From positions 1,418 through 65,417 of the forward strand of contig JAZBPW010000020.1 in the NCBI GenBank assembly GCA_036351795.1: 64,000 bases of DNA, in the 5' to 3' direction. Numbering within the stretch: the first letter of the stretch is position 1; each line of letters begins with the position of its first letter. The notes under the pieces were generated by a model. That model saw only the letters and a program-made list of their open reading frames with translations. It was not told the DNA's origin and did no database searches. This stretch comes from Candidatus Zhuqueibacterota bacterium. Its GTDB lineage: Bacteria; Zhuqueibacterota; Zhuqueibacteria; Thermofontimicrobiales; Thiofontviventaceae. A program made the translations under genes and the position numbers. Below, one piece after another: positions 1-64,000 of the stretch.

Positions 1-19
1 AATTTCATTTTTTCATCTC

Positions 20-3000
20 TCAATGAAGGATATTCTTGGTTTTTAATGTTTCGACCACTGCTCTGTACACATACGGATTGACCTGATATCCTGTTTCTTT
101 TTGTACCAGAATTCCCATGTTCAACAATCGGTTGAAAAGCAGCATGCTGTGCTGCGCGTCGCAATGAAACAAGGTACTGTGTTCGTTTGCGCAAAGTGTT
201 TCGTGTTGAAGAAAAATGGCCAATGTGTATAGCTCCTCTTGTGGAATCTGATGCATGAAAGAATAATTAAAATCTATATCCGCGTCGATAAATATTGTAT
301 CTGATTCCATTTTTATGATCGCACTCAACCAATATACCATAGCGGCGGATATATTTCCAGATGCCAGGGCGCCAAGCCTCACAAAGAAATATGTTTTCAG
401 GTAATTTTGCCGGTCATCTTCGGTGTCAAGTTTTTTATATTTCCTGGATTTCTTTATCTCATCACTTGCCTCAAACTGGAGTCTGTATCCGCTTATCCGA
501 TGTCTTTTCAAGATGATGTCTTCAATTTCTTCCGGCCGGAACGCCCCCAATTCAATAGTACCAAACATATATTTGGAAATCTGCATCACCCTGTCCAGAT
601 ATCGCCAGCTATACAACGTGCAGGTAAGTATCCAGTAAATCTTATTTTTGGTACGTGAAACCAGCAGCAGGAATTCTTCGAGTATCCTGAATCCACCAAC
701 CCTGCGGAGGAACATGTTCTGAATATCCTCGACAATGATGAATCTTTTTTGATCCTGGGAAAGGATGTGCTCTTCGAACTCATGAAGATTTTTCCACCCT
801 GAATTTTCAAATGCCTGATTGATTTTTTCGATCAGGATATCTTCAGAATGATGAATCATGCCGGATAATTCTATGCGATGGGCTGTATAACCATGGAATA
901 CATTTTTATGTGCAAAATTGAGAAGAGTGGTTCGTCCACTCCCCTTTTCACCAATAATGGAAATGACACCATACTTCCCTTCGCGCCATGAAACAAACTG
1001 ATCTTTGAGAAATTCCATTTCAACGGTGCGTCCATCAAACAGTCGTTCATCGGTGATTGGTTCTATCTTAAAAAGCCTCTGATACACATATGGCAGCTTT
1101 TCTATGCGCTTTGGAATATCACTGACCAGATTTGACAGCCGAATCTGACCCTCGCTTGTCTTTGATTCAAGTCCCAACCTCTTGATGATACTGCTATAGA
1201 AACCCCTGCCCCTCGAGAGGATCCGGTTACCTGCCTTAAGAACAGCAGGAACAGTCAATTTAAACGCGTTCACGATTTTTTGGGCGTAACTCCGTATTTC
1301 CTCTCTTGCCTTTAACTTTGCAATATGAAGCTTGAGTTCAATTATTTTCTCGTTGTTCGCAAGACCATTCAGGTCATCTATCAGATCCTGAGACATTTCT
1401 ACCAGATTCTCTTCTATCACATTAGAAAGCGCCTCTGTCTTCTTAACGAGATCCTCAATCTGCTTCTGAACCAGATCAAATCCTTGAACAATAACCGATT
1501 TAGCAGAAATCAAAACATTCTCTTCTGTGCGGTCTTCAAAAATATTCAGCGCCGATACCAGATTGTAATCGATGATGTAATCCAGTTCTGATATCTGTCT
1601 CAGAATTTCATCTATACTCTGTTTATTATTCTGGTAAAACGCATCGAAACTTACTTCCAGATCCTCAAGATACTCTTCTTGAACTATATCCTTAAATTCG
1701 ACCCGGGATGTTTTAAATTCAGGGAGTGTTGGACGCAAGTCCAGTTCGTTGAAAATGATGTGTTCATCGGACAAAGCATCGGTGGCAAATTTGATCCGGG
1801 ATAGATAATTTTCCAGAGATTTTTCGATCTGAACCTGCGCGATCCTGTCCATCAGCTCTGGCAGTATCTGCCTCCTGAATTTTCGAAACGTTAAACGGTT
1901 CTCTTGAGCTACAAGATTTTTCAAGGTCTCTTCATCATTCACTTCTTCTGCAAGTATTGTTTCTCTGGCATTCGCGATCATCTTCCCGGGTTCATCAAAA
2001 TAATCGAGGACTACTGTATGAACTCTTTTTCTTAGCGGATTGATCGTCTCATACAATATTTTTGAGATTCGAACCTCCAGAAGTATCAACTCCAAATCTT
2101 TCTGTAAATCTTCTTTTTGGCCTTCGAAGAAATCCTCCCACCGAGTTGCAGCACTTTTTATTTTATCACTGAGTTCCCGATGTTTGCAGGCGATCTTCCG
2201 GCTGGAATACTTACGATTGGATAATACGAACGAACCTGAATGCGCGAAAAGCGACAAAGCCCTATCGTAGATCTCTGACAACGCATCCTCAAAGTCCTGA
2301 TCAGGAAGTGAATTGACTCCAATATCCGCTTCAATGTTCACATTATCAAATATCGTGGAGGACGTATCCAGCTGTGCCGATTTGAATGTCAGACACGCTT
2401 CAAAGAGTTTTCCGAATTCTGCGAATCTTTTTGCCACATTGTTCAACTGAACATTATAAGTTTCGAATAACAGTTGTGACACCGGTATTTGATAGTGATA
2501 GGTCAAGAATGATGTTAACGCAACTTTTCGTCCAGGTGTCTGCAGGGATTGTACAGATTTTCCGAATAATTTATAGATGGATTGTTTCAAGTGATGCAGG
2601 CGTCTGGTTAAACCGCATTCTTTTCGTTTCAACAATTTCCATATCCGCACCCTGAAACCATCATCGTTGTTGCTGTCGAAATAGTCCTCTGCGTATTTGA
2701 CGTGAATACTTCCAGGCAGATCGGCTGTCAACATGTCAAAAGTCTGTTCCCATTCTTTACAACACTCGATCATTTTGACAGGTAATATCTCATCTGTCCA
2801 GGCGATCAATTCTTCAACACTCTTCTCCAAATCAGGAATATCGTTCTGTTGACCGGCTTTTCTTATTTTTCCCGTTTTTTCCTGATAATCCGAGAATATA
2901 TTTTGAAAATGATCTACAACGCTTGAATGTATTGCGACCGCCTGACGTCGTGCGTCATTTTGATATCGATACAGGATATCTGAGATATCGATATTCATAC

Positions 3001-3094
3001 CTTTTGGCTCCCCATCATCATAATTTTCCCACCGATCATGAGAAAACGACCTTATGTTTCGATTCGTCTGATCGAGTTTATAAACTGGAATCAC
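20..3094 (-). CDS. Large coiled-coil protein with a C-terminal P-loop NTPase (AAA/ORC-like) domain. The Walker A is deviant, GEKGSGRTT (Arg where Lys is expected), and the Walker B is FIIVEDIQ. The start codon appears to be GTG.
   Basis: 1024-aa ORF. The N-terminal ~650 aa are E/K/L-rich heptad-like (coiled coil). Residues ~690-900 contain 'IIGEKGSGRTTLL' and 'FIIVEDIQNMF'. The C-terminal ~120 aa look like a winged helix. An in-frame TAA lies just upstream of the GTG at 3092-3094. Confidence 0.6.
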   Translation of the reverse strand: MIPVYKLDQTNRNIRSFSHDRWENYDDGEPKGMNIDISDILYRYQNDARRQAVAIHSSVVDHFQNIFSDYQEKTGKIRKAGQQNDIPDLEKSVEELIAWTDEILPVKMIECCKEWEQTFDMLTADLPGSIHVKYAEDYFDSNNDDGFRVRIWKLLKRKECGLTRRLHHLKQSIYKLFGKSVQSLQTPGRKVALTSFLTYHYQIPVSQLLFETYNVQLNNVAKRFAEFGKLFEACLTFKSAQLDTSSTIFDNVNIEADIGVNSLPDQDFEDALSEIYDRALSLFAHSGSFVLSNRKYSSRKIACKHRELSDKIKSAATRWEDFFEGQKEDLQKDLELILLEVRISKILYETINPLRKRVHTVVLDYFDEPGKMIANARETILAEEVNDEETLKNLVAQENRLTFRKFRRQILPELMDRIAQVQIEKSLENYLSRIKFATDALSDEHIIFNELDLRPTLPEFKTSRVEFKDIVQEEYLEDLEVSFDAFYQNNKQSIDEILRQISELDYIIDYNLVSALNIFEDRTEENVLISAKSVIVQGFDLVQKQIEDLVKKTEALSNVIEENLVEMSQDLIDDLNGLANNEKIIELKLHIAKLKAREEIRSYAQKIVNAFKLTVPAVLKAGNRILSRGRGFYSSIIKRLGLESKTSEGQIRLSNLVSDIPKRIEKLPYVYQRLFKIEPITDERLFDGRTVEMEFLKDQFVSWREGKYGVISIIGEKGSGRTTLLNFAHKNVFHGYTAHRIELSGMIHHSEDILIEKINQAFENSGWKNLHEFEEHILSQDQKRFIIVEDIQNMFLRRVGGFRILEEFLLLVSRTKNKIYWILTCTLYSWRYLDRVMQISKYMFGTIELGAFRPEEIEDIILKRHRISGYRLQFEASDEIKKSRKYKKLDTEDDRQNYLKTYFFVRLGALASGNISAAMVYWLSAIIKMESDTIFIDADIDFNYSFMHQIPQEELYTLAIFLQHETLCANEHSTLFHCDAQHSMLLFNRLLNMGILVQKETGYQVNPYVYRAVVETLKTKNILH

Positions 3095-3245
3095 AAATGG
3101 ATAAAAAATAACCGATTGGTATTAGGCAAAGGGTACGCAATAAGAATACCCTGGCTGCCCAATACCAACCGGAGGAACTTCTTCTGTCATCGACTATCTA
3201 TCCTGCGAAACGAATACTCTCCTCAGCAAAGATACCCGACGTATT

Positions 3246-4709
3246 TTACAGCTTCGGATGAATGATCACATCGATGCGGCGGTTTTTTGCGCGACCCTCT
3301 CTGGTCTCATTATTCGCAATGGGCTTGCTTTCGCCAAAACCGACGGACTGAATTCTGGATCCAACCACGCTCATATTCGCCTGAATATACTGGCTGACCG
3401 CATCTGCGCGCGCCTGTGAAAGCTTCATGTTCTGCTGATCACCACCATGGGAGTCGGTATGACCTTCGATGGTGAGTGTGCATTCGGGAAACATGGCTAT
3501 CGCTTCTTTGAGTTTCGCCAGCAGCTCGAAATTCTCCGCTTCGATAATCGACTTGCCAACAGGAAATGTCAATCCGATGAGGCGAACGATAATATCATCG
3601 CCCTTGCGCAACACATTGGCCTGATCCTTGGTGAACAGCTTCTCCAGATTCATGAATTTTTCACGGATCTTTGCCTGTGCTTCGATCTGTTTCGATAGTT
3701 CCGATTTCTCTTTTTCAATACCACCCAGCTTCTCTTCGAGCTCGGATATACGTGAACTCAGTAGCGTCACCTGCCGGTCTCTTTCCGAAAGATCCTGTTC
3801 CAGTGAAGCTGCCTTCTCCTGCAGCGCTGTTATATTGGAAACGATCTCATCGGTGGTTACGTCAAAACCGGTATCAAATGATCCGACGATATCGAATGTT
3901 TCAGCGATCCTGTTCAGAGGTTTTTCTGTGGAAAGGATGTAGTCCTCCAGCATATCCTCGTCATCTCTGATCTCTTTTATTCGATCCGCCAGATATAGCG
4001 CGTGTTTGGTCTCATACTTCGCCTGACGCGACAGGGATAGTGCGACATCTGTGTCATACCGGTTTTCGTTGAGCTCCTTTTCCGCCTTCGTGACAAGCTC
4101 GTTCGCTTTTTGCAGGGTTTTCGGAGCATATTTCTTTACATTCCTGTCATCAGCCTCTTTCAGCAGAGTCCATGTTTCCTTCAGATAGTTCGCCTTGATC
4201 GCTTCGAGTTCAGCCTGGCGAAACAGTGTTTCGGCCTCTCCTGATTTCTTTTTAGCGTTCTTGGTGTCGCCATCCTCAGACTCGCGCGCGGCATCATTGA
4301 AGATCTCGTCTGCTTTGAGCCACAGCTTTTGAGCGAACTCAGGTGCTCCTGCCTCTTTTGCATCGGTGCGTGCCTTGATCGAATTCGACAATGCCACTGT
4401 GGACAATTTTGTTGCCTCGAGAGCAATTTTAACATGGTTGACGCAACCGTTCAATTTCTTTCGGATGTCTTCAAGATTCTTCCCTTTCTCGAAGTCTTCT
4501 TCCGCGTCACGGTAATAATCGAATGCCTTTGAAAAACTTTTCGGCGCCAGAAGATCGGCATTCGCATCTCTGGCCTCATTCAACGCCTCGCTCGCTTCTT
4601 TGAACAGAGACGTCTTGATATCCTGTTGAGAAGATGCTGCCGTGAACCCACCAATCAGAACAGATATCAACAGACATCCCAGTACCGCAATCGTCTTTCT
4701 TTCTCGCAT
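3246..4709 (-). CDS. OmpA/MotB-family protein: signal peptide, long periplasmic coiled-coil region and a C-terminal OmpA-like peptidoglycan-binding domain.
   Basis: N-terminus 'MRERKTIAVLGCLLISVLIGGFTAASS' (signal peptide). C-terminus '...TIEGHTDSHGGDQQNMKLSQARADAV...NRRIDVII' (OmpA C-terminal motif). Confidence 0.8.
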   Translation of the reverse strand: MRERKTIAVLGCLLISVLIGGFTAASSQQDIKTSLFKEASEALNEARDANADLLAPKSFSKAFDYYRDAEEDFEKGKNLEDIRKKLNGCVNHVKIALEATKLSTVALSNSIKARTDAKEAGAPEFAQKLWLKADEIFNDAARESEDGDTKNAKKKSGEAETLFRQAELEAIKANYLKETWTLLKEADDRNVKKYAPKTLQKANELVTKAEKELNENRYDTDVALSLSRQAKYETKHALYLADRIKEIRDDEDMLEDYILSTEKPLNRIAETFDIVGSFDTGFDVTTDEIVSNITALQEKAASLEQDLSERDRQVTLLSSRISELEEKLGGIEKEKSELSKQIEAQAKIREKFMNLEKLFTKDQANVLRKGDDIIVRLIGLTFPVGKSIIEAENFELLAKLKEAIAMFPECTLTIEGHTDSHGGDQQNMKLSQARADAVSQYIQANMSVVGSRIQSVGFGESKPIANNETREGRAKNRRIDVIIHPKL

Positions 4710-4784
4710 GAAATCCTCCTTGTTTAAGTTCAGAAAAACGGTTTATATAGATTTATTTACGTTCATGCTTCGACCATTTACAGA

Positions 4785-5744
4785 TCAGTGTCGCGCGAAA
4801 ATGAATATCACATACAGGAAATAGATCACAAGGAACACATATCCGTTCCACTTTTCAATCCTGTGCCGCCCACCCAGATAAATAAAACAGAACAGCATGA
4901 TACTCGCCAGAATGACAAAGCCAATATCGAAATTGCTCGATGTGCTGAAAGGCATTGGACGAATCATCGCGCTTGTTCCGAGCACGAGAAATATATTGAA
5001 TATATTTGATCCGACAATCGTTCCCATGGCTATTTCAGGCTTTTTCCGGTAAGCAGCCATTAATGCCGTTACCAGTTCCGGTAACGATGTACCAAAAGCG
5101 ACCACCGAAAGGCCGATATTCGTCTCATTCACACCCAGTTTCATCGCGAGAAATACGGCACCGTCGATGACCCATTTTGCCCCCAGCGTTAATCCGACCA
5201 ATCCCGAAAGTAACAGTAGCATCGATTTAATCAGTCCATAGTCACCGTGAGTGGAATGATCATTAAACCCATTCGCCTTTTTCGCGATCGAAAAATAGTA
5301 ATACATGAAACGCAGAAATGACAGAAACAGGATCATACCATCACTGCGGCTCAATATCGATGCTGGCGCTTTGTCTATCAATGTATCATTGACCAAAATC
5401 CCCAGAATCACAGCGGCAAATACACTGATAGGGATTTCCCTGCGTACGGTACCCGGAGGTATGGTGATGGGAATAATGATCGCCGCGGCACCGAGCACCA
5501 GAAAAATATTGGCAATATTGCTTCCCAGTACCGTACCAAACGCGATTTCGGAACTTCCCTTAATACTGGCCAGCACATTGATGAAGAGTTCAGGTGCAGA
5601 TGTACCGAGCGCAATAATCGTCAATCCAACCACAATTTCCGAGATGTTCAATTTCTGAGCAATGGAGGAGCCGCCTTTTACGACCCAGTCCGCTCCTTTA
5701 AATATGAAGAAAAAGCCGACAAGAAGAAAAATAGTTGTTAGCAT
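4785..5744 (-). CDS. yrbG: CaCA-family cation/Ca2+ antiporter (YrbG-like Na+/Ca2+ exchanger).
   Basis: Two alpha-repeats, 'GTSAPELFINVLA' and 'GTSLPELVTALMAA', in a 319-aa polytopic membrane protein. Confidence 0.85.
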   Translation of the reverse strand: MLTTIFLLVGFFFIFKGADWVVKGGSSIAQKLNISEIVVGLTIIALGTSAPELFINVLASIKGSSEIAFGTVLGSNIANIFLVLGAAAIIIPITIPPGTVRREIPISVFAAVILGILVNDTLIDKAPASILSRSDGMILFLSFLRFMYYYFSIAKKANGFNDHSTHGDYGLIKSMLLLLSGLVGLTLGAKWVIDGAVFLAMKLGVNETNIGLSVVAFGTSLPELVTALMAAYRKKPEIAMGTIVGSNIFNIFLVLGTSAMIRPMPFSTSSNFDIGFVILASIMLFCFIYLGGRHRIEKWNGYVFLVIYFLYVIFIFARH

Positions 5745-5754
5745 GGATGCAATA

Positions 5755-5803
5755 CCTGTGAAGAAAAAAGTGATGCCGCTGTTCGACGTTTTCGAACGGC
5801 GGC
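5755..5803 (-). terminator. Probable intrinsic terminator of the CydA-like/cytochrome c gene.
   Basis: A 12-bp stem with one G-U pair (gccgctgttcga / tcgaacggcggc), followed on the minus strand by 'atcacttttttcttca', 40-90 nt after the stop at 5846. Confidence 0.4.
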
Positions 5804-5845
5804 ATTACTAATTATAGCAAAAATTATGCTAAAATGCAATAATTT

Positions 5846-8500
5846 TCAATGGACAGGATTTCGCATAACACGCATCATATTCTCGTGATGGATTGGATCT
5901 TCCATTTTGATGATATGACATGCCTCGCATTTCATGTTCGCCCCGATCGGATAGGGGTGTCCGGTATATTGAAGGGGCTGGATATTGTCATGCAGCGGAC
6001 TGTACGCATTACTGGCCGGATATTCCGCATGCGTCGACCCGTGACACGCGGGACAGCGTATACCGGCATTGTCCGTGCGAATACGGTACAATTCTTCCGG
6101 ACCCTCTGTCCATTGATTGTATCCCGATGCGCCGGGTTCAGGTTTCTCGAAATCTACGTGACAATTGAGGCAATCCGGCTCCTTGAGCCACGGTATTCTC
6201 GGATTGATCTCATCCACGGATTCCACCTGCTTAGAGGTCAAATTTGCCATCAGCCTCTTCGCCGACGGTTTCGCCTCCTCTCCCCGTAGCAGACCGAGCG
6301 CGTGCTCCTGAAGCGTCCCGTGACAATCGATGCATGTGACATCCACCTTGCTGTGAATACCGCGGGCGCATCTCGTGTTTCCTTTCAGATTGGCGGGATG
6401 GCACATGGCGCAGGCTGCGGCGCCGTCAAACACCATATAGTTTGCGTGCCAGCCATGCATAGCCGCTGAAAAATTCAGCACATCCGGTTTTCCCTCGGCG
6501 CCGACAGCCGGATCCGCATGGCATTCCTGACACAGCCTGGGCTTGCCATCTTCCGCCTGAGCGAGCAGATCGGTTCCATTGATCCTGTCGTGAACTTCCA
6601 GAATACGTATCGCAGTCTCATCGGTCATGCCGGAAACACCTTTCCATCGCCACTCGCCGCCGTGACAATTCCGACATCCGAATTCGGTGGACACAGGCGC
6701 CACCACTCTGGTACTCGCCAGGATCTCTCCGCTTTCCGCATCTTTCGCTTCGATGGTGAATGCGGGGAATGGATTGTATGCACCCTCATCCGGATATGGG
6801 ACGACAGGAATCATCTTTGCGATGAAACCACCCAGATCATCCTCCCAGACCATATCACCGTTCATTCCCAATCCGCCCAGACCGACATTCTCTTCCAGCT
6901 GCACACCGAATGTAAGTTTGCTGTATTTCCAGAAATCGACATGCGCCGAAGGATTCTCAAAGCCCTTTTGCACGGCATAGCTGAGCTGGACTCCATCTGA
7001 CACGATCTCGGGAACCGGTCCGCGCTTGATCAGCTGCGCCTCAATCGTGTTGGCAGGCGGCAGGATCACGAACCATGCATCCGCATCAGAAAGGCAATGC
7101 ATACCCAGATCGTTCCATGCGAGCAGGAGATATTGATCCTTTTTCTTGTTGTACGCCGGAATATCAACATCCTCCCACGGGTGCAGTGCATATGGTTCCG
7201 GCTCTTCTAAAATGGCATTGTCGTTGAGTTCAGTAACAATGTAGGATGCCAGGGCCTTTCTTTCAGCCGCAGTTCCCATAAATGGCGGCATATAAGTCAT
7301 GACTTTTCCCTGGCCGTCCAACAGCGCCATGATTCCCATGTAGGGATATTCCACGGTTCTGGCGACAATATCATTCCGGATGCCGTTGACCGTATGACAG
7401 CTGAGGCACTGTAGATTGAACAGCTCCCTGCCGGCTTCGACTTGATTTTCCGGCGTGATCGCTTTCACGGCTGACCACCTGGCATGGGTCAACACACCCT
7501 CTGTGTCCAATAAGCTGACATCTGACTGTTTGACTGACGTGGAATACATGAACTGATTGATCACATACGGCTTTCGTGCGATTTCACGAAGATATTCAAA
7601 ACCACCCATCCACAGCAATCCAATAATCACGAGTACAAAAGTGACCGCTTTTTGTACAGATGGTCTCGATTTGACCGAAAAATATATACCAGCCAGAAAG
7701 ATCAAAACAGATGCCACGAATAGTATGATGACAAAAGGCCCGGTCTGCGGATTGAGTGAAAAAGCGGTCTGCCGGATATCCGCCGGAACTGCGAAATAGT
7801 ACCAGATTCCGAACAAGACCACTCCAGCCATGGGATATAGAAGCCATTTGCTGCAATATTTTAACATCTGGTCTCTGAAATCTCCGGTTTTCAAAAATAC
7901 GACCGTGACATAGCCGAAAAGTCCGGCGATCATCGCCGCGACACTCGACCGGAAAAACAGTGACGGGAAATAGGTGGGATTGAAAAAACCATCCCAGAAA
8001 TTCTGCGTCTTCAACCACTGTCCGGGGGTAAGCATGAAACTCAGAATACCATTGATGATCACGAGGCTCAGCCACGCGAAGAGGAAGTACAGAAACGCGA
8101 TGAGAAGACGGTTCTTTCGTCCAAGTTTATCAAACTGATAGTGATAAACGAGCAGTGCTGTGATTTCACCAAGAAAGAACACCCACTCAATCGCCCAGCC
8201 GAAGACAAACGCGTGGATCAGGCTGGATGTTGCCGCCGGTTGTACGAGTGCGATGATGAACCAGATACCGACGCCTGTGAGTCCGCCGAATACCATTGTC
8301 AGTAGAAGAAAAAACCAGGTATGCTTGCGTACGTAATCATGAATTGCTGGATTATTATCCCGGAATCCCTTGAGATCAGTCAGCCAGAGAAATGCACCGC
8401 CACCGACAGCGAGGTGTGAGATATAGACGTGCAAAACAGAAATCAGTGCGATCAGGCTGCCGCCCCCGAACGTAGTTATTTCCCAGATTGGATAATTCAT
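5846..8500 (-). CDS. Fusion protein. The N-terminal polytopic domain is homologous to cytochrome bd quinol oxidase subunit I (CydA). The C-terminal ~520 aa is a periplasmic octahaem c-type cytochrome.
   Basis: CydA-like segments: 'AFVFGWAIEWVFFLGE...YHYQFDKLGRKNRLL...WLSLVIINGILSFMLTPGQW' (compare E. coli CydA 'ESTFVGLFFFGWDRLGK...LSALWILVANGWMQNP'). Eight CxxCH motifs: CLSCH, CRNCH, CQECH, CAMCH, CIDCH, CLNCH, CPACH, CEACH. A strong SD (aaggagg) precedes the start, and the ATGA overlaps the upstream gene's stop. Confidence 0.75.
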   Translation of the reverse strand: MNYPIWEITTFGGGSLIALISVLHVYISHLAVGGGAFLWLTDLKGFRDNNPAIHDYVRKHTWFFLLLTMVFGGLTGVGIWFIIALVQPAATSSLIHAFVFGWAIEWVFFLGEITALLVYHYQFDKLGRKNRLLIAFLYFLFAWLSLVIINGILSFMLTPGQWLKTQNFWDGFFNPTYFPSLFFRSSVAAMIAGLFGYVTVVFLKTGDFRDQMLKYCSKWLLYPMAGVVLFGIWYYFAVPADIRQTAFSLNPQTGPFVIILFVASVLIFLAGIYFSVKSRPSVQKAVTFVLVIIGLLWMGGFEYLREIARKPYVINQFMYSTSVKQSDVSLLDTEGVLTHARWSAVKAITPENQVEAGRELFNLQCLSCHTVNGIRNDIVARTVEYPYMGIMALLDGQGKVMTYMPPFMGTAAERKALASYIVTELNDNAILEEPEPYALHPWEDVDIPAYNKKKDQYLLLAWNDLGMHCLSDADAWFVILPPANTIEAQLIKRGPVPEIVSDGVQLSYAVQKGFENPSAHVDFWKYSKLTFGVQLEENVGLGGLGMNGDMVWEDDLGGFIAKMIPVVPYPDEGAYNPFPAFTIEAKDAESGEILASTRVVAPVSTEFGCRNCHGGEWRWKGVSGMTDETAIRILEVHDRINGTDLLAQAEDGKPRLCQECHADPAVGAEGKPDVLNFSAAMHGWHANYMVFDGAAACAMCHPANLKGNTRCARGIHSKVDVTCIDCHGTLQEHALGLLRGEEAKPSAKRLMANLTSKQVESVDEINPRIPWLKEPDCLNCHVDFEKPEPGASGYNQWTEGPEELYRIRTDNAGIRCPACHGSTHAEYPASNAYSPLHDNIQPLQYTGHPYPIGANMKCEACHIIKMEDPIHHENMMRVMRNPVH

Positions 8501-9579
8501 CAGACAGTCCTCCTTTCCGCGACCTGGTTTGCGATTTTAAGCATAATCCACACAGAGACCAGTCCGATGGCGAACACGATAAAGAAGAGTGCCATCACAC
8601 CATATTGAGGCGATAGCTGTAGATCATTGAGACTGAAGACATCGCTCAGATACAATGAGCGAAGGTTGGCTCGCGTGATCACCATTGCGGCGACAACAGC
8701 AACAAGATGAATTACCGAAGGTATCAACTTGCCCAGGAATGCGGAAATGATCGCTCCGATTGCCAGTAAAATACCCGCAAACAGCACAATCGTATAGAAC
8801 AAGTTTCGCCCCATGAATGCCAGGATAAAATCAGAAGGTATCGCCAGAAGAAACCAGAATCCGATGACAACCTGGACACAGGTGGCAATCGCGAATATTT
8901 TTAATCCGCTATTAATCTTGTCCTCCATTCCTTTCGTCCCTCTCCTGTCACGAATGTACCAGACAATTGACATCAGCATTCCTGCCACTGCCACTGATGC
9001 GACGATGAAGTGAAGGTAGCGCGGCAAAAATGTAGCGTCACTTACGTTGAGTATTGTGCCACTTCGGTTGGTAAAATAGGCCGACCACTTTTCCGGCTGT
9101 ACCATCAGCGTCATGTTATTCGTGAATACAAATGCGATGTAGAGCACGATTGCGCTCATTGCGAGGAGCGAGGCCATAGACAGCGTTTTCGATGCGCTGT
9201 ACTTTTTAACATGAATATAAGCAGCGTAATACGCGATAATGAGAAGCGGAATAATCGATATCCAGAACACCGCCATGAAGATAGAACTCGAATAGATGAA
9301 ATGTCCGTATAGAACCTGAACAAACAGCAAAGGAGCCACTCCGAAATTGATGGCGAGAGCGAAAGTGGTTGGAATTTTTCCCGCAATGGTACCATTCATC
9401 GACTGGTCCAAAGTTTCATCTTTTCGGGTCAATCTTGAGAAGAGCATGATCAGGCTGCCGCCAATCACCACATTGACGAACAGAATATGGATCATGAACG
9501 TGAAAATGTTCAACACCTGAAATAGCCAGGCCGGAGCCGGTATCGTATCAGGTGCAGGAATCAGTGATGTTGGGTCCAT
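8500..9579 (-). CDS. Short CydA-like (cytochrome bd subunit I family) membrane protein, translationally coupled to the downstream CydA-octahaem fusion.
   Basis: 'FTFMIHILFVNVVIGGSLIML' aligns with the CydA haem b558 His region 'ALTAMYHFLFVPLTLG'. It is a 359-aa protein with ~8 TM helices. Its stop overlaps the next start (ATGA). Confidence 0.6.
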   Translation of the reverse strand: MDPTSLIPAPDTIPAPAWLFQVLNIFTFMIHILFVNVVIGGSLIMLFSRLTRKDETLDQSMNGTIAGKIPTTFALAINFGVAPLLFVQVLYGHFIYSSSIFMAVFWISIIPLLIIAYYAAYIHVKKYSASKTLSMASLLAMSAIVLYIAFVFTNNMTLMVQPEKWSAYFTNRSGTILNVSDATFLPRYLHFIVASVAVAGMLMSIVWYIRDRRGTKGMEDKINSGLKIFAIATCVQVVIGFWFLLAIPSDFILAFMGRNLFYTIVLFAGILLAIGAIISAFLGKLIPSVIHLVAVVAAMVITRANLRSLYLSDVFSLNDLQLSPQYGVMALFFIVFAIGLVSVWIMLKIANQVAERRTV

Positions 9580-9624
9580 AATGAACTCCTTTTCATGAAT
9601 AAATTGATGAGCTCTTGTTCTGTT

Positions 9625-10098
9625 CTAGTTCGTTTTTTCCGTGACTCGGCTGTACATATCTCTGAATGATGCATGATTTCTCTTCAACAAAATGATTGAA
9701 AGCACGAAAATGAAAATAAGTGCGCCAAGGATTCCGATCTCTATCATGTGATATTTGAATTTATCCAGCATATAGGCGCTCTCGACACTGATGACCAGTA
9801 TTCGTCTCACAGCGGCGATCATGGCAACGACAAGAAATGGCTCTGCACAAAGAGCATGGGATTGAATCGAGACACGTACCGTATAGAGTATCTCGACAAC
9901 CATGATCGTGAGCAGTATCCGGTCGATCACATGCAGCGCAGCCTTGATATAATCTCCGTCTCGGAATTCCATGACCAGAGTCTGCATTGCCGTGAAAAGC
10001 AGGAACAGCCCCGTCAGTATCAGTAAAATACCCACAATGCCGTAAATGACATCTTCACTCGATTTGAATATCTTATCCAGCAATTCCAGAGATTTCAT
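9625..10098 (-). CDS. psiE: PsiE-family (phosphate-starvation-inducible E) membrane protein.
   Basis: 157 aa with 4 TM helices, and overall resemblance to PsiE ('...LHVIDRILLTIMVVEI...'). Confidence 0.65.
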   Translation of the reverse strand: MKSLELLDKIFKSSEDVIYGIVGILLILTGLFLLFTAMQTLVMEFRDGDYIKAALHVIDRILLTIMVVEILYTVRVSIQSHALCAEPFLVVAMIAAVRRILVISVESAYMLDKFKYHMIEIGILGALIFIFVLSIILLKRNHASFRDMYSRVTEKTN

Positions 10099-10143
10099 AA
10101 ATCAAACCTCATGCCTGGGTTCCTAGAAAGTTGTCTGATTCCG

Positions 10144-10968
10144 TTACAATTTCGTACCACAATGCCTGCAAAAGCCGGCATCAGCTTCATGATCCACGGC
10201 CTTGCATTGGGAACACTGCTTCTTGTTCTGTTGCCGCTCAAATGTTCGCGTCATCTCTACGGTGACGAACCCAGTCGGGACGACAATGATACTGTAACCC
10301 AGTATCATGATAATCGCGGCCACTGTTTGTCCGAAATTCGTTTTTGGAGAGAGATCTCCATACCCCACGGTTGTCAATGTGACGATTGCCCAGTAAATGC
10401 TTCTGGGGATACTCGTAAATCCCCGTTCTGGGCCCTCCACCACGTAAAGCACGCTGCCGAGTATGACAACGAGTGTGAAAACGGTCAACAAAAAGACTAC
10501 AATTTTCCGGCGGCTGGCCCGCAATGCAATGCCGAGCATCTTCGCCTCTTTAACGTACTGTTCAAACTCAAATATCTGGAATATTCGCAGCAGTCGCACA
10601 ATGCGGATCACCATGAAAAAGTGACTGCCCGGCAGGAAAAGGCTCAGATATGTTGGGATCACCGCTAGCAGATCCACGACACCGAAAAAGCTCCCGGCAT
10701 ATTTCCTTTGGCTGTTGACACATATCAACCGCAACAGGTACTCAATCGTAAAAAGTATTGTGAACAGCCACTCAAGGATGGACAAAATCCCGCCATACTT
10801 CTGTTGTATCGATCCGACACTGTCGAGCATAACCACAATAACGCTCATCAGTATGACGACCAAAAGCATGATGTCAAACAATTTACCGGCCGATGTGTCT
10901 GCCTCGAATATCACCCGATAAAGTGTTGCCCGCCATCTCGTCTTCGGTTGTTGGCTATCTGAATTCAT
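10144..10968 (-). CDS. Voltage-gated K+ channel (6TM Kv-like) with a C-terminal zinc-ribbon tail.
   Basis: Selectivity filter 'TLTTVGYGD'. S4-like Arg repeats 'VIRIVRLLRIFQIFE'. C-terminal 'CSQC...CRHCGTKL'. Confidence 0.85.
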   Translation of the reverse strand: MNSDSQQPKTRWRATLYRVIFEADTSAGKLFDIMLLVVILMSVIVVMLDSVGSIQQKYGGILSILEWLFTILFTIEYLLRLICVNSQRKYAGSFFGVVDLLAVIPTYLSLFLPGSHFFMVIRIVRLLRIFQIFEFEQYVKEAKMLGIALRASRRKIVVFLLTVFTLVVILGSVLYVVEGPERGFTSIPRSIYWAIVTLTTVGYGDLSPKTNFGQTVAAIIMILGYSIIVVPTGFVTVEMTRTFERQQNKKQCSQCKAVDHEADAGFCRHCGTKL

Positions 10969-10977
10969 TTTTTCTCG

Positions 10978-13104
10978 CTATACCGGTTTTCCAAGCAGCA
11001 GCACAGTGCTCCTCGGATTTACCTGGTAATAATATTTGGGATAGATCGCTGCCTCTTTTCCCCGATCGAGGAAATCTCTGCCGCTCGGCAGGCTCGTATC
11101 AACAACTCTGTGCCATACGTTACGATCATGCCGGGGTACTTCGATCAGATGGGCTGCGTCATCAGAATTGTATATCATGAACAGCAGATAGTCGGAATCA
11201 GTTGACGAAATCTCACTGCCGTCAAGTTGAAAACAGATGAATTTAAGTTTTGCATCGTTCCATGCGGGACTTTTCAGATCATTTGCATACCAGGTGATAT
11301 CCGGTACTCTGTCGCCATTGGTGTCCTTACCCGTGAAAAACCGCTTTCTTCTCACTATCGGATAATCTTTACGGAACCGGATCGCCTTCCTGCAGAATGT
11401 GAACATTTCTCTGTTTTTGTAGAGCAGATTCCAATCGAACCAGCTGATCTCATTGTCCTGACAGTATGCATTATTATTGCCCTGTTGCGTCCTCATGAAT
11501 TCATCGCCACCCAGCATCATCGACGTTCCAGAGGAGAAAAACAACAGGCAAAAGGCGTTTTTCATCATCTGCCTGCGCAAGTGAAGTATATTCTTTAAAG
11601 AGACATCTCCCTCTACACCGCAATTCCACGAATAGTTTTCGTTCGCGCCATCTCTATTATCTTCAAGATTTGCTTCGTTATGCTTGGTATTATAGGAATA
11701 GAGATCGTATAATGTAAATCCGTCATGGGCTGTGATGAAATTGATACTGTTGTAAGGCGATCTGTTATCGTTTCCATAGAGGTCAGACGATCCTGTGATA
11801 CGGTAAGCCACCTGATTGACCTGTCCGTCATCACCCCTGAGGAATTTTCTTGCTGTGTCGCGGAATTTATCATTCCACTCAGACCATGCTTCCGGAAAAT
11901 TTCCGACCTGATACGTAGTCAAATCCCACGGTTCGGCGATTAATTTGATATCTTTGAAAACCGGATCTGATTTGATCATTCTGAAAAACTTCGCATTCCG
12001 GTCGAACTTGTTCCGCAACCGGCCGAGAACCGTGGCCAAATCGAATCTGAATCCATCGACATGCATCTCCTCCACCCAGTAGTGCAATGAATCGATGATC
12101 ATCCTCCTTGCCACCGGATTATCCGCCTTGACGGTATTCCCACATCCGGAGGCGTTATGATAGGGCACAATGGATTGTCCGCCTTTCTTTTCCATCCTGT
12201 AATAGGTCAGATTATCGATCCCCTTGAAACAGATCGACGGCCCCCACTCATTACCCTCACCGGTATGGTTGTAAACGACATCGAGGATCACTTCGATGCC
12301 CGCTTTATGCAATTCCCTGACCAGAGTTTTGAATTCATTGACCTGGCAGCCGGGACAGGAACCGCTGCTGTATGATGACTCCGGCATGAAGAATCCGATC
12401 GTGTTGTAACCCCAGTAGTCTCTCAATCCTTTCGATCGCAGGATATCATTTGTATGTGATTCATGAACAGGCAGCAGCTCCACCGCGTTGATTCCCAACT
12501 GTTTCAGGTGTGGTATTTTTTCAACAAAGCCGGTATATGTTCCAGGATTTTTAACCCCCGAAGACGGATGCGCGGTAAAGCCCTTCACATGGGTTTCATA
12601 AATAATGAGTTCTTCAATCGGTATATGCGGTCTTTGATCATGCTGCCAATCGAAATCATCGGTCATGACAATCGATTTGGGTACAATCATCGAATTGTCT
12701 CTGTTATCTTTTCTGTGTACTTCGCCGTCGTAAGGAGTCAGTAAATTGTCAGTATTGATGAATTTACCGGTCAACGCCTTCGCGTATGGATCCATCAAGA
12801 GTTTGTTTTCATTAAAATACAACCCGTGCCCGGGATCGTATTCGCCACAAAGCCTGTAGCCGTATAACTGACCGGGTCCGATGCCGTGTACAAAGGCATG
12901 CCAGACATGATTGTCCTGATACTTCAATTCGATGATGTCTGACGGAGCATCTTCAGGTGCAGGAAAAAGGAGCAGGAAAACCTGGGTTGCTTTCCTGGAG
13001 TAAATGGCAAAATTCACGCCATCGTCTTGTACGGACGCGCCCAGCGGACAATTCGCTCCACTGGACAAGCGCTTGCTTGTTCGATGCTCGAGCTTAATTT
13101 TCAT
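10978..13104 (-). CDS. glgX: Glycogen debranching enzyme GlgX (GH13 isoamylase-type).
   Basis: 708 aa. N-terminal CBM48-like region ('GASVQDDGVNFAIYSRKAT'), GH13 catalytic motifs ('GFRFDLA', 'EPWD'), and overall GlgX architecture. Confidence 0.9.
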   Translation of the reverse strand: MKIKLEHRTSKRLSSGANCPLGASVQDDGVNFAIYSRKATQVFLLLFPAPEDAPSDIIELKYQDNHVWHAFVHGIGPGQLYGYRLCGEYDPGHGLYFNENKLLMDPYAKALTGKFINTDNLLTPYDGEVHRKDNRDNSMIVPKSIVMTDDFDWQHDQRPHIPIEELIIYETHVKGFTAHPSSGVKNPGTYTGFVEKIPHLKQLGINAVELLPVHESHTNDILRSKGLRDYWGYNTIGFFMPESSYSSGSCPGCQVNEFKTLVRELHKAGIEVILDVVYNHTGEGNEWGPSICFKGIDNLTYYRMEKKGGQSIVPYHNASGCGNTVKADNPVARRMIIDSLHYWVEEMHVDGFRFDLATVLGRLRNKFDRNAKFFRMIKSDPVFKDIKLIAEPWDLTTYQVGNFPEAWSEWNDKFRDTARKFLRGDDGQVNQVAYRITGSSDLYGNDNRSPYNSINFITAHDGFTLYDLYSYNTKHNEANLEDNRDGANENYSWNCGVEGDVSLKNILHLRRQMMKNAFCLLFFSSGTSMMLGGDEFMRTQQGNNNAYCQDNEISWFDWNLLYKNREMFTFCRKAIRFRKDYPIVRRKRFFTGKDTNGDRVPDITWYANDLKSPAWNDAKLKFICFQLDGSEISSTDSDYLLFMIYNSDDAAHLIEVPRHDRNVWHRVVDTSLPSGRDFLDRGKEAAIYPKYYYQVNPRSTVLLLGKPV

Positions 13105-13139
13105 TTGTCACTTGAAAAATCATTAAAAACCTGCAATAT

Positions 13140-13192
13140 CCCCTCATCGCCCATCTTTCACAACGGACCGATGAGGGGAAATTTATGCTTGT
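13140..13192 (-). terminator. Probable intrinsic terminator ending the long minus-strand gene chain after dfx.
   Basis: A 10-bp stem (cccctcatcg / cgatgagggg) directly after the dfx stop, followed on the minus strand by 'atattgcaggtttttaatgattttt'. Confidence 0.4.
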
Positions 13193-13194
13193 AT

Positions 13195-13569
13195 CTATGC
13201 CTTCCACAACCCATGAAGGTTGCAATATTCTCTGGCAGATAGTTTTTCAGCGGTCACTTCGAATGTCGCTTCCGGCGCGTCACCCGGATTCAGGAATTTT
13301 CTGTAAACCGTCCCATCCGCAATGAGTTCAATGAATTCGATATAGTGTTTTTCCTCCATTGGATGAGCCACACTACCCACCTTTACAGTCACGGTAGATC
13401 CCGACTGCTCAATAACCGGCACATGTTTTTCCGTAGCCGCGTCCGTGGTATTTTCATTCAGGAGTGTCATATCCTGACCACAACAGACGAGTGTACCACC
13501 ACCCGCGTGAACCACTTCCACCATGTTCCCGCAGACTTCACATTTATAGATTTGATTAAGTTGTGTCAT
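13195..13569 (-). CDS. dfx: Desulfoferrodoxin (2Fe superoxide reductase).
   Basis: N-terminal desulforedoxin Cys cluster '[22 protein letters not shown]', plus a C-terminal SOR domain with 'HVPV' and 'CNLHGLW'. Confidence 0.9.
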
Positions 13570-13584
13570 TTCAACCTCCTGGAC

Positions 13585-14124
13585 TTAAAATTTCTTGAAT
13601 TTGGTGCTGGGCACGTTGCAGACCGGACAATTTTCCGGGGGATCGCCAATGTGAGTAAATCCGCACACAGGGCAAATATAGACCTCATTTATCTCAATGT
13701 CCTTTCCCTTCACGGCTTCCTTTTTCGCGTTCGCGTACATCTCCGCATGGATCTTTTCCGCCTCAACCGCGTAAAGGATGGACTTTTCTGCGCCCTCCTC
13801 GCCCTGGAGCGTAGCAATCGCGTCATACGCCGGGTACATCTCCTCAACTTCGAATGTTTCACCATCAATACCGGTCTGAAGATTGTCTACCGTTTTCTTG
13901 ATGTAGCCCAGATTCCTCGCATGGTTGGTTGCGTGAACCTGTTCGGCGTAGGCAATCGCCTTCCACAGCCGTGCCAGATTCGGGAAACCCTCTCTCTCGG
14001 CAACATCACTGAAAATAAGATATTTCATATGAGCCTGTGATTCACCGGCAAATGCATCCTGCAAAGCATTCTCTGTCATTTTTCTCATTGTAACTCTCCT
14101 GTGTTTATAATTTTTTAAATACAA
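13585..14124 (-). CDS. rbr: Rubrerythrin.
   Basis: Di-iron ferritin-like domain (ExxH motifs) plus a C-terminal rubredoxin-like 'CPVCGF...CPVC'. Confidence 0.9.
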   Translation of the reverse strand: MYLKNYKHRRVTMRKMTENALQDAFAGESQAHMKYLIFSDVAEREGFPNLARLWKAIAYAEQVHATNHARNLGYIKKTVDNLQTGIDGETFEVEEMYPAYDAIATLQGEEGAEKSILYAVEAEKIHAEMYANAKKEAVKGKDIEINEVYICPVCGFTHIGDPPENCPVCNVPSTKFKKF

Positions 14125-14170
14125 TTGTCCCTGTAAACGTCAATAGCACCACATAGAAAAATATTTATCA

Positions 14171-14683
14171 CTATTCCTCTGACGCTGGAGGAGTGAAACT
14201 GCGCTGAGCCAGCTCTCTGTCGATCATGAGGATGCCATGACCCTTCTCACCAACCATTCGAATCTTCTTGAGGATGGCTAGCATACCTGCCTCCTCTTCA
14301 ACCTGTTCATCGATGTACCAGTGGAGAAAACTCTGTGTGGCGTAGTCATTCTCTTCCTTCGCCAAAGCCATCAGATCATTGATGAGCTTGGTAACTTTCT
14401 GCTCGTGTTTCCAGGCATCATCAAAGACCTCCTCGAGTGACTTGTAGTCGATCTTCGGCTGATCGAGTCCATAAATTTTCACATCATGATTCTGCTCGAC
14501 CAAATAATGATAGAATTTCATCGCATGAAATCTTTCCTCTTGTTCCTGAATGACAAAAAAGTTCGCCATTCCGTCCATGTCGACCGATGAACAATACGCT
14601 GCCATTGCCAGGTACAGATGTCCTGAATACAACTCATTTTTAATTTGCTCGTTAATCATAGCTGCCATTTTGTCAGATATCAT
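14171..14683 (-). CDS. ftn: Ferritin (non-haem, bacterial Ftn).
   Basis: 'INEQIKNELYSGHLYLAMAAYC...EQEERFHAMKFYHY' (ferroxidase centre). Confidence 0.85.
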   Translation of the reverse strand: MISDKMAAMINEQIKNELYSGHLYLAMAAYCSSVDMDGMANFFVIQEQEERFHAMKFYHYLVEQNHDVKIYGLDQPKIDYKSLEEVFDDAWKHEQKVTKLINDLMALAKEENDYATQSFLHWYIDEQVEEEAGMLAILKKIRMVGEKGHGILMIDRELAQRSFTPPASEE

Positions 14684-14710
14684 ATCTACCTCTCTGTAAT
14701 TGTTAATAAT

Positions 14711-15166
14711 TTAATTTATTTTTAAAAATTTCACCAGATCGTCGGGTTCCAGACGAAACCGGTTGCCATGCCCCATAAAAAAACAGTGTGAGCCAATCAG
14801 ATGCACACCCAGTTGCGTGAACGTGATCTCTTGATTCAGTGCTTTGTTGCGGACAACTGCCGTGATCTTGTGATGTAGATTCGGCTCGCCGAAAGGGCAA
14901 GGCAGCATACCGCGAAACCAGTTGACGCGTACCGTGAAGTCACCCAGATCGACATTGCTCTCCAAGCCCTTTTTCCCCTCTTCGATGAAATACTGCATGC
15001 GATCCGCGATGGTCTCCGGCTCAATTCCCAGCTGTGAAAGCGTACGCTTGTCCTCTTCGATAATCTCATGTACATGCCGTGTATCACTGCCGAGGAAGCC
15101 CTCTTTCGTCAGTTTTCCCGGCCTAAAATCTTGATATATTTTTTTTTCTTGCGGCGTCTCTTTCAT
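14711..15166 (-). CDS. Conserved-looking hypothetical protein (Cys/His-containing, 151 aa), placed between nqrF and ferritin.
   Basis: Intact ORF, tightly spaced (27 nt to ftn, 71 nt from nqrF). I recognise no family. Contains 'CPFGEPNLHH' and 'GSHCFFMGHGNRF'. Confidence 0.4.
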   Translation of the reverse strand: MKETPQEKKIYQDFRPGKLTKEGFLGSDTRHVHEIIEEDKRTLSQLGIEPETIADRMQYFIEEGKKGLESNVDLGDFTVRVNWFRGMLPCPFGEPNLHHKITAVVRNKALNQEITFTQLGVHLIGSHCFFMGHGNRFRLEPDDLVKFLKIN

Positions 15167-15237
15167 CTGACATATCCCATGTTTTTGTCACTCTGCGCAC
15201 ACCCGGACTAACGGGTATAACCCGTAGCGGTAAAAAC

Positions 15238-16350
15238 TTAGCCGAACGGATCATAAAAAATCTGATCCATTTTCATTTGATATTTCTTCATGACATTGAT
15301 ACTCGCGTTGATCATCCCCGGGCTACCGCATAAATACCCCTGGCATTTGATCGCATCAATTTTCTGCAGGTACTCTTCCAATGGTTTTGTGATAAGCCCG
15401 GTCTCTCCGTCCCATTCATCTTCAGGTTCGGGTTCTGACAGCGCAGGAACAAAAGTAAAGCCCGGAATCTTCTTTTCGAATTCCGCCATTTCATCCAGGT
15501 AAAAAAGATCCTTTCTAGTCAACGCACCGAAAAAGTATGTGATCTTCCTGTCGATCTTCCGGTGTGCAATATCTTCCAGCAGCGAGACCATTGGCGCCAT
15601 TCCCGAACCACCTGCCACCAGAATCATTTCACTGTCAGATTCTCTGATATAGAAATCTCCCATGGGACCGATAATACGTACGTCATCCCCTTCCTGAAGA
15701 TACTCATGCACCCAGGTTGTGCAGATGCCATCCGGCACCAGACGGATCATCAGATCGACATGAGACTTTTCGAAATTCGGCGAGGACATGGAATACGCCC
15801 TGGAGACACTCTCCTTCACATCAGCGTATGGGTTTGTCTGCAGCTGCACGTATTGTCCTGCCTTGAAATTTATCTCATTCGGCTCGATCAGCGAAAATCG
15901 TACCAACTTAATATCATGCGTAAGATCCCGGATCATTGCCACATTCGTCCGGAACTCATTGATATTAAACAACTCTTCCGGTATTTCTATCTTGATATCC
16001 TGCTTGATTTTGATCTGACAGGATAACCGTATATTCTCCTTCATCTCCTCTGCGGTCAGCAGTGGTTCTTCGGTGGGCAGTATCGGCCCCACACCCTCCA
16101 GAACCTTGCACTTGCAATACCCGCAGGTCCCCCGTCCACCACAGGCCGAAGGAAGAAATATTTTTTGAGAATTGAGCGTCGACAACAAGGTTGCCCCCCC
16201 CTGTGTCCTGAACTCCTCATCATCGTTAATGGTGACATTGCACTCGCCATAGTTCGCGAGATATCTCTCGGCAATCACCAGCAGAATGCTGAGGATTGCA
16301 CTGATAGATGCCATGGAGACGGTCGCAATGATTATCTTATATAACATCAC
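15238..16350 (-). CDS. nqrF: Na+-translocating NADH:quinone oxidoreductase subunit F (TM anchor, 2Fe-2S ferredoxin, FAD and NADH domains).
   Basis: 'SACGGRGTCGYCKCKV' (2Fe-2S), 'RAYSMSS' (FAD), 'GGSGMAPM' (NAD). Full-length alignment to Vibrio NqrF. Confidence 0.9.
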   Translation of the reverse strand: MMLYKIIIATVSMASISAILSILLVIAERYLANYGECNVTINDDEEFRTQGGATLLSTLNSQKIFLPSACGGRGTCGYCKCKVLEGVGPILPTEEPLLTAEEMKENIRLSCQIKIKQDIKIEIPEELFNINEFRTNVAMIRDLTHDIKLVRFSLIEPNEINFKAGQYVQLQTNPYADVKESVSRAYSMSSPNFEKSHVDLMIRLVPDGICTTWVHEYLQEGDDVRIIGPMGDFYIRESDSEMILVAGGSGMAPMVSLLEDIAHRKIDRKITYFFGALTRKDLFYLDEMAEFEKKIPGFTFVPALSEPEPEDEWDGETGLITKPLEEYLQKIDAIKCQGYLCGSPGMINASINVMKKYQMKMDQIFYDPFG

Positions 16351-16358
16351 CCCTCGAA

Positions 16359-16949
16359 TTATTGAATTTGTACAATTCCTGAAAAACCGATGAACGCCAT
16401 CGCCATGATGCCAGTAATAATGAGAACAATGCCGGGTCCTCTCAGGGCCGGCGGAATTTTCTTCTCATTCATGCGCTGGCGGATACCTGCCATCGCCAGG
16501 ATGGCCAACAGCCACCCCAGTCCGCTCCCGGCTCCGAACATGACACTTTGAATGAAATTATACTGCCTGATCACCATGAACAACGACACGCCCAGTATCG
16601 CACAATTGACAGTGATCAAAGGAAGAAAAATGCCCAGATTGATGTACAATACCTCTGAAAATCGTTCGATGACCATCTCCAACAGCTGAACCGCGGAGGC
16701 AATAATAATAATGAATGCAATGAAACGCAAGTACTCCAATCCCAACGGTTCCAGCACATAGAAGAAGACGATGTAGTTCAGCGCCGATGTAACCGTCAAT
16801 ACAAATGTGACTGCCAGCCCCAGACCGAGCGATGTCTTCACCTGTTTGGAAACGGACAGGAATGAACACATCCCCAGAAAATAGACAAGCAGAATATTGC
16901 CTGTGAAGATTGACGCAAAAAATATGACCCAGGGGGAAAGATTTTCCAT
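16359..16949 (-). CDS. nqrE: Na+-NQR subunit E.
   Basis: 196-aa, 6TM NqrE/RnfA-family protein, 'FLGMCSFLSVSK'. Confidence 0.9.
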   Translation of the reverse strand: MENLSPWVIFFASIFTGNILLVYFLGMCSFLSVSKQVKTSLGLGLAVTFVLTVTSALNYIVFFYVLEPLGLEYLRFIAFIIIIASAVQLLEMVIERFSEVLYINLGIFLPLITVNCAILGVSLFMVIRQYNFIQSVMFGAGSGLGWLLAILAMAGIRQRMNEKKIPPALRGPGIVLIITGIMAMAFIGFSGIVQIQ

Positions 16950-16964
16950 CCTGTAAATCTCCTT

Positions 16965-17606
16965 CTATTCAGAATGCGATACTTTCATGGCCGACAGATT
17001 ATTCGCGACCCAGATGAATATCGCCAACATAAAAAAGCCGCCGGGTGCCATGATCATCAATGCCCATTGCACCCATCCCTCTGAGGATCCCATTGCCCGG
17101 AGCAATGGATCCATCACCTGATAGCCGACGATCGTTCCGAATCCCAGCAATTCGCGAAAAAAAGCGATCACCAGAATGACGTACATATACCCGACTCCGG
17201 ACATCACCCCATCCAGAAAAGCCAGCCCCGGCTTGTTCGATGAGGCAAATGCCTCCAGCCGACCCATGATGATGCAGTTGGTGATGATCAGTCCGACGTA
17301 CGGTCCGAGCGCCTTGCTGATATCAGGGACATACGCCTTCAGGACGACATCCACGATCACCACAAAACTCGCAATCACCAGTGTCTGAACCATCATGCGC
17401 ACACGCTGGGGAATGATATCCCTGATGAGCGATATCGTCAGGGAGGAAAAGGCAGTGACAAACGTCAGCCCCAGACCCAGGAATAGCGTATTCATGAATA
17501 TGTTCGTCACTGCGAGTGTCGAACATATTCCGAGAATCTGTACCGTCACAGGATTATTCTTCCACAGATCGTCTTTGATGAGTTCAATTGTTTTGTTATT
17601 CGCCAT
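16965..17606 (-). CDS. nqrD: Na+-NQR subunit D.
   Basis: 213-aa NqrD/RnfE-family protein, 'NPVTVQILGICSTLAVT'. Confidence 0.9.
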   Translation of the reverse strand: MANNKTIELIKDDLWKNNPVTVQILGICSTLAVTNIFMNTLFLGLGLTFVTAFSSLTISLIRDIIPQRVRMMVQTLVIASFVVIVDVVLKAYVPDISKALGPYVGLIITNCIIMGRLEAFASSNKPGLAFLDGVMSGVGYMYVILVIAFFRELLGFGTIVGYQVMDPLLRAMGSSEGWVQWALMIMAPGGFFMLAIFIWVANNLSAMKVSHSE

Positions 17607-17608
17607 AT

Positions 17609-18361
17609 TTATGATTTCACTTTATTGATTGCATTTTCATTCGACTGTATCAGTGCAATATAAAAACGAAGGTCGGTATTCACCATTTTCAGAACGCCAT
17701 CCACTGTTTGCGTCGCTCCCGTGATCGCCTGAAGCTCATTCGTAGACTCTTCCACGTTGCTGCGATTTTTCTGTTTGATCATGATCACCGGTGCCAGCTC
17801 TCTTCCGGATTTAAAAAATCCACTCAGATCGAGATTCCTGAAGAAATATTTGAACTCGGATTCCGTGATCCGGGCTCCCAGTCCGGGTGTCTCCACCTGT
17901 TCCGTGAAATCGATGCCGATCATCCGCTGCAGGTCGGCCGAAATGACACCAAATGCACTGATCGTACCCCACAGTCCTTTTCCACGCATCGGGAAACCGT
18001 ATGATACGATTCCTCCGGTCGAATCTGTTCGCGTGTAAATCGTGATGGAATCACTGACAGACAGAAAACTGCCGGAAAGCAGATCTTTCTGCGCAGCCGT
18101 GACAGGCAAGCGCAGCTCTCTGATTTCAGATTCGATCCGATCGGTAATGAATGATTCAGCATAAGGGATGTTTTCGGTAGTGCTGGCCGGTCCGAGATCG
18201 TGTTCTTCGATATTTGCCGGTAGTATATCAAAGGCATAGAGAATGGATTTGTAGTTGTTCAGCTTCAGGTTTTCGGCGATACGCTCTCTCGACACTTCAT
18301 TGACTGTTGCCAGTGTCGAAATGAACAGGACCGTGACTATCACCATGAATAGGATTGTCAT
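17609..18361 (-). CDS. nqrC: Na+-NQR subunit C (FMN-binding). I moved the start to the internal Met (MTILFMV...), because the 135-codon upstream extension in the ORF track would overlap nqrB.
   Basis: N-terminal TM helix, then an FMN-binding domain with 'ITGATQT' (covalent FMN Thr). The ORF track's extension reads as low-complexity Arg-rich junk. Confidence 0.8.
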   Translation of the reverse strand: MTILFMVIVTVLFISTLATVNEVSRERIAENLKLNNYKSILYAFDILPANIEEHDLGPASTTENIPYAESFITDRIESEIRELRLPVTAAQKDLLSGSFLSVSDSITIYTRTDSTGGIVSYGFPMRGKGLWGTISAFGVISADLQRMIGIDFTEQVETPGLGARITESEFKYFFRNLDLSGFFKSGRELAPVIMIKQKNRSNVEESTNELQAITGATQTVDGVLKMVNTDLRFYIALIQSNENAINKVKS

Positions 18362-18372
18362 CAGACTTTTTT

Positions 18373-19383
18373 TCAAGAGGGCGCCCTCCCTGTCTTGTAT
18401 GCCTTGACAGCGTAGTCGATGATCGGTCCGAACATATTGCCCAGAAGCACGGCAAACGTCAATCCGCCCGAAAAGAGTGCGAAGGATTTGATAATGATCG
18501 TCAATACGGCGATCAATCCGCCGTAAATGTAGCGCGTCAGATCCATCTTTGGTGCGGATACCGGATCGGTGATGATGTAGAAACCACCGTATATCGTCGA
18601 TCCCATCAGCACACCGTAAAATGGATTGGGGACCTTTGCCGGTATGATGAGATGCAGAATGCCGTCGAAAATAAAGTAGGCGACAAAAAAGCTGACGACG
18701 ATCTTCCAGTTGGCCGCTTTCTTGTAGACCAGATAGAGTCCCCCGATCACCAGCAAGAGCGCGCATATCTCTCCCTGAGATCCGGCCCCGATCAAGGTCA
18801 ATTCACCCAGTCTTTCGAACTGCCCGTTGATATTGCCAAGTATCAACTGCAGATAATCCGGCAAGGTGGATGCACCTTCTTTATAAGCGATCTGGGGTGT
18901 GGCCTCGGTAATGGCAGAGAGATAGTCGCTGGTGGAATAAAACTGCCATCTGGCGAATCCAGCCGGGAAATCACTGAAGTTTGCCGCCGGGATCCAGCTG
19001 TTGGTCATGTGGATCGGAAAGGTTATATAGACGAATGCCCTGCCGGTCATCGCCGGATTGAACACATTGAATCCGAATCCACCGAATGCCATCTTGCCGA
19101 ACACAATCCCGAACACGGCACCGATAACGACCATGTACATCGGTAATGTCGGTGGAAGTGAAAGACCGTATAAAAACGCTGTCACCAGGACCGCCTCGGA
19201 AACTTTGCCATTCTGTTTACGCACAAACATCCACTCGGCAATGACGCAACTGACGACAGAGAGCGCCAGCATGGCAAAGCTTCGCCAGCCGAAGAAAAAG
19301 ACTGCCGCAAACACGACCGGAATCAGCGTGTATACGACGGTTCGCATGACTTTCTGTTTTTGAAATTGGATTTTCATCATCAT
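18373..19383 (-). CDS. nqrB: Na+-NQR subunit B (NqrB/RnfD family).
   Basis: 'GGFGFNVFNPAMTGRAF', 'IITDPVSAP'. 336-aa polytopic membrane protein. Confidence 0.85.
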   Translation of the reverse strand: MMMKIQFQKQKVMRTVVYTLIPVVFAAVFFFGWRSFAMLALSVVSCVIAEWMFVRKQNGKVSEAVLVTAFLYGLSLPPTLPMYMVVIGAVFGIVFGKMAFGGFGFNVFNPAMTGRAFVYITFPIHMTNSWIPAANFSDFPAGFARWQFYSTSDYLSAITEATPQIAYKEGASTLPDYLQLILGNINGQFERLGELTLIGAGSQGEICALLLVIGGLYLVYKKAANWKIVVSFFVAYFIFDGILHLIIPAKVPNPFYGVLMGSTIYGGFYIITDPVSAPKMDLTRYIYGGLIAVLTIIIKSFALFSGGLTFAVLLGNMFGPIIDYAVKAYKTGRAPS

Positions 19384-19386
19384 TAT

Positions 19387-19746
19387 CTAGAAAGTTAAGA
19401 TTTCATACCCCTGTTCAATATATCTTCTCGTACTGGGATGGCCGGACATATCATCGCATATCTTCAATCCCTGCTCTTGCGCCGCGGAAAGGGATCCCAT
19501 CTTGGACGCGCATGCCTTGCATACGCAATCGAAAAGCCCGAGATCCTTTACTTTGTGATAGAGATTTGAAAACGGCTTGCTGGTATCCTTCAATTCCGCG
19601 ATCTGTTTGGTCGCAGACCCTTCCATGATGACTTTAACGTCATATCCGTTTTCGTGCAGATCGATGGCATTCAACAGGACATGCACGAAACACATAACTT
19701 CACCATTAAACGCGAATAAAGCGATCTTTTTCGTTTTGTAATCCAC
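19387..19746 (-). CDS. Small DsrE/DsrF-like (sulfur-relay fold) protein, immediately upstream of nqrB with a 3-nt gap.
   Basis: 'KIALFAFNGE...HVLLNAIDL...YDVKVIMEGSA' resembles the DsrE/DsrF family. Conserved Cys pair 'CVCKAC'. Confidence 0.55.
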   Translation of the reverse strand: MDYKTKKIALFAFNGEVMCFVHVLLNAIDLHENGYDVKVIMEGSATKQIAELKDTSKPFSNLYHKVKDLGLFDCVCKACASKMGSLSAAQEQGLKICDDMSGHPSTRRYIEQGYEILTF

Positions 19747-19749
19747 AGA

Positions 19750-21834
19750 TTAATATGTCTCCTTATTGGTAAATTGCAATGTATGATAGAAATGATCAAA
19801 CTCTTCGACAGAGGTGAAGGGCGCTTTACAACTGAAATTTTCACAGACAAACACTTTGACGTCGCCACCCGGCAAAACCTTGCCGTTCACCAGTGGAAAG
19901 AGAATATGTTCTTTCTCGCGAATGCTTCCATCCGCGTACGCCAAAACTTTATTGGGCAGATATTTGATCTGAATGGCTGATTTAAATTCTGTGAATGTCG
20001 CAGCGTCCCGTGGACCACTGAGAACAATCTCTTTTGCGGAATGAGTCAGGAAGTCTAGCGCGCAGAGCAGATGCGAAAATCCGAACGGGTAATTCTCGAT
20101 CTTGCCGGCATACATTCGGAAGGCTTCCGACGCTTTTTCCATTAGAATGTGATCACCCGTAAACCGGCCCAATCGTACCAGGCTGTGCACTGCGGCAGAA
20201 TTCCCGGATGGCACCGGATTGTCATATGGATTTCTTGTGCGCAACAGGATATCTGATTGTTCCATTTCCGTGAAGTAAAAACCTCCTTCTTCCTCATCCC
20301 AAAATTTGGCCAGCATACTGTCATTCAACTCGACAGCTGTGCTGAGATGGCTGAGTTCGAAAGATGTCTCATAAAGATCGAGCAGTGCTTCGATCAATAA
20401 TGCGTAATCCGATAGATAGCCATTAATTTGCGCCCTTCCAGCGCGCCATGTTCTCTTCAGTGATTTATCAATATATAGATTTTGCAATAAAAAATCAACC
20501 GCTTTTTGAGCCGCTTCAAGGTACATTTGCTCACCAAGCACCTGATGCGCCTTGCACAAAGCGGATATCATCATCGCGTTCCATGATGTGAGTATCTTAT
20601 CGTCCGTCCCCGGAGGCACTCGCTGAGATCGCCGGGACAATAGTACCGCTCTCGCATCGGCCATGCGCTGCGACAGATCACTTTCATCGATCGCATACTC
20701 TTTGGCGACAGGCGCATTGGACCTTCTCTGATGCAAAATGTTGACGCCTTCCCAATTACCTCCTCTTGAGACTCCGTAGAAATCCATGAAGAGTTTCGCA
20801 GGCTCTTCTCCCAGAAGGTCCACCACTTCGCTTGCATCCCACACGTAATATTTCCCTTCCTCTCCCTCACTGTCCGCATCCTGGGAAGAATAGAAACCGC
20901 CCTTCGGAGATGTCATCTCATCCAGGACGTATTTCAGTGTCGATCTCGCGATTTCCGTGTAAATTGTCTTTTTTGTGAGTTGAAAAGCCTCAAGATAGGT
21001 GCTGGTCAACAGAGCATTGTCATACAGCATTTTTTCGAAGTGTGGCACCAGCCAGCGCTCGTCAGTAGAGTAGCGATGAAATCCACCACCGAGATGATCG
21101 TATATGCCACCGCGCGCCATTTCGTCAAGTGTTTTTTCTACCATACTCAGCGCGCTACGCTCACCTGTATGAAAATAGTAGCGAAGCAGGAATGCCAATT
21201 CCATCGGCTGGGGAAATTTGGGCGCCTTTCCAAAACCACCATTTCGTTCATCGAATTGACGAACGGCGGTGTCAAAGGCCGGCTTCCATAAATGCATGCC
21301 GATCTCGCCGGCACCTGTACCCGGACTCTCCAGCTGCATCAACTGTTCAGTCAGTTCATCCGCGCTCTTCATCAGTTCGTCATTCCTATCCTTCCAGACA
21401 TCGACAATTTGAAGTAGCATATTTTTAAATCCAGGCCGCCCCCAGCGATCGTCAGGCGGAAAATATGTACCCCCGAAAAAGGGTTTGCGCAGAGGCGTCA
21501 GCCATATGGACAGAGGCCAGCCGCCGCTGCCGGTCATCATCTGTACGGCATTCATATAGATATTGTCGATATCGGGCCGCTCTTCGCGATCCACTTTAAT
21601 GGAGACGAAATGTTCATTGAGAATAGACGCAATCTCTTCGTTTTGGAAGGATTCATGCTCCATCACATGGCACCAATGACAGGCGGAATAGCCGATTGAG
21701 AGGAAGATGGGCTTGTTCAATTCGCGAGCCAGCCTCAATGCGTCATCTCCCCACGGATACCAGTTCACTGGATTGTGGGCGTGTTGCAACAGGTACGGAC
21801 TCGTTTCATTGATCAAATGATTGGTGTATTTCAA
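19750..21834 (-). CDS. yyaL: Thioredoxin-domain protein of the YyaL/DUF255 family (N-terminal thioredoxin fold plus an alpha/alpha-toroid domain).
   Basis: '[51 protein letters not shown]' (the signature CHWCH). Confidence 0.85.
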
Positions 21835-21935
21835 TTTTGTTTGCGACTCCTCACAATCGATTCAGGTATATGCGAAAGTTAATATAGCGATCAGGACAAT
21901 ATAGCCTGATGATTTCATCAATTTACAGGCTGTGA

Positions 21936-22166
21936 TCAGAGCTTTTTTCTGACATATGCCCTGTATTCATCCTTGCTGGTTTCAATTCCCAGAAATTCAT
22001 GTCCTGTCATTTTGCACCAGTTGGGCATATCCTCAACGATCCCCTCGTCATCTGATACCACTTCAAGCGTTTCTCCGACAGCCAGCTCTTTGATCTTTTC
22101 AGCCGTTTTGATAATCGGCATGGGACAATAAAGTCCAAGGCAATCTATTGTCATATCGGTTTTCAT
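21936..22166 (-). CDS. tusA: TusA-like sulfur-carrier protein.
   Basis: 76 aa with 'CLGLYCPMP' (the CPxP motif). Confidence 0.8.
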   Translation of the reverse strand: MKTDMTIDCLGLYCPMPIIKTAEKIKELAVGETLEVVSDDEGIVEDMPNWCKMTGHEFLGIETSKDEYRAYVRKKL

Positions 22167-22188
22167 GAAAAAGTGATCACTCCCTGTC

Positions 22189-22680
22189 CTAGATAAATAG
22201 TGTGGTACTGCTTTCCTGCGAGATTGCTAAAAACGACGCCACTCCGGCGACATTGTCCACTTCCGGGATCAGCGACTCTTTCGGGATCCCCATCACATTC
22301 ATGCTCGTGCTGCAGGCGGTGAAATTTACACCCAGTGATTTGGCTGTCGTCAGCATTTCGGACAAAGACGGCAACTTTGATTTCTTCATGATCTTTTTCA
22401 TCATTGCCGCGCCGGCGCCAGCCATGTTCATCCTGGAAATTGGTCTCTTATCCGGACCGGGTTTCACCATGACATTGAAAAGCCTTCTCAGGAGGTCGTT
22501 CTTCCCGCGCTTCGAGCCCTTTTCCTGCAATAGTTTCAACCCCCAGAACGTAAAAAACATATTCACCCTCATTCCAGAAGCGGCTGCTCCGGTAGCGATG
22601 GTCAGTGCCGCGAAGATCTTGTCCAGATCGCCGCTGAACACGATCAGAGCGATGGAATTCTTGTCGCCGTTATCATTCAT
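22189..22680 (-). CDS. DsrE/DsrF-like family protein.
   Basis: 'SIALIVFSGDLDK...FFTFWGLKLL...FTACSTSMNVMGI'. 163 aa. Overlaps the iscU stop by 8 nt. Confidence 0.6.
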   Translation of the reverse strand: MNDNGDKNSIALIVFSGDLDKIFAALTIATGAAASGMRVNMFFTFWGLKLLQEKGSKRGKNDLLRRLFNVMVKPGPDKRPISRMNMAGAGAAMMKKIMKKSKLPSLSEMLTTAKSLGVNFTACSTSMNVMGIPKESLIPEVDNVAGVASFLAISQESSTTLFI

Positions 22681-23113
22681 CGTGAGCTTCGTCGTGTTCC
22701 ATCTCTTCTTCAGATTTCAGCTTGATGGGCGAAGGGACACCCTTCTTCTTGTAATAGTCATCCAGAGCGCTCTGTAGCGCCTGCTCCGCCAGCACCGAAC
22801 AGTGCCGCTTCACCTTTGGTAGACCACCGAGCTCCTGAGTGACCTGTTCATTGGTGATCTCCAGGGCTTCATCTATTTTCTTTCCCTTGATCAGCTCGGT
22901 TGCCATACTGCTGGTGGCAATTGCCGCACCGCAGCCGAATGTCTTGAATTTGGCGTCGACAATCACATCATCCTTCACCTTGATATACATCTGCATGATA
23001 TCGCCGCACGACGGATTGCCAACCGTACCGATGCCATCGGGATCTTCAATTTCACCGACGTTACGCGGATTCATGAAATGATCCATCACTTTTTCACTGT
23101 ATGGTGTATTCAT
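22673..23113 (-). CDS. iscU: Fe-S cluster scaffold NifU/IscU.
   Basis: 'GNPSCGDIMQMYIKV', 'FKTFGCGAAIATSS', 'KRHCSVLAEQAL' (three conserved Cys). Confidence 0.9.
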   Translation of the reverse strand: MNTPYSEKVMDHFMNPRNVGEIEDPDGIGTVGNPSCGDIMQMYIKVKDDVIVDAKFKTFGCGAAIATSSMATELIKGKKIDEALEITNEQVTQELGGLPKVKRHCSVLAEQALQSALDDYYKKKGVPSPIKLKSEEEMEHDEAHDE

Positions 23114-23133
23114 ATTCGATCCTTTTCTTGATT

Positions 23134-24297
23134 CTATTTTTTATATAATGGAGACATCATCCGCAATCGTTCAACGATCGGCGGCAGTTTCTCTACGAGC
23201 AAATCGATCTCGTTTTTCGTATTGTCAATACCAAGCGTAAACAATATTGTTCCATTGGCAATGGCGTGAGAAACGCCGATCGCAAGAAGAACATGCGACG
23301 CTTTCAAGGCCCGCGATGTACACGCGGAACCACTCGACGCCAGAATATTGAAAGTGCCCAACATCAGGAGAATCGACTCACCCTCGATGTATTCAAATCC
23401 AAAATTGACATTGTTCGGCAGCCGCAACGTGCGGTGGCCATGCAGACTCACATGTTCGATTTTGCTCTCCAGAGACTCGATGAGATGGTCTCGAAGAGAT
23501 GTGACAAAATCGACGCGCATGGTCATATCCCGCGCCGCGATTTCAGCCGCTGTACCCATACCCACGATTCCCGGCACATTCTCCGTCCCGGCGCGACGTC
23601 CGTTTTCCTGCGTTCCTCCATCTATCAATGGATTGATGCGCGACCCTTTCCTGATGTATAGCGCGGCAGACCCTTTGGGTCCATAAAAAGTAGTTCCCGC
23701 AAGACTCATGAAATCCAGATTCATATCCTTTACATCGACAGGAACGCTGCCAACAGTCTGCACGCCATCCGAATGAAAGAGGATATCCCGCGCCTTCACA
23801 ATCCCGGCGATCTCCCGTATGGGTTCAATCGTGCCGATCTCGTGATTCGCATGCATAATGGACACGAGAATCGTGTCATCCCTGAGCGCCTTCTTCACAT
23901 CATCCGGGTCTAACAGGCCATTTGAATCGACCGGGACTTTTGTGATTTCGAATCCCAGTTTTTCGAGCGATCTGGCAGCCTGTAATACTGAAAAATGCTC
24001 GATTTCCGAGACGACGATATGTCTGCCTTTCTTGCCCAGTGCGAAGGCGACGCCCTTCAATGCAAAGTTATTCGATTCACTTCCGCTCGACGTGAAGATA
24101 ATCTCCTCTGGCGAGGCATTGATCAGGGCTGCGACCTGCGCTCTGGCTTTGTCTATCGCATCTTTGATCTTCTGTCCCTCAAGATGCAGACTCGAAGGAT
24201 TTCCGTACAGGTCCCTGATGTAAGGCTGCATGCTCTTCGCGACTTCGTCCAGAGGCCGAGTTGCAGAGGCATGGTCAAAATTTATTATTTCACTCAT
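23134..24297 (-). CDS. NifS/IscS-family cysteine desulfurase homologue with the PLP Schiff-base Lys replaced. 'SGHK(I/L)YGPKG' has become 'AGTTFYGPKG'. The catalytic Cys loop (SSGSACTS) is intact.
   Basis: Full-length alignment to IscS. TSSGSESNN, the His and the Asp are all retained. I read the H-K to T-T change directly from the DNA: the reverse complement of 23677-23706 reads 'agtcttgcgggaactactttttatggaccc'. Confidence 0.85.
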   Translation of the reverse strand: MSEIINFDHASATRPLDEVAKSMQPYIRDLYGNPSSLHLEGQKIKDAIDKARAQVAALINASPEEIIFTSSGSESNNFALKGVAFALGKKGRHIVVSEIEHFSVLQAARSLEKLGFEITKVPVDSNGLLDPDDVKKALRDDTILVSIMHANHEIGTIEPIREIAGIVKARDILFHSDGVQTVGSVPVDVKDMNLDFMSLAGTTFYGPKGSAALYIRKGSRINPLIDGGTQENGRRAGTENVPGIVGMGTAAEIAARDMTMRVDFVTSLRDHLIESLESKIEHVSLHGHRTLRLPNNVNFGFEYIEGESILLMLGTFNILASSGSACTSRALKASHVLLAIGVSHAIANGTILFTLGIDNTKNEIDLLVEKLPPIVERLRMMSPLYKK

Positions 24298-24306
24298 ATA
24301 TTTATC

Positions 24307-25017
24307 TCACTGATTGACTTTATTTTGAATAAAGGTGATGGCCCTCAGGGGACGGCAGTCCTTCGGACATACCTTCACGCAGTTCGCATGCTTATCACAG
24401 TCGAACACACCATTCTCACGGCTGCTCATCTCCTTCCGCGATGCCAGCTCCGCATCCCTCGGGTCAAACACCTGCTTATAGATTTGAATAGAGACTGCCG
24501 GACCTATGAACTCCGGCGAATCATCTACCTTCGGACAATCCGCATAACAGCATCCGCATTTAATGCAATCGGCAGAACGATTCAATTGGTCGAGGTGTAT
24601 TTTATCCAGATGCGCTTCATATGTCAAGCGTTCGTCCGCCAGATCTTTTTCCCGGACAAGCCAGGGCATGGTTTTTTCTATCTCCTGCCACATCGTTCTC
24701 TGATCCACCACCAGATCTTTGATCACATCAAAATGCGTAAGGGGCTCCAGTGTGACGACGTCATTCTCTTTCAGCATATCATTCACCTGGGTCTTGCACG
24801 CCAATCGTGCCTGTCCGTTGATCTTGATCGCACATGTACCGCATATTGCGCCACGGCACGAATAACGGTAAGCCAATGTCGCATCCTGCTCATCATGGAT
24901 CTGATGCAGCAGGTCGAGAACCGACATTCCCGGTTTGAATTGAGCCGTATATTCCACCTGCGCGCCTGTTTTCTCTTTTTCCGGATTGTATCTGTAGATC
25001 TTGACTTTAAATTCCAT
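24307..25017 (-). CDS. sdhB: Succinate dehydrogenase / fumarate reductase iron-sulfur subunit.
   Basis: 2Fe-2S 'CRGAICGTCAIKING', 4Fe-4S 'CIKCGCCYADCP', 3Fe-4S 'CVKVCPKDCRP'. Confidence 0.9.
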   Translation of the reverse strand: MEFKVKIYRYNPEKEKTGAQVEYTAQFKPGMSVLDLLHQIHDEQDATLAYRYSCRGAICGTCAIKINGQARLACKTQVNDMLKENDVVTLEPLTHFDVIKDLVVDQRTMWQEIEKTMPWLVREKDLADERLTYEAHLDKIHLDQLNRSADCIKCGCCYADCPKVDDSPEFIGPAVSIQIYKQVFDPRDAELASRKEMSSRENGVFDCDKHANCVKVCPKDCRPLRAITFIQNKVNQ

Positions 25018-25080
25018 CCTGAAAATCCCTTGTTGTTATTTCACTAAAAGGAAAAAATCAATAATAAATTTTGATTGAAA

Positions 25081-26778
25081 TCAGTACTTGATCTCTTTCA
25101 AAGGTTCGATATTCTCTATCACGACATCCTTGTAGCTGAGCACGGGTTTGCCGTTTTCACCCCGTCTGACAACTGTATGCTTCAGGAATTCCGCGTTATT
25201 CATCTCAGGATAGTCATCGCGATGATGCGCGCCACGACTCTCTCTTCTCGCGATAGCGCCCTGGGCACAGATGTGCGCCAGCTCCAGCATATTGCCCAGC
25301 TCGAGCACGCGGATCAGATCGAGATTGTACACCCTGCCCTTGTCTCCGACGACCACTGACTGATATCGCTTCTTCAATTCTTCGATGCTATCCAGCCCCT
25401 CTTTCATCAGCTTCTCATTGCGAAAAATACCAAAACATTTGATCATCGCTTTTTCCATATCATCACGGATGTGAGCGGCATTTTCACCCTTGCTGCGACC
25501 CATCAATTCCGCCAGTCGCTGCTCCTCCTGCTTCAGCGACGATTCGCTGTAATTCAGGACACTGTTATTTCTCGCGAATTTCAAAGCCTGTACACCGGCA
25601 TGAAAGCCGAAAACAACCGTCTCGAGCAGAGAATTCCCGCCCAGCCGATTCGCGCCATGCACACTGACGCATGCCGCTTCGCCTGCGGCATAGACGCCCG
25701 GTACGTCGCTCTCTGTCCGCACGTTCACATCAATGCCACCCATGGTGTAATGCACAGTCGGCCGGATCGGTATGGGTTCATGCACCGGATCGACACCTGC
25801 GAAATGGATCGCGATCTCGCGGATCTGCGGCAGGCGCGTCTTGATCTTCTCCTCGCCGAGATGACGGAGGTCGAGATGCACATATTCATCGTTCACACCA
25901 CGACCATTCTGTATTTCCAGATGAATGGAACGTGCAACAAAATCGCGGGGTGCGAGCTCCATGAATTTCGGCGCATAATTTTTCATAAAGCGCTCGCCCT
26001 TGTTGTTGATCAAATAGCCACCCTCTCCCCTCGCGCCCTCGGTGATCAAAATCCCGTTGAGCAGGCCGGTGGGATGGATCTGAAAAAATTCAAAATCTTC
26101 GATTGGAAGCCCGGCATTGTACGCAAGCGCCACGCCATCTCCGGTATTGATCAGTGCATTGGAGCTCTGACCGTACACGCGCCCGGCGCCTCCGGTTGCA
26201 ATGACAAGCGCCTTGCTGCGGATGAAATTGAACTCGCCGGTCAGTATGTCGAATGCCGTCAGACCTCTGTATGCACCATCCTCGATGACAAGTGATGTGA
26301 CAAACCACTCCCAATAGATGGTGATCTTGTGCCTCATCGCCTGTTCGTACAGCGTGTGAAGCAGATTATGCCCTGTCTTGTCTGCGACGAAACATGTCCG
26401 GTGGCGACTCTGGCCACCGAAAGCCCGCTGCGCGACAGTGCCATCTTCATTCCGTGTGAACAACGCCCCATATCGATCGAGCCGGGAGATGGCATCCTTG
26501 GCTTCGCTGCATAATACACGCGCGGCATCCTGATCCGCAAGAAACCATGCGCCCTTCACGGTGTCGTACATGTGGCCCTGCCAACTATCATCGAAACGAA
26601 GCGCTGCGTTAATGCCTCCCTGGGCAGCGCCGGAATGAGACCGGACGGGATGCACTTTGGTCACAATCGCAACATCCGCATTCGCATCCTCCTCTTTCGC
26701 CTGTATCGCTGCGCTGAGACCGGCCAATCCGGCTCCCATGATGATAATATCGTGCGTTTTATGCGCTGTCATCTGCAT
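25081..26778 (-). CDS. sdhA: Succinate dehydrogenase / fumarate reductase flavoprotein subunit.
   Basis: 'IIIMGAGLAGLSAA', 'RSHSGAAQGGINAA' (FAD His), and a conserved C-terminal domain. Confidence 0.9.
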   Translation of the reverse strand: MQMTAHKTHDIIIMGAGLAGLSAAIQAKEEDANADVAIVTKVHPVRSHSGAAQGGINAALRFDDSWQGHMYDTVKGAWFLADQDAARVLCSEAKDAISRLDRYGALFTRNEDGTVAQRAFGGQSRHRTCFVADKTGHNLLHTLYEQAMRHKITIYWEWFVTSLVIEDGAYRGLTAFDILTGEFNFIRSKALVIATGGAGRVYGQSSNALINTGDGVALAYNAGLPIEDFEFFQIHPTGLLNGILITEGARGEGGYLINNKGERFMKNYAPKFMELAPRDFVARSIHLEIQNGRGVNDEYVHLDLRHLGEEKIKTRLPQIREIAIHFAGVDPVHEPIPIRPTVHYTMGGIDVNVRTESDVPGVYAAGEAACVSVHGANRLGGNSLLETVVFGFHAGVQALKFARNNSVLNYSESSLKQEEQRLAELMGRSKGENAAHIRDDMEKAMIKCFGIFRNEKLMKEGLDSIEELKKRYQSVVVGDKGRVYNLDLIRVLELGNMLELAHICAQGAIARRESRGAHHRDDYPEMNNAEFLKHTVVRRGENGKPVLSYKDVVIENIEPLKEIKY

Positions 26779-26825
26779 TCAACAATCCCTTTCTTGCAAT
26801 TTGTACTTATTTTCTGTTTGTAATC

Positions 26826-26854
26826 AATATAAATTAAAAACATACCAAAATCAA
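26826..26854 (-). promoter_or_regulatory. Candidate sigma70-type promoter for the sdhA-led minus-strand chain.
   Basis: On the minus strand: TTGATT, 17 nt, TATATT, about 40 nt upstream of the sdhA ATG. An AAGGGA SD lies nearby. Confidence 0.3.
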
Positions 26855-27039
26855 GTGTTTTCCGTAGCCATTCGCGCAATTTTTATATTGCGTATCATCA
26901 GAATCGCTATCGCAATATCAGTGTAAATATTAAGTTAATAAAATTCCGCTCAAAATGCAATTCTTTTATTTAATTCAACGGACACATGATGATTTTCCGC
27001 TTTCACAACGCCATGAGCGACCATGTAAAATGGTGTGCA

Positions 27040-27082
27040 ATGAGAAGGTAAAAATGAAGGTGCATAAATGAATATGCACCGC
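27040..27082 (-). terminator. Intrinsic terminator of the PDZ-protein gene.
   Basis: An 8-bp stem (GGTGCATA / TATGCACC) with a 6-nt loop, followed on the minus strand by 'TTCATTTTTACC'. Confidence 0.45.
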
Positions 27083-27129
27083 CCTAAAACAATGACGGTG
27101 CATATTCACGGAGTTATCTCATGAAACGA

Positions 27130-28059
27130 TCATATGGTACCGCCAGTCCCTCTTCGCTTTTTGATGATCCTGATTTCTTTTTCTTGCATGTCTTCTTCAA
27201 GTTTTTCGATATCTTCATGGATATCGTCATCTATCTCTATCTCGATCTCCTCCATGTCCGGTATCACCATCTTTTTGATGAAGGAATCGTGCCCCAGATA
27301 TGTCCCCTTGTCGAGAACCACATCGATGCTCTTCTTTGATTGCTTGCGCATCACTTCGACAGAGACCTGCTCGCCTTCATCATACTCGGAGAGGATCTCT
27401 CTGATCTCTTTGGATGTCGACACCACCTCATCGTTCAATTTCATGATCACATCGCCGGCTTTGATTCCAGCCTTTTCAGCAGCGCTCTCCTCAAATACCT
27501 CAAGGACGAGCACGCCTTCATCTTTCTTGACGCTGAAATAGTCAGCGAGGTCATCATTGAAATCCATTATTTTCACACCCATCTGCGAACGGGGATGGAT
27601 CATGTAGAAGTCCTTCATCATATCGCCATGCTTGTGATGAGAAACATATTCCTTTTCCCCCAACTCAATTTTCATCGATTTCTTACTCCCGTTCCGGTAA
27701 AGTGTTACATTCACCTTGTCTCCGGGTGCATTCTTTCCTATCAACCTGGACAACGTCGCCGGCTTTCTGACTGCTGTGCCATTGACTTCGGTGATGATAT
27801 CATCTTCCATTATTCCCGCTTTTTCAGCAGGACTGTCATCGCTGACCTCTTTCACAACGACGCCGTATTCCAATTTCAACTGCGTCTTCAGCGTCGATGA
27901 TATGTCGCCGATAACCACCCCCAGATAGCCTTTCCCCTTCTCCCCTGCCAGAGCGCCATGGTTGATCAATCCAGAGACACCCAGTATAAGGACAAGCGTT
28001 AATGCGATCAAACCTGTTTTACACTTCATTGCAAACCTCCCATCATTGTTAATATACAT
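27130..28059 (-). CDS. Secreted tandem-PDZ-domain protein with an acidic C-terminal tail.
   Basis: Signal peptide 'MKCKTGLIALTLVLILGVSG'. Two PDZ cores ('GVVVKEVSDDSPAEKAGIMEDDII', 'GVLVLEVFEESAAEKAGIKAGDVI'). No protease domain. Confidence 0.8.
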   Translation of the reverse strand: MYINNDGRFAMKCKTGLIALTLVLILGVSGLINHGALAGEKGKGYLGVVIGDISSTLKTQLKLEYGVVVKEVSDDSPAEKAGIMEDDIITEVNGTAVRKPATLSRLIGKNAPGDKVNVTLYRNGSKKSMKIELGEKEYVSHHKHGDMMKDFYMIHPRSQMGVKIMDFNDDLADYFSVKKDEGVLVLEVFEESAAEKAGIKAGDVIMKLNDEVVSTSKEIREILSEYDEGEQVSVEVMRKQSKKSIDVVLDKGTYLGHDSFIKKMVIPDMEEIEIEIDDDIHEDIEKLEEDMQEKEIRIIKKRRGTGGTI

Positions 28060-28188
28060 GCCTTACTCAATCCAAATTGTTTTTGCCTTGTATATATGAG
28101 ACGAATCGAAAACCGTAAAAGTTTTAAACGTCCCACACCAACGCATCGCACTGAATTGGATGAACATTAAACCTTTCACTGATATTTT

Positions 28189-28743
28189 GTGATTGATTTT
28201 GTCACATTTTTTTCGCATATTCAGCTGACAGACAGATATTCAGACGACAATTTTTCGGATCATTTCATGACACTTATCATCATACTGGGATTCATTCTGA
28301 TTATATCGGGTGTATTGGGTTGTATTGTACCAGCGCTTCCGGGGCCACCCCTCAATTTTCTTGCTCTCGTATTGCTTCAAATTGCAAAAGATGGCGCTGC
28401 ATTCACCACGAATGAGCTTGTATTCTGGGGCATTGTCACCGTACTGGTGACAGTCATCGACTATGTGGTTCCTATCGCAGGCGCGAAAAAGTATGGCGCT
28501 TCAAAGACCGGCGTATGGGGGTCGGTCATTGGGCTTCTGGTCGGACTGATATTCTTCCCTCCCTTTGGAATGTTCACCGGTGCATTCATCGGAGCGCTTG
28601 CCGGTGAATACATTGTCGGGAAAAAAAGCAGTGATGCCTTCAAGGCGGGCTGGGGCACATTTATCGGCACAATGGTCGGAATTGGTCTCAAACTGGCCGC
28701 ATCTATTGCAATGTCTTATTACTACATCAAGGCCCTGTTCTGA
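28189..28743 (+). CDS. DUF456-family small membrane protein (the true start is probably the internal Met at ~28267).
   Basis: 'IISGVLGCIVPALPGPPLNFLALVL...GAKKYGASKTGVWGSVIGLLVG' is typical of DUF456. Confidence 0.65.
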   Translation: MIDFVTFFSHIQLTDRYSDDNFSDHFMTLIIILGFILIISGVLGCIVPALPGPPLNFLALVLLQIAKDGAAFTTNELVFWGIVTVLVTVIDYVVPIAGAKKYGASKTGVWGSVIGLLVGLIFFPPFGMFTGAFIGALAGEYIVGKKSSDAFKAGWGTFIGTMVGIGLKLAASIAMSYYYIKALF

Positions 28744-28822
28744 GGACATCAACCGATTTAAACCGGGATGAAAAACTGACGGGTATCTTCCGGCTCAGCC
28801 TATTTTTGTTTCAGCCCGAAAA

Positions 28823-29398
28823 TCAGGCGTCCGGTTTTGACTTGCGAAAAAACAGCGTTGCCCCAATGATGATGACGATCACAATAACCGCAATCGCGTA
28901 GGGCAGCCAGTAGAGGTTTGCTCCTTTTCCATCACCATCCTGGATTTCACCCTCTTTCGATCCCGATGAAAGCGCGTCGATCATGGAATCTTCCATCTCG
29001 ATATCCAGTAAATCCTGTTCGACCATGGCATCATTCAGTTTCCCCAGATCGTTCAAGATACGTTCCTGATTCGCGCTCATATCAGCCAGTCTATCCTCCA
29101 GGCGAGTCACCTGCGCTTCCGTCTGTTCCAATGCCTTCGAAAGGTCGTTGATTCTGTCGACCATGCAGTACCATCCGATTGCCATGATAATGACGATGAG
29201 CAGCAGCCCCACGCCCAGGGCTAACGCGGTGAAGTTTCTACTGAGCCAGCCGGGAGCCTTATCCGCTTTTGCCGGCGCCTTTGATTCTTTCACATTTGCA
29301 GCCGCCGTTGTTTTGGGGGCAGCAGCAGATGTTTTTTTCACTGATCTTTTCGGTGCTTTTCCCCGTGGCTCAGATCCCTGCGTCTCCTTTTTGTTCAT
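28823..29398 (-). CDS. Hypothetical bitopic membrane protein with an N-terminal Lys/Ala/Pro-rich (histone H1-like) tail and a coiled coil between two TM segments.
   Basis: 'KAPKRSVKKTSAAAPKTTAAANVKESKAPAKADKAP', then a TM, a coiled coil and a second TM. Confidence 0.5.
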   Translation of the reverse strand: MNKKETQGSEPRGKAPKRSVKKTSAAAPKTTAAANVKESKAPAKADKAPGWLSRNFTALALGVGLLLIVIIMAIGWYCMVDRINDLSKALEQTEAQVTRLEDRLADMSANQERILNDLGKLNDAMVEQDLLDIEMEDSMIDALSSGSKEGEIQDGDGKGANLYWLPYAIAVIVIVIIIGATLFFRKSKPDA

Positions 29399-29446
29399 GA
29401 CGATCCTCCTGTTAATTTACCTGTATCTTTAAGCTAACCAATTTCA

Positions 29447-29475
29447 TTGACATTGTCAAGCGAATTGTATATGTT
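29447..29475 (+). promoter_or_regulatory. Candidate promoter for dsbD. Its -35 lies within a palindrome, TTGACA-T-TGTCAA.
   Basis: TTGACA, 17 nt, TATGTT. The 13-bp perfect palindrome 'ttgacattgtcaa' is at 29447-29459. Confidence 0.3.
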
Positions 29476-29603
29476 ACAACTATTCAGGTGATTCATTCTT
29501 TATTGTTGAAGAAGTTATTCGCACAGACAGAATAATTGAAACATTTAGCGCTTTTATTCATCAAATAGATATTCATTTTCCTGATTTATAAAAAGACAAG
29601 TTA

Positions 29604-31418
29604 ATGGAGGATCAGTCAATGATCAGAAAGAAGGCAGGCGCTGTTTTCGCCATTTTATTCATCCTATCAACAACAGTTGCATTCGGACAGAGTCCTTTTG
29701 AACTGAATGTACTGGAAGTCGAAACCCAAATCTCGTTTGACAAGGTACATCAGGGTTCGAAATTTGATCTCGCAATCATTGTCAATGTGGATGAGGAGTT
29801 TCACATCAATGCGAATCAACCGACCGAGGAATTCCTGATTCCGACAGAGGTCACGTTTGATCCAGTGGACAGACTCTCTTTCGGCAAGGTGATCTATCCC
29901 GACCCCCATCTCGTTAAATTCGCTTTTTCAGACCAGCCACTGGCAGTCTACGAAAAGAAATTCGTCATCTTTGCCGAGGTCTTTCTCGCTGACGATTTCC
30001 CGCGGGGAGAACTGGAACTATCCGGGCAACTGGGATATCAGGCATGTACCGATCAGAACTGCTACGCCCCGAGTGAGGAACCGTTTTCAATAAAGATTGA
30101 CGTCGTAGATGCGGGGGTGGAGATCATCCCCTCGAACAAAGATATCTTCGAGCAGCTCGAGGCGCATTCGCAGGAAGAAGCGCTGGACTTCACATCGGAC
30201 GAGCTGCGGGCAAAGGCTGTTCTCGAGAAAGGTCTTCCATACGCAATCATCGCTTTTTTCCTTTTCGGCCTCGCATTGAACCTGACGCCATGTGTCTATC
30301 CGGTCATTCCAATCACTGTCGGATATTTTGGCTCTCAAAGTGAGAAAAGGAAAGGATCCTCTTTTGTCAGCGCACTCTTTTATGTGATCGGAATAGCCAT
30401 TATCTTCTCGATCCTTGGTTTGATTTCAGGACTCGCAGGCAAGCAGTGGGGCTTTCTCTTTCAGAACCCATGGTTTGTGATCACCATATCTCTCATCATA
30501 CTCGCCATGGCTGCCAGCATGTTCGGGGCATTCGAGATCACCGTGCCTTCCTCGCTGATGAATCGCTTTGGTGGTGCCCGTGAGGGCGTTGTCGGTGCCT
30601 TCATCATGGGGCTCACTGTCGGCGTGGTTATTGCGCCTTGTGCCGCAGGCATCATCATCGGCCTTGTCGGTCTTGTTGCCAAACTGGGAATCGTTGCCAA
30701 AGGGACGCTTCTCTTCTTTATCATGGGGCTTGGACTCGGCGTGCCTTACCTGATTCTGGCGACATTTTCCGGACTCCTCAATAAGATTCCAAAGTCAGGC
30801 ATGTGGATGGTTTGGGTACGTAAATTGTTTGGTGTGCTTCTCATCGGCGTCGCTCTCTATTTTCTGGCACCTCAGATCAAGCGAGTACACGATCTTCAGG
30901 GTTATATGTTTGGAATACTGGCGATTTTCGGCGGACTCTTGCTCGGATTTCTCGATCATGCACCTGGCTATACAAAAAATTTCAAGTTCGGCAGGGCTAT
31001 TTTCGGCATTCTGGTTCTGCTGTTCGGCATCTTCATGACCCACAAAGCGATTCATACCGAACCACCGGCTATCGACTGGATCCATTACCAGAACGAGACA
31101 GTCGAAGATCTCATTGCACAGGACAAACCGGTGATCATGGATTTCTACGCCGACTGGTGCGCACCGTGCAAGCAGATGGACAATGAGACTTTTAAGAATG
31201 ATATGGTTGTCAATAAAACCGATGCATTTACAATGCTCAAAGTGGACTGTACATCACCCAATGAGGATACTAAATCATTGATGAAGGCCTTTGAGGTGAC
31301 CGGCATGCCGACATTCATTTTTCTGAACAGTCAAGGTGAGGAGATCCGGGAACTTCGCGCCGTGGGATATGTGGCTTACGACAGTTTCCTGGATAAAATG
31401 GAAAAAGCGCTGGAGTGA
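29604..31418 (+). CDS. dsbD: Thiol:disulfide interchange protein DsbD (alpha domain, TM core and C-terminal thioredoxin).
   Basis: Signal peptide. The TM core resembles cytochrome c biogenesis CcdA/DsbD. C-terminal 'DFYADWCAPCK'. Confidence 0.85.
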   Translation: MEDQSMIRKKAGAVFAILFILSTTVAFGQSPFELNVLEVETQISFDKVHQGSKFDLAIIVNVDEEFHINANQPTEEFLIPTEVTFDPVDRLSFGKVIYPDPHLVKFAFSDQPLAVYEKKFVIFAEVFLADDFPRGELELSGQLGYQACTDQNCYAPSEEPFSIKIDVVDAGVEIIPSNKDIFEQLEAHSQEEALDFTSDELRAKAVLEKGLPYAIIAFFLFGLALNLTPCVYPVIPITVGYFGSQSEKRKGSSFVSALFYVIGIAIIFSILGLISGLAGKQWGFLFQNPWFVITISLIILAMAASMFGAFEITVPSSLMNRFGGAREGVVGAFIMGLTVGVVIAPCAAGIIIGLVGLVAKLGIVAKGTLLFFIMGLGLGVPYLILATFSGLLNKIPKSGMWMVWVRKLFGVLLIGVALYFLAPQIKRVHDLQGYMFGILAIFGGLLLGFLDHAPGYTKNFKFGRAIFGILVLLFGIFMTHKAIHTEPPAIDWIHYQNETVEDLIAQDKPVIMDFYADWCAPCKQMDNETFKNDMVVNKTDAFTMLKVDCTSPNEDTKSLMKAFEVTGMPTFIFLNSQGEEIRELRAVGYVAYDSFLDKMEKALE

Positions 31419-31460
31419 CCTTAAGAACAGCAATCTGAAAAATCCAATTTATAATCTGAA

Positions 31461-31507
31461 GAATTCAGAACAAAACTGCCATCCCTGTGAAAATCAGTGG
31501 ATGGCAG
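31461..31507 (-). terminator. Intrinsic terminator, mainly for the minus-strand SSF transporter gene and possibly bidirectional for dsbD.
   Basis: A 9-bp stem (ctgccatcc / ggatggcag), followed on the minus strand by 'ttttgttctgaattctt'. Confidence 0.45.
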
Positions 31508-31518
31508 TGATACATGAA

Positions 31519-33141
31519 TTATTTGATAAACCTGTCGATCAGCAGACCTAAACAGACCGATAGAAAACTGCCAATCACGACGTACCAGGGCCATGCGATC
31601 TTCAGAGGCTGGAAATTCAGAATAATCGTGGTGATGATCACGAGCAGCAGCACCAGTATGATCAAATCTTTCCTTCTGTCCGTTTGAAAAAACAACCAGA
31701 GAAACACAACGATATTCAGACCGACAATACTATACAGGAAGACTCCTTCAGCGCCGATGAACCAGGTCATGAAATAGATCGTCGCCCACATGGCATATAG
31801 CGCGCCCTTCTCATTGACATGCTTGAAAAGAACTCCCAGCAGGAACGCCCCCAGGAGCCCACCATAGGTGAATGAAGCGATGCTCAATCCCAGCTCCACC
31901 ACCGGATTGTTTTTATCCTGAAAGATCATGGCGCCGCCGATGAAAATGAGTCCCCACAACGCCGTGAAAGCGCGCGAAATCAGCAAGTCCTTTTCCTCGC
32001 TGTTATCTTTTCCAAATTTGGATTTATAGAGGTCGAGCATGGATGAGGACGCCAGGGAATTCAGGGAGCCGCTCATGGTGGACATTGCCGCGGCAAACAC
32101 GCCCGCGATGATGATGCCCGAAAGTCCCGGCGGAAGCGCTTCGACGATAAATTTCGGAAAAAGCTGATCCGAATCGGTGAGGAAAGCGCTCTCCGGACCG
32201 ATCATTTGTCCCTTGTAGAAGGCGAAGAGCAAGAGTCCCACCAACAGAAAAAGCGCAAACTGAAAAATGACAAGCACACCGCTGCTGATCAGCGCCTTCT
32301 GGCTGTCCCTGAGATTACGACATGTGAGCAGTCGCTGCACGATCAGCTGGTCGGTACCGTGAGACGCCATGGACAGAAATGCGCCACCCACGAGTCCACT
32401 CAGTACTGTGTAGGTGTTCTTGAAAAAGCCACTGAATCCATTTTCGAAGCCGAAATTGAATATCTGAAATTTACTATCTGCTGACGCGTATGCAAGCACA
32501 TCGCTCCAGCCATTGGGCAAATGGTTGATGATGAAAAAGGCCGCAATGATTGCTCCTCCGAGGTAGATAAACATCTGGATCACATCGATCCAGACGACGG
32601 CGCGGATGCCTCCCACGTAGGTGTAGATGACGGTCAATATGCCGATCACGGCGATTGAAACAGGATAGCTCCAGCCGGTGATCACGGATAACGGAATGGC
32701 TGTCGCGAACAAGCGGACACCGTCCGCCAGCAGTCGGGTGATCTGAAAAATCACTGATGCGAATTTACGAATCCCGGGGCCGAAACGCACGCCCAGGAAT
32801 TCATAGGCAGTGAACATCTCCCCTCTGTAGTAAGCCGGAAGGAAGATGAAGCTGATGATCACTCTGCCGATCAGATAACCAATGGTCAGCTGTAGGAAAC
32901 CCAGATTGGTCATATATGCCAATCCCGGAATACTGATGAATGTCAGTGTGCTCGTCTCGGTGGCAACCACGGAAAAGCTCACCGCCGTCCAGGGCAGATT
33001 TCTGTCTCCAAGGAAATAATCCCGCGTGTCCCGCTGCTGTTTACCCAGCCAGCTCCCTAACATGGTCACACCGATCAGGTAGATAATGAGAATCGAAAAA
33101 TCCAGGGGTGTAAAACTCATTGCGCGCTCCATAATTATCAA
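31519..33141 (-). CDS. Sodium:solute symporter family (SSF/SSS) transporter.
   Basis: 540 aa, 13-14 TM helices, N-terminal 'GDRNLPWTAVSFSVVATETSTLTFISIPGLAY'. Confidence 0.85.
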   Translation of the reverse strand: MIIMERAMSFTPLDFSILIIYLIGVTMLGSWLGKQQRDTRDYFLGDRNLPWTAVSFSVVATETSTLTFISIPGLAYMTNLGFLQLTIGYLIGRVIISFIFLPAYYRGEMFTAYEFLGVRFGPGIRKFASVIFQITRLLADGVRLFATAIPLSVITGWSYPVSIAVIGILTVIYTYVGGIRAVVWIDVIQMFIYLGGAIIAAFFIINHLPNGWSDVLAYASADSKFQIFNFGFENGFSGFFKNTYTVLSGLVGGAFLSMASHGTDQLIVQRLLTCRNLRDSQKALISSGVLVIFQFALFLLVGLLLFAFYKGQMIGPESAFLTDSDQLFPKFIVEALPPGLSGIIIAGVFAAAMSTMSGSLNSLASSSMLDLYKSKFGKDNSEEKDLLISRAFTALWGLIFIGGAMIFQDKNNPVVELGLSIASFTYGGLLGAFLLGVLFKHVNEKGALYAMWATIYFMTWFIGAEGVFLYSIVGLNIVVFLWLFFQTDRRKDLIILVLLLVIITTIILNFQPLKIAWPWYVVIGSFLSVCLGLLIDRFIK

Positions 33142-33342
33142 CGGAGGTAAAATAATAATTCAATGATTCAAAGTCAACGTGTATATTCATTTTTTAAAAT
33201 GAAAATCAGTCAGAAGCTCAATGCAATTTGATCCACAGCTGTTTTCTTGCATCACTATTTTTCCCTTGCAATTTGTAATGCATATTATTAAATTTAAAAG
33301 GTTTTACACCAAAATATATGTAGAACTCAAAAAAGGAGAAAT

Positions 33343-33664
33343 TATGTCCAACCACCAGGATAACTCCCAATTTATTCCGCTTGACGAAGCGAAAAGGCTC
33401 ATTAACAATTTTCGTAAAATCTCCGGTGCCGGAGCACAGCCGGGCGGATCCTTCAAAATCGACACAATAAGAGGTATTATCGAGCAGAAAGGCTGCAGCG
33501 GCATCAGATTTTATTACGGCAAGAATGCTATAAACGAGTCTGTCATCGTACTGGTCGGCATCGATGAAGCTGGCAAGGATATGACCGGAGGCAAGATCGC
33601 TGAGAGACAGGACGCAATTCCGAAGAACAGCATCAATGACAGTGCGTTACTGAAAAATGAATGA
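33343..33664 (+). CDS. Small hypothetical protein (106 aa), first gene of the 7TM-sensor kinase unit.
   Basis: Good SD 'aaaaggagaaatt' before the ATG at 33343. Its stop overlaps the next start. Confidence 0.45.
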
Positions 33665-34322
33665 TAGACTGTTCTATGAAATTTTCGCCAGTATTGCCCG
33701 TCTCGGATATGTCGTTTTATCAATATTCGGACTGTTGAATATACGAAAAATGTCCGGCGCTTACAGATTTTTAATATATCTTGTTTTCCTGGCCACAATA
33801 ACAGATGGTACGGTATTATTGTTGCGTTTGAAAGACATCACCAGTCCCTTTCTATACCATTTTTACACGATTTTCGAATACAGTCTGTTGTCCATCGTAC
33901 TATCTTTCTGGCAGCGAAAGCCAGCTATCACCAAAGCGATGCGTGCAAGCATTTTGCCATTTGCCATGATATGGATAATCAGCAAAATTTCGGGACTGGA
34001 GACATTCTCGCATTTCGATGCCTATACTGCGTCTCTGTCGTGCGCATTGCTGACCTTAATGTCAATGTTCACTCTGGTGAATCTCATTAACGACTATTTT
34101 GAGAACATTACCCGACGCCCCGAGTTCTGGATCACTCTGGGTATACTGATCTATACAGCGGGAAACGCTATTAATTTTGCGGTTTCAAAAACGATTTTTT
34201 ATATTACATGGAATATCAATAACTTCTTGACAATCGCAGCTATTCTTTGTTACGCGGGAGGTCTATTATTACAGATTCGATCCAATCGATATGGGCCATC
34301 TTCCTGGCAACGTTCGTCATAA
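33657..34322 (+). CDS. 7TM receptor-like membrane module (7TMR-DISM-like), probably the sensor part of the following kinase.
   Basis: Seven predicted TM helices. Its 3' end overlaps the kinase ORF by 76 nt in another frame. Confidence 0.55.
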   Translation: MNDRLFYEIFASIARLGYVVLSIFGLLNIRKMSGAYRFLIYLVFLATITDGTVLLLRLKDITSPFLYHFYTIFEYSLLSIVLSFWQRKPAITKAMRASILPFAMIWIISKISGLETFSHFDAYTASLSCALLTLMSMFTLVNLINDYFENITRRPEFWITLGILIYTAGNAINFAVSKTIFYITWNINNFLTIAAILCYAGGLLLQIRSNRYGPSSWQRSS

Positions 34323-36277
34323 CAGTTTTGATCATCGGTTTTGTCAGAATTGTCTTTACAACGAATCTCAATCTCCGTCGTCAACGCGATTTCATGTCGA
34401 AAATCCTGGAGACGGCCGGCGCGCTCATCATTGTGATGGACAAGGAAGGTCGTATCGAACAATTCAACAAGGCCTGTGAAAAGCTGACAGGATTTACTAT
34501 TGACGATGTAAAGGGCAAGCGTCTCATAGACCTGCCCTTCATGTCCGAAGCCGCAAAACTGGAATTTTTGAAGCACTGCAGCGACATTGTCGATAATCAG
34601 CCCTACACATGCGAGAACATCTGGAAGTCAGCTGACGGAAAGGACCGAATTATTACCTGGACCAGCTCATACATCCCGAACAAGTCGGGTGACATTCTAT
34701 ACATTATCTGCTCCGGCATCGACATTACGGCGCACAAGGCTACGGAAAGCGCGTTGCTGTCTGAAAAGGAACGTCTTTCGGTGACCCTAAAGAGCATCGG
34801 AGAGGGCGTGATATCTATTGATGCTGGGGGAAAAATCATACTAATGAATGAAGTGGCTGAGGAACTCACGGGCTGGGACCGCGATTCCGCTATCGGGAAA
34901 GCACTGGAAGATGTGTTACAGATCGTCCGGGATGATGACATCTCAACTTCATCATCTGATCAGACAAATGGGCAGCGTACATTTCCCGAGCTGCACAATC
35001 ACCGAAGATTGATGCGCAGGGATGGAACGCAGCTTTTGATCGATTACGGAAGTGCGCCCATATATTCGAACGAAGGTGAAGAAGTGGGTGTTGTCGTTGT
35101 CTTCAGAGACATCTCAGAACGAAAGAGGATCGAGGAAGAGTTGCAGAAAGCAGACAAGTTGAACTCGATCGGTATGCTTGCGGGGGGAATTGCGCATGAT
35201 TTCAATAACATCCTGACGGTGATCATCGGCAATATATCGCTCGTCAAGCTCGCTCTCAACACTGAACATGGCGCACTGACAAAAATCCAGAACATCGAAA
35301 AAGTGTCCATGCAGGCTAAAGAACTCACGCAGCGTCTTCTGACATTTTCGAAAGGAGATACACAGGTACAAAAGATCGTTGCCCTCTCCAATGTGCTTCA
35401 GGAGTCGGTCTCTTTCGGGCTCACCGGCTCCAATGTAAACTGTGATCTCGATGTGTCCGAAGATCTATGGTTCCTGAAAATGGATCCGGGACAGATCGCA
35501 CAGATGTTCAACAATCTCATAATAAACGCAAGCCAGGCAATGCCGGATGGAGGAACCATCCGCATCAGAGCGGAGAATGCCATCATCGAAAAGGGCAGCG
35601 CAATGCCGCTCCCACCAGGTCCCTATGTGAAGGTAAGCGTGACGGATGAGGGGATCGGTATTCCAAATGATTCTCTTTCCAAAATATTCGATCCCTTTTA
35701 CACGACCAAGAAAAAGGGAAGCGGATTGGGCCTGTCGATCTGCCATTCCATTGTGCAGAATCACAGGGGTCATATCAGTGTCGAATCCACGGTGGGAAAA
35801 GGGACCGTCTTTCGGGTTTTGCTGCCGGCGCAGACTGAAACAGATCACTTTCATGAGGATGACAGGGATACGGTGATTGCCGGGAAAGGCAAAATACTGG
35901 TCATGGATGACGAAGAACTCGTGCGCATCGTCGCCGCTGAAATGCTCACCCAGCTTGGCTATGATCCGGGTTTTGCCGGTGACGGCCGGGAAGCCATAGA
36001 AAAATATAAACGCGCCAAAAGAGCAGGAGCTCCGTACGATGCGGTCATACTGGATTTGACTGTCCCGGGCGGAATGGGTGGCAGGGAGACCCTTGTGCAA
36101 TTAATGGAGATCGATCCGGACATCAATGCCATCGTATCGAGCGGCTATGCAGCCGAACCCATCATCGCTGAACTACGGGAACAGGGCTTCATCGATTTTA
36201 TAGAAAAGCCATACGAGATCGGCGATCTCAGCGAGGTCCTGCATCGCACATTGTCCGCGGACGCAAAGCAGGCATAA
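34247..36277 (+). CDS. Hybrid sensor histidine kinase: TM, two PAS domains, HisKA, HATPase_c and a C-terminal receiver domain.
   Basis: 'GIAHDFNNILTVIIGN' (H-box), 'GSGLGLSIC...GKGTVFRVLLP' (G-boxes), receiver 'ILVMDDEELVR...VILDLTVPGGMGG'. Confidence 0.85.
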   Translation: MLRGRSIITDSIQSIWAIFLATFVITVLIIGFVRIVFTTNLNLRRQRDFMSKILETAGALIIVMDKEGRIEQFNKACEKLTGFTIDDVKGKRLIDLPFMSEAAKLEFLKHCSDIVDNQPYTCENIWKSADGKDRIITWTSSYIPNKSGDILYIICSGIDITAHKATESALLSEKERLSVTLKSIGEGVISIDAGGKIILMNEVAEELTGWDRDSAIGKALEDVLQIVRDDDISTSSSDQTNGQRTFPELHNHRRLMRRDGTQLLIDYGSAPIYSNEGEEVGVVVVFRDISERKRIEEELQKADKLNSIGMLAGGIAHDFNNILTVIIGNISLVKLALNTEHGALTKIQNIEKVSMQAKELTQRLLTFSKGDTQVQKIVALSNVLQESVSFGLTGSNVNCDLDVSEDLWFLKMDPGQIAQMFNNLIINASQAMPDGGTIRIRAENAIIEKGSAMPLPPGPYVKVSVTDEGIGIPNDSLSKIFDPFYTTKKKGSGLGLSICHSIVQNHRGHISVESTVGKGTVFRVLLPAQTETDHFHEDDRDTVIAGKGKILVMDDEELVRIVAAEMLTQLGYDPGFAGDGREAIEKYKRAKRAGAPYDAVILDLTVPGGMGGRETLVQLMEIDPDINAIVSSGYAAEPIIAELREQGFIDFIEKPYEIGDLSEVLHRTLSADAKQA

Positions 36278-36289
36278 AGGCATAGGGCA

Positions 36290-36812
36290 TCAGACCAGCG
36301 AAGTGGATCCGAAGCTGTCAGTTTCCGATACAATTATGGCAATGGATTTAGCAGTGATGGCATCCGTGAAATAGTACTTATCCCCGTCAGGCTCGATGCG
36401 GTCATTATTTCTGGTCAGCGTACGGGGAAAAAAATAATTAGCAGCCCCGGTGATGATACCGTAATAGTCATCAAAGCCCCGCTGCATCGGCCAGTTGTGC
36501 TTTGGTTCATCGATATGACGCGTCACATGCCATTTCCCCGACATATAGGCGGCGTACCCGCCGGTCTTCAATGCCTCCGCGATGGTGACGGTGTGCTGGT
36601 TCAAATCGCCAAGATAGCCGTCGATGCCGTCATCCCCCATCATGTGTCCGACATCCGCCTGGTGGGGATGGAGACCTGTGAGCAGAGATGCCCTCGAAGG
36701 CCAGCAGCGGGCTGTGGTGTATGGATTTCTCCGCCATAACAACCGAGATCAGAGTATCCCATGTCGTCATTGAGGATCAATATGATATTAAGTTGAGTCA
36801 TTTCAAGGCCTT
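36290..36812 (-). pseudogene. Sulfatase (arylsulfatase-family) remnant. The N-terminus '[27 protein letters not shown]' (ATG at 36812) is out of frame with the CxPxR-containing segment '[16 protein letters not shown]', and the protein is truncated after ~175 aa.
   Basis: Hand translation of the reverse complement of 36721-36812 gives the canonical sulfatase N-terminus in one frame. The ORF 36290-36742 continues the family sequence in another frame. About 300 C-terminal residues are absent. Confidence 0.7.
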
Positions 36813-36822
36813 TTGTAGTCCC

Positions 36823-37008
36823 TTAATCTTTGGCTTTGCTTGAAAGCAGAGCCGTGATGATCAGTCCCAGGCCCAGTCCCCCAAGAATGCTGCCGACGAA
36901 AGCCAGCGCGTTCGTCGGCAGGAAAAAGAAACCAACGCCGATCCCAAGAAGCACGCCTCCACCGATCGCCCAGGTACTCTTGTCGTCTTTCTTGTCTTTC
37001 TTGGCCAT
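36823..37008 (-). CDS. Small (61 aa) Gly-rich two-TM membrane protein.
   Basis: Strong SD 'ccggagggagg' 5-6 nt before the ATG. GxxxG-rich hydrophobic segments. Confidence 0.45.
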   Translation of the reverse strand: MAKKDKKDDKSTWAIGGGVLLGIGVGFFFLPTNALAFVGSILGGLGLGLIITALLSSKAKD

Positions 37009-37250
37009 GTCGCCTCCCTCCGGTTTTGTGAGTATCGTTTATCAGTAAAGTTTTTATGTATTCAATAGCGCACGATTTCTCGCAAGCTCACCTCTATGCC
37101 AGGAAAGTACACACTCTCCCAAAGCGATAAGTATTCAGGTATCTTCACTACACAAGCCTATGATACCCGGCTGCGAAATTTCAATTACCAGCTACAACAA
37201 TAAAGTAAAAAATATTCCAATAGTCAAATTTATTTTGTTCAAATTTTTTC

Positions 37251-37279
37251 TTGACTTTCTCACAATAATATTCTATATT
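37251..37279 (+). promoter_or_regulatory. Candidate promoter of the marR-oxidase operon.
   Basis: TTGACT, 17 nt, TATATT, 33 nt upstream of the marR ATG. Confidence 0.4.
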
Positions 37280-37311
37280 CATTTGATACTATCAACTATT
37301 TATGATGTAAA

Positions 37312-37809
37312 ATGAATCCAAAAGATCAAAAACACGCGTCGCAACTCGCGGATATTACGTCGCTGCTGTTCACAAATTGCCAGGCCAAAGAGCTTCAACA
37401 CGCCGAGAAATACAAGGTCTCTATCATGCAGTTTCGCTGCCTGCGCATACTGCACAGCTTTAAGACACTCACCGTCAATCAACTGGCGAATGAGATGCAC
37501 CTTACCAGCGGACGAATTACACGAATCGTCGACGGGCTCGTCAAAAAACGACTTGTACACAGAAACATCGATGAACACGACCGTCGCTACTTTCACCTTA
37601 CTCTCACACCTGAAGGAAAGAAGCTGACTTCGGAGATGATCGATGACTATCACAATATCCACAGAGAGATCATTGCCAATGTTCCCGATGAATCCCGGGC
37701 TACGCTCATCGAAATGCTGACCATCCTGAACACAGCGGTGGAGGACTGGTTGTGCCACGGATCTGCAACTGATCTAAGCTACGCGAATGACGATAACTAT
37801 AAAATCTAA
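37312..37809 (+). CDS. MarR-family transcriptional regulator.
   Basis: wHTH 'LTVNQLANEMHLTSGRITRIVDGLVKKRLVHRNIDEHDRR'. Confidence 0.85.
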   Translation: MNPKDQKHASQLADITSLLFTNCQAKELQHAEKYKVSIMQFRCLRILHSFKTLTVNQLANEMHLTSGRITRIVDGLVKKRLVHRNIDEHDRRYFHLTLTPEGKKLTSEMIDDYHNIHREIIANVPDESRATLIEMLTILNTAVEDWLCHGSATDLSYANDDNYKI

Positions 37810-37821
37810 TTGAGGTGATCT

Positions 37822-40800
37822 ATGGGAAAACTATCCAAACGCGATGTACACTGGTTGCAGGAGAAATTTGGTGACCGGGTGACCTTCGACAAGACCGAGC
37901 GCGTGCTTTACGGGCATGATATTGCCGCCATGCCCAGGCTGTTCAAGCCGTTGATCGGCGACACCACCCCCGATGCCGTAGTGCAGCCTATGAACGAAAC
38001 CGAACTGGCCGAGATGGTGCACTGGGCTGCCGAAAAGAACATCCCGCTTACGCCCAGGGGCAAAGCCTCGTCAGGCTATGGCGGTGTGTTACCGACACGC
38101 AACGGGATCGTCGTCGATTTTTACAAGATGAAGGATGTCATCTCAATCGATGAAAAAAACATGACTGTCACCGTTCAGCCAGGAATCACATGGGAGCAGC
38201 TCGATAAAAAGATCGATACCAGCAATCTGGCGCTGCGTTTATACCCGTCCAGCTATCCATCATCTTCGGCAGGTGGCTGGCTGGCACAGGGCGGCGCCGG
38301 CTTCGGATCTTACGAATACGGCTGGTTTTCCGAAAATGTGGAATCCGCGAACATCGTTTTGCCCACCGGAGAGATCAAAAAAATCTCCGGCGATGAACTG
38401 GACATGGTAGCCGATGCCGAGGGAATCACCGGCATCATCAGCGAAGTGACGGTGAAGCTGCAGCCAAAGACTGATCTCGGGATCATCGCCATCGCCTTTC
38501 CGGATTCCGAAAAATTTACCCGTGCCATGAAGGACGTCGTCGACAGTGGCATGCCGGTATGGTCGATCATCTTCATCAATCCCAAGATGGCGGAGATGAA
38601 AAACCGCGCACCGCAGATGCTGCATCACGGTCATCCTGTCGGACACAAACCACTGCTGCCTGCCGCATACATTGCCACGATCGCGTTTCGTGAATCAGAC
38701 AGGTCAGCAGTGCTGGAAAAGCTTCCCGGCATCCTCGACAGCCACGAGGGTGAGATGCTGAGCCAGGAGATCGCGGATCACGAGTGGGAGGAGCGGTTCA
38801 AATTGATGGTCGTCAAGAGACTTGGACCGTCGCTGGTACCGGCGGAAGTGGTTGTGCCCCTGAAGAACTTCGACAAGGTGATGTCTGAAATTGAAAGAAA
38901 GGTAGATCAGCCCGTGGTCAAGGAGGGTGTGCTGATCAGGGATGGCGCTGATGGCGAACCGGAAGTCGTAATCCTGGGCTTCATCCCGAGCGACCAGAGG
39001 AAATTCGCATACAATCTGGTGTTCGGTCTCGTGCTCACCATTCTGAAGATCGCCGAGAAGCATGGCGGCAGGGCCTATTCAACCGGACTCTATTTTTCCA
39101 GCAGGGCAAAAGATATCCTCGGCGCCGAACGCCACGACAGGTTGAAAGCGTACAAGAAACAGGCCGATCCGAAAGGGCTGCTCAATCCGGACAAGGTGAT
39201 CGGCAAGAAGCTCATCGGACGCATACTGGGCATGGCCAATCTGCTGGAGCCGCTCGCCCGGCCGTTCGGAAATCTGTTCATACAGAAAGTGGGTGAACGT
39301 CCTGAAATGAAACAGGTGAGAGACATTCCGGGTGACGTTGCCTGGTACGCCTACGCCTGTTCGCAGTGCGGTTATTGCGTGGATGAATGCGATCAGTTTT
39401 ATGGACGCGGCTGGGAAAGCCAGTCGCCGCGTGGAAAATGGTACTGGTTACGTGAATATATGGAAGGGAAGGCCGACTGGGATCAGAAGATGGTGGATAC
39501 GATGCTCGTCTGCACAACCTGCGAGTTGTGCAATCTTCGCTGCTCCGCCTCGCTCCCCATCGAACAGTCATGGATGAAACTGCGCGGCAAGCTTGTCCAT
39601 GAAAATAAAGAGATGACATTCCCGCCCTTCGAAATGATGGGCGCCGCCCTGAATTCGGAAGGCAATATCTGGGCTGGTTACCGGAGCAACCGCACGGACT
39701 GGTTCCCCAAAGAACTTTGGGAAAAGCATGGACCGAAGCACAAGAGCAAGAACGTCTATTTCGCGGGTTGCACCGCATCCTATGTCGAACACGACATCGG
39801 CGCTGCTTCTGTGACCCTTCTGGATGCGGCTGGGGTCGATTTCACCTATCTCGGCAAGGCGGAGAACTGCTGCGCCACGCCCATGCTCGTTGCCGGTAAA
39901 TGGGATCTCTTCACCAAGGTGATGAAACAGAATATCGAAAACGTAAAGGCCGCCGGCGCGGATACAGTCATTTCATCCTGTCCCGCCTGCGACATGATGT
40001 GGCGACATACGTACAAAGAGTGGGCGGAGAAGCTCGGTATCGAGTACAATATCAAGGCGAAACACTACAGCGAGATCATTGCCGGGAAGATTGATTCCGG
40101 CGAGTTCAAGTACACCAAAGAGATCAAACAGCGCGTCACCTGGCACGATTCATGTCACATCGGCCGTGTCTCAGGTGTCTACGAAGAGCCACGCAAAATG
40201 ATCCAGGCCATTCCGGGCATCGACTTTGTTGAGATGCGGCACAATCGCGACGAAGGGCATTGCTGCGGCAGTGTGCTCACGTTGATCAAGGATCCGCTGG
40301 TCGCGCATGAAGTGGGTAAACACCGGCTCGACGATGCCATCGAGAATGAGTCTGAATCCGTACTCGCGCTCTGTCCCTGCTGTGAATTTCAGCTGCGCGT
40401 GAGTCAGCAGAAGAAAGATATTCCGCTGGAAATTCACGACCTCGCCGCATTCGCCTGCAAGGCGCTTGGAAAAGAGTTCAAAGACCCGAATCCCGAGGTG
40501 GCAAAACAGTGGGCCGTATTCGAGGGCATGATTGCGCTAATGACGCCGAAAGGTTTCGCGGAGCTGATGGACAGCATGTGGCCGGAATTGCTCAGGGCAA
40601 TGCCACTCGGCATGGGCGGTATGATGAAGGCCATCGGCAAGCTGGGCTTTGTCGGCGACGCCATGTTCGCCGCCATGAAGCCCATATTTCCTGTGCTTTT
40701 TCCAAAGCTGTTGCCGGGTATGATGCCGAAGGTGATGCCGACCATGCTGTCCCGCGTGGGCGACAGGATACCCATGCCGGATTACATGGCGGAACAGATG

Positions 40801-40923
40801 CCGGATATGATGCCCCAGATCATGGACAATCTGATGCCGAAGATGCTGCCGGACGTTGTACCGCTGGTCGTCCCGAAGATGATCGACCATCTGCGCGGAC
40901 GCAACGGCACTCATTTACATTAA
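37822..40923 (+). CDS. Fused FAD-linked oxidase (GlcD-like) plus Fe-S/CCG-domain (GlcF/HdrD-like) oxidoreductase of the YdiJ type. The C-terminal ~140 aa form a Met/Pro-rich tail.
   Basis: FAD_binding_4 region (residues 40-230). Ferredoxin-like 'CSQCGYCVDECDQ', 'CTTCELCNLRCSAS'. CCG-like 'CCAT...SSCPAC', 'CCGS...CPCC'. Tail 'LLPGMMPKVMPTMLSRVGDRIPMPDYMAEQMPDMMPQIMDNLMPKMLPDVVPLVVPKMIDHL'. Confidence 0.8.
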   Translation: MGKLSKRDVHWLQEKFGDRVTFDKTERVLYGHDIAAMPRLFKPLIGDTTPDAVVQPMNETELAEMVHWAAEKNIPLTPRGKASSGYGGVLPTRNGIVVDFYKMKDVISIDEKNMTVTVQPGITWEQLDKKIDTSNLALRLYPSSYPSSSAGGWLAQGGAGFGSYEYGWFSENVESANIVLPTGEIKKISGDELDMVADAEGITGIISEVTVKLQPKTDLGIIAIAFPDSEKFTRAMKDVVDSGMPVWSIIFINPKMAEMKNRAPQMLHHGHPVGHKPLLPAAYIATIAFRESDRSAVLEKLPGILDSHEGEMLSQEIADHEWEERFKLMVVKRLGPSLVPAEVVVPLKNFDKVMSEIERKVDQPVVKEGVLIRDGADGEPEVVILGFIPSDQRKFAYNLVFGLVLTILKIAEKHGGRAYSTGLYFSSRAKDILGAERHDRLKAYKKQADPKGLLNPDKVIGKKLIGRILGMANLLEPLARPFGNLFIQKVGERPEMKQVRDIPGDVAWYAYACSQCGYCVDECDQFYGRGWESQSPRGKWYWLREYMEGKADWDQKMVDTMLVCTTCELCNLRCSASLPIEQSWMKLRGKLVHENKEMTFPPFEMMGAALNSEGNIWAGYRSNRTDWFPKELWEKHGPKHKSKNVYFAGCTASYVEHDIGAASVTLLDAAGVDFTYLGKAENCCATPMLVAGKWDLFTKVMKQNIENVKAAGADTVISSCPACDMMWRHTYKEWAEKLGIEYNIKAKHYSEIIAGKIDSGEFKYTKEIKQRVTWHDSCHIGRVSGVYEEPRKMIQAIPGIDFVEMRHNRDEGHCCGSVLTLIKDPLVAHEVGKHRLDDAIENESESVLALCPCCEFQLRVSQQKKDIPLEIHDLAAFACKALGKEFKDPNPEVAKQWAVFEGMIALMTPKGFAELMDSMWPELLRAMPLGMGGMMKAIGKLGFVGDAMFAAMKPIFPVLFPKLLPGMMPKVMPTMLSRVGDRIPMPDYMAEQMPDMMPQIMDNLMPKMLPDVVPLVVPKMIDHLRGRNGTHLH

Positions 40924-40931
40924 AAAAAATA

Positions 40932-40968
40932 GACCCGGCGTCGAACTGCAGGCGCCGGGTCTCTTATT
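40932..40968 (+). terminator. Intrinsic terminator of the marR-oxidase operon.
   Basis: A 9-bp GC-rich stem (gacccggcg / cgccgggtc), followed by 'tcttattc', immediately after the stop. Confidence 0.55.
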
Positions 40969-41092
40969 CAGAGGGCTCAATTTTCTGACTTTCTTCCAGT
41001 CTCTTTCAGTTTCAGTCCAAATTGACAAATCACATGGTTGATTTTTAGGGAAAATATCTTTATCTTAGCCTTTCTATGCAAGTGGAGGCAGG

Positions 41093-41749
41093 ATGTTGGC
41101 ATACAAACCAAAGAGAAGCGCATCGAACACTGTTCTGATGCTGGCAGTGCTTGTGATGGTCATTTTCATCATCTTGTATCTGAATTCACAGAGCAGCCGC
41201 TTATCCAAATACACAGATCTTCTCGAGCAGATCGACGGTAGCGCGCAGGTTGTTGAAAGAACCTATTACAATAAACCGTTGCGTTTTTCAATCACCGTAC
41301 CGGACAGCACCTGGAGATTTCAATATAGTGATGAGATGGATACTACAGGGTTTCAATCACGTTCATCTCTCGATCCGATGCCTCTGCTGCGCATATACGC
41401 GGCAGAGTTGCAGGATACCTCTGTGATATCAGAGATATCTGTTTTCCATAGAGATTCTAACGAATCCCCCGAAAAACTGGCGCAGGATGATCTAGTAAGA
41501 TTGAATCACGAATTGCCGCGAATATCCATCGTCAGAGATGTTACCAGCGCCAGCAGCGCATCCATCATCGGGGCATATTTTGTGGTTGAGGAGACAGGGA
41601 AGTATAAAATCCCCTACCCGGTCCAGGTCCGGATGTTTATCGTGAAGGAACAGTTTGCGTTCAGGATGACATTCCAATGCAAACGGGACAGGTACGAGGC
41701 GTTTCGCACCGATATCGAGCATATCATAAAAAATGTCCGGCTTCTGTGA
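41093..41749 (+). CDS. Hypothetical membrane-anchored protein (N-terminal TM, then ~180 aa).
   Basis: ORF with N-terminal TM 'VLMLAVLVMVIFIILYL'. No recognisable motif. Confidence 0.4.
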   Translation: MLAYKPKRSASNTVLMLAVLVMVIFIILYLNSQSSRLSKYTDLLEQIDGSAQVVERTYYNKPLRFSITVPDSTWRFQYSDEMDTTGFQSRSSLDPMPLLRIYAAELQDTSVISEISVFHRDSNESPEKLAQDDLVRLNHELPRISIVRDVTSASSASIIGAYFVVEETGKYKIPYPVQVRMFIVKEQFAFRMTFQCKRDRYEAFRTDIEHIIKNVRLL

Positions 41750-41925
41750 ATATCCAAGAGCATGTTTCACAGCCGCCGGACAAGTCTCTTGCAGGTGAAG
41801 CTTTATCAGGATTTCCTGCAGCCAGGCAGTGGATATTCCGATGATGACTCCTCAGACATCATTATCCACATTCCACAGGACTTCGCCGTATAGCCCAGCG
41901 ATACAGCCTCAAACGGTTTCTGATC

Positions 41926-43380
41926 CTATTTGTTCACAACTTTCAACAGTGTTCTCGCCGGCAGCATATCATTCAGCTGCATCCCATTCAAAATGGCCAT
42001 GGATTCCAGATCGTTCTGCGGCACACCGAATGTCAGGAACGCCTTCTTGGCTGTCATTCTTGAAGGCACAGTACGGACTCTGAGCACAGCCGGCTTCACA
42101 TTTATCTTGCTTCTGTCGGTCAACTGTTTGAAGTTAGCCATCGTATTATTGAATATCGAAGAATACGTGTCAAAATTGGCCGCTGCTGTATATCCATGAA
42201 ATACGTAGATCGCATTGCTGTACTTGATAAAGTATGACATAATCCTCAGCGCCCCCTGTTCCGTCTGGATATCGCTGATGAGGCGATGCGCCGGCATCCT
42301 GTTGACATTGAGCTGCTCGGATTTCTGCACAGTTGCCTGGGCATTGGTTACAAAGGCATTTGCGGCATCGGTTGGAGAAGTGCCCTGCTCGAGCGCAAAA
42401 ATAACAACCGCGTCTTGACTCTCGTTGAACATCTGAACCTGTTGCGGCGTGTTGTTCAACTGCCACTGCGAGGGGACGGGAAATTGGAATTTGAGTTCCG
42501 GATGATAGAACATGTTTCCGTCGACGTAACCCTGCCGTGGATCTTCGCCATAAGTCATTCCTTCCAGTTTCTTGAGATACTCGTTGCGATTCACCGCGAA
42601 ATTCGTTCCCGTCAGCTTTTGCTGCCATTTTTCCGTATCCCTGAGCACGGCTTGCACGCGGTCCGGCGGATTCGGATGGGTCGAGAACCACGCGGGCAGT
42701 CCTGATTGAGCGGAACTTGGATTCAGCCGCTCCAGGGTCTCGAAGAATTTTGCCATTTCATGCGAATCGTATCCAATCTTGGATGAATATTCGACACCCA
42801 GCGCATCGGCTTCCCGTTCATTATCCCGGCTGAATTTGAGAAAGAGCATACTCACTCCGAAGTTCGCGATGCCGGCATATTTTCGGAATGTCTCGGAAAA
42901 GACCGCACCGAGGCCGATTCCCAGCTGCGCAAGCGTAGCTGTACTATACTGCTTCGCGCTGTGGCGGGCATTCACATGCCCTAATTCGTGCGCCAGAACG
43001 CCTGCCAGCTCAGCTTCATTATTGAAGTAAGCCAGGATACCACGCGTCACGTAAACAAATCCACCCGGCACGGCGAACGCATTGATCACCGGCGTATCCA
43101 GCACCTTGTAATCATAATTGAGATGCGGACGGTGGGTAACCACCCCCATCCGTTCACCCATGGCATCAACATAGGCATCGAGATTCGTGTCCTGATAGAC
43201 GCCATAGGTCTGAATGATCTGGGCATCGGTTTGCTGTCCGAGACCGATCTCATCCGACTCAGTGAGCAGCATGAACTCACGTTTCTTGGTGACCGGATTT
43301 ACGGCGCATGACACCAACCAGGCCATAAACGTAAATACCAAAGCGCTCAAGATCAGCTTGACAAACATTTTCGACTTCAT
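41926..43380 (-). CDS. M48-family Zn metallopeptidase (lipoprotein signal, HExxH and EREAD motifs) with a C-terminal LysM-like segment.
   Basis: 'LAHELGHVNARH', 'NEREADALG', signal peptide with a lipobox 'LVSCAV'. Confidence 0.8.
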   Translation of the reverse strand: MKSKMFVKLILSALVFTFMAWLVSCAVNPVTKKREFMLLTESDEIGLGQQTDAQIIQTYGVYQDTNLDAYVDAMGERMGVVTHRPHLNYDYKVLDTPVINAFAVPGGFVYVTRGILAYFNNEAELAGVLAHELGHVNARHSAKQYSTATLAQLGIGLGAVFSETFRKYAGIANFGVSMLFLKFSRDNEREADALGVEYSSKIGYDSHEMAKFFETLERLNPSSAQSGLPAWFSTHPNPPDRVQAVLRDTEKWQQKLTGTNFAVNRNEYLKKLEGMTYGEDPRQGYVDGNMFYHPELKFQFPVPSQWQLNNTPQQVQMFNESQDAVVIFALEQGTSPTDAANAFVTNAQATVQKSEQLNVNRMPAHRLISDIQTEQGALRIMSYFIKYSNAIYVFHGYTAAANFDTYSSIFNNTMANFKQLTDRSKINVKPAVLRVRTVPSRMTAKKAFLTFGVPQNDLESMAILNGMQLNDMLPARTLLKVVNK

Positions 43381-43762
43381 ACCATCCCTCCATTATACAT
43401 AAAAGATTGAATTCCTGTGTTCTCAGGTTCATGTTCGTTGAAATAACCGGCAAATCTGGTCATCATCAGAATATAGAAAAGAGTGTGTTCCTGCATTTAG
43501 TTGCTCTTCCAAGATCACCTGCATCAGTGTGAATTCGGTTTCTGGAGTGTAGTCAAACCACGTCATCCAACAGCGCAGCAATTCGTCAGGCGGGGTTCTG
43601 AACTCGAATCCTGTAAAAAATATAGTTTAAAATCTTGGAAAAATCAAGTTTTTCTTGTATTATTCCAAATTATTCTTTACATTTCATCATAAATGATCTT
43701 CAATCGGGGACGTGCTTCGAATAGTTGTGTTGATATCGGGTTTCTAAATATTCGGGTCGTTT

Positions 43763-44587
43763 ATGAAATTAGCTATCGTCTCTGATGAGATTTCTTATGA
43801 TTTCAGGGAGGCTATTAACTACGGTAAGAAGTGGGGGCTGCACTATTTCGAATTAAGAAATCTGATTACAGGGCGCGTACCATATATCGCAAGAGATGAA
43901 ATCGATCAGATTTTTGATGTCAAAAGTGAGTTCGGCATCACAATCTCTTCTATTTCTCCGGGTTTGTTTGAAATCTCACTGCAGCAGGAAGAGCAGCTGA
44001 AGAAGGAACTGGAAGAGAAAATCTATGATAGTTTTCGCTTCGCTGCCATGCTGGGAACTCGTGATATCATCATCTCAGGCTTCAAGAGATACGACGGGGA
44101 GCCACAGCACAATTTCAGTCAGATCCTCCATATCCTGCAGCGAATGGCAGTTCTGGCGGAAAAATATGGTTTCAAGCTGCTGATAGAGAATCACGCGGAC
44201 AGCTGGTGTGACACAGCTGAAAATATGACCAAAGTACTCGAATCGATCGATTCAAAAGCCCTCAGAGCGTATTGGAATCCAGGAAATTCATTTGCGGCAG
44301 GCGAGATACCCTATCCTTACGGCTATCTGACTGTAAGGAAACATATTTACAGTTTGCATGTTAAAGATGCGAGACGAATGGATTCAGTCACAAAGTGGGT
44401 GCCGATCGGACAGGGGGAGGTCGATTGGGAAGGTCAGTTTCATGCCATCATGCATGGCGTGGACTTAAAGTATATCACGATACAGGCGCAGAATGGACCG
44501 TTTGTCGAAGCATCGAAATACAATGTGGAGCAGGTCCTTGACTTGCTAAAAGATTATAAATTGAGTGATGAACAGATCATTCGATGA
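43763..44587 (+). CDS. Sugar phosphate isomerase/epimerase (xylose-isomerase-like TIM barrel).
   Basis: 274 aa, 'LLIENHADSW', 'HVKDA'. Confidence 0.7.
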   Translation: MKLAIVSDEISYDFREAINYGKKWGLHYFELRNLITGRVPYIARDEIDQIFDVKSEFGITISSISPGLFEISLQQEEQLKKELEEKIYDSFRFAAMLGTRDIIISGFKRYDGEPQHNFSQILHILQRMAVLAEKYGFKLLIENHADSWCDTAENMTKVLESIDSKALRAYWNPGNSFAAGEIPYPYGYLTVRKHIYSLHVKDARRMDSVTKWVPIGQGEVDWEGQFHAIMHGVDLKYITIQAQNGPFVEASKYNVEQVLDLLKDYKLSDEQIIR

Positions 44588-44630
44588 CTGCTTCATCAGA
44601 AATAGTATATCGTATTAAAAACAGGAGTGT

Positions 44631-45863
44631 TTGATGGCAAAACTCGCAATTCAAGGTGGAGATCCGGTTCGAACGAAACCTTTTCCACAATGGCCGTATC
44701 AGTCGGAAGAAGAGATAAACGGCCTTGTAGAGGTATTGAAAAGTAATAAGTGGGGCTCCTTAAAAGGAAATAAGGTCAAAGATTTTGAAAATCAATATGC
44801 TGCCTTTCATGATGCAAAATACGGAATATGCGTAAACAGCGGCACCACGGCGCTTTATCTGGCGTTGCGTGCAACAGGCATCGGATGCGGCGACGAAGTA
44901 TTGCTGCCCGGATATACATTTATCGCGACCGCCACGGCGATCATCGAGGCCGGCGCGACACCCGTTTTTGTCGACATAGATCCTGAGACGTATAACATCG
45001 ACACATCCCTTCTCGAAAAAAGTATTACCGATAAAACCCGGGCGATCATGCTCGTTCATTTCGGCGGTCGTCCCGTGGATATGGATGCAATCAATGCAGT
45101 GGCGAAAAAGCATAATCTGAAAGTCATTGAGGACGCTGCGCAGGCATGGGGTTCTGAATGGAACGGGGAAAAAGTCGGAAAGCTGGGTGATGCCGGCTGC
45201 TTCAGTTTTCAATCATCTAAAAATATCACGTCCGCAGAGGGCGGTATCATACTGACAAATGACCCGGAAACGGCAAAATACGCGCGTTCATTCTCCAACT
45301 GCGGGCGCGTTGAAGGCGGCGTCTGGTATGAACACTACTACCTCGGCGGTAATTACCGTATGACGGAATTCCAGGGTGCAATCCTGCTGGCACAATTCGG
45401 TCGCTACCCCGAACTCAAGGCGAGAAGAGAGAGAAACGCGCAGATCCTGAACGATCAGCTGTCCTCAATAGACGGTGTTGGAACACTGAAAAAGGATCCA
45501 AGGATCACCAGCAATTCATATCATCTTTATATATGGCGATACGACAAAAGCGCATTCAATAACGTTCCGAAATCAAAATTCATCGAAGCGATGAAGAGCG
45601 AAGGTGTTTTCACCAGCAATGGTTACTCGGTACCGCTTTACTCACAGCCGGTCATGAAGGACAACGCATTCGGACCGATGGGCCGCAAAGTCGATCTTGG
45701 CATTGATTATTCCAGTTATTTCCTGCCGGAGACCGAAAAGGCCTGTTTCGAGGAAGCCATCTGGTTCACACAGAATATACTTCTTGGCGAAGAAGAGGAT
45801 ATGATGGATATCGTTAGTGCGGTTAAAAAAATCCAGGAAAACAGCAAAGAACTTGCCGAATAA
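44631..45863 (+). CDS. DegT/DnrJ/EryC1/StrS-family PLP-dependent sugar aminotransferase.
   Basis: 'IEDAAQAWGSEWNGEKVGKLGDAGCFSFQSSKNITSAEGG' (PLP Lys). Confidence 0.85.
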   Translation: MMAKLAIQGGDPVRTKPFPQWPYQSEEEINGLVEVLKSNKWGSLKGNKVKDFENQYAAFHDAKYGICVNSGTTALYLALRATGIGCGDEVLLPGYTFIATATAIIEAGATPVFVDIDPETYNIDTSLLEKSITDKTRAIMLVHFGGRPVDMDAINAVAKKHNLKVIEDAAQAWGSEWNGEKVGKLGDAGCFSFQSSKNITSAEGGIILTNDPETAKYARSFSNCGRVEGGVWYEHYYLGGNYRMTEFQGAILLAQFGRYPELKARRERNAQILNDQLSSIDGVGTLKKDPRITSNSYHLYIWRYDKSAFNNVPKSKFIEAMKSEGVFTSNGYSVPLYSQPVMKDNAFGPMGRKVDLGIDYSSYFLPETEKACFEEAIWFTQNILLGEEEDMMDIVSAVKKIQENSKELAE

Positions 45864-45878
45864 CCCGGGAGCAGTCTG

Positions 45879-46772
45879 ATGATCACATTGAGAAAAATCC
45901 TCTGCCCGCTTGACTTTTCAAAGTGCTCTGACAATGCACTGAAAAACGCGCTTGTCATCGCGGAGAAGTATGATGCCGAGTTGCATCTTTTTCATGCCAT
46001 TCTGATGTTCGAAGACGAAGCGTATCAAAATGATGACAGGGTGCCTGATTTCAAACAGAGCTACGATATTCTGTCTGAAATATCAGACGCCAAATTGTCG
46101 GCGCTCGTGAAGGAAAAATCGGGAAATATCAGAATGAAGAGCGTCAGCAGGCGTGGTTTTTCAGCGTCAGAGGAAATCCTGGAATATGCGCGTGAGGAGG
46201 ATATCGATCTCATCGTGGTCGGCACGCATGGCAAGAGCACTATCAGACATTTTCTGCTGGGTAGTGTCGCAGAAAAGATACTCCGTCTGGCACAGTGCCC
46301 TGTGATGACCGTCAGAGAAGACACCGAGACTCTCGGAACCCATAATCACATATTGATCCCGATAGATTTTTCGGAATATTCGAACAAAGCGCTGGCATAC
46401 GGACTCGAAGTCGCATCGATGTACGGACTCAGAGTGACCCTGATGCATGTGATTGAACGTGTCAATCACCCCTCTTTTTACGGCGCATCCATTCTTGAGA
46501 TTACTTCCAGGCTCAAGAAACAGAGTCTGGAAGTAATGAGTGAGATTCGTGCAAAAGCCGGATTTGAGGATGTCGAAACGGATTACGTGGTTAAAGAGGG
46601 AAAACCCGCTCATCAGATCGTCGAATATGCCATGGCGAATACTTTCGATCTGTTGGTGATTGCGACACATGGCTTAACCGGTATTGAACATTTTCTCATG
46701 GGAAGTACAACCGAAAAAGTCATACAGAATATCAATGTGCCGGTATTGGTAGTGAAAAAGACGGCGGAATAG
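45879..46772 (+). CDS. Tandem universal stress protein (two UspA domains).
   Basis: 'IDLIVVGTHGKSTIRHFLLGSVAEKI' and 'DLLVIATHGLTGIEHFLMGSTTEKVI'. Confidence 0.8.
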   Translation: MITLRKILCPLDFSKCSDNALKNALVIAEKYDAELHLFHAILMFEDEAYQNDDRVPDFKQSYDILSEISDAKLSALVKEKSGNIRMKSVSRRGFSASEEILEYAREEDIDLIVVGTHGKSTIRHFLLGSVAEKILRLAQCPVMTVREDTETLGTHNHILIPIDFSEYSNKALAYGLEVASMYGLRVTLMHVIERVNHPSFYGASILEITSRLKKQSLEVMSEIRAKAGFEDVETDYVVKEGKPAHQIVEYAMANTFDLLVIATHGLTGIEHFLMGSTTEKVIQNINVPVLVVKKTAE

Positions 46773-46913
46773 CCGGAACCTCTTTTTAAGAAGGTATCCG
46801 GCTATACCCATATCTTCGAACAGTTTATTAACATAACAGCGTTGCGTACGGGACATCTAAGTGGATCGTGATCTACATCCAGAGTGTACGGAACAATGCA
46901 GGATACATGATCT

Positions 46914-47903
46914 ATGCCTGCCAATCTAACGCCTCAATATTACGCTGCAGAAGAGCGATTCAAACAAGCGAAAGATGATAGAGAGCGTCTCAAAGCGCTC
47001 AAAGAGATGCTCGCCGTTATCCCCAAGCATAAAGGCACGGAAAAGCTGCAGGGTGATATCAAGAGGAAAATCGCCCGATTGAAGGAAGATCTTCAGGGAG
47101 ATGGTTCCAAAAAGGGAGCCAGGCGCTTTTCATTCAGTGTTGAAAAAGAGGGGGCAGGACAGATTTCCATTGTCGGACCTCCAAACGCGGGTAAATCAAT
47201 GCTCTGCAACGCGCTGACGAATGCCTCTTTTGAAGTCGCTGATTATCCCTACACAACGCGAATGTTTCAACCGGCAATGATGCCTTTTGAAGATATTCAG
47301 ATTCAACTCGTCGATCTGCCGCCTCTTTCCGAAGAACATCTTGAAAACTGGGTGCCCTCGATCATCAAAGGCTCCGACGCTGCGCTCATGGTTCTGGATC
47401 TCAGCGATGGTTCTATTCTCGACATGCTCGATGTACTCACATCGATTCTCAGCCATCACAGGATCGAACCTGTGGATGAATTTCACGAAGCTCATGAATC
47501 GCCGGTTACACTTCTCAAGTCCATATTTATCGGAAACAAGATCGATGTACCTGCTGCCAAAGATAATTTGTCCGTTGTCGAGGAGTTATACGGTGAGAAA
47601 TACGCGTTCATACCATTCTCAGCCAGGGAGAAGATGAATCTGGAAAGATTGCGCCATGAGATCATCGAACTGCTTGAGATCGTCCGCGTCTATTCGAAAC
47701 GTCCGGGACATCCTGCAGATTCTGAGAATCCGTTCGTATTTCGCAGAGGCGATACACTGATCGATTTCGCCAAGGCAGTCCATAAAGATTTCACTGAAAA
47801 TCTGAAATTCGCCCGTGTATGGAGTGAGGATAAATATGATGGACAACGTATCAACAAAGATTACGTTCTCTGCGACAGAGATGTGATTGAATTGCATATT
47901 TAA
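46914..47903 (+). CDS. OBG-HflX-superfamily GTPase with a C-terminal TGS domain (DRG/Rbg-like) and an N-terminal ~75-aa coiled-coil extension.
   Basis: G1 'GPPNAGKSM', G2 'YTT', G3 'DLPP', TGS 'VWSEDKYDGQRINKDYVLCDRDVIELH'. Confidence 0.75.
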   Translation: MPANLTPQYYAAEERFKQAKDDRERLKALKEMLAVIPKHKGTEKLQGDIKRKIARLKEDLQGDGSKKGARRFSFSVEKEGAGQISIVGPPNAGKSMLCNALTNASFEVADYPYTTRMFQPAMMPFEDIQIQLVDLPPLSEEHLENWVPSIIKGSDAALMVLDLSDGSILDMLDVLTSILSHHRIEPVDEFHEAHESPVTLLKSIFIGNKIDVPAAKDNLSVVEELYGEKYAFIPFSAREKMNLERLRHEIIELLEIVRVYSKRPGHPADSENPFVFRRGDTLIDFAKAVHKDFTENLKFARVWSEDKYDGQRINKDYVLCDRDVIELHI

Positions 47904-48097
47904 CCTTCGGTTGCCATGGCCTCAGCCATGCAAATATACTGCCGGTTGCCTGCTTTTCATAACGGCGCAGTATCCGTGAATCCCTCATAGCCAAAACACC
48001 GCAATGATGAAATCATCAATCTGCATGTCCAATATGCGAGCTTCTGATAAACCGTCAGATCCAATCACGCAAAATAGTCCATGCGTTGAGAATCTTC

Positions 48098-48126
48098 TTG
48101 CAAATCTGGAAAAAAATTGTTATAAT
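48098..48126 (+). promoter_or_regulatory. Near-consensus sigma70 promoter for the kor operon.
   Basis: TTGCAA, 17 nt, TATAAT, 84 nt upstream of the korD ATG. SD 'aaggag'. Confidence 0.55.
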
Positions 48127-48209
48127 ATTTTCTACCTCTGAACTTACTTATGATGTATCATGCATAAATATCGATATTATCACCACATAAATAATGAAGG
48201 AGTTGGAAT

Positions 48210-48461
48210 ATGCCCGAAAAAGTGATTGAGGTGGATGTTCCTGTTCCGTCCCTCAGAGTCGTTGAACACCTATGCAAGGGATGCGGATTATGCGTTGAAC
48301 ACTGCCCGCAAAATTGTATCGAACTGGGCGATAAATTTAATGAACTCGGTTACAAGGCTGCCAGGTATCAGGGTGATGGCTGCACTGGATGCGGCATCTG
48401 CTTTTATTGTTGTCCGGAACCCGGAGCGATCATCGTGTACAAGAAATCAAGGGAGAAATAG
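48210..48461 (+). CDS. korD: 2-oxoacid:ferredoxin oxidoreductase delta subunit (2x[4Fe-4S] ferredoxin).
   Basis: '[12 protein letters not shown]', '[12 protein letters not shown]'. Confidence 0.8.
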
Positions 48462-48464
48462 ATA

Positions 48465-49510
48465 TGCAGCGAGAATTGATCAAAGGTAATGAAGCAGTTG
48501 TCAAAGGCGCTATCATGGCCGGATGTTCTCTCTATTTCGGTTATCCTATTACTCCCGCAAGCGAGATCGCCCAGGCAGCAGCTTTCTATTTCCCGCTTAT
48601 GGGAGGCACTTTCATTCAGGCGGAGAGCGAGGTGGCGGCGATCAACATGGTGTACGGCGCTTCGTCGACAGGTAAACGCGTTATGACAGCCTCTTCAGGT
48701 CCTGGGCTCAGCCTGAAGCAGGAGGGTATCTCCTATTGCGCTGGTGCGGAGTTACCATGCGTGATTGTGGATGTGATGCGCGCCGGTCCCGGTCTCGGCA
48801 ACATCTGGCCGGAGCAAGGCGATTACAACCAGATGGTGAAGGGCGGTGGTCACGGCAACTATCGAAATATCGTCTTCGCACCCAATTCAGCGCAGGAAAT
48901 GTGCGATTTGACAATCCATGCTTTTGAAACGGCTGACAAATACAGAAATCCATGCGTTGTGTTGACAGATGCTTATGTCGGTCAAATGATGGAACCGGTA
49001 AAATTCCCCAAAAAGAGAAAGAGGATACCTGAAAAGGAATGGGCGGTGCACGGGGATGCGATTAGCAAAGAGAATCTCATCACATCAATACTGATGAACA
49101 CGGAATTGCTGGAAAAGCACAATGAAAAATTGGTGAAAAAATACCAGAGCATTGCAAAAAAAGAGGTCATGTACGAATCATTGAACACCGAAGATGCCGA
49201 AATCATCGTCATCGGATACGGCATCGTCTCCCGTTTACTGCTCAATGTCATGGAAAATCTGAGGAACCAGGGGAAAAAGGTGGGACTCATCCGGCCGATC
49301 ACGCTGTTTCCCTTTCCAACAGAGATCATATCTGCCGCCAGTGAGAGCGTCAAAAAATTCCTCGTCGTCGAGCTAAGCAACGGCCAGATGGTGGATGATG
49401 TTCGTCTTGCTGTGAACGGGCGTAGCGAGGTATACTTCTATTCACGCATGGGAGGTGCTGTTCCCTCTGTGAAAGAGCTCACAAAGGTTTTGCAAAAGTA
49501 TATTGATTAG
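48465..49510 (+). CDS. korA: 2-oxoacid:ferredoxin oxidoreductase alpha subunit (start moved to the ATG at 48465).
   Basis: '[35 protein letters not shown]'. The ORF track's earlier in-frame Met lies inside korD. Confidence 0.85.
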
Positions 49511-49533
49511 ACTGATTTATTAAGGAGACTATA

Positions 49534-50961
49534 ATGAAGGCAGCAGTTCTGAGTAAACCGGAAGCCTTTTATGATAAGTTCGAAAGAAAGGGAGGCGCTC
49601 ACCTCGAAACCACCCACTATTGTCCGGGGTGTGGACATGGCAATTTACACAAGATCATTGCCGAAGCATTGACTGATTTTGATGTGGCCGATCGTACGAT
49701 CCTCATTTCGCCGGTTGGATGCTCTGTCTTTGCCTATTATTATTTCGACGTCGGCAATGTGCAGGCTGCTCACGGGCGTGCTCCTGCCGTAGCCACAGGA
49801 CTGAAGCGTGCCAATCCCGAGAGTATCATCATCTCATACCAGGGGGATGGCGACCTTGCGGCAATTGGAGGCGACGAGATCATTCAGGCCGCAAACCGGG
49901 GTGAAAATATCACAGTGATCTTTGTGAATAACGCCATTTACGGGATGACCGGTGGACAGATGGCGCCGACGACGCTCGTCGGACAGAAAACAACGACCAG
50001 TCCGTACGGCAGAAAGATCGAAAATGAGGGATATCCGATAAGAATGGCCGAACTCATATCCACGCTGGAAGCGCCCATCTATGTCGAGCGGACGGCGCTC
50101 ATCGACTTCAAGACGATCAACCGAACGAAGAAAGCGATACGAAAGGCATTGAAAAACCAAATCGAAAACAAGGGTTTTTCCTTCGTGGAAGTTCTTGCTC
50201 CCTGTCCCACGGGATGGAAAATACCACCTGTTGAATCGCAGAAATGGATCCGGGACCACATGATACCCTATTTCCCATTGCACACATTCAAGGACAAGGC
50301 AGATGAGGTCGAGCCATTTGTTTACGACACGAAAGAGTATTCAGACGAGGATATGCTGGACATTCTCGGTCTCACGCGTCTCGGCAAAAAGAAGAAGATC
50401 GATCAGAACTTTGTGGACAATTTCCCGACGCAGTTCATAAAGATTGCCGGATTTGGCGGACAGGGTGTGCTTTCCGCAGGAGTCGTGATCGCCGCCTGTG
50501 CCATGCATGAGAATTTGAATGTGAGCTGGATCCCATCGTATGGTCCGGAAATGAGAGGCGGTACAGCGAATTGCAGCGTGATCCTGTCCAATCAGAGAAT
50601 TGGATCGCCCTTGACTACGGATCCGAATGTGCTGATCGTCATGAACACACCATCACTGGACGCTTTTGAGGATGATGTTGTTAAGGATGGACTGATCATC
50701 GTCAATTCGTCGATCGTCGACAGGAAGGTGAAGCGGAAAGACGTGGATACCATCTACATCCCGCTGACGGAGATTGCATCCAATTTGGGATTGACGGCGG
50801 CAGCGAACATGGTCTGCCTCGGCGCTTACCTGGAGTATACGAAGCTGATGGACAACAAGCTGTTGAGCGATATATTACCGCTCGCTCTCAAGCGCAAGAA
50901 CCTGGTCGATATAAATGTAAAAGCGATAGAAGCAGGTGTGAAGTTCATCCGCGAACAGTGA
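49534..50961 (+). CDS. korB: 2-oxoacid:ferredoxin oxidoreductase beta (TPP-binding) subunit fused to a gamma subunit.
   Basis: Beta: 'YCPGCGHG', 'GDGDLAAIGG'. Gamma-like C-terminal 190 aa: 'IKIAGFGGQGVLSAG'. Confidence 0.85.
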   Translation: MKAAVLSKPEAFYDKFERKGGAHLETTHYCPGCGHGNLHKIIAEALTDFDVADRTILISPVGCSVFAYYYFDVGNVQAAHGRAPAVATGLKRANPESIIISYQGDGDLAAIGGDEIIQAANRGENITVIFVNNAIYGMTGGQMAPTTLVGQKTTTSPYGRKIENEGYPIRMAELISTLEAPIYVERTALIDFKTINRTKKAIRKALKNQIENKGFSFVEVLAPCPTGWKIPPVESQKWIRDHMIPYFPLHTFKDKADEVEPFVYDTKEYSDEDMLDILGLTRLGKKKKIDQNFVDNFPTQFIKIAGFGGQGVLSAGVVIAACAMHENLNVSWIPSYGPEMRGGTANCSVILSNQRIGSPLTTDPNVLIVMNTPSLDAFEDDVVKDGLIIVNSSIVDRKVKRKDVDTIYIPLTEIASNLGLTAAANMVCLGAYLEYTKLMDNKLLSDILPLALKRKNLVDINVKAIEAGVKFIREQ

Positions 50962-51037
50962 AACTTAGTTCATGTTCAGGCGTTAAAGAAGTTTATAAAT
51001 TGAGAGTTATGCACGCCTTTGAGTGTGCTTAATATAA

Positions 51038-53623
51038 ATGAACGATTTTGAAAAAATTTTAACCAATCAAATGTTGCCGCTGGTATCCAAACCGGGACGC
51101 TATGTCGGCAACGAAGTAAATGTAATCCGTAAGGATTGGTCAGAAGTTGATGTAACCTTTGCTTTGGTATTTCCCGACCTTTATGAACTCGGGATGTCAC
51201 ATGTTGGTTTTCAAATCCTGTATCACGTCCTCAACAGCGAATCTTTCGTGTCAGCTGAACGTGTATTCGCTCCCGATGTTGATCTGGAAAGAATTTTAAA
51301 AGAAAGAGAATATTTTCTGTTCTCTCTTGAGAACAAAAGGTTTCTTCATGAATTTGATATTGTCGGTTTCACACTGCAATATGAACTTCATTATACCAAC
51401 ATACTGAACATGATCAATCTGGGTGGAATTCCACTCCACTCGAGCGATCGCCAGGCAAATCATCCAATCGTTCTTGCAGGCGGGCCCTGTGCCTTTAATC
51501 CGGAGCCAATGACCGACTTCATCGACGCCTTTGTAATCGGCGATGGCGAGGAAGTGGTATTGGAAATCACACAAGCGATCCGGCAGGCAAAGAGCAAACA
51601 GAAATCGAGAGTCGATATTCTGAAGGGTCTCGCCAATATATCCGGTGTCTATGTCCCACAATTTTATGGTGCAGAGAGCCCGGACAATGTATCGATCAAA
51701 CCGCTCGAGAAGGACGTTCCTGTCATTGTGAAGGCAAACGTTCTGAGCGCGCTGAAATCGCAGAACTATTCCGAGCGACCTCTTGTCCCGCTCATTGAGA
51801 CCACGCACGACCGTTATTCAATAGAAATCATGCGTGGATGTACAAGAGGTTGTCGATTCTGCAATGCCGGCGTCACCTACCGTCCTGTCAGAGAGAGGCA
51901 TGTCAACGAACTCATCGAGCAGGCGGTTCGTGTGATTGATAACACCGGATATGATGAGTTATCTTTGGTTTCATTATCCACATCCGATTACAGTCAGCTT
52001 CAGGAGCTGCTGAGCAATCTCGGGAGCACATTGAGCAGGAAAAACGTCAATGTTTCTTTTCCATCTTTACGCTCGGAAACATTCACACCCGAGATCGCCA
52101 GATATGCAAAGTCCGTACGAAAGTCCGGCATAACGCTCGCACCCGAAGCCGGGACTGACTATCTCAGAAGTGTGATCAACAAGAACAACACGAACGAAGA
52201 TCTGCTTCGATCGGTCACACTTGCGTACGATGAGGGATGGAATCTTGTAAAGCTCTATTTCATGGTGGGTCAACCTTTTGAACGGGACGAAGATCTGGAG
52301 GGGATTGTCAGTCTCGTGAGGCAGGTCATTTCCATTGCCAAAAAGTACAAGGGGAAAAACATCAATGTATCCATTTCACCGTTTTCTCCGAAACCGTTTA
52401 CACCATTTCAATGGGCCGGCCAAAACAGTATCGAAGAGCTGAATCGCAAGATCAATTTCATCCGGGATCGTCTGAGAAGCAACCGTCTCAAGTTGAGCTG
52501 GAGGAATCCGGAAGTTTCCTTTCTTGAGGCTGTCATCGGAAGAGGTGACCGGCGTCTCAATGCCGTGATCGAAAAGGCCTGGAAGCTCGGCGCGAAATTC
52601 GACGCATGGAGCGATCATTTCAATTTCGAGACCTGGCAGGACGCATTCAGGGAGAATGGCATTGATCCGGCAGAGTATGTCGGACAGCGCGATACAAAAG
52701 ACGCGCTACCCTGGGATCACATTGATAAAGGGGTCACCAAGAGTTTTTTGAAGCGCGAATATCAAAAGGCGCGCAAGGGAGAGGAGACTGACGACTGCAG
52801 ATTAAGCGGATGCAATGCCTGCGGGCTCATGCCCCAGCCGGTTTGTCAGGACATTATTCACGACAAAGTGAAAAAACCGGTGGCACACGCTTCGAAGAAC
52901 ATCTATGGACGCACGAAGAAAATGGTTCCAACCAGGCAAGATCCTGTGGCCAGTCAGTTTCGATTGAAATACCGCAAAGGAGACGAGATCCGTTACACAT
53001 CGCATCTCGACATGATCCGCATTTTTGAGAGAGCACTCAGAAGGGCGGATATAAAACTCGTTTATACCCAGGGTTTTCACCCGCATCCCAAAATATCCTA
53101 CGGACCATCGCTGGGAGTGGGTTTCACGAGCGAAGCGGAATATCTTGATATTCATATCTACCATGACCTGGATGCAGATATCGTCCGCAGATTGAACGAG
53201 TCTTTACCCGAAGGTATTGAAGTCACTGAAGCCAAACGACTCATCGGCAAGTACGAATCGCTGGTCTCTGTCATAAACAGGGCCGTACACAGAGTAACAC
53301 TCAACAAACTTTTTGACCAATCCTATCTTAAAGAACAGATCGCTGCGCTTTGGGATCGAGACGATTTATGGGTTGAAAGGATCAGAAAAGGATCTCTTCA
53401 GAATGTGGATATTAAACCGTACATCATGGATATCGAAGTCAATGGAAAACCGGATGTACTGCGGATCACCACCCATATGTCCCAGGGGAGCACCGCACGT
53501 ATCGGAGAAATTCTGAAAAGCGTGCTCGCATTATCGGAAGAAGATATCGCGTTATCGAACAAGACGCGGATGGAGCTCTTGATAGCGAATGATTCAGCGG
53601 TCGTAACACCCATGGAAATCTAA
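51038..53623 (+). CDS. Radical SAM protein of the TIGR03960 type, fused to a DUF2344 (TIGR03936) C-terminal domain.
   Basis: rSAM 'CTRGCRFCNAG'. C-terminal 'RYTSHLDMIRIFERALRRADIKLVYTQGFHPHPKISYGPSLGVG'. Confidence 0.8.
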   Translation: MNDFEKILTNQMLPLVSKPGRYVGNEVNVIRKDWSEVDVTFALVFPDLYELGMSHVGFQILYHVLNSESFVSAERVFAPDVDLERILKEREYFLFSLENKRFLHEFDIVGFTLQYELHYTNILNMINLGGIPLHSSDRQANHPIVLAGGPCAFNPEPMTDFIDAFVIGDGEEVVLEITQAIRQAKSKQKSRVDILKGLANISGVYVPQFYGAESPDNVSIKPLEKDVPVIVKANVLSALKSQNYSERPLVPLIETTHDRYSIEIMRGCTRGCRFCNAGVTYRPVRERHVNELIEQAVRVIDNTGYDELSLVSLSTSDYSQLQELLSNLGSTLSRKNVNVSFPSLRSETFTPEIARYAKSVRKSGITLAPEAGTDYLRSVINKNNTNEDLLRSVTLAYDEGWNLVKLYFMVGQPFERDEDLEGIVSLVRQVISIAKKYKGKNINVSISPFSPKPFTPFQWAGQNSIEELNRKINFIRDRLRSNRLKLSWRNPEVSFLEAVIGRGDRRLNAVIEKAWKLGAKFDAWSDHFNFETWQDAFRENGIDPAEYVGQRDTKDALPWDHIDKGVTKSFLKREYQKARKGEETDDCRLSGCNACGLMPQPVCQDIIHDKVKKPVAHASKNIYGRTKKMVPTRQDPVASQFRLKYRKGDEIRYTSHLDMIRIFERALRRADIKLVYTQGFHPHPKISYGPSLGVGFTSEAEYLDIHIYHDLDADIVRRLNESLPEGIEVTEAKRLIGKYESLVSVINRAVHRVTLNKLFDQSYLKEQIAALWDRDDLWVERIRKGSLQNVDIKPYIMDIEVNGKPDVLRITTHMSQGSTARIGEILKSVLALSEEDIALSNKTRMELLIANDSAVVTPMEI

Positions 53624-53641
53624 CTATGAAGATAGGATATT

Positions 53642-55159
53642 ATGCGAAAAGACATCATTATTAATTCCGGAATCAGCGAAACACGTATCGCTATTCTCGA
53701 ATCCAATCGGCTTGCTGAAATTTTCCTCGAAAGACCGGAGAATGAAAGAACAGTAGGCGACATCTATCTCGGCAAAGTTGTCAACGTGGTCAAAGGGATG
53801 CGGGCAGCTTTTGTCGATATTGGTCAGAAACAGGATGCCTTTCTCCACTTTTCTGACGTCGGCGAGACATTTTCGACGGTCAGCGCACTCATCGATACAT
53901 CGGATAACGGAGATGAGGTGGAGAACATCCCTGTCGGACAGATTAAAGTCGGACAGGAAATTCTCGTTCAGATCATCAAAGAACCAATCAGTACCAAAGG
54001 CTCACGAATCACCACCCAGATCTCCATTCCCGGCCGGTTCTGTGTTCTCGTACCCAATTCGAGAATGGTCGGTATTTCCAGAAAAATCGACAGCGTCAGG
54101 GAACGACGGAGGCTTAAGAAGACGGCGCGATCCTTGAAGCCAAAGGGATGTGGACTAATCGTGCGCACCGTTGCAGAGGGGAAAAGCGCCCAGATTCTGA
54201 AAGCCGATATCGATTCGCTGGTGAAGACCTGGGACAAGCTGCAGAAAAAACTGGTGAAGATGAAACCACCCAGTCTGGCTTACAAGGACATGGGAATGAC
54301 CTCCAGCGTGATCCGGGATCTTTTCACCAAGGACGTGAACAGGCTCGTCGTCGATTCCAGGAAACTCTTCCGGGAGATCACCACATATTTGAAGGATGTG
54401 GCGCCAAATCTGGTGAACAAGATCGAACTGTACAATAAAAAATATCCCATATTCGACGCTTTCAAGATCGAGACTGAGATTGAAAAGAGTCTGGCCAGGA
54501 AAGTGTGGATGAAGAGCGGCGGATATATCATATTTGATCATACGGAGGCACTCGTCGCCATTGATGTGAACAGCGGCAAATTCATGGGCAGAAAGACCCA
54601 TGAAGACAACTCCCTGAAGATCAATCTTGAGGCAGCGATAGAAATCGCCAGACAATTAAGACTGCGCGACATCGGAGGCATCATCGTCATAGACTTCATA
54701 GACATGCTGGACGAAGCGAACAAGAGGAAACTTTACAATTCGTTTAAGCGCGAATTGAAAAATGACCGCGCCCAGGCAAATATCACACCTTTGAGCGAAT
54801 TCGGCCTCATCGAGATGACAAGAGAACGGATCCGTCCAAGTTTGCTGTTCAGGTTCAGTGAAATCTGTCCCACATGCCACGGCATCGGCCGGGTGACATC
54901 CAAGAGCACTATCCTTTCACAAATCGAGAGATGGCTGAAAAAGTTCAAGTCTTCCAGCAAAGAGAAATCACTGCGGCTGAAGGCTCATCCGGAAATCCAT
55001 AAATACCTTACAGAGGGTATACGCAGCAGGATAAGGCGCATTATGTGGAAATACTGGCTGAGAATAGACGTCATTAGCGATGAATCGCTCGAAGTCGATG
55101 AATTCAAAGTGTTTTCAAAAAGAAAGAATACTGAGTTGACAAATCAATTTAAATCTTGA
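53642..55159 (+). CDS. rng: Ribonuclease G/E family (Rng; S1 domain plus catalytic domain).
   Basis: 'YLGKVVNVVKGMRAAFVDIG', 'IVIDFIDM', 'CPTCHGIGRV'. Confidence 0.85.
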   Translation: MRKDIIINSGISETRIAILESNRLAEIFLERPENERTVGDIYLGKVVNVVKGMRAAFVDIGQKQDAFLHFSDVGETFSTVSALIDTSDNGDEVENIPVGQIKVGQEILVQIIKEPISTKGSRITTQISIPGRFCVLVPNSRMVGISRKIDSVRERRRLKKTARSLKPKGCGLIVRTVAEGKSAQILKADIDSLVKTWDKLQKKLVKMKPPSLAYKDMGMTSSVIRDLFTKDVNRLVVDSRKLFREITTYLKDVAPNLVNKIELYNKKYPIFDAFKIETEIEKSLARKVWMKSGGYIIFDHTEALVAIDVNSGKFMGRKTHEDNSLKINLEAAIEIARQLRLRDIGGIIVIDFIDMLDEANKRKLYNSFKRELKNDRAQANITPLSEFGLIEMTRERIRPSLLFRFSEICPTCHGIGRVTSKSTILSQIERWLKKFKSSSKEKSLRLKAHPEIHKYLTEGIRSRIRRIMWKYWLRIDVISDESLEVDEFKVFSKRKNTELTNQFKS

Positions 55160-55234
55160 CAATTAACATAAAATTAATTATATTTTAAATTCTTAACTGT
55201 TATCAGTTTATAATATTCTAAAAGGAATCATTGA

Positions 55235-55570
55235 ATGTACGCAGTCGTTGAAATAGCAGGTCAACAATTCAAAGTTGAAAAGGGTGACAACATCCTCGCA
55301 CCCAAACTGGTGGGAAAAGCCGGGGAAAAGGTTGAATTCGATCGCGTTTTCCTGACATCCGAGAGCGAAGATGTCAATGTCGGCGCCCCGCTGGTGAAAG
55401 GCGCCACGGTGAAAGCCACCATCCTGGAACATGAAAGAGGTGACAAGGTTACCATCTTTAAAATGAAGAGACGCAAAGGCTACAGATTGAAAAAAGGTCA
55501 TCGGCAAGACTACACCCGTCTGCAGATCGATGACATCGTCGTGTCAGGAGGTAAGAAAAATGGCTCATAA
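55235..55570 (+). CDS. rplU: Ribosomal protein L21.
   Basis: '[18 protein letters not shown]'. Confidence 0.9.
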
Positions 55571-55808
55571 AAAAGGTGTTGGTAGTACAAAGAACGGTCG
55601 CGACAGCAATGCACAGATGCTGGGCGTGAAGCGATTTGCCGGGCAGAAAGTGACCGCAGGTAGCATACTCGTGCGTCAACGTGGCACGCGTATTCATCCT
55701 GGAACAAATGTCGGCATTGGAAAAGATGATACATTGTTTGCAAAAATTGATGGCGTTGTCGAATACAAGAGCAAAGGCCGGTCTAAAAAGATCGTAAGTG
55801 TGCTGTAA
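55560..55808 (+). CDS. rpmA: Ribosomal protein L27 (start at the internal ATG, MAHKKG...).
   Basis: '[29 protein letters not shown]'. Confidence 0.9.
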
Positions 55809-55884
55809 CGAATAGATCAGTTTCATCCTCAGCATGAAATAAAACCACGTTACTAACATATCATTTAAACTGAAGGAGAACGCT

Positions 55885-56820
55885 ATGGCAAGAAAGAAAA
55901 TCGCCCTGATTGGTGGAGGTCAAATCGGCGGTATTTTAGCGCTGCTTGTAGCTCAGAAAGAATTAGGTGATGCAGTGGTGGTCGAAATTCCAGAGAAAGA
56001 GGGTGTTGCGAAGGGTAAAACACTGGACATCATGGAGGCATCTCCATTGATGGGAGTGGATAGTAACCTGAGCGGTACAGCAAATTTTGATGATATCAAA
56101 GGTGCCGATGTAGTGATCATCACCGCAGGACTCCCACGGAAACCGGGTATGTCGCGGGAAGATCTCCTCGACGTAAATATAAAAATAATTTCCGGCGTCG
56201 CCAACCAGGTAAAGGAAAAATGTCCGAATGCTTTCTGTATTATCGTTACAAATCCCCTGGATGCCATGGTTTACTCTTTTAAAAAGATCACCGGTTTTCC
56301 CAAGCAAAAAGTTGTCGGTATGGCCGGAGTTCTCGATACAGGACGCTTCAATTCTTTCGTTGCCATGGAACTCGGCGTTTCAGTCAGAGACGTATCGGCG
56401 ACGGTTCTCGGCGGTCACGGACCCACCATGGTCCCGCTGCCCAGATTATGTACTGTCGGCGGCGTACCCCTGACAGAGCTGATGGATGAGGACAAAATCG
56501 AGGCTATCGTAGACCGGACGCGCAAAGCCGGAACTGAGATCGTTGGACTTCTCGGAAATGGCAGCGCATTCTTCAGCCCTGCTGTGAGTGCGATCGAGAT
56601 GGCGGAAGCATACCTGAAAGACAAAAAACGCATACTTCCTGCAGCCGCACTGCTTGAAGGCGAATATGGCATCGATGGGTATTACATCGGTGTTCCCGCA
56701 CTGATAGGCAGCGATGGTGTTGAAAAGATTATCGAGATCAAACTGCTGGATGAGGAAAAAAATGCATTGATGAACTCACTCGAGGCAGTGAAAAAAGCCG
56801 TGGCCGAAACAAAGCTTTGA
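55885..56820 (+). CDS. mdh: Malate dehydrogenase (LDH-like MDH).
   Basis: 'KIALIGGGQIGG', 'IVTNPLDAMV'. Confidence 0.9.
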   Translation: MARKKIALIGGGQIGGILALLVAQKELGDAVVVEIPEKEGVAKGKTLDIMEASPLMGVDSNLSGTANFDDIKGADVVIITAGLPRKPGMSREDLLDVNIKIISGVANQVKEKCPNAFCIIVTNPLDAMVYSFKKITGFPKQKVVGMAGVLDTGRFNSFVAMELGVSVRDVSATVLGGHGPTMVPLPRLCTVGGVPLTELMDEDKIEAIVDRTRKAGTEIVGLLGNGSAFFSPAVSAIEMAEAYLKDKKRILPAAALLEGEYGIDGYYIGVPALIGSDGVEKIIEIKLLDEEKNALMNSLEAVKKAVAETKL

Positions 56821-56847
56821 TACATTGAATCCAAAAGCATAAATAGA

Positions 56848-56888
56848 ACCTCCCATATAGATTGCGCATTATGGGAGGTTTTTTTATT
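56848..56888 (+). terminator. Intrinsic terminator after mdh.
   Basis: A 9-bp stem (acctcccat / atgggaggt), followed by 'ttttttatt'. Confidence 0.6.
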
Positions 56889-56946
56889 CATCTGCATCGT
56901 CTGGCCGTAATGTTAAAATAATAATGAATCGTAAAAGGAGTGCATT

Positions 56947-58122
56947 TTGATCAAGGAAAAAATCGATCAAGCGATCGAGATACTGAACGAAAAAAAGATC
57001 GACCTGTGGCTCATATTTGTGCGTGAAAGCCACTCTCTGCCCGACCCCAGCCTGGAACTCATCCTTGGCTCTCACTGTACATGGCAGTCCGCTCTGTTCA
57101 TCCCTGCAAAGGGAGAGACAACGGCCATCGTTGGCAATCTCGATGCCGAAGCGATCAAAGACACCCCCTATCAGAATGTCATCGCTTATACTGCATCCAT
57201 ACGCAAACCGCTTTTGGAAACGATGGAAAAAATCAATCCATCAAAGATCGCGATCAACTTTTCGCTCAACGACTATATGTCCGATGGCTTGACGCATGGT
57301 ATGTACATGCTTTTGCGGAATTATTTCAAGGACACGCCCTATATCGACCGTTTTGTATCTTCAGAATCGATCATATCAGCTGTCAGAGGTAGAAAATCGA
57401 GCACAGAAATCGAGCGGATGAAAGAGGCCATCGATGTGACGCTCAACATTTTCGACAAAGTGACCGGCCACGCGAAACCCGGAATGTCTGAAAAAAATGT
57501 TGCAGATTTCATCCGTGGAGAGGTCGAAAAGCATAAAATCAGCGTATCCTGGGATCCGTCGACATGTCCTTCCGTATTCACAGGGCCGGATACAGCAGGC
57601 GCTCACTACGGCCCCACGGGTCGCCTCATCAAGCCGGGCCATATCATGAACATTGATTTCGGAGTAAAAGTGAAGGAATACTGTTCGGATCTTCAGAGAA
57701 CCTGGTATTTCCTGAAACCGGGCGAAACCGATGCGCCACCGGAAGTCCACAAGGCATTCAATACGGTTCGCGATGCCATCCAGCTCGCAGCCGACTTCCT
57801 GAAACCCGGCGTACAGGGATGGGAAGTGGATGATGTCGCTCGAAAATATATCGTTTCGCAGGGATATGAAGAGTATCCGCATGCTCTGGGGCATCAGATT
57901 GGACGGGCCGCGCATGATGGGGCCGGTATATTGTGCCCGATTTGGGAAAGATATGGCGACCTGCCCTACCTGAAAGTTGAAGAGGGACAGGTCTACACCA
58001 TCGAGCCGCGTGTCACCTGCGACGGTTACGGTGTTGCAACCATCGAGGAAGAGGTGGTGGTTACGGAAAACGGATGCGAATTTATCTCGAATCCTCAAAA
58101 AGAGTTATTTCTTATTGGCTAA
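56947..58122 (+). CDS. M24-family Xaa-Pro aminopeptidase/dipeptidase.
   Basis: Creatinase/prolidase N-terminal domain plus a pita-bread fold with 'HALGHQIGRAAHDG', 'IEP'. Confidence 0.75.
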   Translation: MIKEKIDQAIEILNEKKIDLWLIFVRESHSLPDPSLELILGSHCTWQSALFIPAKGETTAIVGNLDAEAIKDTPYQNVIAYTASIRKPLLETMEKINPSKIAINFSLNDYMSDGLTHGMYMLLRNYFKDTPYIDRFVSSESIISAVRGRKSSTEIERMKEAIDVTLNIFDKVTGHAKPGMSEKNVADFIRGEVEKHKISVSWDPSTCPSVFTGPDTAGAHYGPTGRLIKPGHIMNIDFGVKVKEYCSDLQRTWYFLKPGETDAPPEVHKAFNTVRDAIQLAADFLKPGVQGWEVDDVARKYIVSQGYEEYPHALGHQIGRAAHDGAGILCPIWERYGDLPYLKVEEGQVYTIEPRVTCDGYGVATIEEEVVVTENGCEFISNPQKELFLIG

Positions 58123-58137
58123 TAACAGGACATCACA

Positions 58138-59814
58138 ATGGAAATATTAGTTGAATGCGTTCCCAATTTCAGTGAAGGAAGAGACCGGAAGATCATCGAT
58201 GCCATTGCAAAGGAGATTACGGATACTGACAACGTCAAACTGCTCGACGTCGATCCAGGCTCTGACACCAACCGCACAGTGGTCACCTTTATCGGTACTC
58301 CGGATGGTGTGGAGACAGCTGCTTTCAAGGCAATAAAAAAGGCGGCAGAGCTCATTGACATGCAACAACACTCAGGCGCGCACGCCCGTATGGGAGCGAC
58401 GGATGTCTGTCCGTTTGTTCCAGTTTCCGGCATTTCTGTCGATGAGTGCATCGACATGGCCAATCGACTGGGCGAGCGTGTGGCAGAGGAGCTTGAGATT
58501 CCTGTTTATCTTTACGAAGAGGCGGCAAAAACACCGGACAGGAAAAATCTTGCCGACGTACGAAGAGGCGAATACGAGGGATTGCCGGAAAAACTGAAAG
58601 ATCCCATATGGAAACCGGATTTCGGGGAGGCCACATTTAACAGTAAATCAGGCGCAACCGTGATTGGCGTCAGGGAGTTTCTCATTGCCTATAATATCAA
58701 TCTGAACACACGTGATAGAAAACTGGCAACAGACATCGCGCTGACAATACGTGAAAAAGGACGACTCAAACGCGATGTTAACGGCGTCGTGCTGAGGGAT
58801 GGAAGCGGGAAAGCGCTTCGTCAGCCGGGTTTGTTGAAAGAGTGCAAGGCAGTCGGCTGGTACATCGATGAATACGAGCAGGCACAAATCTCCATGAATC
58901 TCGTGAACTATAAGGTCACACCGCCGCACATTGCCTTTGATACGGTCTGCTCCGAGGCTGAAAAGCGCGGACTGCGCGTCACTGGCAGTGAGCTGGTGGG
59001 ACTGATACCGCTATCAGCCATACTCGAGGCTGGGAAACATTATTTGCGAAAGCAGGGCAAATCGACCGGCGTATCTGAAGAGGAGTTGATACACACGGCA
59101 GCGACATCTCTCGGACTCAAAGACGTCGCTGATTTCGATCCGGCAAAAAAGATCATCGAGTACCAGGTGAGAGAAACAAAGGGCCCGCTTGTGCGAAAAG
59201 ACATGCGCGAGTTCGCCAATGAGCTCGCATCGGAATCGCCGGCGCCGGGTGGTGGGAGTGTTTCCGCGCTGGCCGGGGCACTCGCCTCCGGTCTGGTCTC
59301 GATGGTGGCAAATTTGACGCATGGTAAGAAGGAATATTCAGAGTCATGGCAGGAGATGGAGGATATTGCTTCCAGGGCACAGTCCCTGAAAGACGATTTA
59401 CTGCGATCGATCGATCAGGATACGGAAGCATTTAACGCGCTGATGTCATGCTTCGGCATGCCGAAGAAGACAGATGAACAAAAGGCCCTGAGAAACGTCG
59501 CCATTCAAAAGGCGACACAGAATGCCTGTGAGGTTCCGCTCTCCGTTATGAAAATGGCGATTGAGGTATTGAAACTATCCAAAATTGTGGCAGTAAAAGG
59601 AAATGAAAATGCGCTGAGTGACGCGGGAGTTTCCGCCCTGATGGGGCTTGCCGCGATTAAAGGAGCTGGCTACAATGTGAGCATCAATCTGGGTTCAATT
59701 GAGGACAGCGATTACGTTCGTGATCAGCGCACCGCTATCAAGGCCCTGAAGGATAAAGCGGAGGATTTGGCTGATTCCATTGAAAAAGAGGTATCGAATA
59801 GGCTTGAGGGCTGA
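58138..59814 (+). CDS. ftcD: Bifunctional glutamate formimidoyltransferase / formimino-THF cyclodeaminase (FtcD-like).
   Basis: N-terminal 'ILVECVPNFSEGRD' (formiminotransferase). A cyclodeaminase domain in the C-terminal ~200 aa. Confidence 0.8.
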   Translation: MEILVECVPNFSEGRDRKIIDAIAKEITDTDNVKLLDVDPGSDTNRTVVTFIGTPDGVETAAFKAIKKAAELIDMQQHSGAHARMGATDVCPFVPVSGISVDECIDMANRLGERVAEELEIPVYLYEEAAKTPDRKNLADVRRGEYEGLPEKLKDPIWKPDFGEATFNSKSGATVIGVREFLIAYNINLNTRDRKLATDIALTIREKGRLKRDVNGVVLRDGSGKALRQPGLLKECKAVGWYIDEYEQAQISMNLVNYKVTPPHIAFDTVCSEAEKRGLRVTGSELVGLIPLSAILEAGKHYLRKQGKSTGVSEEELIHTAATSLGLKDVADFDPAKKIIEYQVRETKGPLVRKDMREFANELASESPAPGGGSVSALAGALASGLVSMVANLTHGKKEYSESWQEMEDIASRAQSLKDDLLRSIDQDTEAFNALMSCFGMPKKTDEQKALRNVAIQKATQNACEVPLSVMKMAIEVLKLSKIVAVKGNENALSDAGVSALMGLAAIKGAGYNVSINLGSIEDSDYVRDQRTAIKALKDKAEDLADSIEKEVSNRLEG

Positions 59815-59817
59815 TTC

Positions 59818-60729
59818 TTGTTCGATTGCGTAGGCCTGGGAATATGCGCTGTGGATTTCATCTGCCTTCTTTCAGAATATCCCGGTCTTGATGAAAAGAT
59901 CGATGCGGAAACATTTTCATTGCAGGGTGGCGGACCAGTTCCCACGGCGTTGGTCACGATGGCACATTTTGGTGCGAAAACATCCTATATTGGTGTCGTT
60001 GGCGATGATGAAGACGGCAAATTTCTCCTGTATGAATTCAGTCATGCCGGCGTGGATACATCGGCAACGATAATCGATAAAAATGGCATCACGAACCGGG
60101 CATTCATCTGGGTGGACAAGAAGAGCGGTAAAAAGTCCATTGTTCTGACTCAAGATCGTTCATCCTCACCGCTGATTGCCGATGAAGTGTCCAGGCGGCA
60201 TCTGATGTCGACTAAATATATGCATATTGACGGAAGGGAGACACAGGCGGTTTTTCCGGCGGTTGAGTTTGCGAGGGAGAATGGTGTCGAGGTGATTCTG
60301 GACGCCGGTTCCCCGAGGGACAGGATGGATGAACTGCTCGGGCTCGTCGATTACCCTGTCGTTTCCGAGGCATTCTGCCGGAATTATTTTGGAAAAGGCT
60401 CATATCAGAATTATCTGGGCATCCTGAAGGATCGAGGTGCCAGATACGCCGTCATCACCTGTGGAGAGCGCGGTTCGTATGCGATTGATGACGGAGAGAT
60501 CTATCACCAGCCCGCTTTCAATGTCAGTGTTATGGACACGACAGGAGCCGGAGATGTGTTTCATGGCGCATTCATCTATGGACTGATACAGGGCTGGCAA
60601 CTCAAGGAGATTATGCGATTTTCGGCAGCAGCAGCTGCCCTAAAATGTACGAAAATTGGTGGCCGGTCCGGAATACCGGACCTGACAATGGTCAATAAAC
60701 TGTTATCTCAGAAGGAGAAAAATGAATGA
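59818..60729 (+). CDS. PfkB-family carbohydrate kinase.
   Basis: 'DTTGAGDVFHGAFIYGL' with GG motifs. Confidence 0.8.
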   Translation: MFDCVGLGICAVDFICLLSEYPGLDEKIDAETFSLQGGGPVPTALVTMAHFGAKTSYIGVVGDDEDGKFLLYEFSHAGVDTSATIIDKNGITNRAFIWVDKKSGKKSIVLTQDRSSSPLIADEVSRRHLMSTKYMHIDGRETQAVFPAVEFARENGVEVILDAGSPRDRMDELLGLVDYPVVSEAFCRNYFGKGSYQNYLGILKDRGARYAVITCGERGSYAIDDGEIYHQPAFNVSVMDTTGAGDVFHGAFIYGLIQGWQLKEIMRFSAAAAALKCTKIGGRSGIPDLTMVNKLLSQKEKNE

Positions 60730-61265
60730 GAATCATCAAGTCTATTTTGTTCGTATTGCTACTGTTACAGGTGAGTGGACTCAACGCACAGGACACATTT
60801 AACCAGGGAGATATCGTTTACGTTAAAGAGATAGAGGAAAATCTGCGATTAACACCCAACGGAACAGTGATCACTCAACTTCCTCAAGCCTCGAAGGTCA
60901 TGGTGCTTGGAGTCGAAGGAAACTGGGTGGCCGTCCAGGTTGCCGGCTGGATCTGGAAACCGTCCCTCGTGTCATCTAAGTTGGATATCAAAGGGCTATA
61001 CATGAAAGCGCTTCATATTATGGTCGAAACCGAATCAGAAGCGAATGAGATTAAATCTCTCCTGGATAAAGGAAGTGATTTTTCTGCACTCGCCAAGGAG
61101 AGATCAAAAGGACCAAACGCGCAAAAAGGCGGGGATCTGGGCGTTGTCAATAAAGGAGATTTGCTACCGGAGCTCGATAATGCGCTGCGCAGCCTGAAAA
61201 CCGGAGAGATCAGCAAAGTGGTGAAATCGCCGATTGGATATCACATCTTCAAACGCACTGAGTGA
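60726..61265 (+). CDS. Secreted SH3b-domain plus parvulin-type (PpiC) peptidyl-prolyl isomerase.
   Basis: Signal peptide. 'GDLGVVNKGDLLPELDNAL...SPIGYHIF'. Confidence 0.75.
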   Translation: MRIIKSILFVLLLLQVSGLNAQDTFNQGDIVYVKEIEENLRLTPNGTVITQLPQASKVMVLGVEGNWVAVQVAGWIWKPSLVSSKLDIKGLYMKALHIMVETESEANEIKSLLDKGSDFSALAKERSKGPNAQKGGDLGVVNKGDLLPELDNALRSLKTGEISKVVKSPIGYHIFKRTE

Positions 61266-62186
61266 TCAGAACCCGTTCGAATCCAGTTTTTCTATGGCAA
61301 TTCGCATTGCATGAACAAGCCTGGCATATGACTTGAAATTGAGCGTTTCTATCGTGTCATTGGGACGGTGATAGTAGGGATTTCTGTAGAATGCGGTATC
61401 TGTGATCATCACGGCTTTGTACCCCATTTTCCAGAATGACGAATGATCCGACAGATCAATTCCCGGAACACCGGCGTACGTCACGATCGATTCGACTGGA
61501 ACGCCTTTATCCTGTTTCATATTTTCTGCCAGGCTTTCAACCATGGCCCGCGACTGGTTATTGCCGACAATGCCAATGAAGTTTCCGACATCCGGATAGA
61601 TCTCCTCCAGTGCGGGCAGTGGATATTTCTGGCTTTTGCGCTTGTCGGTGAAATACGCGAGCATTTCAAGCGCGATCATGCCGATGATGTTTTCCTTCTT
61701 TTTCTTGCATCTCTTCGCATAAACATAGCTGCCCATGTGATTTGTACCAAAATAGGGAGGTTCTTCCTGCGCAACCGCCACGAATCGCAGCGTCCTGTTG
61801 CTCGAATACGAATCCAGCAATCTGGCGAACTCGAGCAATGCGGCGACACCGGACGTATTATCATCTGCTCCCGGAGAATTGATCACTGTATCGTAATGCG
61901 CACCAATGACAATGATCTCTTCAGGCTTCTGATCTCCCCGCTTTTCCGCGACGATATTGTGAAACGTTATTTTTTCATGTGAAAAGTCCAAATCATCGAC
62001 AGAAAATGAAAACCGCTGCAATTCATTCAGGATATATTCATATGTTTTCTCGAGATTATAGTAGCTGACATGATTTCTTTCGCCTATCTGATTCGAAATA
62101 TGATCGACATGGCGATAAAGATTGCGCTGTATCTCGTTGAGCTCTGTATCCTTGAACTTGCCCAGCAGCGATTTTAAAAGATTCAA
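61266..62186 (-). CDS. M28-family zinc aminopeptidase.
   Basis: 'GAHYDTV', 'GADDNTSGVAALLE', 'EEPPYFG' metal-ligand motifs. Confidence 0.8.
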   Translation of the reverse strand: MNLLKSLLGKFKDTELNEIQRNLYRHVDHISNQIGERNHVSYYNLEKTYEYILNELQRFSFSVDDLDFSHEKITFHNIVAEKRGDQKPEEIIVIGAHYDTVINSPGADDNTSGVAALLEFARLLDSYSSNRTLRFVAVAQEEPPYFGTNHMGSYVYAKRCKKKKENIIGMIALEMLAYFTDKRKSQKYPLPALEEIYPDVGNFIGIVGNNQSRAMVESLAENMKQDKGVPVESIVTYAGVPGIDLSDHSSFWKMGYKAVMITDTAFYRNPYYHRPNDTIETLNFKSYARLVHAMRIAIEKLDSNGF

Positions 62187-62219
62187 ACGTTTTTCTCCGC
62201 TATATTCACCATGATAAAA

Positions 62220-63437
62220 TCAGGCGCCAAATTTCTGCAATCTGTTTGCATTCGCCAGGATGATCGGCATCAGTTGCATACTGGGCATGCGACTGAGACC
62301 ACCCTGAATACAGGAAATTTCATCAAAACGCGTGACAAGATCCGGACGGCAGATATCAGATCTCAAAAGCACCGGTACCGGATGCCAGCTGTGTCCTGAC
62401 ATCGCTGCTGGCGTGGAGTGATCCGCTGTGACAACCATTACATCTGGATTCAGTCCAGTCAGTGCAGGCAGAATCGCATCCACCTCTTCGATCACTTTCA
62501 CTTTGGCATCGAAGTCACCGTCCTCACCCCTGGCATCGGTCGCCTTTACGTGCACAAAGAAATAATCATATTCATCATATTTCTCTTTCACTGCCTGAAA
62601 CTCTGAAGCAGTGTCCGTGGTGACGGGATGCAAATCCATATTCAACAAAAATGCGACGCCTCTGTACATCGGATAATTGGCGATTGCGAGTGATTTGAGT
62701 TTATATCTCTCATACATTGAACGATATGGTTTGTGTTTTGCAAAGCCTCGCAGCAACACGGTGTTGGCATTGGGTTCATCCGCGATCGCCTTGTGCGCCT
62801 GATCCAGAAACTTTTTCACCAGAGCGACCGTCTTTTCGCTCCCGGGTGTGTTTGCCACGGGTTCGAGCGGTGGCACACCGAGTTTTTGAGGATCGGTGTC
62901 GTCGATATCCCCACCGAGATCATCGCCCCGTATCAACAGCGCCGCACGATGCTCTTTCACTGTTTCGAGAATAATTTCGGCATCTGGTTTCAGCGATACA
63001 TTTCGTCTTATTTTCTCACATACGCGTCGATTGATCTCTGTGGCAATACGGCCTGCTCGTCTGTCTGTGATATTTCCCTGCGCATCCCTGGTCGCAAAAT
63101 TGATTCGAATGGCCACATCCCTGTCGGTCAATGGCACGTTAATCCCGGCAGCCTCCAGCACACCACGCCCGATATTGGCCTCCACCGGATCATATCCGAA
63201 AAGCGCGAAATGCGCCGGGCCGCTGCCCGGCGTAACACCGGGTAGAATCGGATCCATCAGACCGCACACAGATTCCGCTGCCAGGGAATCGAGATTGGGC
63301 GTACGGGCAACCTGCAGTTCGGTTCCTTCCTTCCCTTTCACGGGCAATCCGCCCAACCCGTCCAGAACCAGAAAAACGATTTTTGTATTATTTTCAATTG
63401 CTAATTCATCTACAAAATGACTCATTTTCACTCCCAT
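62220..63437 (-). CDS. apgM: Cofactor-independent phosphoglycerate mutase, archaeal-type (ApgM).
   Basis: 'IVFLVLDGLGG', 'VTADHSTP', 405 aa. Confidence 0.85.
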   Translation of the reverse strand: MGVKMSHFVDELAIENNTKIVFLVLDGLGGLPVKGKEGTELQVARTPNLDSLAAESVCGLMDPILPGVTPGSGPAHFALFGYDPVEANIGRGVLEAAGINVPLTDRDVAIRINFATRDAQGNITDRRAGRIATEINRRVCEKIRRNVSLKPDAEIILETVKEHRAALLIRGDDLGGDIDDTDPQKLGVPPLEPVANTPGSEKTVALVKKFLDQAHKAIADEPNANTVLLRGFAKHKPYRSMYERYKLKSLAIANYPMYRGVAFLLNMDLHPVTTDTASEFQAVKEKYDEYDYFFVHVKATDARGEDGDFDAKVKVIEEVDAILPALTGLNPDVMVVTADHSTPAAMSGHSWHPVPVLLRSDICRPDLVTRFDEISCIQGGLSRMPSMQLMPIILANANRLQKFGA

Positions 63438-63440
63438 GCA

Positions 63441-64000
63441 TTATTTGATTCTTGTAAATTCTATTCGACGATTCGCAGCCCGGTTGACATCCGATGTATT
63501 TGGAGCAATCGGATCACGCTCGCCCATGCCTGTTGCTGTTAATCTTTCTCCATCAATACCCCGACTTATCAGATATTCTTTCACCGCGGTTGCCCGATTT
63601 TGAGAAATTCTTTCATTGACACCCCAATTACCCTTACTGTCGGTGTACCCCCGAATCTCTATCTCCATATCAGGAAATTTCAGCAGTGCATCAACGAGCT
63701 CCTCCAGCCGGCTGTACGAATCTATTGTCAGTTCAGCGACATTTTCTTCGAAACGGACATTCCGAAGCACGACCCTCTCCCCCACTTTATAAGGCGGCAC
63801 TTCAGGCTTCTGATCCGGGCAGCCATCCTCATCCTGAAAACCATTGAAATCCTCCGGCCAGTTTGGACAGGAATCGACGCTGTCGGGTATCGAATCGTTG
63901 TCATTGTCTACATCCGGACACCCATCCTCATCTTCAAATCCATCCAAATCCTCTTTTTCAAAATCACATTTGTCAAACTGATCTGCTATAGTATCGCCGT
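63441..64000 (-). CDS. OmpA-family protein with thrombospondin type-3 (Ca-binding DxDxDG) repeats. The N-terminus lies beyond the window end (partial).
   Basis: 'DEDGCPDVDNDNDSIPDSVDSCPN...DEDGCPD', then an OmpA C-terminal domain 'EIRGYTDSKG...NRRIEFT'. The repeats continue to nt 64000. Confidence 0.75.
   Translation of the reverse strand, partial: GDTIADQFDKCDFEKEDLDGFEDEDGCPDVDNDNDSIPDSVDSCPNWPEDFNGFQDEDGCPDQKPEVPPYKVGERVVLRNVRFEENVAELTIDSYSRLEELVDALLKFPDMEIEIRGYTDSKGNWGVNERISQNRATAVKEYLISRGIDGERLTATGMGERDPIAPNTSDVNRAANRRIEFTRIK

Follow-up and report, generated by a model that had tools for sequence, protein, structure and literature searches.

The locus described here lies in a 64,000-nucleotide stretch of DNA from Candidatus Zhuqueibacterota bacterium, a member of the KSB1 phylum (the window), and raises the question of what a CydA-like membrane protein does when it is fused to a multihaem cytochrome c and encoded beside a second CydA-like protein. 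An earlier note had proposed a quinol:cytochrome c or extracellular electron transfer (EET) module and not a canonical O2 reductase. In our analysis the two proteins, here called B and A in the order of their genes, are the OR-C1a/OR-C1b pair of the OR-C1 architecture named by Murali, Gennis and Hemp (2021), who regarded it as a putative cytochrome c-dependent O2 reductase. The architecture is not new.

Gene layout and domain architecture

The two co-directional ORFs recognized in the earlier note are both on the minus strand (Table 1). The four-nucleotide ATGA overlap assigned to their junction is not present; the junction reads TGATG, and the stop codon of gene B and the start codon of gene A share a single base. 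Translational coupling is still plausible, since a strong AGGAGG sequence lies upstream of the ATG of gene A. Neither cydB nor cydX follows, as had been stated, and the next gene downstream of A encodes a Na/Ca exchanger. A scan of positions 4600-11200 for promoters and terminators gave no interpretable operon boundary.

Table 1. Positions of the gene pair, its junction, the domains of A and the adjoining gene
Feature	Position	Strand	Description
PsiE-family membrane protein gene	9625..10098	(-)	PF06146, E 7.6e-10; 45 bp upstream of B
Gene B	8500..9579	(-)	OR-C1b-type subunit, 359 aa, MEE4310435.1; public annotation 'hypothetical protein'
RBS of gene A, AGGAGG	8509..8514	(-)	Within the 3' end of gene B, 8 nt before the ATG; read from sequence
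B stop/A start overlap, TGATG	8498-8502	(-)	One shared base
Gene A	5846..8500 (stop codon included)	(-)	OR-C1a-type subunit, 884 aa, MEE4310434.1; annotated 'c-type cytochrome'
Membrane domain of A, aa 1-310	7571..8500	(-)	Eight TM helices, CydA fold, no Q-loop
Class I monohaem cytochrome c domain of A, aa 345-425	7226..7468	(-)	PF13442, E 2.6e-8 on the excised segment
Haem-free beta-rich domain of A, aa ~440-605	6686..7183	(-)	Conserved W-N-D-L-G-M-H-C; no family assignment
Seven-haem c-type domain of A, aa 606-884	5849..6685	(-)	Seven CxxCH; Pfam Cytochrom_c3_2, Cytochrome_C7, MtrC/MtrF domain II/IV

The AF2 model of A (pLDDT 82.4, pTM 0.80) showed eight long helices within aa 13-308, with a CydA-type fold in which TM1-4 form the four-helix bundle that carries the oxygen-reduction site. 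The positive-inside rule gave an N-out/C-out topology and placed the CxxCH-containing part in the periplasm, as had been assumed. The Pfam match of A to PF01654 reached 22.8 bits, below the gathering score of 26.2; with H186 and M393 absent and no CydB-family gene nearby, A was rejected as a canonical cytochrome bd subunit I (qOR).

The eight CxxCH motifs counted in the earlier note were found exactly, at residues 365, 609, 657, 697, 723, 777, 816 and 858, and all of them are invariant among 175 full-length homologs. The fusion to a periplasmic eight-haem domain was borne out as well, with eight CxxCH motifs in proteins of ~885 aa in 178 of 194 homologs. The first motif (C365-x-x-C368-H369) belongs to the monohaem domain placed directly after TM8, for which a PDB profile search gave weak cytochrome c6 matches. 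M404, kept in 175/175 sequences, is likely the sixth ligand of this haem. The seven-haem domain contains seven additional, strictly conserved histidines (H637, H682, H685, H716, H824, H871 and H872), and together with M404 they are consistent with one His/Met haem and seven bis-His haems in A. Its match to MtrC/MtrF domain II/IV (PF22113) scored 31-33 bits (33.4 against a cut-off of 30 in Pfam), and the NCBIfam matches to NrfH, NrfB and DmsE were weak. An assignment of A to the MtrC/OmcA-type cytochromes, stand-alone outer-membrane lipoproteins with two beta-barrel plus pentahaem modules and an MtrAB-type porin partner, was discarded: the PF22113 match is at the domain level only, the matching domain is part of an inner-membrane protein, and the conserved neighbours include no porin-cytochrome gene.

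B contains no CxxCH motif and was modelled with nine TM helices in an N-out/C-in topology. It had been described as truncated, but in the model none of the nine TM helices of the bd-subunit fold is missing, and only the Q-loop is absent. Its alignment to CydA, also proposed in the earlier note, holds for the His motif (H31) and does not extend to the glutamates at E99 and E107 or to a direct CydA match. Searches of Pfam, NCBIfam and PDB profiles returned no significant match for B, and its kinship with CydA was visible only through its fold and through profile-profile comparison with A, where the two proteins appeared as paralogs (hhalign 95.6%). A BLASTP comparison of B with the N-terminal part of A was marginal (E 0.013), and nothing informative came from hhalign of the B family against E. 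coli CydA or CydB as single sequences. B is a CydA paralog without a Q-loop, standing in for CydB.

Conserved residues in the membrane domains

Alignment of A with CydA gave the equivalents H24 (H19), E105 (E99), E112 (E107), S145 (S140) and N150 (N148), with F183 where CydA has the haem b558 ligand H186. In Geobacillus CydA the residues H21, E101, E108, Y115 and Y117 align with H24, E105, E112, Y119 and Y121. We found H24, E105, E112, Y119, Y121, S145, E302, R305, E306, R309 and P311 to be invariant or nearly so (186-190 of 194 aligned homologs, nearly all the remaining sequences having a gap at these positions). H29 and H96 of A are also invariant and have no CydA counterpart. A quinol site was not found in A: there is no Q-loop (the TM6-TM7 loop has ~15 residues), no H186 and no Met aligned with M325 or M393.

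E306 of A, which lies in the invariant motif E-Y-L-R-E-I-A-R-K-P-Y, fell on E378 of Geobacillus CydA (E. coli E445) when A 254-321 was aligned with residues 325-393 of that protein. The pairing of E306, R309 and P311 with E445, R448 and P450 was the second-best local match of A to E. coli CydA, with weak scores (domain i-E-value 9.6 on its own; hhalign E 0.096). We tentatively take E306 and R309 as the equivalents of E445 and R448. In B, H31 occupies the position of His19 and H190 that of H186, and M299 is invariant; B may thus keep the His19 and His186 equivalents plus an invariant Met, an assignment that is likewise tentative. M256 of B was set aside as an M393 equivalent, being conserved in only 166/186 sequences. 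Among the ligands that the earlier note had singled out, A has His19 and tentatively Glu445 and lacks His186 and Met393, and B tentatively has the His19 and His186 equivalents.

These residues allow a reading in which OR-C1 is more than a cytochrome bd that has exchanged quinol for cytochrome c. Both subunits would carry b-type haems, A having a full di-haem oxygen site that includes E306 and B using H31, H190 and M299. We consider this unlikely, though deserving of some weight. The complex would then contain four or five b/d haems and eight c haems, and electrons could enter from two sides, from the quinone pool via B and from periplasmic cytochromes via A, or the complex could operate in either direction. 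Anaerobes of many phyla would, on this reading, possess a respiratory hub of a new kind.

Correspondence to OR-C1, and distribution

The OR-C1a reference WP_151150981.1 (Supplementary Table 6 of Murali et al. 2021) has H24, E105, E112, Y119, Y121, S145 and F183 at the same numbering as A. A also shares with OR-C1a the H19/E99/E107 equivalents, the 6-residue Glu-Glu spacing, the Y-x-Y motif, eight TM helices, the C-terminal periplasmic haem-c extension (up to eight CxxCH in OR-C1) and the absence of a quinol site. B, like OR-C1b, is a CydA paralog without quinol site, Q-loop or proton-channel glutamates whose gene adjoins that of OR-C1a. Supplementary Table 3 of the same study lists OR-C in KSB1 and Calditrichota.

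Several details differ from the published description. A has R131 where the reference has a poorly conserved H131, and our alignments suggest an E445 equivalent (E306) that is absent from the listing of Murali et al. B has no CxxCH, whereas the OR-C1b sequences compared from Supplementary Table 7 have one or two, and its model has nine TM helices where eight were reported. The H19- and H186-type histidines and the invariant Met suggested for B were not tabulated. Murali et al. highlighted the eight-haem form in Desulfovibrionia; here it was seen in more than 10 phyla, with hosts that are mostly anaerobes.

The pair resembles canonical CydAB(X) (qOR1-3; PDB 5DOQ/5IR6, 6RKO) in both subunit folds, the active-site haem ligands, the proton-channel glutamates and the pseudo-symmetric heterodimer, and the 6-residue spacing and Y-x-Y motif of A are those of the Geobacillus (qOR3) type. 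Unlike canonical subunit I, A lacks the Q-loop and the haem b558 ligands, scores below the Pfam threshold and has a 575-aa periplasmic c-haem domain in place of TM9 of CydA; CydX is missing here, and in place of the haem-free CydB there is a CydA paralog with conserved His and Met residues. The archaeal CydAA' (qOR4a/qOR4b) likewise consists of two CydA paralogs without CydB, its 'b' subunit keeping the H19 equivalent without the proton-channel glutamates; however, subunit I of CydAA' retains the quinol site and haem b558, c-type haems are lacking, and the family is archaeal only. Comparable, too, are the membrane b-cytochromes of anaerobes that are fused to multihaem c domains, such as Geobacter CbcL, and the MtrC-type decahaem cytochromes: here as well an integral membrane haem protein is joined to a periplasmic multihaem wire, and A has the MtrC/MtrF Pfam match. 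The membrane part of CbcL is a HydC/FdnI-type dihaem cytochrome b and not of the bd fold, and MtrC sits in the outer membrane as a lipoprotein that works with MtrAB. Partners of the MtrAB type are neither present nor conserved here.

Databases contain more than 3700 relatives of A, the best 120 of which are nearly all full-length (~885 aa), and a phmmer search of 1.84 billion representatives of 50%-identity clusters detected 782 (E<=1e-3). Full-length identity to the Desulfovibrionales and Halodesulfovibrio proteins at three of the surveyed loci was 41-44%. Of 72 related loci, which span more than 10 phyla, 65 have B directly upstream of A. No other gene near A was conserved across phyla in the 72 loci, the remaining clusters being lineage-specific or of generic content such as histidine kinases and ABC ATPases. 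In cultured strains the B-A pair forms a two-gene unit by itself. The PsiE-like gene is immediately upstream of the pair in six of the seven FCB-group loci that carry one and further away in the seventh (L025), and most other loci have no such gene; it is a possible operon partner whose membership in the system is uncertain. In six Thermodesulfovibrio loci the pair is followed by an ODP oxygen-binding di-iron sensor and an MCP. The window contains desulfoferrodoxin, rubrerythrin and ferritin genes 3.6-5 kb upstream of the pair, and also Na+-NQR and succinate dehydrogenase genes, which imply a quinone pool. As evidence for O2, these neighbourhoods are circumstantial and specific to certain lineages.

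Proposed function and its alternatives

Since the residues of the O2 site and the proton channel (the H19, E99, E107 and S140 equivalents and, tentatively, those of E445 and R448) are invariant in ~190 homologs, and since what A lacks is the quinol side (Q-loop, H186, M393), the suggestion of the earlier note that the pair is a quinol:cytochrome c or EET module instead of a canonical O2 reductase found no support. In our judgement A and B probably form a two-subunit, haem-only membrane oxidoreductase of the cytochrome bd superfamily that acts as a cytochrome c-fed oxygen reductase. The analysis shows the gene structure, fold, topology, residue conservation and conserved pairing; the haem occupancy, the direction of electron flow, O2 as the substrate and the identity of the donor we infer, as follows. 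TM1-4 and TM8 of A would carry the ligands of two active-site haems (H24, E105 and probably E306), and E105, E112 and S145 would line a proton channel facing the cytoplasm. A has lost the Q-loop and the b558 ligands and carries instead, right behind TM8, a periplasmic cytochrome c domain of probable His/Met type, then a beta-sandwich and the seven c-haems of probable bis-His type. Donors in the periplasm, for example a pool of low-potential cytochrome c, would feed electrons into the seven-haem wire, from which they would pass through the higher-potential His/Met haem c to the membrane di-haem site, where O2 would be reduced to water with protons drawn from the cytoplasm. The outcome would be removal of O2 and a contribution to the proton-motive force. 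Because the hosts are mostly anaerobes, O2 reduction would have a protective or micro-oxic role and not that of primary respiration.

Seven bis-His haems, predicted to be of low potential, together with an MtrC-like Pfam match would also suit outward electron flow, and this counts against the oxidase reading. A and B would in that case oxidise (mena)quinol and send electrons through the c-haems to acceptors in the periplasm or outside the cell, serving as a quinol:cytochrome c or EET entry module. The cytochrome c3/c7 and weak NrfH/DmsE matches, H190 of B at the b558 ligand position, the quinone pool implied by genes in the window and the mainly anaerobic hosts all fit such a module, yet neither subunit has a Q-loop, A is without H186 and M393, and the genes conserved near the pair in the loci surveyed include neither an outer-membrane porin-cytochrome nor any other EET gene. 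The invariant equivalents of E99, E107 and S140 (with E445 tentative) make sense only for a buried, proton-consuming catalytic haem site, and a membrane-proximal His/Met c-haem normally has a higher potential than bis-His haems, which favours inward flow. We therefore think it improbable that quinol is the donor.

Equally little weight falls to inward flow in the same architecture towards H2O2, NO, peroxynitrite or chlorite, which would make the pair a detoxifying reductase instead of an enzyme that conserves energy by reducing O2. Peroxidase/catalase-like and NO-handling side activities are known from canonical cytochrome bd, the pair is present in strict anaerobes, desulfoferrodoxin, rubrerythrin and ferritin are encoded nearby, and the invariant H29 and H96 of A could alter the chemistry. 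However, the conserved ligands and proton-channel residues belong to an O2-reducing site, the ODP sensor that adjoins the pair in Thermodesulfovibrio belongs to a family that takes its name from an oxygen-binding di-iron protein, and no sequence feature indicates a specific alternative substrate. An artefact, whether a frame error that fused separate genes for a cytochrome c and a membrane protein or membrane domains of the quinone-interacting NrfD/PsrC type, is hardly conceivable, since the single 884-aa frame with all eight motifs recurs in the 178 homologs from many phyla, the B-A pairing is itself conserved across phyla, and the Foldseek match to ActC reached only E 0.54. The NrfD/PsrC/ActC family was the best match neither by fold nor by HMM.

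Our literature search found no paper on the purification or assay of any OR-C enzyme, and nothing specific came up for the locus tags of homologs in cultured strains or for multihaem or bd reports from KSB1. The locus opens no new category, the architecture having been described already in 2021. It neatly exemplifies a widespread respiratory family for which biochemical work was absent from the literature searched, and public records name the two proteins only 'c-type cytochrome' and 'hypothetical protein'. E306 in A and H31, H190 and M299 in B are targets for mutagenesis and structural work. If the proposed cytochrome c-fed oxygen reductase function holds, many supposed strict anaerobes, among them KSB1, Calditrichota, Ignavibacteria, sulfate reducers and Thermodesulfovibrio, could burn trace O2 with electrons from periplasmic cytochromes, bypassing quinones.

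The gene pair and its assignment to OR-C1

The earlier note had described a bd-like gene pair with a c-haem fusion. This overall observation proved essentially correct, with three corrections: the junction of the genes, the copy called truncated, and the E99-type residues, which the smaller protein lacks. The smaller subunit (B) precedes the larger one (A), and the genes meet in TGATG, where the B stop and the A start have one base in common, rather than in the ATGA overlap that had been proposed; AGGAGG 8 nt 5' of the A ATG leaves tight translational coupling plausible. Exactly eight CxxCH motifs were found in A (residues 365, 609, 657, 697, 723, 777, 816 and 858) and none in the 359 residues of B. 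The exact sequences are on public record from an 89-kb contig of a candidate division KSB1 bacterium MAG, A as 'c-type cytochrome' (MEE4310434.1) and B as 'hypothetical protein V2J62_01085' (MEE4310435.1).

Pfam placed Cyt_bd_oxida_I over residues 17-214 of A at a sub-threshold score (22.8 bits, cut-off 26.2). When a profile of 41 A homologs was compared with the PDB, the best sequence was Geobacillus CydA (5DOQ_A, E 9.4e-4), with H24, E105, E112, Y119 and Y121 of A aligned with H21, E101, E108, Y115 and Y117. An AlphaFold model of A (pLDDT 82.4, pTM 0.80) searched with Foldseek gave bd subunits as all top 20 PDB matches and ActC only at E 0.54. The membrane domain is thus bd-type by both sequence profile and structure search, and a NrfD/PsrC fold, raised earlier as a possible refutation, was ruled out.

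The two-gene architecture is the already described OR-C1, in which OR-C1b is the adjacent paralog of OR-C1a (Murali et al. 2021). The reference from Desulfovibrio senegalensis in their Supplementary Table 6 (WP_151150981.1) lists H24, E105, E112, S145, H131, Y119 and Y121, shows F183 in the H186 column and leaves the M393 and E445 columns empty. A carries H24, E105, E112, Y119, Y121, S145 and F183 at identical numbers and differs in having R131 in place of the poorly conserved H131. Supplementary Table 3 of the same paper already records OR-C for both KSB1 and Calditrichota, and the qOR/OR-C/OR-N scheme is cited as accepted in a 2026 cryo-EM study of E. coli bd. Our literature search found no biochemical work on OR-C. 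The locus belongs to this published family of putative enzymes.

Coordinates of the features discussed (in the window unless a related locus, L, is named; aa, residues of A)
Feature	Position	Strand	Remarks
Gene B	8500-9579	-	359 aa
Gene A	5846-8500	-	884 aa
A H24/H29	8413-8431	-	
A H96	8213-8215	-	
A class I cytochrome c domain	aa ~345-425		after TM8; Pfam PF13442, E 2.6e-8; invariant Y-M404-P motif
A beta-sandwich domain	aa ~440-605; 6686-7183	-	confidently predicted; between monohaem and seven-haem parts
A seven-haem domain	aa 606-884		Pfam matches to cytochrome c3/c7 and MtrC domain II/IV models
PsiE-family (phosphate-starvation-inducible E) membrane protein gene	9625-10098	-	directly upstream of the pair
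PsiE-family genes, related loci	L001 6424-6909; L004 6455-6934		
Desulfoferrodoxin	13195-13569	-	
Rubrerythrin	13585-14124	-	
Ferritin	14171-14683	-	
Nqr-type gene run (Na+-NQR-like)	15238-19383	-	
Succinate dehydrogenase/fumarate reductase	24307-26778		flavoprotein and Fe-S subunits
STAND/AAA-type NTPase and GlcD/GlpC-like genes	20-3094 and 37822-40923	- and +	given jointly
DsbD-type and DUF255 genes	29604-31418 and 19750-21834	+ and -	given jointly
ODP/MCP/PAS-GGDEF-EAL cassette	L032 10703-15531	same as pair	
Short-form loci	L075 7935-10408; L078 8001-10620; L076 4967-9362		

Residues and domains of the two subunits

Among about 190 A homologs, mono- and di-haem forms included, H24, H29, W80, E105, E112, Y119, S145, T158, R184, E302, R305, E306, R309 and P311 were invariant or nearly so. 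The alignment with the PDB profile continued colinearly from A 254-321 onto Geobacillus CydA 325-393 and paired the A motif F-E-Y-L-R-E306-I-A-R-K-P-Y with A-G-W-Y-L-A-E378-V-G-R-Q-P-W, whose E378 corresponds to E445 of E. coli. The pairs E306-E445, R309-R448 and P311-P450 were the second-best local match (E 0.096) given by hhalign against E. coli CydA, and recurred in a global alignment together with S145-S140 and N150-N148. We tentatively propose E306 as the Glu445 equivalent. The loss from A is specifically that of the haem b558 site (H186 and M393) and the Q-loop. Two further histidines of the membrane domain, H29 (five residues past the equivalent of H19) and H96 (where TM3 begins), are invariant or nearly so; in E. 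coli CydA a valine, V24, occupies the H29 position, but H96 is matched by a histidine, H86.

The positive-inside rule was clear-cut for A (12 K/R in cytoplasmic loops, 2 in periplasmic ones), giving an N-out orientation and a periplasmic C-terminal c-haem domain. Its monohaem part fits a His/Met haem with M404 as the predicted ligand. No Pfam family matched the beta-sandwich domain, in which the motif W-N-D-L-G-M-H-C is nearly invariant (H468 in 146 and C469 in 165 of 175 sequences); possible roles of this domain are docking and the binding of a metal or cofactor. Seven extra histidines are strictly conserved in the seven-haem domain (H637, H682, H685, H716, H824, H871 and H872), enough in number for seven putative bis-His haems. 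The window also encodes a thiol:disulfide interchange protein of the DsbD type, which belongs to the reducing pathway of cytochrome c maturation, and a DUF255 protein with a thioredoxin domain; both fit active biogenesis of c-type cytochromes in the periplasm.

Searches of Pfam, NCBIfam and PDB profiles with B gave no match, and BLASTP against the A N-terminus was marginal (E 0.013). Compared profile to profile, the B family (186 sequences) and the A N-terminal family (194) matched at 95.6% probability and E 1.2e-8, with B 26-284 colinear on A 19-279. B is therefore not the truncated CydA it had been taken for; it is a complete bd-type subunit lacking only the Q-loop, and the functional counterpart of the 'missing' CydB. 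By the positive-inside rule, clear-cut here too (13 cytoplasmic K/R, 5 periplasmic), it is N-out with a cytoplasmic C-terminus. Of the 186 B sequences, 185 have H31, and the same number holds for H190, for M299 and for R303; R307 is kept in 183. The H19 position is taken by H24 in A and by H31 in B, and the H186 position by F183 in A and by H190 in B; where TM5 begins, B, A and E. coli CydA have a common [N/D]-P-x7-[H/F] spacing. H31 and H190 are tentative candidates for H19- and H186-type haem ligands. M256, in the loop replacing the Q-loop, was set aside as an M393 equivalent, being only 89% conserved. The E99-region motif attributed to B is absent: aromatic or aliphatic residues occupy the A E105 and E112 positions, and the published 'b'-type subunits likewise have no Glu there (Murali et al. 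2021).

Distribution and pairing

More than 3700 relatives of A were present in the protein collection, and the best 120 were nearly all full-length (~885 aa, 57-68% identity). A genome scan gave 79 loci, in KSB1, Calditrichota, Zhuqueibacterota, Bacteroidales, Ignavibacteria, Kapabacteria, Gemmatimonadales, Verrucomicrobiota, Glassbacteria, Delongbacteria, Planctomycetaceae, Thermodesulfovibrio/Nitrospirota, Thermodesulfobacterium and several orders of Desulfobacterota. All eight CxxCH motifs were kept in 178 of 194 aligned homologs, which excludes a frame error as the origin of the fusion.

In 65 of 72 loci the gene directly upstream of A encoded a B homolog, and most of the others end at a contig edge. 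No B homolog was found in the fetched regions of two loci with eight-haem A (L042, from the complete Desulfonema magnum genome, and L046), even by tblastn at E 10; in these genomes B may have been lost or may lie at another site. In L042 a 750-bp ORF-poor gap lies upstream of A. Comparison of neighbourhoods found no other gene conserved beside the pair across phyla, and in cultured strains, among them Halodesulfovibrio aestuarii (DSM 17919) and Thermodesulfobacterium hveragerdense (DSM 12571), the pair forms a two-gene unit by itself, with flanking genes on the opposite strand. Another cultured carrier is Pseudodesulfovibrio aespoeensis (Daes_0497).

Residues 1-340 of A, used as a phmmer query against 1.84 billion representatives of 50%-identity clusters, retrieved 782 proteins at E<=1e-3, of which 518 reached E<=1e-10 and 222 reached E<=1e-30. 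The best 150 of at least 400 aa had mostly one (50 proteins), two (19) or eight (17) CxxCH motifs, with single cases up to 11. Short-form relatives of 450-510 aa with one or two haems occur in MAGs of Chthonomonadales, Ignavibacteria and Vampirovibrionales. Two of three such loci (L075 and L078) have the order A then B; in the third, L076, two other genes separate the pair.

Proposed function and genomic context

On the best-supported reading of these sequences, A-B would be a bd-type oxygen reductase fed by cytochrome c. Electrons of low potential would enter the bis-His wire from the periplasm, pass to the His/Met haem c, sited where the Q-loop and b558 would be, and reach a di-haem site that A would hold in TM1-4 and TM8, where O2 would be reduced with cytoplasmic protons delivered through an E105/E112/S145 channel. 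The earlier interpretation was half right: a bd-superfamily enzyme rewired to c-type haems, with no cydB, was borne out, but the proposed quinol:cytochrome c or extracellular-electron-transfer role was not. We consider that role unlikely and favour inward over outward flow because the proton-channel and oxygen-site residues are invariant, because the features lost are those of the quinol side, and because the His/Met haem would lie nearest the membrane with the bis-His haems further out.

The neighbourhoods lend circumstantial support to the oxygen-reductase reading. Six Thermodesulfovibrio/Nitrospiraceae loci (L032, L033, L037, L051, L077 and L079) have, after the pair and on its strand, genes for an oxygen-binding di-iron protein of the ODP family (PF19583, E 2e-74) and a soluble MCP signalling protein, and in five of the six also for a PAS-GGDEF-EAL protein; this cassette looks like an O2-sensing set beside a putative O2 reductase. 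In the window, an oxidative-stress cluster (desulfoferrodoxin, rubrerythrin and ferritin, 13195-14683) lies 3.6-5 kb upstream of the pair on the same strand. A role with another oxidant (H2O2, NO) is improbable.

The Nqr run comprises an NqrF-like Fer2/FAD/NAD protein, two Rnf-Nqr membrane subunits, an FMN-binding subunit and an NqrB/RnfD-like subunit, and together with the succinate dehydrogenase/fumarate reductase genes it indicates a quinone-based respiratory chain in the KSB1 host. A PsiE-family gene also lies directly upstream of the pair in six further loci (L001, L004, L010, L019, L021 and L061) and further off in a seventh (L025), from Calditrichia, Bacteroidota, Ignavibacteria and unclassified MAGs; it is not there in most loci of other phyla. 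Two more large genes of the window encode an NTPase of the STAND/AAA type (1024 aa) and a fusion of FAD-binding, 4Fe-4S and CCG domains (1033 aa; GlcD/GlpC-like oxidoreductase).

With the architecture already published, the locus still offers two things: leads at the level of single residues (E306 of subunit A; H31, H190 and M299 of subunit B) and the wide spread of the eight-haem form among anaerobic phyla.

Follow-up and report, generated by a model that had tools for sequence, protein, structure and literature searches.

In anaerobes, oxidative-stress operons and regulons governed by PerR/Fur-type regulators contain rubrerythrin, desulfoferrodoxin, flavodiiron protein and cytochrome bd. The 64,000-nucleotide stretch of DNA analysed here (the window) comes from a metagenome-assembled genome of an uncultured bacterium of candidate division KSB1. 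A run of 17 genes in it belongs to clusters with the same effector gene set, and in its relatives a Fur-family regulator is embedded among these genes. Unlike those operons, the run also holds an Rnf/Nqr-type pump, an Fe-S assembly pair and SdhAB, none of them usual members.

Pumps of this type are known in several forms. In Vibrio cholerae the complex is NqrABCDEF (PDB 7XK3/8A1U), nqrF is followed by apbE and nqrM, NqrA is cofactor-free and without an assigned role, and NqrB is the site of quinone reduction (PMC12174285). The Rnf complex (RnfABCDGE; PDB 7ZC6, 8AHX) shares a homologous membrane core, D-G-E-A, and the Rnf-type Rsx of E. coli reduces SoxR, a precedent within the family for serving oxidative-stress control (PMC12174285). 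Clusters of nqrBCDEF without nqrA are already on record (PMC4148951, PMC5924567), in Pseudothermotoga lettingae and P. thermarum, Clostridium ultunense and 'Ca. Izimaplasma' (PMC4148951, PMC5924567, PMC6256511). In Prevotella bryantii, a complete six-subunit NQR and a membrane-anchored fumarate reductase (QFR), linked via menaquinone, work together along one anaerobic electron route (PMC8516057, PMC10739449); the window locus likewise combines an Nqr-type pump with a fumarate reductase, but has neither NqrA nor a Frd anchor.

Gene content and boundaries of the run

All 17 open reading frames lie on the minus strand at 13195-26778, as do all features given below. The ORF listing and recomputed intergenic gaps bore out the coordinates, the order from sdhA to dfx and the gap range of -8 to 101 nt given in a preliminary description (63, 9, 20, -8, 22, 101, 3, 3, 11, 2, 15, 8, 71, 27, 46 and 15 nt), and Pfam and NCBIfam profile searches agreed with all of its domain assignments. 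Three modules make up the run: A (sdhAB-nifS*-iscU-DrsE_2-tusA-yyaL), B (nqrBCDEF-hyp151, with which a small Cys-rich DsrE-like gene is counted, in parentheses) and C (ferritin, rubrerythrin, desulfoferrodoxin). Co-directionality of the 17 genes is weaker evidence of unity than it appears, because the minus strand carries nearly all genes between positions 20 and 29398 (∼29 kb).

Hairpin terminators were found at both ends of the run. Upstream of sdhA, an AT-rich non-coding region (26779..27058), the presumed promoter/operator, comes after the hairpin terminator (27059-27080) of an upstream PDZ gene; it is ∼93% identical to its counterpart in the close relative L001, too similar for footprinting. 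Neither a Fur/PerR gene nor a recognisable operator was found within the window. The single promoter previously proposed upstream of sdhA carries no weight, since the region has about as many sigma-70-like matches as chance predicts (21 vs an expected 20.6). The terminator proposed after dfx gained support: the 90-nt spacer folds at -31.4 kcal/mol, and the terminator-like hairpin and T-runs (13115..13179) comprise a long stem at 13139-13179 followed by GGTTTTTAATGATTTTT. A pattern scan had missed this terminator because its loop is long. A further hairpin, of -21 kcal/mol, lies between nqrF and hyp151.

Module A begins with sdhA/frdA (25081..26778), encoding a 565-aa flavoprotein (TIGR01812, 749.9 bits, cutoff 567; Pfam FAD_binding_2 and Succ_DH_flav_C) whose translation contains 'RSHSGAAQGG', the His motif for covalent FAD attachment, together with catalytic HPTG, Arg and His motifs. 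It is followed by sdhB/frdB (24307..25017), whose 236-aa iron-sulfur product (TIGR00384, 213 bits, cutoff 88; Pfam Fer2_3 and Fer4) has three readable Cys cluster motifs. No membrane-anchor gene adjoins sdhB or lies in the operon, as had been noted, and the predicted fumarate reductase/succinate dehydrogenase thus appears catalytically intact and locally anchorless.

The next gene, nifS* (23134..24297), encodes a NifS/IscS-like protein without the PLP-binding lysine (Pfam Aminotran_5; TIGR03402 at 501 bits, below the 530.75 cutoff). The asterisk of the preliminary description was justified: 'SGHK' reads 'AGTT', with loss of the lysine, and the Cys loop 'SSGSACTS' is retained. The lysine is lost in all 12 NifS* proteins at ≥71% identity, and 'HK' is kept in every homolog at ≤52%. 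The lysine-less IscS of A. fulgidus (4EB5, 375 bits) ranks among the best matches to NifS* with a solved structure; it likewise keeps its Cys loop and is paired with IscU (PDB 4EB5/4EB7; PMC7585200), and an iscU gene adjoins nifS*. Unlike the archaeal protein, which has Asp at the lysine site, the bacterial clade has Thr, Asn, Pro, Ser or Ala, and nifS* is embedded between sdhAB and the TusA/DrsE_2 carrier genes. A lysine-less NifS clade tied to SdhAB appears to be undescribed.

Module A continues with an IscU/NifU-type Fe-S scaffold (22673..23113; TIGR03419 NifU_clost, 206.6 bits, cutoff 187.9; Pfam NifU_N), overlapped by 8 nt by a DrsE_2 (DsrE2-like) gene (22189..22680; PF13686, 155.8 bits; DsrE2 equivalog model, 61 bits vs a cutoff of 210). 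A TusA-family sulfur carrier (21936..22166; PF01206, 93 bits) with the Cys-Pro motif 'GLYCPMP' comes next. The last product, YyaL/DUF255 (19750..21834; PF03190, 264 bits), joins a thioredoxin fold, with the CxxC motif 'CHWC', to an alpha/alpha-barrel domain, and matches the solved structure 7TKV, which has no assigned function.

The NqrA-less pump and its sixth gene

Ahead of the pump genes lies the small DsrE-like gene (19387..19746), of a ∼115-aa family and with a marginal PF02635 match (23.2 bits vs a threshold of 22.7). Unlike classical DsrE, its product has four conserved Cys and two conserved His (C19, C74, C76, C79, H22 and H103, each ≥95% conserved). The protein has 706 homologs and is standalone in WOR-3, Thorarchaeota and others.

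The B subunit (18373..19383) scores better as RnfD (TIGR01946, 226.5 bits, above the subfamily cutoff of 207) than as NqrB (165 bits, cutoff 350); among solved structures RnfD is the closer match, with 130 bits vs 104 bits for V. cholerae NqrB. It covers only positions 107-409 of the nqrB model, lacking the N-terminal extension of ∼100 residues; the flavinylation Thr in 'ITEAT' lines up with 'TGAT'. The NqrC/RnfG-type FMN-binding subunit (17609..18361; PF04205) has the motif 'ITGAT', and its best NCBIfam matches are NqrC models, all below cutoff. NqrD (16965..17606; NF006777, 243.5 bits, cutoff 235) and NqrE/RnfA (16359..16949; nqrE 222.5 bits and rnfA 217.3 bits, both slightly below cutoff) each hold two Cys, those of NqrD being conserved and lying in 'GICS' and 'NCII' and those of NqrE in 'GMCS' and 'NCAI'. 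NqrF (15238..16350; TIGR01941, 293.6 bits, cutoff 295; Pfam Fer2, FAD_binding_6 and NAD_binding_1) has a TM helix and 2Fe-2S, FAD and NADH motifs.

The operon thus resembles that of V. cholerae in having C, D, E and F homologs in the same order, the NqrF motifs, the four intramembrane Cys of NqrD/E and the Thr motifs of B and C. It differs in its truncated, RnfD-like B subunit, in that most subunits score below the NCBIfam equivalog cutoffs, and in that an unrelated 151-aa gene follows nqrF. The reported absence of NqrA was confirmed: NqrA, RnfC and RnfB were found neither in the cluster nor among the 44 window ORFs scanned. At the nqr loci examined, no NqrA or RnfC gene was found, nor any conserved upstream one. 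Judged by its motifs and profile scores, module B is a putative Rnf/Nqr hybrid redox pump, with RnfD-like B and Nqr-like C, D, E and F subunits. Unlike Rnf, it has the NADH-oxidising NqrF as its input module and is therefore not expected to carry out ferredoxin:NAD+ chemistry.

The preliminary description listed an uncharacterised gene in this position but missed that it is the conserved sixth gene of the operon. This gene, hyp151 (14711..15166, 151 aa), has no Pfam or NCBIfam match, no PDB sequence match and no Foldseek match; its AF2 model is confident (mean pLDDT 94.5). The family comprises 1632 cluster representatives, with D28, R30, D39, C90, K100, H122, H127 and R138 conserved. Every one of the 34 testable loci in KSB1, KSB3, Fibrobacterota, Spirochaetota and WOR-3 has it 3′ of nqrF, at a median gap of ∼13 nt; none of the 24 loci from Firmicutes, Planctomycetota and Desulfobacterota has it. 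The Firmicutes loci are of the published NqrA-less type, which shares the five genes and the question of the electron acceptor, and for which no sixth gene is mentioned. In some family products the chain continues, by fusion or read-through, into rubrerythrin, rubredoxin, nitroreductase or a peroxiredoxin-like domain; several of the fusions are single sequences, and at least one (P0356) looks like a read-through artefact. The nqr-linked hyp151 family appears to be undescribed; its product may stand in structurally for NqrA, or serve as an output/docking subunit or a maturation factor.

Conservation of the modules and their neighbours

The whole gene order is kept in close relatives only, and elsewhere the blocks separate. 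L001 has the same 17 genes at 83-98% amino-acid identity, and in L004 and L009 the order is likewise preserved, except that a Fur-family gene, cydAB and rubrerythrin have come in at the junction of A and B. Module A stands without nqr at L090, L094 and L095, most nqrBCDEF-hyp151 loci have no module A, and only module B is conserved across phyla. Since the modules are found apart, the run is not one obligate machine.

Module C consists of a non-haem ferritin (14171..14683; PF00210, 133.9 bits), a rubrerythrin (13585..14124; PF02915 and PF21349) and desulfoferrodoxin, a superoxide reductase (13195..13569; TIGR00320, 216.8 bits, cutoff 146.9). In KSB1-like genomes, modules A and B are both repeatedly flanked by genes for a Fur-family regulator, cydAB, rubrerythrin, peroxiredoxin, flavodiiron protein (FDP) and SOD. 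Detected from few seed sequences, and with broad nitroreductase and peroxiredoxin-like families among them, oxygen-defence genes lie within 3 kb of the nqr operon at 18 of 30 KSB1-like loci vs 3 of 48 elsewhere; their density there is 2.5 vs 0.14 per 10 kb (18-fold), and 3-fold above that of distal flanks. Arrangements vary: FDP-nqr-hyp-rbr-rbr (L017), nqr-hyp-ZIP-NiSOD-FDP-cydAB-sdhA (L018), nqr-hyp-fur-rbr-prx (L011, L014) and, without nqr, module A followed by fur-cydAB, prx and rbr (L090, L095, L091). The association is absent around the same nqr operon in KSB3/Moduliflexus, Spirochaetota and Fibrobacterota; being confined to KSB1-like lineages, it may reflect lineage history rather than pump function.

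Linkage of the blocks is not random. Besides the enrichment beside both modules, a divergent second lineage (L019, L034, L038, L039) carries nifS-iscU-DrsE_2(-tusA) directly upstream of nqrB, its NifS being 41% identical. The preliminary interpretation, which offered either a new module for redox/sulfur trafficking or a long housekeeping super-operon, is borne out in part; both alternatives match the findings poorly. We lean, by a modest margin over even chances, towards a KSB1-lineage-specific island for oxygen/ROS defence and Fe-S maintenance, built of three independently conserved modules that are probably co-transcribed or co-regulated.

Readings of the run

The run might instead have no functional unity, its co-directional housekeeping operons (a TCA enzyme, Fe-S assembly, an NADH dehydrogenase, stress proteins) being adjacent through recent common ancestry. 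High identity wherever the whole order occurs (L001), ∼29 kb of same-strand genes, and the larger gaps (63, 101 and 71 nt) and nqrF/hyp151 hairpin, which leave room for separate transcripts, are consistent with this. The recurrence of defence genes beside both modules in differing arrangements, and the second lineage, make it unlikely in our judgement.

Less probable still is a quinone-independent NADH:fumarate oxidoreductase, in which anchorless SdhAB would replace NqrA/RnfC by docking on the RnfD-like subunit, take electrons directly from riboflavin and couple fumarate reduction to Na+ export. The missing anchor gene, the B subunit without the NqrB N-terminal region, the sdhA retained in the L018 cluster and the joint NADH:fumarate oxidoreduction by NQR and QFR in P. 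bryantii point that way, as does L084 (Desulfobacteraceae), where sdhA-sdhB directly follows nqrBCDEF. Behind the L084 sdhAB pair, however, comes a GltD-like NAD(P)H/Fe-S subunit of its own, suggesting that the enzyme there is soluble. Moreover, sdhAB lies near the nqr operon in only ∼4 independent arrangements among ∼58 testable loci, the ever-present partner is hyp151, and an anchor gene could sit elsewhere in the genome.

One integrated redox/sulfur-trafficking machine, with 17 products in a single pathway such as NADH- or Na+-driven persulfide handling with fumarate as electron sink, is equally improbable: tight spacing of unlike genes (sdhB to nifS* 9 nt, iscU/DrsE_2 -8 nt, yyaL to DsrE-like to nqrB 3 nt each), sdhAB-nifS*-iscU-DrsE_2-tusA kept in seven loci (the window, L001, L004, L088, L091, L093, L094) and the second lineage favour it, but modules A and B occur apart, the L004 and L009 junctions hold cydAB, fur and rbr and no sulfur genes, and other phyla have the small DsrE-like protein on its own.

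Under the favoured reading of an oxygen-defence and Fe-S island, NqrF would oxidise NADH and electrons would pass via the D/E cluster to the C and B flavins, then to menaquinone or a protein partner. On exposure to oxygen, module B would direct this reducing power to quinol oxidase or detoxifying enzymes, and module C would remove superoxide and peroxide and sequester released iron. Module A would rebuild Fe-S clusters, the lysine-less NifS, like A. fulgidus IscS, probably serving IscU as a partner without desulfurase activity and as a cluster ligand, with sulfur probably drawn from sulfide or delivered by the carriers TusA and DrsE_2. This reading does not account for what SdhAB would do in such an island. 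We conclude that the 17-gene run is a mosaic of separable modules, which most likely cope with oxygen jointly, rather than one new machine.

Layout and conservation of the cluster

ORF listing bore out the 17 consecutive minus-strand genes at 13195-26778 in the order that the preliminary description had given, and Pfam and NCBIfam matches confirmed all of its gene assignments. The cluster encodes SdhA, SdhB, a NifS-like class-V aminotransferase without the PLP lysine (NifS*), IscU/NifU, DrsE_2, TusA, YyaL/DUF255, a small, marginal DsrE-like protein, an RnfD/NqrB-type membrane protein (the B subunit), an NqrC-like FMN-binding protein, NqrD, NqrE/RnfA, NqrF, a 151-aa protein (hyp151), ferritin, rubrerythrin and desulfoferrodoxin (Dfx). 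Recomputed intergenic gaps (63, 9, 20, -8, 22, 101, 3, 3, 11, 2, 15, 8, 71, 27, 46 and 15 nt) reproduced the claimed range of -8 to 101 nt. A terminator was expected after dfx, and a strong hairpin followed by T-runs was present there (13139-13179); the upstream PDZ gene has its own hairpin terminator at 27059-27080. The cluster has short gaps, a hairpin at each end and no U-tract terminator within. The promoter proposed upstream of sdhA did not stand out from chance, with 21 sigma-70-like matches observed against 20.6 expected (sigma-70 patterns only). Footprinting of this region was uninformative, the single relative having it (locus L001) being ~93% identical. Since the minus strand holds nearly all of 20-29398, co-directionality alone is weak evidence. 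Rfam gave no match in the window at the gathering threshold.

To assess conservation of the gene order, related contexts were gathered by means of the small DsrE-like protein, a genome scan with the B-subunit alignment (80 loci) and a NifS* scan (28 loci). The arrangement as a single unit was upheld in part. The full 17-gene order recurs in L001 (83-98% identity). Two further loci keep it with insertions: L004 (sampled a second time as L012) carries a Fur-family gene, cydA, cydB and a rubrerythrin gene after yyaL and before the small DsrE-like gene, and the L009 insert has a rubrerythrin gene in it. At other loci the blocks are found apart. The order sdhA-sdhB-nifS*-iscU-DrsE_2-tusA(-yyaL) was found again in L088, L091, L093 and L094, the last of these also carrying the small DsrE-like gene and no nqr gene within 6 kb. 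In L090 and L095, fur-cydAB, prx and rbr come after nifS*-iscU-tusA, again with no nqr. Conversely, the sdhAB-to-yyaL block is missing from most nqr loci. In L019, L034, L038 and L039, nqrB is immediately preceded by a second, divergent set, nifS-iscU-(tusA)-DrsE_2, and in L027 by nifS-iscU; the NifS proteins of these five loci are 39-43% identical, and three of the five keep the lysine.

Several features of the window lie outside the cluster. About 3 kb upstream of it, on the opposite strand, a DsbD-type thiol:disulfide transporter (29604-31418, plus strand; DsbD_N, DsbD_TM and thioredoxin domains) is a further thiol-redox gene. GC skew changes at ~30000-33000, from about -0.1 to positive, with a cumulative-skew minimum and a coinciding shift in gene orientation from mostly minus to mostly plus, which could be a replication-related or transcription-related boundary. 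On the minus strand, 5846-8500 encodes an 884-aa protein whose N-terminus weakly resembles the membrane domain of cytochrome bd subunit I and which also has c-type cytochrome domains (cbb3-type monohaem and MtrC/c7/c3-like multihaem); the adjacent gene (8500-9579) has no family match, and L004 also has a multihaem cytochrome downstream of its cluster. An adjacent pair of genes for 2-oxoacid:ferredoxin oxidoreductase subunits (48389-50961, plus strand) and a full-length formiminotransferase-cyclodeaminase (58138-59814, plus strand) are consistent with an anaerobic, amino-acid-fermenting lifestyle.

The NqrA-less pump and its sixth gene

The lack of an Nqr A subunit was verified: no NqrA/RnfC-type ORF turned up in the cluster or in the 44 window ORFs that were scanned, and neighbour clustering revealed no conserved NqrA/RnfC gene upstream across 80 related loci. 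We rejected the idea that NqrA is hidden upstream in other lineages, because the upstream ORFs of 10 phylum-diverse loci encode unrelated proteins, in agreement with the neighbour clustering. RnfC (the NAD+ module) and RnfB (the ferredoxin module) were likewise absent from the cluster, the scanned window ORFs and the regions upstream of related loci.

The B subunit failed the NqrB equivalog model TIGR01937 (165 bits against a cutoff of 350, covering model positions 107-409 only) and passed the RnfD subfamily model TIGR01946 (226.5 bits, cutoff 207). It is also nearer to solved RnfD (130 bits) than to Vibrio cholerae NqrB (104 bits), and lacks the N-terminal extension of NqrB in Na+-NQR. NqrD scored above its equivalog cutoff (243.5 versus 235), NqrE and NqrF fell slightly under theirs (222.5 versus 247.6 and 293.6 versus 295), and the NCBIfam match of NqrC was weak. 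Cofactor ligands are readable as four cysteines in NqrD/NqrE and as 2Fe-2S, FAD and NADH motifs in NqrF. Thus, compared with six-subunit Na+-NQR (NqrABCDEF), the complex lacks NqrA but keeps NqrD, NqrE and NqrF with their cofactor ligands, whereas it shares with Rnf (RnfABCDGE) the RnfD-type subunit but not RnfC or RnfB. The combination of an RnfD-like B subunit with Nqr-type D, E and F scores identifies it, as judged from sequence, as an Rnf/Nqr hybrid with an NqrF input module. In a Caldithrix sp. MAG (L013), an NqrB-like gene (61% identity) occurs alone, with no nqrC-F within 10 kb on either side.

Operons of nqrBCDEF without NqrA are known in Thermotoga (now Pseudothermotoga) thermarum and lettingae, Clostridium ultunense and 'Ca. 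Izimaplasma', and their acceptor has been stated to be unknown (PMC4148951, PMC5924567, PMC6256511); an evolutionary survey of Nqr leaves this form untreated (PMC4014512). A 2025 review assigns NqrA neither cofactor nor function and places quinone reduction at NqrB (PMC12174285). A missing NqrA alone therefore does not exclude quinone reduction, and we rejected the argument that it proves an acceptor other than quinone.

Clustering of all ORFs up to 6 kb from the nqr operon identified hyp151 as the dominant neighbour family, on the same strand and a median of ~13 nt after nqrF. Among loci with enough downstream sequence, it was present in 34/34 from KSB1-like lineages, KSB3/Moduliflexus, Fibrobacterota, Spirochaetota and WOR-3, and absent in 24/24 from Tissierellia/Clostridia, Planctomycetota and Desulfobacterota. 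Its position is displaced by ~1.4 kb in L009, and its ORF coordinates overlap in L069 and L081. The nqrF-hyp151 spacer, only ~13 nt in most relatives, spans 71 nt in the window (15167-15237, minus strand) and contains a -21.4 kcal/mol hairpin with no U-tract, which may be a lineage-specific processing or attenuation element. The window's hyp151 matches MEE4310442.1, a protein of a candidate division KSB1 MAG, at 100% identity, and the best matches of the other cluster proteins also come from KSB1/Zhuqueibacterota-type MAGs. Exact-sequence look-ups of three window proteins gave no record.

No Pfam or NCBIfam match to hyp151 was found even at E <=1, nor any PDB sequence match, and a profile search recovered a family of 1632 cluster representatives. 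Polar residues conserved among 117 members (median identity 34%) are D28, R30, D39, C90, K100, H122, H127 and R138; this pattern is compatible with a metal or cofactor site without proving one. In a few members of the family, hyp151 is joined by fusion or read-through to rubrerythrin, rubredoxin, nitroreductase or a peroxiredoxin-like domain. For at least the rubredoxin case, read-through of a neighbouring gene is the apparent cause, and such a product is still evidence of adjacency. Tandem copies occur in P0291 (885 aa, three copies) and P0371 (385 aa, two copies), and P0419 (2506 aa) has three stretches matching hyp151; these tandem-repeat members indicate that the domain also exists outside the nqr context. 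In Vibrio, apbE and nqrM come after nqrF (PMC12174285), and a maturation factor would be another role in keeping with where hyp151 sits in the operon.

A lysine-less NifS and its neighbours

In NifS*, 'AGTT' replaces the 'SGHK' of IscS/NifS, so that the Schiff-base (PLP-binding) lysine is gone, and the persulfide-forming cysteine loop 'SSGSACTS' is conserved. A metagenome scan recovered eight further loci (71-95% identity), all without the lysine; together with the window, L001, L004 and L009, the lysine is lost in 12/12 members of the clade. In that scan, homologs <=52% identical all keep 'HK'. Among the closest solved structures is Archaeoglobus fulgidus IscS (4EB5, 375 bits), which is likewise lysine-less; that protein has no desulfurase activity and gives a cysteine ligand to the cluster on IscU (PMC7585200).

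The neighbouring IscU passed TIGR03419 (206.6 versus 187.9) and has its three cysteine ligands in 'PSCGD', 'FGCGA' and 'HCSV'. TusA matched its Pfam model at 93 bits. The DrsE_2 protein met the DrsE_2 Pfam model and reached 61 bits against a cutoff of 210 for DsrE2 (NF047629). No rhodanese or Dsr/Hdr partner was found nearby. In the family of the small DsrE-like protein (19387-19746, minus strand; 706 matches, P0001-P0120 among them), C19, C74, C76, C79, H22 and H103 are conserved at >=95%, which is suggestive of a metal or Fe-S site, not of a lone persulfide cysteine, and leaves its label as a sulfur carrier uncertain. It was rejected as an obligate Nqr partner, as it stands alone in WOR-3, Thorarchaeota and another lineage; standalone members of the family are known from Thermoplasmatota and Acidobacteriota as well.

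Oxygen-defence genes and the role of the cluster

We surveyed oxygen-defence genes around the pump with seeds taken from the window and its relatives, the identities of the latter being checked by Pfam (ferritin, three rubrerythrin types, Dfx, peroxiredoxin, nitroreductase, Fur, CydA/B, Fe-SOD, Ni-SOD and flavodiiron protein, FDP). At least one such gene lay within 3 kb of the nqr operon in 18/30 KSB1-like loci, at a density of 2.5 per 10 kb near the operon versus 0.85 in distal flanks; the figures for other lineages were 3/48 loci and 0.14 per 10 kb. Arrangements varied: in L017 FDP immediately precedes nqrB, L018 has nqr-hyp-ZIP-NiSOD-FDP-cydAB-sdhA, and L011 and L014 have nqr-hyp-fur-rbr-prx. 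This variety speaks against inheritance of one fixed layout. The association was absent around the nqr loci of KSB3, Spirochaetota and Fibrobacterota, and is therefore a property of KSB1-like lineages and not of the whole pump family.

We rate as somewhat more likely than not the reading that the cluster is an island, specific to KSB1 and probably co-regulated, that serves oxygen/ROS defence and Fe-S maintenance and is made of three separable modules: sdhAB to yyaL, nqrBCDEF-hyp151, and ferritin-rubrerythrin-Dfx. In this reading, NADH oxidation by the hybrid pump would supply either menaquinone/cytochrome bd or a partner protein; detoxification would fall to Dfx and rubrerythrin, and sequestration of released iron to ferritin. 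Clusters might then be rebuilt by NifS*/IscU with TusA and DrsE_2, and SdhAB could serve as a client or electron sink. That the genes share mere synteny, with no functional unity, is unlikely.

It is quite unlikely that nqrBCDEF-hyp151 represents a third, undescribed Rnf/Nqr branch, in which hyp151 would replace NqrA/RnfC on the RnfD-like subunit as an output or docking module passing electrons to oxygen/ROS-detoxifying enzymes or to anchorless SdhAB. Hyp151 (~150 aa, of unrecognised fold and family) may then be a Cys/His/Asp metalloprotein, and the takers of NADH-derived electrons could include rubrerythrin, rubredoxin/desulfoferrodoxin, peroxiredoxin, nitroreductase and flavodiiron protein. 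If so, anaerobes that detoxify oxygen species would at the same time be saving energy in the form of a Na+ gradient.

SdhA and SdhB scored well above their cutoffs (TIGR01812, 749.9 versus 567.3 bits; TIGR00384, 213.3 versus 88), and their description as anchorless was borne out at this locus: no protein of the SdhC/D, FrdC or SdhE type was detected in the operon or among the scanned window ORFs. In a Desulfobacteraceae MAG (L084, 6579-16905), nqrBCDEF is followed directly by sdhA and sdhB, then by genes for a GltD-like Fer4_20/Pyr_redox_2/Fer4 protein and a thioredoxin-reductase-like flavoprotein, with malate dehydrogenase and aromatic amino-acid lyase genes divergent and upstream. A quinone-free NADH:fumarate oxidoreductase, with SdhAB docked in place of NqrA, would agree with the gene contexts of L084 and L018 and with a Prevotella precedent, but sdhAB is seldom adjacent to nqr and L084 encodes its own NAD(P)H-type subunit, and we regard this arrangement as very unlikely. 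A single sulfur-trafficking machine is similarly improbable, as the modules are separable.

We conclude that the supercluster is a lineage-restricted mosaic whose NqrA-less Nqr was already known from the literature, in which we found no description of the hyp151 family or of the 17-gene supercluster. Three things appear to be new: hyp151, the operon's invariant sixth member and part of a large family without annotation; a bacterial clade of NifS proteins without the lysine, consistently placed between sdhAB and iscU-DrsE_2-tusA; and the recurrent embedding of both the hyp151 operon and the NifS* clade in oxygen-defence clusters.

NqrA-less nqrBCDEF has been noted since 2014. That the operon always carries hyp151 in five mostly uncultured or Gram-negative phyla, and that in KSB1 it is surrounded by oxygen-defence genes, offers a hypothesis, open to testing, about what the pump supplies. 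The lysine-less NifS clade, tightly linked to SdhAB, TusA and DrsE_2, takes the idea of a non-desulfurase IscS past the archaea and raises the question of how sulfur reaches IscU. The functional link, if real, would bear on the oxygen survival of nominal anaerobes and on the evolution of Nqr from Rnf.

Follow-up and report, generated by a model that had tools for sequence, protein, structure and literature searches.

The whole stretch of DNA analysed here (the window, 64 kb) carries on its minus strand genes for five NQR/RNF-type subunits, referred to below as B' to F' with the letters of NQR. Pfam and NCBIfam assignments bear out the original prediction that nqrB, C, D, E and F are all present and tightly packed (Table 1), and the coordinates, together with Pfam, likewise place a DsrE-like gene 3 nt from nqrB and a YyaL gene next to it, again at a spacing of 3 nt. 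The nqrC gene starts at the ATG at 18361; the 385-aa nqrC reading frame of the mechanical ORF list is an over-extension into nqrB and was rejected.

Table 1. Genes at the nqr-like locus and in its surroundings (window positions)
Gene or product	Position	Strand	Assignment and remarks
Desulfoferrodoxin	13195-13569	-	Pfam; downstream, co-directional
Rubrerythrin with rubredoxin-like domain	13585-14124	-	Pfam; downstream, co-directional
Ferritin	14171-14683	-	Pfam; downstream, co-directional
p151, 151-aa soluble protein	14711-15166	-	Conserved ORF 71 nt downstream of nqrF
nqrF-like (F'), 370 aa	15238-16350	-	Pfam Fer2, FAD_binding_6, NAD_binding_1
nqrE/rnfA-like membrane subunit (E'), 196 aa	16359-16949	-	Pfam Rnf-Nqr
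nqrD/rnfE-like membrane subunit (D'), 213 aa	16965-17606	-	NF006777, 243.5 (cut-off 235)
nqrC/rnfG-like (C'), ~250 aa	17609-18361	-	Pfam FMN_bind
Short nqrB/rnfD-like (B'), 336 aa	18373-19383	-	TIGR01946 rnfD, 226.5 bits (cut-off 207)
DsrE-fold protein, 119 aa	19387-19746	-	Pfam DsrE, 23.2 (cut-off 22.7)
YyaL/DUF255 thioredoxin-domain protein	19750-21834	-	Pfam Thioredox_DsbH, 264 bits
TusA	21936-22166	-	Pfam/NCBIfam; upstream, co-directional
DsrE2	22189-22680	-	Pfam/NCBIfam; upstream, co-directional
NifU	22673-23113	-	Pfam/NCBIfam; upstream, co-directional
NifS	23134-24297	-	Pfam/NCBIfam; upstream, co-directional
SdhB/FrdB	24307-25017	-	Pfam/NCBIfam; upstream, co-directional
SdhA/FrdA	25081-26778	-	Pfam/NCBIfam; upstream, co-directional

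The NqrF-like subunit, which comprises an N-terminal membrane helix, a 2Fe-2S ferredoxin domain and an FAD/NADH-binding FNR domain, is the predicted NADH entry module of the system. It is of the type found in Na+-NQR (NqrABCDEF; Vibrio cholerae, Prevotella and others), matching V. cholerae NqrF (8a1t_F) with 213 bits across the full length, and scores 293.6 bits with TIGR01941, just under the cut-off of 295; F' is about 40 residues shorter than its Na+-NQR counterpart. C70, C76, C79, C111 and the RAYS motif are each kept in at least 60 of 61 family members (conservation of cofactor ligands was counted over 53–71 sequences per subunit). Moreover, E', D' and C' are nearer to NqrE, NqrD and NqrC than to RnfA, RnfE and RnfG: E' reaches 222.5 bits with the nqrE and 217.3 bits with the rnfA model (194 bits for NqrE and 190 bits for RnfA among PDB sequences), D' 180.7 bits with NqrD and 132.6 bits with RnfE in the PDB, and C' 83–90 bits with nqrC and 54–57 bits with rnfG models (PDB: NqrC, 42 bits; RnfG, 24 bits). 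Invariant in these subunits are C28 and C116 of E' (60/60 members), C28 and C111 of D' (53/53) and the [ST]GA[ST] motif of C' (61/61), a subunit with one membrane helix and a periplasmic FMN_bind domain, in which the flavinylation motif reads TGAT (residues 217–220 of the 253-aa translation used). Most subunits score under the NCBIfam equivalog cut-offs. Gene order B-C-D-E-F and the cofactor ligands are common to Na+-NQR and the present locus; with RNF (RnfCDGEAB, ferredoxin:NAD+ oxidoreductase) the locus has the membrane core in common, but NqrF replaces RnfB and RnfC, and the electron donor is therefore expected to be NADH and not ferredoxin. The earlier assignment as Nqr-type rather than Rnf is thus supported by the lack of RnfB and RnfC and by the presence of NqrF at all related loci long enough to include its position.

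B', in contrast, is better described as RnfD than as NqrB. It passes the rnfD model and reaches 165 bits with the nqrB model TIGR01937 (cut-off 350); among PDB sequences RnfD gives 130 bits and NqrB 104 bits, the closest being the RnfD structures of A. vinelandii and C. tetanomorphum. It is ~80 residues shorter than the NqrB of Na+-NQR (415 aa), and its alignment to V. cholerae NqrB begins at NqrB residue 144 (B' residue 50); relative to NqrB, ~95 residues are missing at the N-terminus, and with them the helices AH-I and AH-II that clamp the quinone. In V. cholerae NQR the quinone site lies within NqrB, where binding requires Gly141 and the N-terminal helices (Hau et al., 2023, PMC10643135), and inhibitors sit in the same N-terminal region (Kishikawa et al., 2022, PMC9325719). 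The B' equivalent of Gly141, position 47 when the HMMER alignment is prolonged by three ungapped residues, is V/F/T/I/A/C in 66 of 71 sequences, Gly not being among these six commonest residues. T162, the covalent-FMN threonine, is conserved in 100% of the 71 members, as is an acidic residue (D or E; D273 in the window) at the riboflavin-binding position 273. NqrB Glu157, a residue important for inhibitor binding at the quinone site, corresponds to B' E63, which is conserved in 42/71 sequences.

That the window holds no NqrA or RnfC, as originally predicted, was confirmed in two ways. Pfam gave no NQRA, RnfC_N, Complex1_51K or SLBB match among all window ORFs of at least 300 aa and many smaller ones, and in six-frame phmmer searches of the window V. 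cholerae NqrA (a query identical to PDB 7xk3_A) yielded zero matches at E <= 10 and E. coli RsxC ferredoxin-type noise only. The same two queries found nothing when 1.35 Mb of loci were searched in six frames; RsxD, the positive control of the six-frame search, recovered every B subunit. The order B-C-D-E-F is kept at 80 genome loci spread over some ten phyla – among them KSB1/Zhuqueibacterota, KSB3/Moduliflexus, Caldithrix, Fibrobacteres, Spirochaetota, Clostridia, Lentisphaerae, Verrucomicrobia, Desulfobacterota (including Desulfacinum type strains) and Thermotogaceae – with NqrF found wherever the contig runs far enough. Genes upstream of nqrB are variable and often on the opposite strand; no NqrA/RnfC-like gene lies within 10 kb at any of the 80 loci, and Pfam shows ten large upstream ORFs at these loci to be unrelated to NqrA/RnfC. 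The missing nqrA, pointed out earlier as a peculiarity of this operon, is hence real and a property of the whole family rather than a local accident. Judged by these sequence comparisons, the locus is a member of a distinct and widespread subfamily of predicted RNF/NQR ion pumps of anaerobes, with five subunits and without NqrA or RnfC.

The original prediction offered two explanations, nqrA encoded elsewhere or a different peripheral subunit, and the second has fared better. An nqrA (or rnfC with rnfB) located elsewhere in the genome, which would make the enzyme a canonical NQR or RNF, might lie beyond the window, which takes up 64 of the 89 kb of its contig in a metagenome-assembled genome. 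However, considering that the absence is family-wide and that the complete genomes of Pseudothermotoga lettingae, P. thermarum and Clostridium ultunense are described as lacking nqrA in the published passages on their operons (PMC4148951, PMC5924567), we regard this as very improbable. Additionally, B' lacks the NqrB-specific N-terminus, and an RnfC partner would set up a futile NADH-to-NAD+ loop.

As to the second explanation, the candidates put forward as partners replacing NqrA – the DsrE-like protein, YyaL and SdhAB – fell away, none of them being conserved with the operon. In favour of the DsrE-fold protein, of YyaL or of SdhAB as a stand-in peripheral subunit are the 3-nt gaps in the window, a second adjacency of the DsrE-like gene and nqrB (51 nt) in locus L002, whose B' is 65% identical to that of the window, and several DsrE-like and B' matches on common contigs. 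Yet the two genes adjoin only in the window and in one close KSB1 clade (L002); the DsrE-like family occurs in only 4 of ~85 loci, at 3.8–7.5 kb from nqrB in the other two (L006 and L032), and YyaL is confined to the window, L002 and L006. Elsewhere the slot upstream of nqrB is held by HMA, TusA, ferredoxin, nitroreductase or a flavodiiron protein (the last adjoining nqrB in L014), or by nothing. Furthermore, the DsrE-like family is broad (706 matches, archaea included), and homologues 60–65% identical stand alone, with no nqr nearby, in WOR-3, Thorarchaeota and another bacterium. We therefore hold a replacement of NqrA by any of these proteins to be most unlikely; the DsrE-like gene is a lineage-specific neighbour, one more gene of a redox/sulfur-trafficking/stress island. 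Its AlphaFold model (pLDDT 95.8) has as best PDB folds the DsrE/DsrF-like ST0148 (TM 0.72/0.78) and BT1422, followed by DsrEFH, and C19, H22, C76, C79 and H103 are invariant.

The gene that does accompany the operon encodes p151, an extra conserved gene relative to Na+-NQR. Of the 62 loci in which this could be determined, 52 have it directly after nqrF, mostly at a distance of 0–50 nt, and it is found at no other position within the loci examined; since it is absent after nqrF in the remaining 10 (Peptostreptococcaceae and other Clostridia, and several Desulfobacterota), it is not obligatory. In an all-against-all clustering of neighbours p151 appeared in 44 loci and the next commonest family in 12; four p151 homologues looked up in reverse, one of them ~35% identical, all adjoin nqrF on its downstream side, and p151 divergence follows that of F' and B' (r = 0.87–0.88). 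The family (1629 clusters at 50% identity) has no match in Pfam, in NCBIfam or among PDB sequences, and the AlphaFold model (pLDDT 93.8, pTM 0.87) found no fold match in the PDB by Foldseek (best TM 0.24). As inspection of the sequence revealed no signal peptide or membrane helix, p151 appears cytoplasmic; there are 17 invariant residues, and because neither an invariant Cys nor a recognizable cofactor motif is among its features, an electron-transfer role is not assignable to p151 itself. We suggest that p151 is a candidate sixth component or docking partner of the complex. Single metagenome proteins join p151 to a rubrerythrin, a nitroreductase or an AhpC-like domain, the nitroreductase fusion lying within an nqr operon; these fusions are singletons on short contigs, one visibly frameshifted, and may represent read-through of adjacent genes. 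The p151 gene lies outside the stretch covered by the original prediction and was overlooked there.

Across phyla the operon recurrently neighbours rubrerythrins (~18 loci), ferritin (10), nitroreductase (10), AhpC (8), Fur-like proteins (5) and desulfoferrodoxin (5), and the window's own ferritin, rubrerythrin and desulfoferrodoxin families recur beside it in other phyla; NifS, NifU, DsrE2 and TusA families are each near the operon in 6–11 loci, Spirochaetota among them. Given that stress genes cluster in many anaerobes, co-regulation may account for this neighbourhood without any direct passage of electrons.

Taking these observations together, we favour, with a probability of roughly 0.55, a pump without NqrA or RnfC that has p151 as a partner and passes NADH electrons to an O2/peroxide defence network. 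NADH would be oxidized by the NqrF-type subunit (FAD, 2Fe-2S), and since the canonical chain has kept all its ligands (four intramembrane 2Fe-2S cysteines in D' and E', a flavinylation threonine each in C' and B', and the acidic riboflavin-binding residue in B'), electrons would probably reach riboflavin at the cytoplasmic side of B', with Na+ or H+ translocation presumably coupled in the manner known from NQR and RNF. The exit would be unlike that of V. cholerae NQR, given an RnfD-like B' without the N-terminal amphipathic ubiquinone-clamping helices and with a side chain at the Gly141 position. As sixth subunit or docking partner, p151 would sit at the cytoplasmic face, and electrons might pass from the pump to rubrerythrin, rubredoxin-type proteins, nitroreductase-like flavoproteins and peroxiredoxin, instead of or besides the quinone pool; we infer both this acceptor and the role of p151.

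A possible, though less probable, reading is a plain NADH:menaquinone oxidoreductase without NqrA, using a modified membrane-facing quinone site in B' and with p151 as a cap, assembly factor or co-regulated gene. NqrA is devoid of cofactors and of any assigned function (review, PMC12174285), and is perhaps dispensable; the retention of E63 in 42/71 sequences and the location of the V. cholerae site in NqrB also fit, as does the position of sdhAB directly after nqrF in L054. The KSB1 genome of the window has bd-type oxidase-like and fumarate reductase genes, and bd-type oxidases and SdhAB/FrdAB are encoded near the operon in this genome and its relatives. Against menaquinone speak the loss of the quinone-clamping helices and the residues at the Gly141 position, and the occurrence of the family in Thermotogaceae, Spirochaetota and Clostridia, in which respiratory quinones are commonly missing. 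A one-way exporter, in which electrons from NADH would exit through the periplasmic FMN of C' to extracytosolic acceptors, after the manner of flavinylation-based extracellular electron transfer, and the return path through B' would be unimportant, is unlikely. Many systems do use FMN_bind proteins to transfer electrons outside the cytosol (PMC8238504), and L001, L002 and the window all have genes for multihaem cytochromes close to the operon; however, the complete conservation in B' of the threonine for FMN and of the acidic position that binds riboflavin argues that this path is used, and the conserved partner p151 appears to be cytoplasmic.

Among known systems, RnfH of some RNF complexes (PMC12174285) is likewise small, soluble, operon-encoded and without evident cofactor, and offers an analogy only, no sequence or fold relation to p151 having been detected. 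As a further difference from Na+-NQR, no apbE was seen among window ORFs of at least 300 aa or among recurrent neighbour families. The 'NQR/RNF-like' flavinylation systems (Meheust et al., 2021, PMC8238504) similarly use NAD(P)H with a partial NQR/RNF apparatus, but there an NqrB/RnfD domain is joined to an NAD-binding domain in a single polypeptide that offers one electron path and occurs mostly in Actinobacteria and the candidate phyla radiation, whereas the locus described here encodes all four membrane subunits of the core and, as a protein of its own, a full NqrF. Also known are the nqrA-less nqrBCDEF clusters of P. lettingae (Tlet_0865-0869), P. thermarum (Theth_1137-1141), C. ultunense (CUESP_0375-0379) and 'Ca. 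Izimaplasma' (PMC4148951, PMC5924567, PMC6256511), which by their published description agree in the five genes, their order and the missing nqrA, and whose acceptor is stated there to be unknown, a statement that, as made for the Thermotogae and C. ultunense, also weighs against menaquinone. The lack of nqrA is thus already in the literature, where the passages concerned mention the clusters briefly and without an RnfD-like B, quinone-site loss, phylum-wide spread, a downstream gene or a stress context; new here are the breadth of the family, the RnfD-like B', p151, the evidence against the DsrE-like protein as a subunit and the stress context. One locus from Thermotogaceae (L077) is a member of the present family, p151 included.

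The nqrBCDEF operon of the window belongs to a distinct subfamily of the NQR/RNF complexes, uncharacterised before, that lacks NqrA, has an RnfD-type B subunit and is accompanied by a conserved, unannotated sixth gene encoding a 151-aa protein (here p151). One redox-driven ion pump is known in two forms, NQR and RNF, and among its subunits NqrA alone has no assigned function. We refer to the nqrB/rnfD-, nqrC/rnfG-, nqrD/rnfE-, nqrE/rnfA- and nqrF-like subunits as B′, C′, D′, E′ and F′. Their genes and p151 lie within one long co-directional minus-strand run that spans 13.2-26.8 kb of the window (see the table), and a promoter and terminator scan of 13000-27200 returned counts near the shuffled expectation. 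The gaps on either side of the DsrE-like gene (to YyaL and to nqrB) are of 3 nt, that to nqrB as originally described, and the 385-aa nqrC ORF of the mechanical gene list is an over-extension into nqrB.

Coordinates of the features discussed, in the window and in related loci
Feature	Sequence	Position	Strand	Remark
sdhA/frdA	window	25081-26778	-	
sdhB/frdB	window	24307-25017	-	
nifS	window	23134-24297	-	
nifU	window	22673-23113	-	
dsrE2	window	22189-22680	-	
tusA	window	21936-22166	-	
YyaL/DUF255 thioredoxin-domain gene	window	19750-21834	-	
DsrE-like gene	window	19387-19746	-	119 aa
nqrB-like	window	18373-19383	-	
nqrC-like	window	17609-18361	-	start is ATG 18361
nqrD-like	window	16965-17606	-	
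nqrE-like	window	16359-16949	-	
nqrF-like	window	15238-16350	-	
p151	window	14711-15166	-	151 aa
ferritin	window	14171-14683	-	
rubrerythrin	window	13585-14124	-	
desulfoferrodoxin	window	13195-13569	-	
AAA_22-containing protein	window	20-3094	-	1024 aa
bd-like/multihaem protein	window	5846-8500	-	884 aa
polytopic membrane protein	window	8500-9579	-	359 aa
FAD/4Fe-4S/CCG fusion	window	37822-40923	+	1033 aa
housekeeping genes	window	46914-55159	+	
small ferredoxin ORF	L001	9123-9311		
small ferredoxin ORF	L006	9134-9328		
small ferredoxin ORF	L007	58-255		
small ferredoxin ORF	L029	223-441		
small ferredoxin ORF	L032	9608-9841		
flavodiiron protein	L014, KSB1 MAG	4583-5752		ends exactly at nqrB start
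open frame with RnfD-like domain	L047, Lentisphaerales MAG	8420-11041		873 aa

The original prediction that nqrA is missing from the window was confirmed by both Pfam and six-frame phmmer. Pfam detected no NqrA or RnfC domain among the window ORFs of at least 300 aa and many smaller ones, and V. cholerae NqrA (a query identical to PDB 7xk3_A) gave 0 matches at E <= 10 in a six-frame search of the window and 1.35 Mb of related loci; as a positive control, RsxD recovered every B subunit. RnfC and RnfB had no Pfam matches in the window, and E. coli RsxC and RsxB retrieved nothing except small ferredoxin ORFs, with weak E-values, from the six frames of the window and the related loci. An NqrA or RnfC hidden in an unannotated or fragmented ORF is thus ruled out by the six-frame search within the window and the 10-kb flanks of 80 loci. 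The large ORFs found just upstream of nqrB in ten loci were considered as divergent NqrA, and Pfam shows none to be NqrA- or RnfC-like: seven encode a flavodiiron protein, an acyl-CoA dehydrogenase, DnaJ, a SIS/CBS protein, PfkB, ATP sulfurylase and a histidine kinase, two have no family and one is an over-extended RnfD ORF. The assignment to the NqrF type rather than to Rnf likewise holds, since NqrF is present and neither RnfC nor RnfB was found by Pfam or by the RsxC and RsxB searches.

We judged the NQR or RNF likeness of each subunit by HMM and PDB bit scores. F′, which has no RNF counterpart, matches V. cholerae NqrF over its full length (213 bits), has the NqrF architecture (2Fe-2S ferredoxin and FAD/NADH domains in Pfam, and a membrane helix) and scores 293.6 with TIGR01941, just below the cut-off of 295. 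Among PDB sequences D′ is closer to NqrD (181 bits) than to RnfE (133 bits), and with NF006777 nqrD (243.5, cut-off 235) it is the only one of the five subunits to pass an NCBIfam NQR equivalog cut-off; C′ scores 42 bits with NqrC versus 24 bits with RnfG (nqrC model, 83 for a cut-off of 144), and E′ 194 bits with NqrE versus 190 bits with RnfA (nqrE model, 222.5 for a cut-off of 247.6). B′ reaches 104 bits with NqrB versus 130 bits with RnfD, its top PDB matches being RnfD (8ahx_D and 7zc6_D), and scores 165 with TIGR01937 nqrB (cut-off 350) versus 226.5 with TIGR01946 rnfD (cut-off 207). NQR-like and RNF-like traits are thus mixed in the complex. It shares the NqrF module with Na+-NQR, but not the NqrA subunit or the NqrB quinone site, and the RnfD-type membrane subunit with RNF, but neither RnfC (FMN, 4Fe-4S, NAD+ site) nor RnfB (poly-ferredoxin) was found here. 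The order B-C-D-E-F with NqrF and no nqrA is that of the NqrA-less clusters of Thermotogae and C. ultunense. An RnfD-like B combined with NQR-like D, E, C and F could represent an evolutionary intermediate between RNF and NQR, and this mixed character bears on the origin of NQR from RNF.

The quinone site of NqrB has been defined. Ubiquinone lies at the rim of the subunit, touching L138, G141, N156 and F159, where a pair of N-terminal amphipathic helices (L26, A29, L33) clamps it, and any replacement of G141 would block its binding (Hau et al. 2023, PMC10643135); the binding sites of korormicin and aurachin are in this N-terminal region as well (Kishikawa et al. 2022, PMC9325719). In the alignment with V. 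cholerae NqrB, B′ is matched only from NqrB residue 144 (B′ residue 50) onwards, so about 95 N-terminal residues of NqrB have no counterpart in B′, and the amphipathic helices of the quinone site are absent from it in this alignment. When the HMMER alignment is extended by three ungapped residues within the helix, G141 maps onto B′ position 47, a mapping that we regard as reliable but not proven; this position is Val in the window and, among 71 B′ members, most commonly V, F, T, I, A or C, six residues that account for 66 sequences and do not include Gly. At the sequence level, a V. cholerae-type quinone site is not present in B′. The main rival to a soluble protein acceptor is that menaquinone serves as acceptor at a modified site: 42 of the 71 sequences keep E63 of B′, which corresponds to Glu157, and this KSB1 genome has genes for a bd-like oxidase and a fumarate reductase.

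The cofactor ligands, by comparison with the solved pumps, are kept. D346 holds riboflavin in NqrB (PMC10643135), and its B′ equivalent, D273, is D or E in 71/71 sequences; A161-T162 (T162 aligning with the TGAT motif of A. vinelandii RnfD) and T272-D/E273 are 100% conserved in B′ and P274 is found in 70/71, and the [ST]GA[ST] motif of C′ is 100% conserved. With the covalent-FMN threonine motifs of B′ and C′ and the riboflavin-binding acidic residue of B′ retained, flavinylation is predicted. The four Cys ligands of the intramembrane 2Fe-2S cluster (defined in PMC9325719) are invariant in D′ (C28 and C111, 53 sequences) and E′ (C28 and C116, 60 sequences), and in F′ C70, C76, C79 and C111 occur in 61/61 sequences and the RAYS motif in at least 60/61. 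Judged from its conserved residues, the complex is a functional electron-transfer machine under selection and not a decaying operon. F′ is predicted to oxidise NADH, with a complete, conserved cofactor path leading to the B′ riboflavin site, and by homology to the solved NQR and RNF structures the passage of electrons from F′ to B′ would be coupled to ion translocation.

This arrangement is widespread. Close homologues of B′, about 335 aa long, number more than 1000, and when one genome per species was scanned with their alignment, the best 80 loci of 155 relatives included KSB1/Zhuqueibacterota, KSB3/Moduliflexus/Vecturithrix, Caldithrix, Delongbacteria, Fibrobacteres, Spirochaetota, Clostridiales, Peptostreptococcaceae, Christensenella, Lentisphaerae, Verrucomicrobia, Thermotogaceae (L077) and Desulfobacterota, among them Desulfacinum infernum DSM 9756 and D. 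hydrothermale DSM 13146. Within these best 80 of 155, every locus that is long enough has B-C-D-E-F with NqrF, and the genes upstream of nqrB differ from locus to locus and in many cases have the opposite orientation. In the Lentisphaerales locus the RnfD-like domain occupies the last third of a long open frame whose N-terminal 535 residues have no Pfam match; this frame could be an ORF over-extension or a genuine N-terminal fusion. Several genome papers mention an nqrBCDEF cluster that lacks nqrA, including that on ‘Ca. Izimaplasma’ (PMC6256511), and the bare observation is therefore already known. A survey of NQR evolution, for which all six subunits had to be present, lists no nqr operon for Thermotogae (PMC4014512), and the NqrA-less family is missing from it because of that requirement; a flavinylation survey took NqrF alone as the NQR marker, and the fusion protein that makes up its ‘NQR/RNF-like’ class differs from the present system (PMC8238504). 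The available sections of a 2025 review (PMC12174285) do not treat an NqrA-less class. Annotation pipelines split these operons between the names ‘Rnf subunit D’ and ‘Nqr subunit B’, which can mislead metabolic reconstructions into quinone-linked Na+ respiration.

Concerning the partner of the complex, the original prediction stands in so far as NqrA is absent and a different partner is likely, but the partners it proposed (the DsrE-like protein, YyaL and SdhAB) are ruled out as conserved ones by locus statistics and, for the DsrE-like gene, also by the stand-alone contexts of its family members. The Pfam score (PF02635, 23.2 bits for a gathering cut-off of 22.7) and the fold (AlphaFold pLDDT 95.8; Foldseek TM 0.72/0.78 with ST0148, 0.68/0.70 with BT1422 and 0.58 with DsrEFH) place the 119-aa protein in the DsrE/DsrF-like family. 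Its homologues (706 matches, including Acidobacteriota, WOR-3, Thorarchaeota and Thermoplasmatota) occur in 4 of about 85 non-redundant loci, adjoining nqrB in the window and L002 and lying 3.8 kb off in L006 and 7.5 kb off in L032, and those 60-65% identical stand alone, away from any nqr gene. In other loci the position before nqrB is taken by an HMA protein together with a small ferredoxin (L001), by TusA (L088), a nitroreductase (L019, L024, L031), the flavodiiron protein (L014) or, in some loci, nothing. Several KSB1-clade relatives have 4Fe-4S ferredoxin ORFs of 60-80 aa just upstream of nqrB, where the window has the DsrE-like gene. In the alignment of the 115-aa DsrE-like family C19, H22, C76-x-x-C79 and H103 are invariant, a pattern that would fit a metal or redox site better than the lone active-site Cys known from DsrE/TusD.

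The specific candidate for the missing partner is p151, which is 100% identical to V2J62_01120 of a candidate division KSB1 bacterium and has homologues of 62-63% identity at the same position in three lineages (their NqrF being 63-73% identical). By profile search a p151 homologue directly follows nqrF in 52/62 judgeable loci (L078 added by hand), usually within 0-50 nt or overlapping, and in none of the loci does it occur elsewhere; the 10 loci that lack it after nqrF are from Peptostreptococcaceae, other Clostridia and several Desulfobacterota. In all-against-all clustering of neighbours p151 ranks fifth with 44 loci, the next family having 12, and reverse look-ups of four homologues (P0287, P0282, P0276 and the distant P0368) all led to genes adjoining nqrF. 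Its divergence tracks that of F′ and B′ (r = 0.87-0.88, versus 0.91 for F′ and B′ themselves). The family comprises 1629 clusters at 50% identity (E <= 1e-3), with nothing significant in NCBIfam or in Pfam (all 32 aligned members included, E <= 5); the sequence has no match in the PDB, and a confident model (pLDDT 93.8, pTM 0.87) found none by Foldseek against the PDB (best TM 0.24). Seventeen positions are invariant (G23, F24, G26, D28, R30, I35, D39, R85, G86, P91, F92, K100, H127, F129, G132, R138 and P141). Because the alignment has no invariant Cys and no membrane helix (or signal peptide) is evident by eye, p151 is unlikely to be NqrM-like or an Fe-S carrier. Tandem p151 repeats occur within single proteins, P0371 (385 aa) having two matched stretches and P0291 (885 aa) three. 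Rare fusions, each a singleton, join p151 to rubrerythrin, rubredoxin (with a frameshifted tail), nitroreductase or AhpC-like domains, and the nitroreductase fusion directly follows nqrF on its contig. From its gene linkage we infer a joint action of p151 and the complex, in which p151 would, in the simplest case, be a docking adaptor or a subunit on the cytoplasmic side.

Gene context further suggests a link between the operon and oxygen and peroxide defence. The families that recur across phyla beyond the six operon genes are rubrerythrin-type proteins (about 18 loci), ferritin and nitroreductase-family proteins (10 loci each), AhpC/peroxiredoxin (8 loci), Fur-like regulators and desulfoferrodoxin (5 loci each) and NifS, NifU, DsrE2 and TusA (6-11 loci each), and L001 and L002 also have superoxide dismutase and cytochrome bd genes in the vicinity. 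At a single locus, in a KSB1 MAG, a flavodiiron protein gene (ODP metallo-beta-lactamase and flavodoxin domains) abuts nqrB, the tightest observed link between the pump and an O2/NO-reducing enzyme. We suggest, at odds of about one in five, that these complexes may form a third functional class of RNF/NQR, an NADH-driven ion pump without NqrA or a quinone site in which p151, with its novel fold, would dock at the place of NqrA/RnfC and hand electrons to soluble proteins of O2 and peroxide detoxification. The acceptor, speculatively a soluble member of the peroxide/oxygen defence network, might be a rubredoxin- or rubrerythrin-type, nitroreductase-like or peroxiredoxin protein. If such a third class exists, anaerobes would conserve energy while detoxifying O2 and H2O2, and an acceptor in this defence would constitute a new energy-conserving route of oxidative-stress protection in strict anaerobes. 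The existence of a large natural family without NqrA or the features of the NQR quinone site shows that a different exit is compatible with a working core, and the cultured carriers Desulfacinum infernum, D. hydrothermale and Pseudothermotoga lettingae make its biochemistry feasible.

Several further genes deserve mention. The sdhA/frdA and sdhB/frdB genes of the window have no membrane-anchor gene alongside, nifS being directly next; in a Desulfobacteraceae locus (L054) sdhAB lies about 300 nt after nqrF and p151 is absent, an arrangement in which the pump may be paired with a fumarate reductase in a second way that does not involve p151. In an 884-aa protein a weak cytochrome bd subunit-I-like N-terminus is joined to several c-type/multihaem cytochrome domains (Cytochrom_c3_2, Cytochrome_C7, MtrC/MtrF-like, cbb3-type), an unusual bd-like/multihaem fusion, and its gene is overlapped by that of a polytopic membrane protein with no Pfam family. 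The sole recognizable domain of a 1024-aa protein is a weak AAA_22 match (residues 708-819). Ordinary housekeeping genes encode an Obg/DRG-like GTPase, two 2-oxoacid:ferredoxin oxidoreductase subunits, a radical SAM/DUF2344 protein and RNase E/G. Finally, a 1033-aa fusion of FAD_binding_4, FAD-oxidase_C, 4Fe-4S dicluster and two CCG (HdrD-like) domains looks like a single-chain GlcD/GlcF-type lactate or glycolate dehydrogenase.
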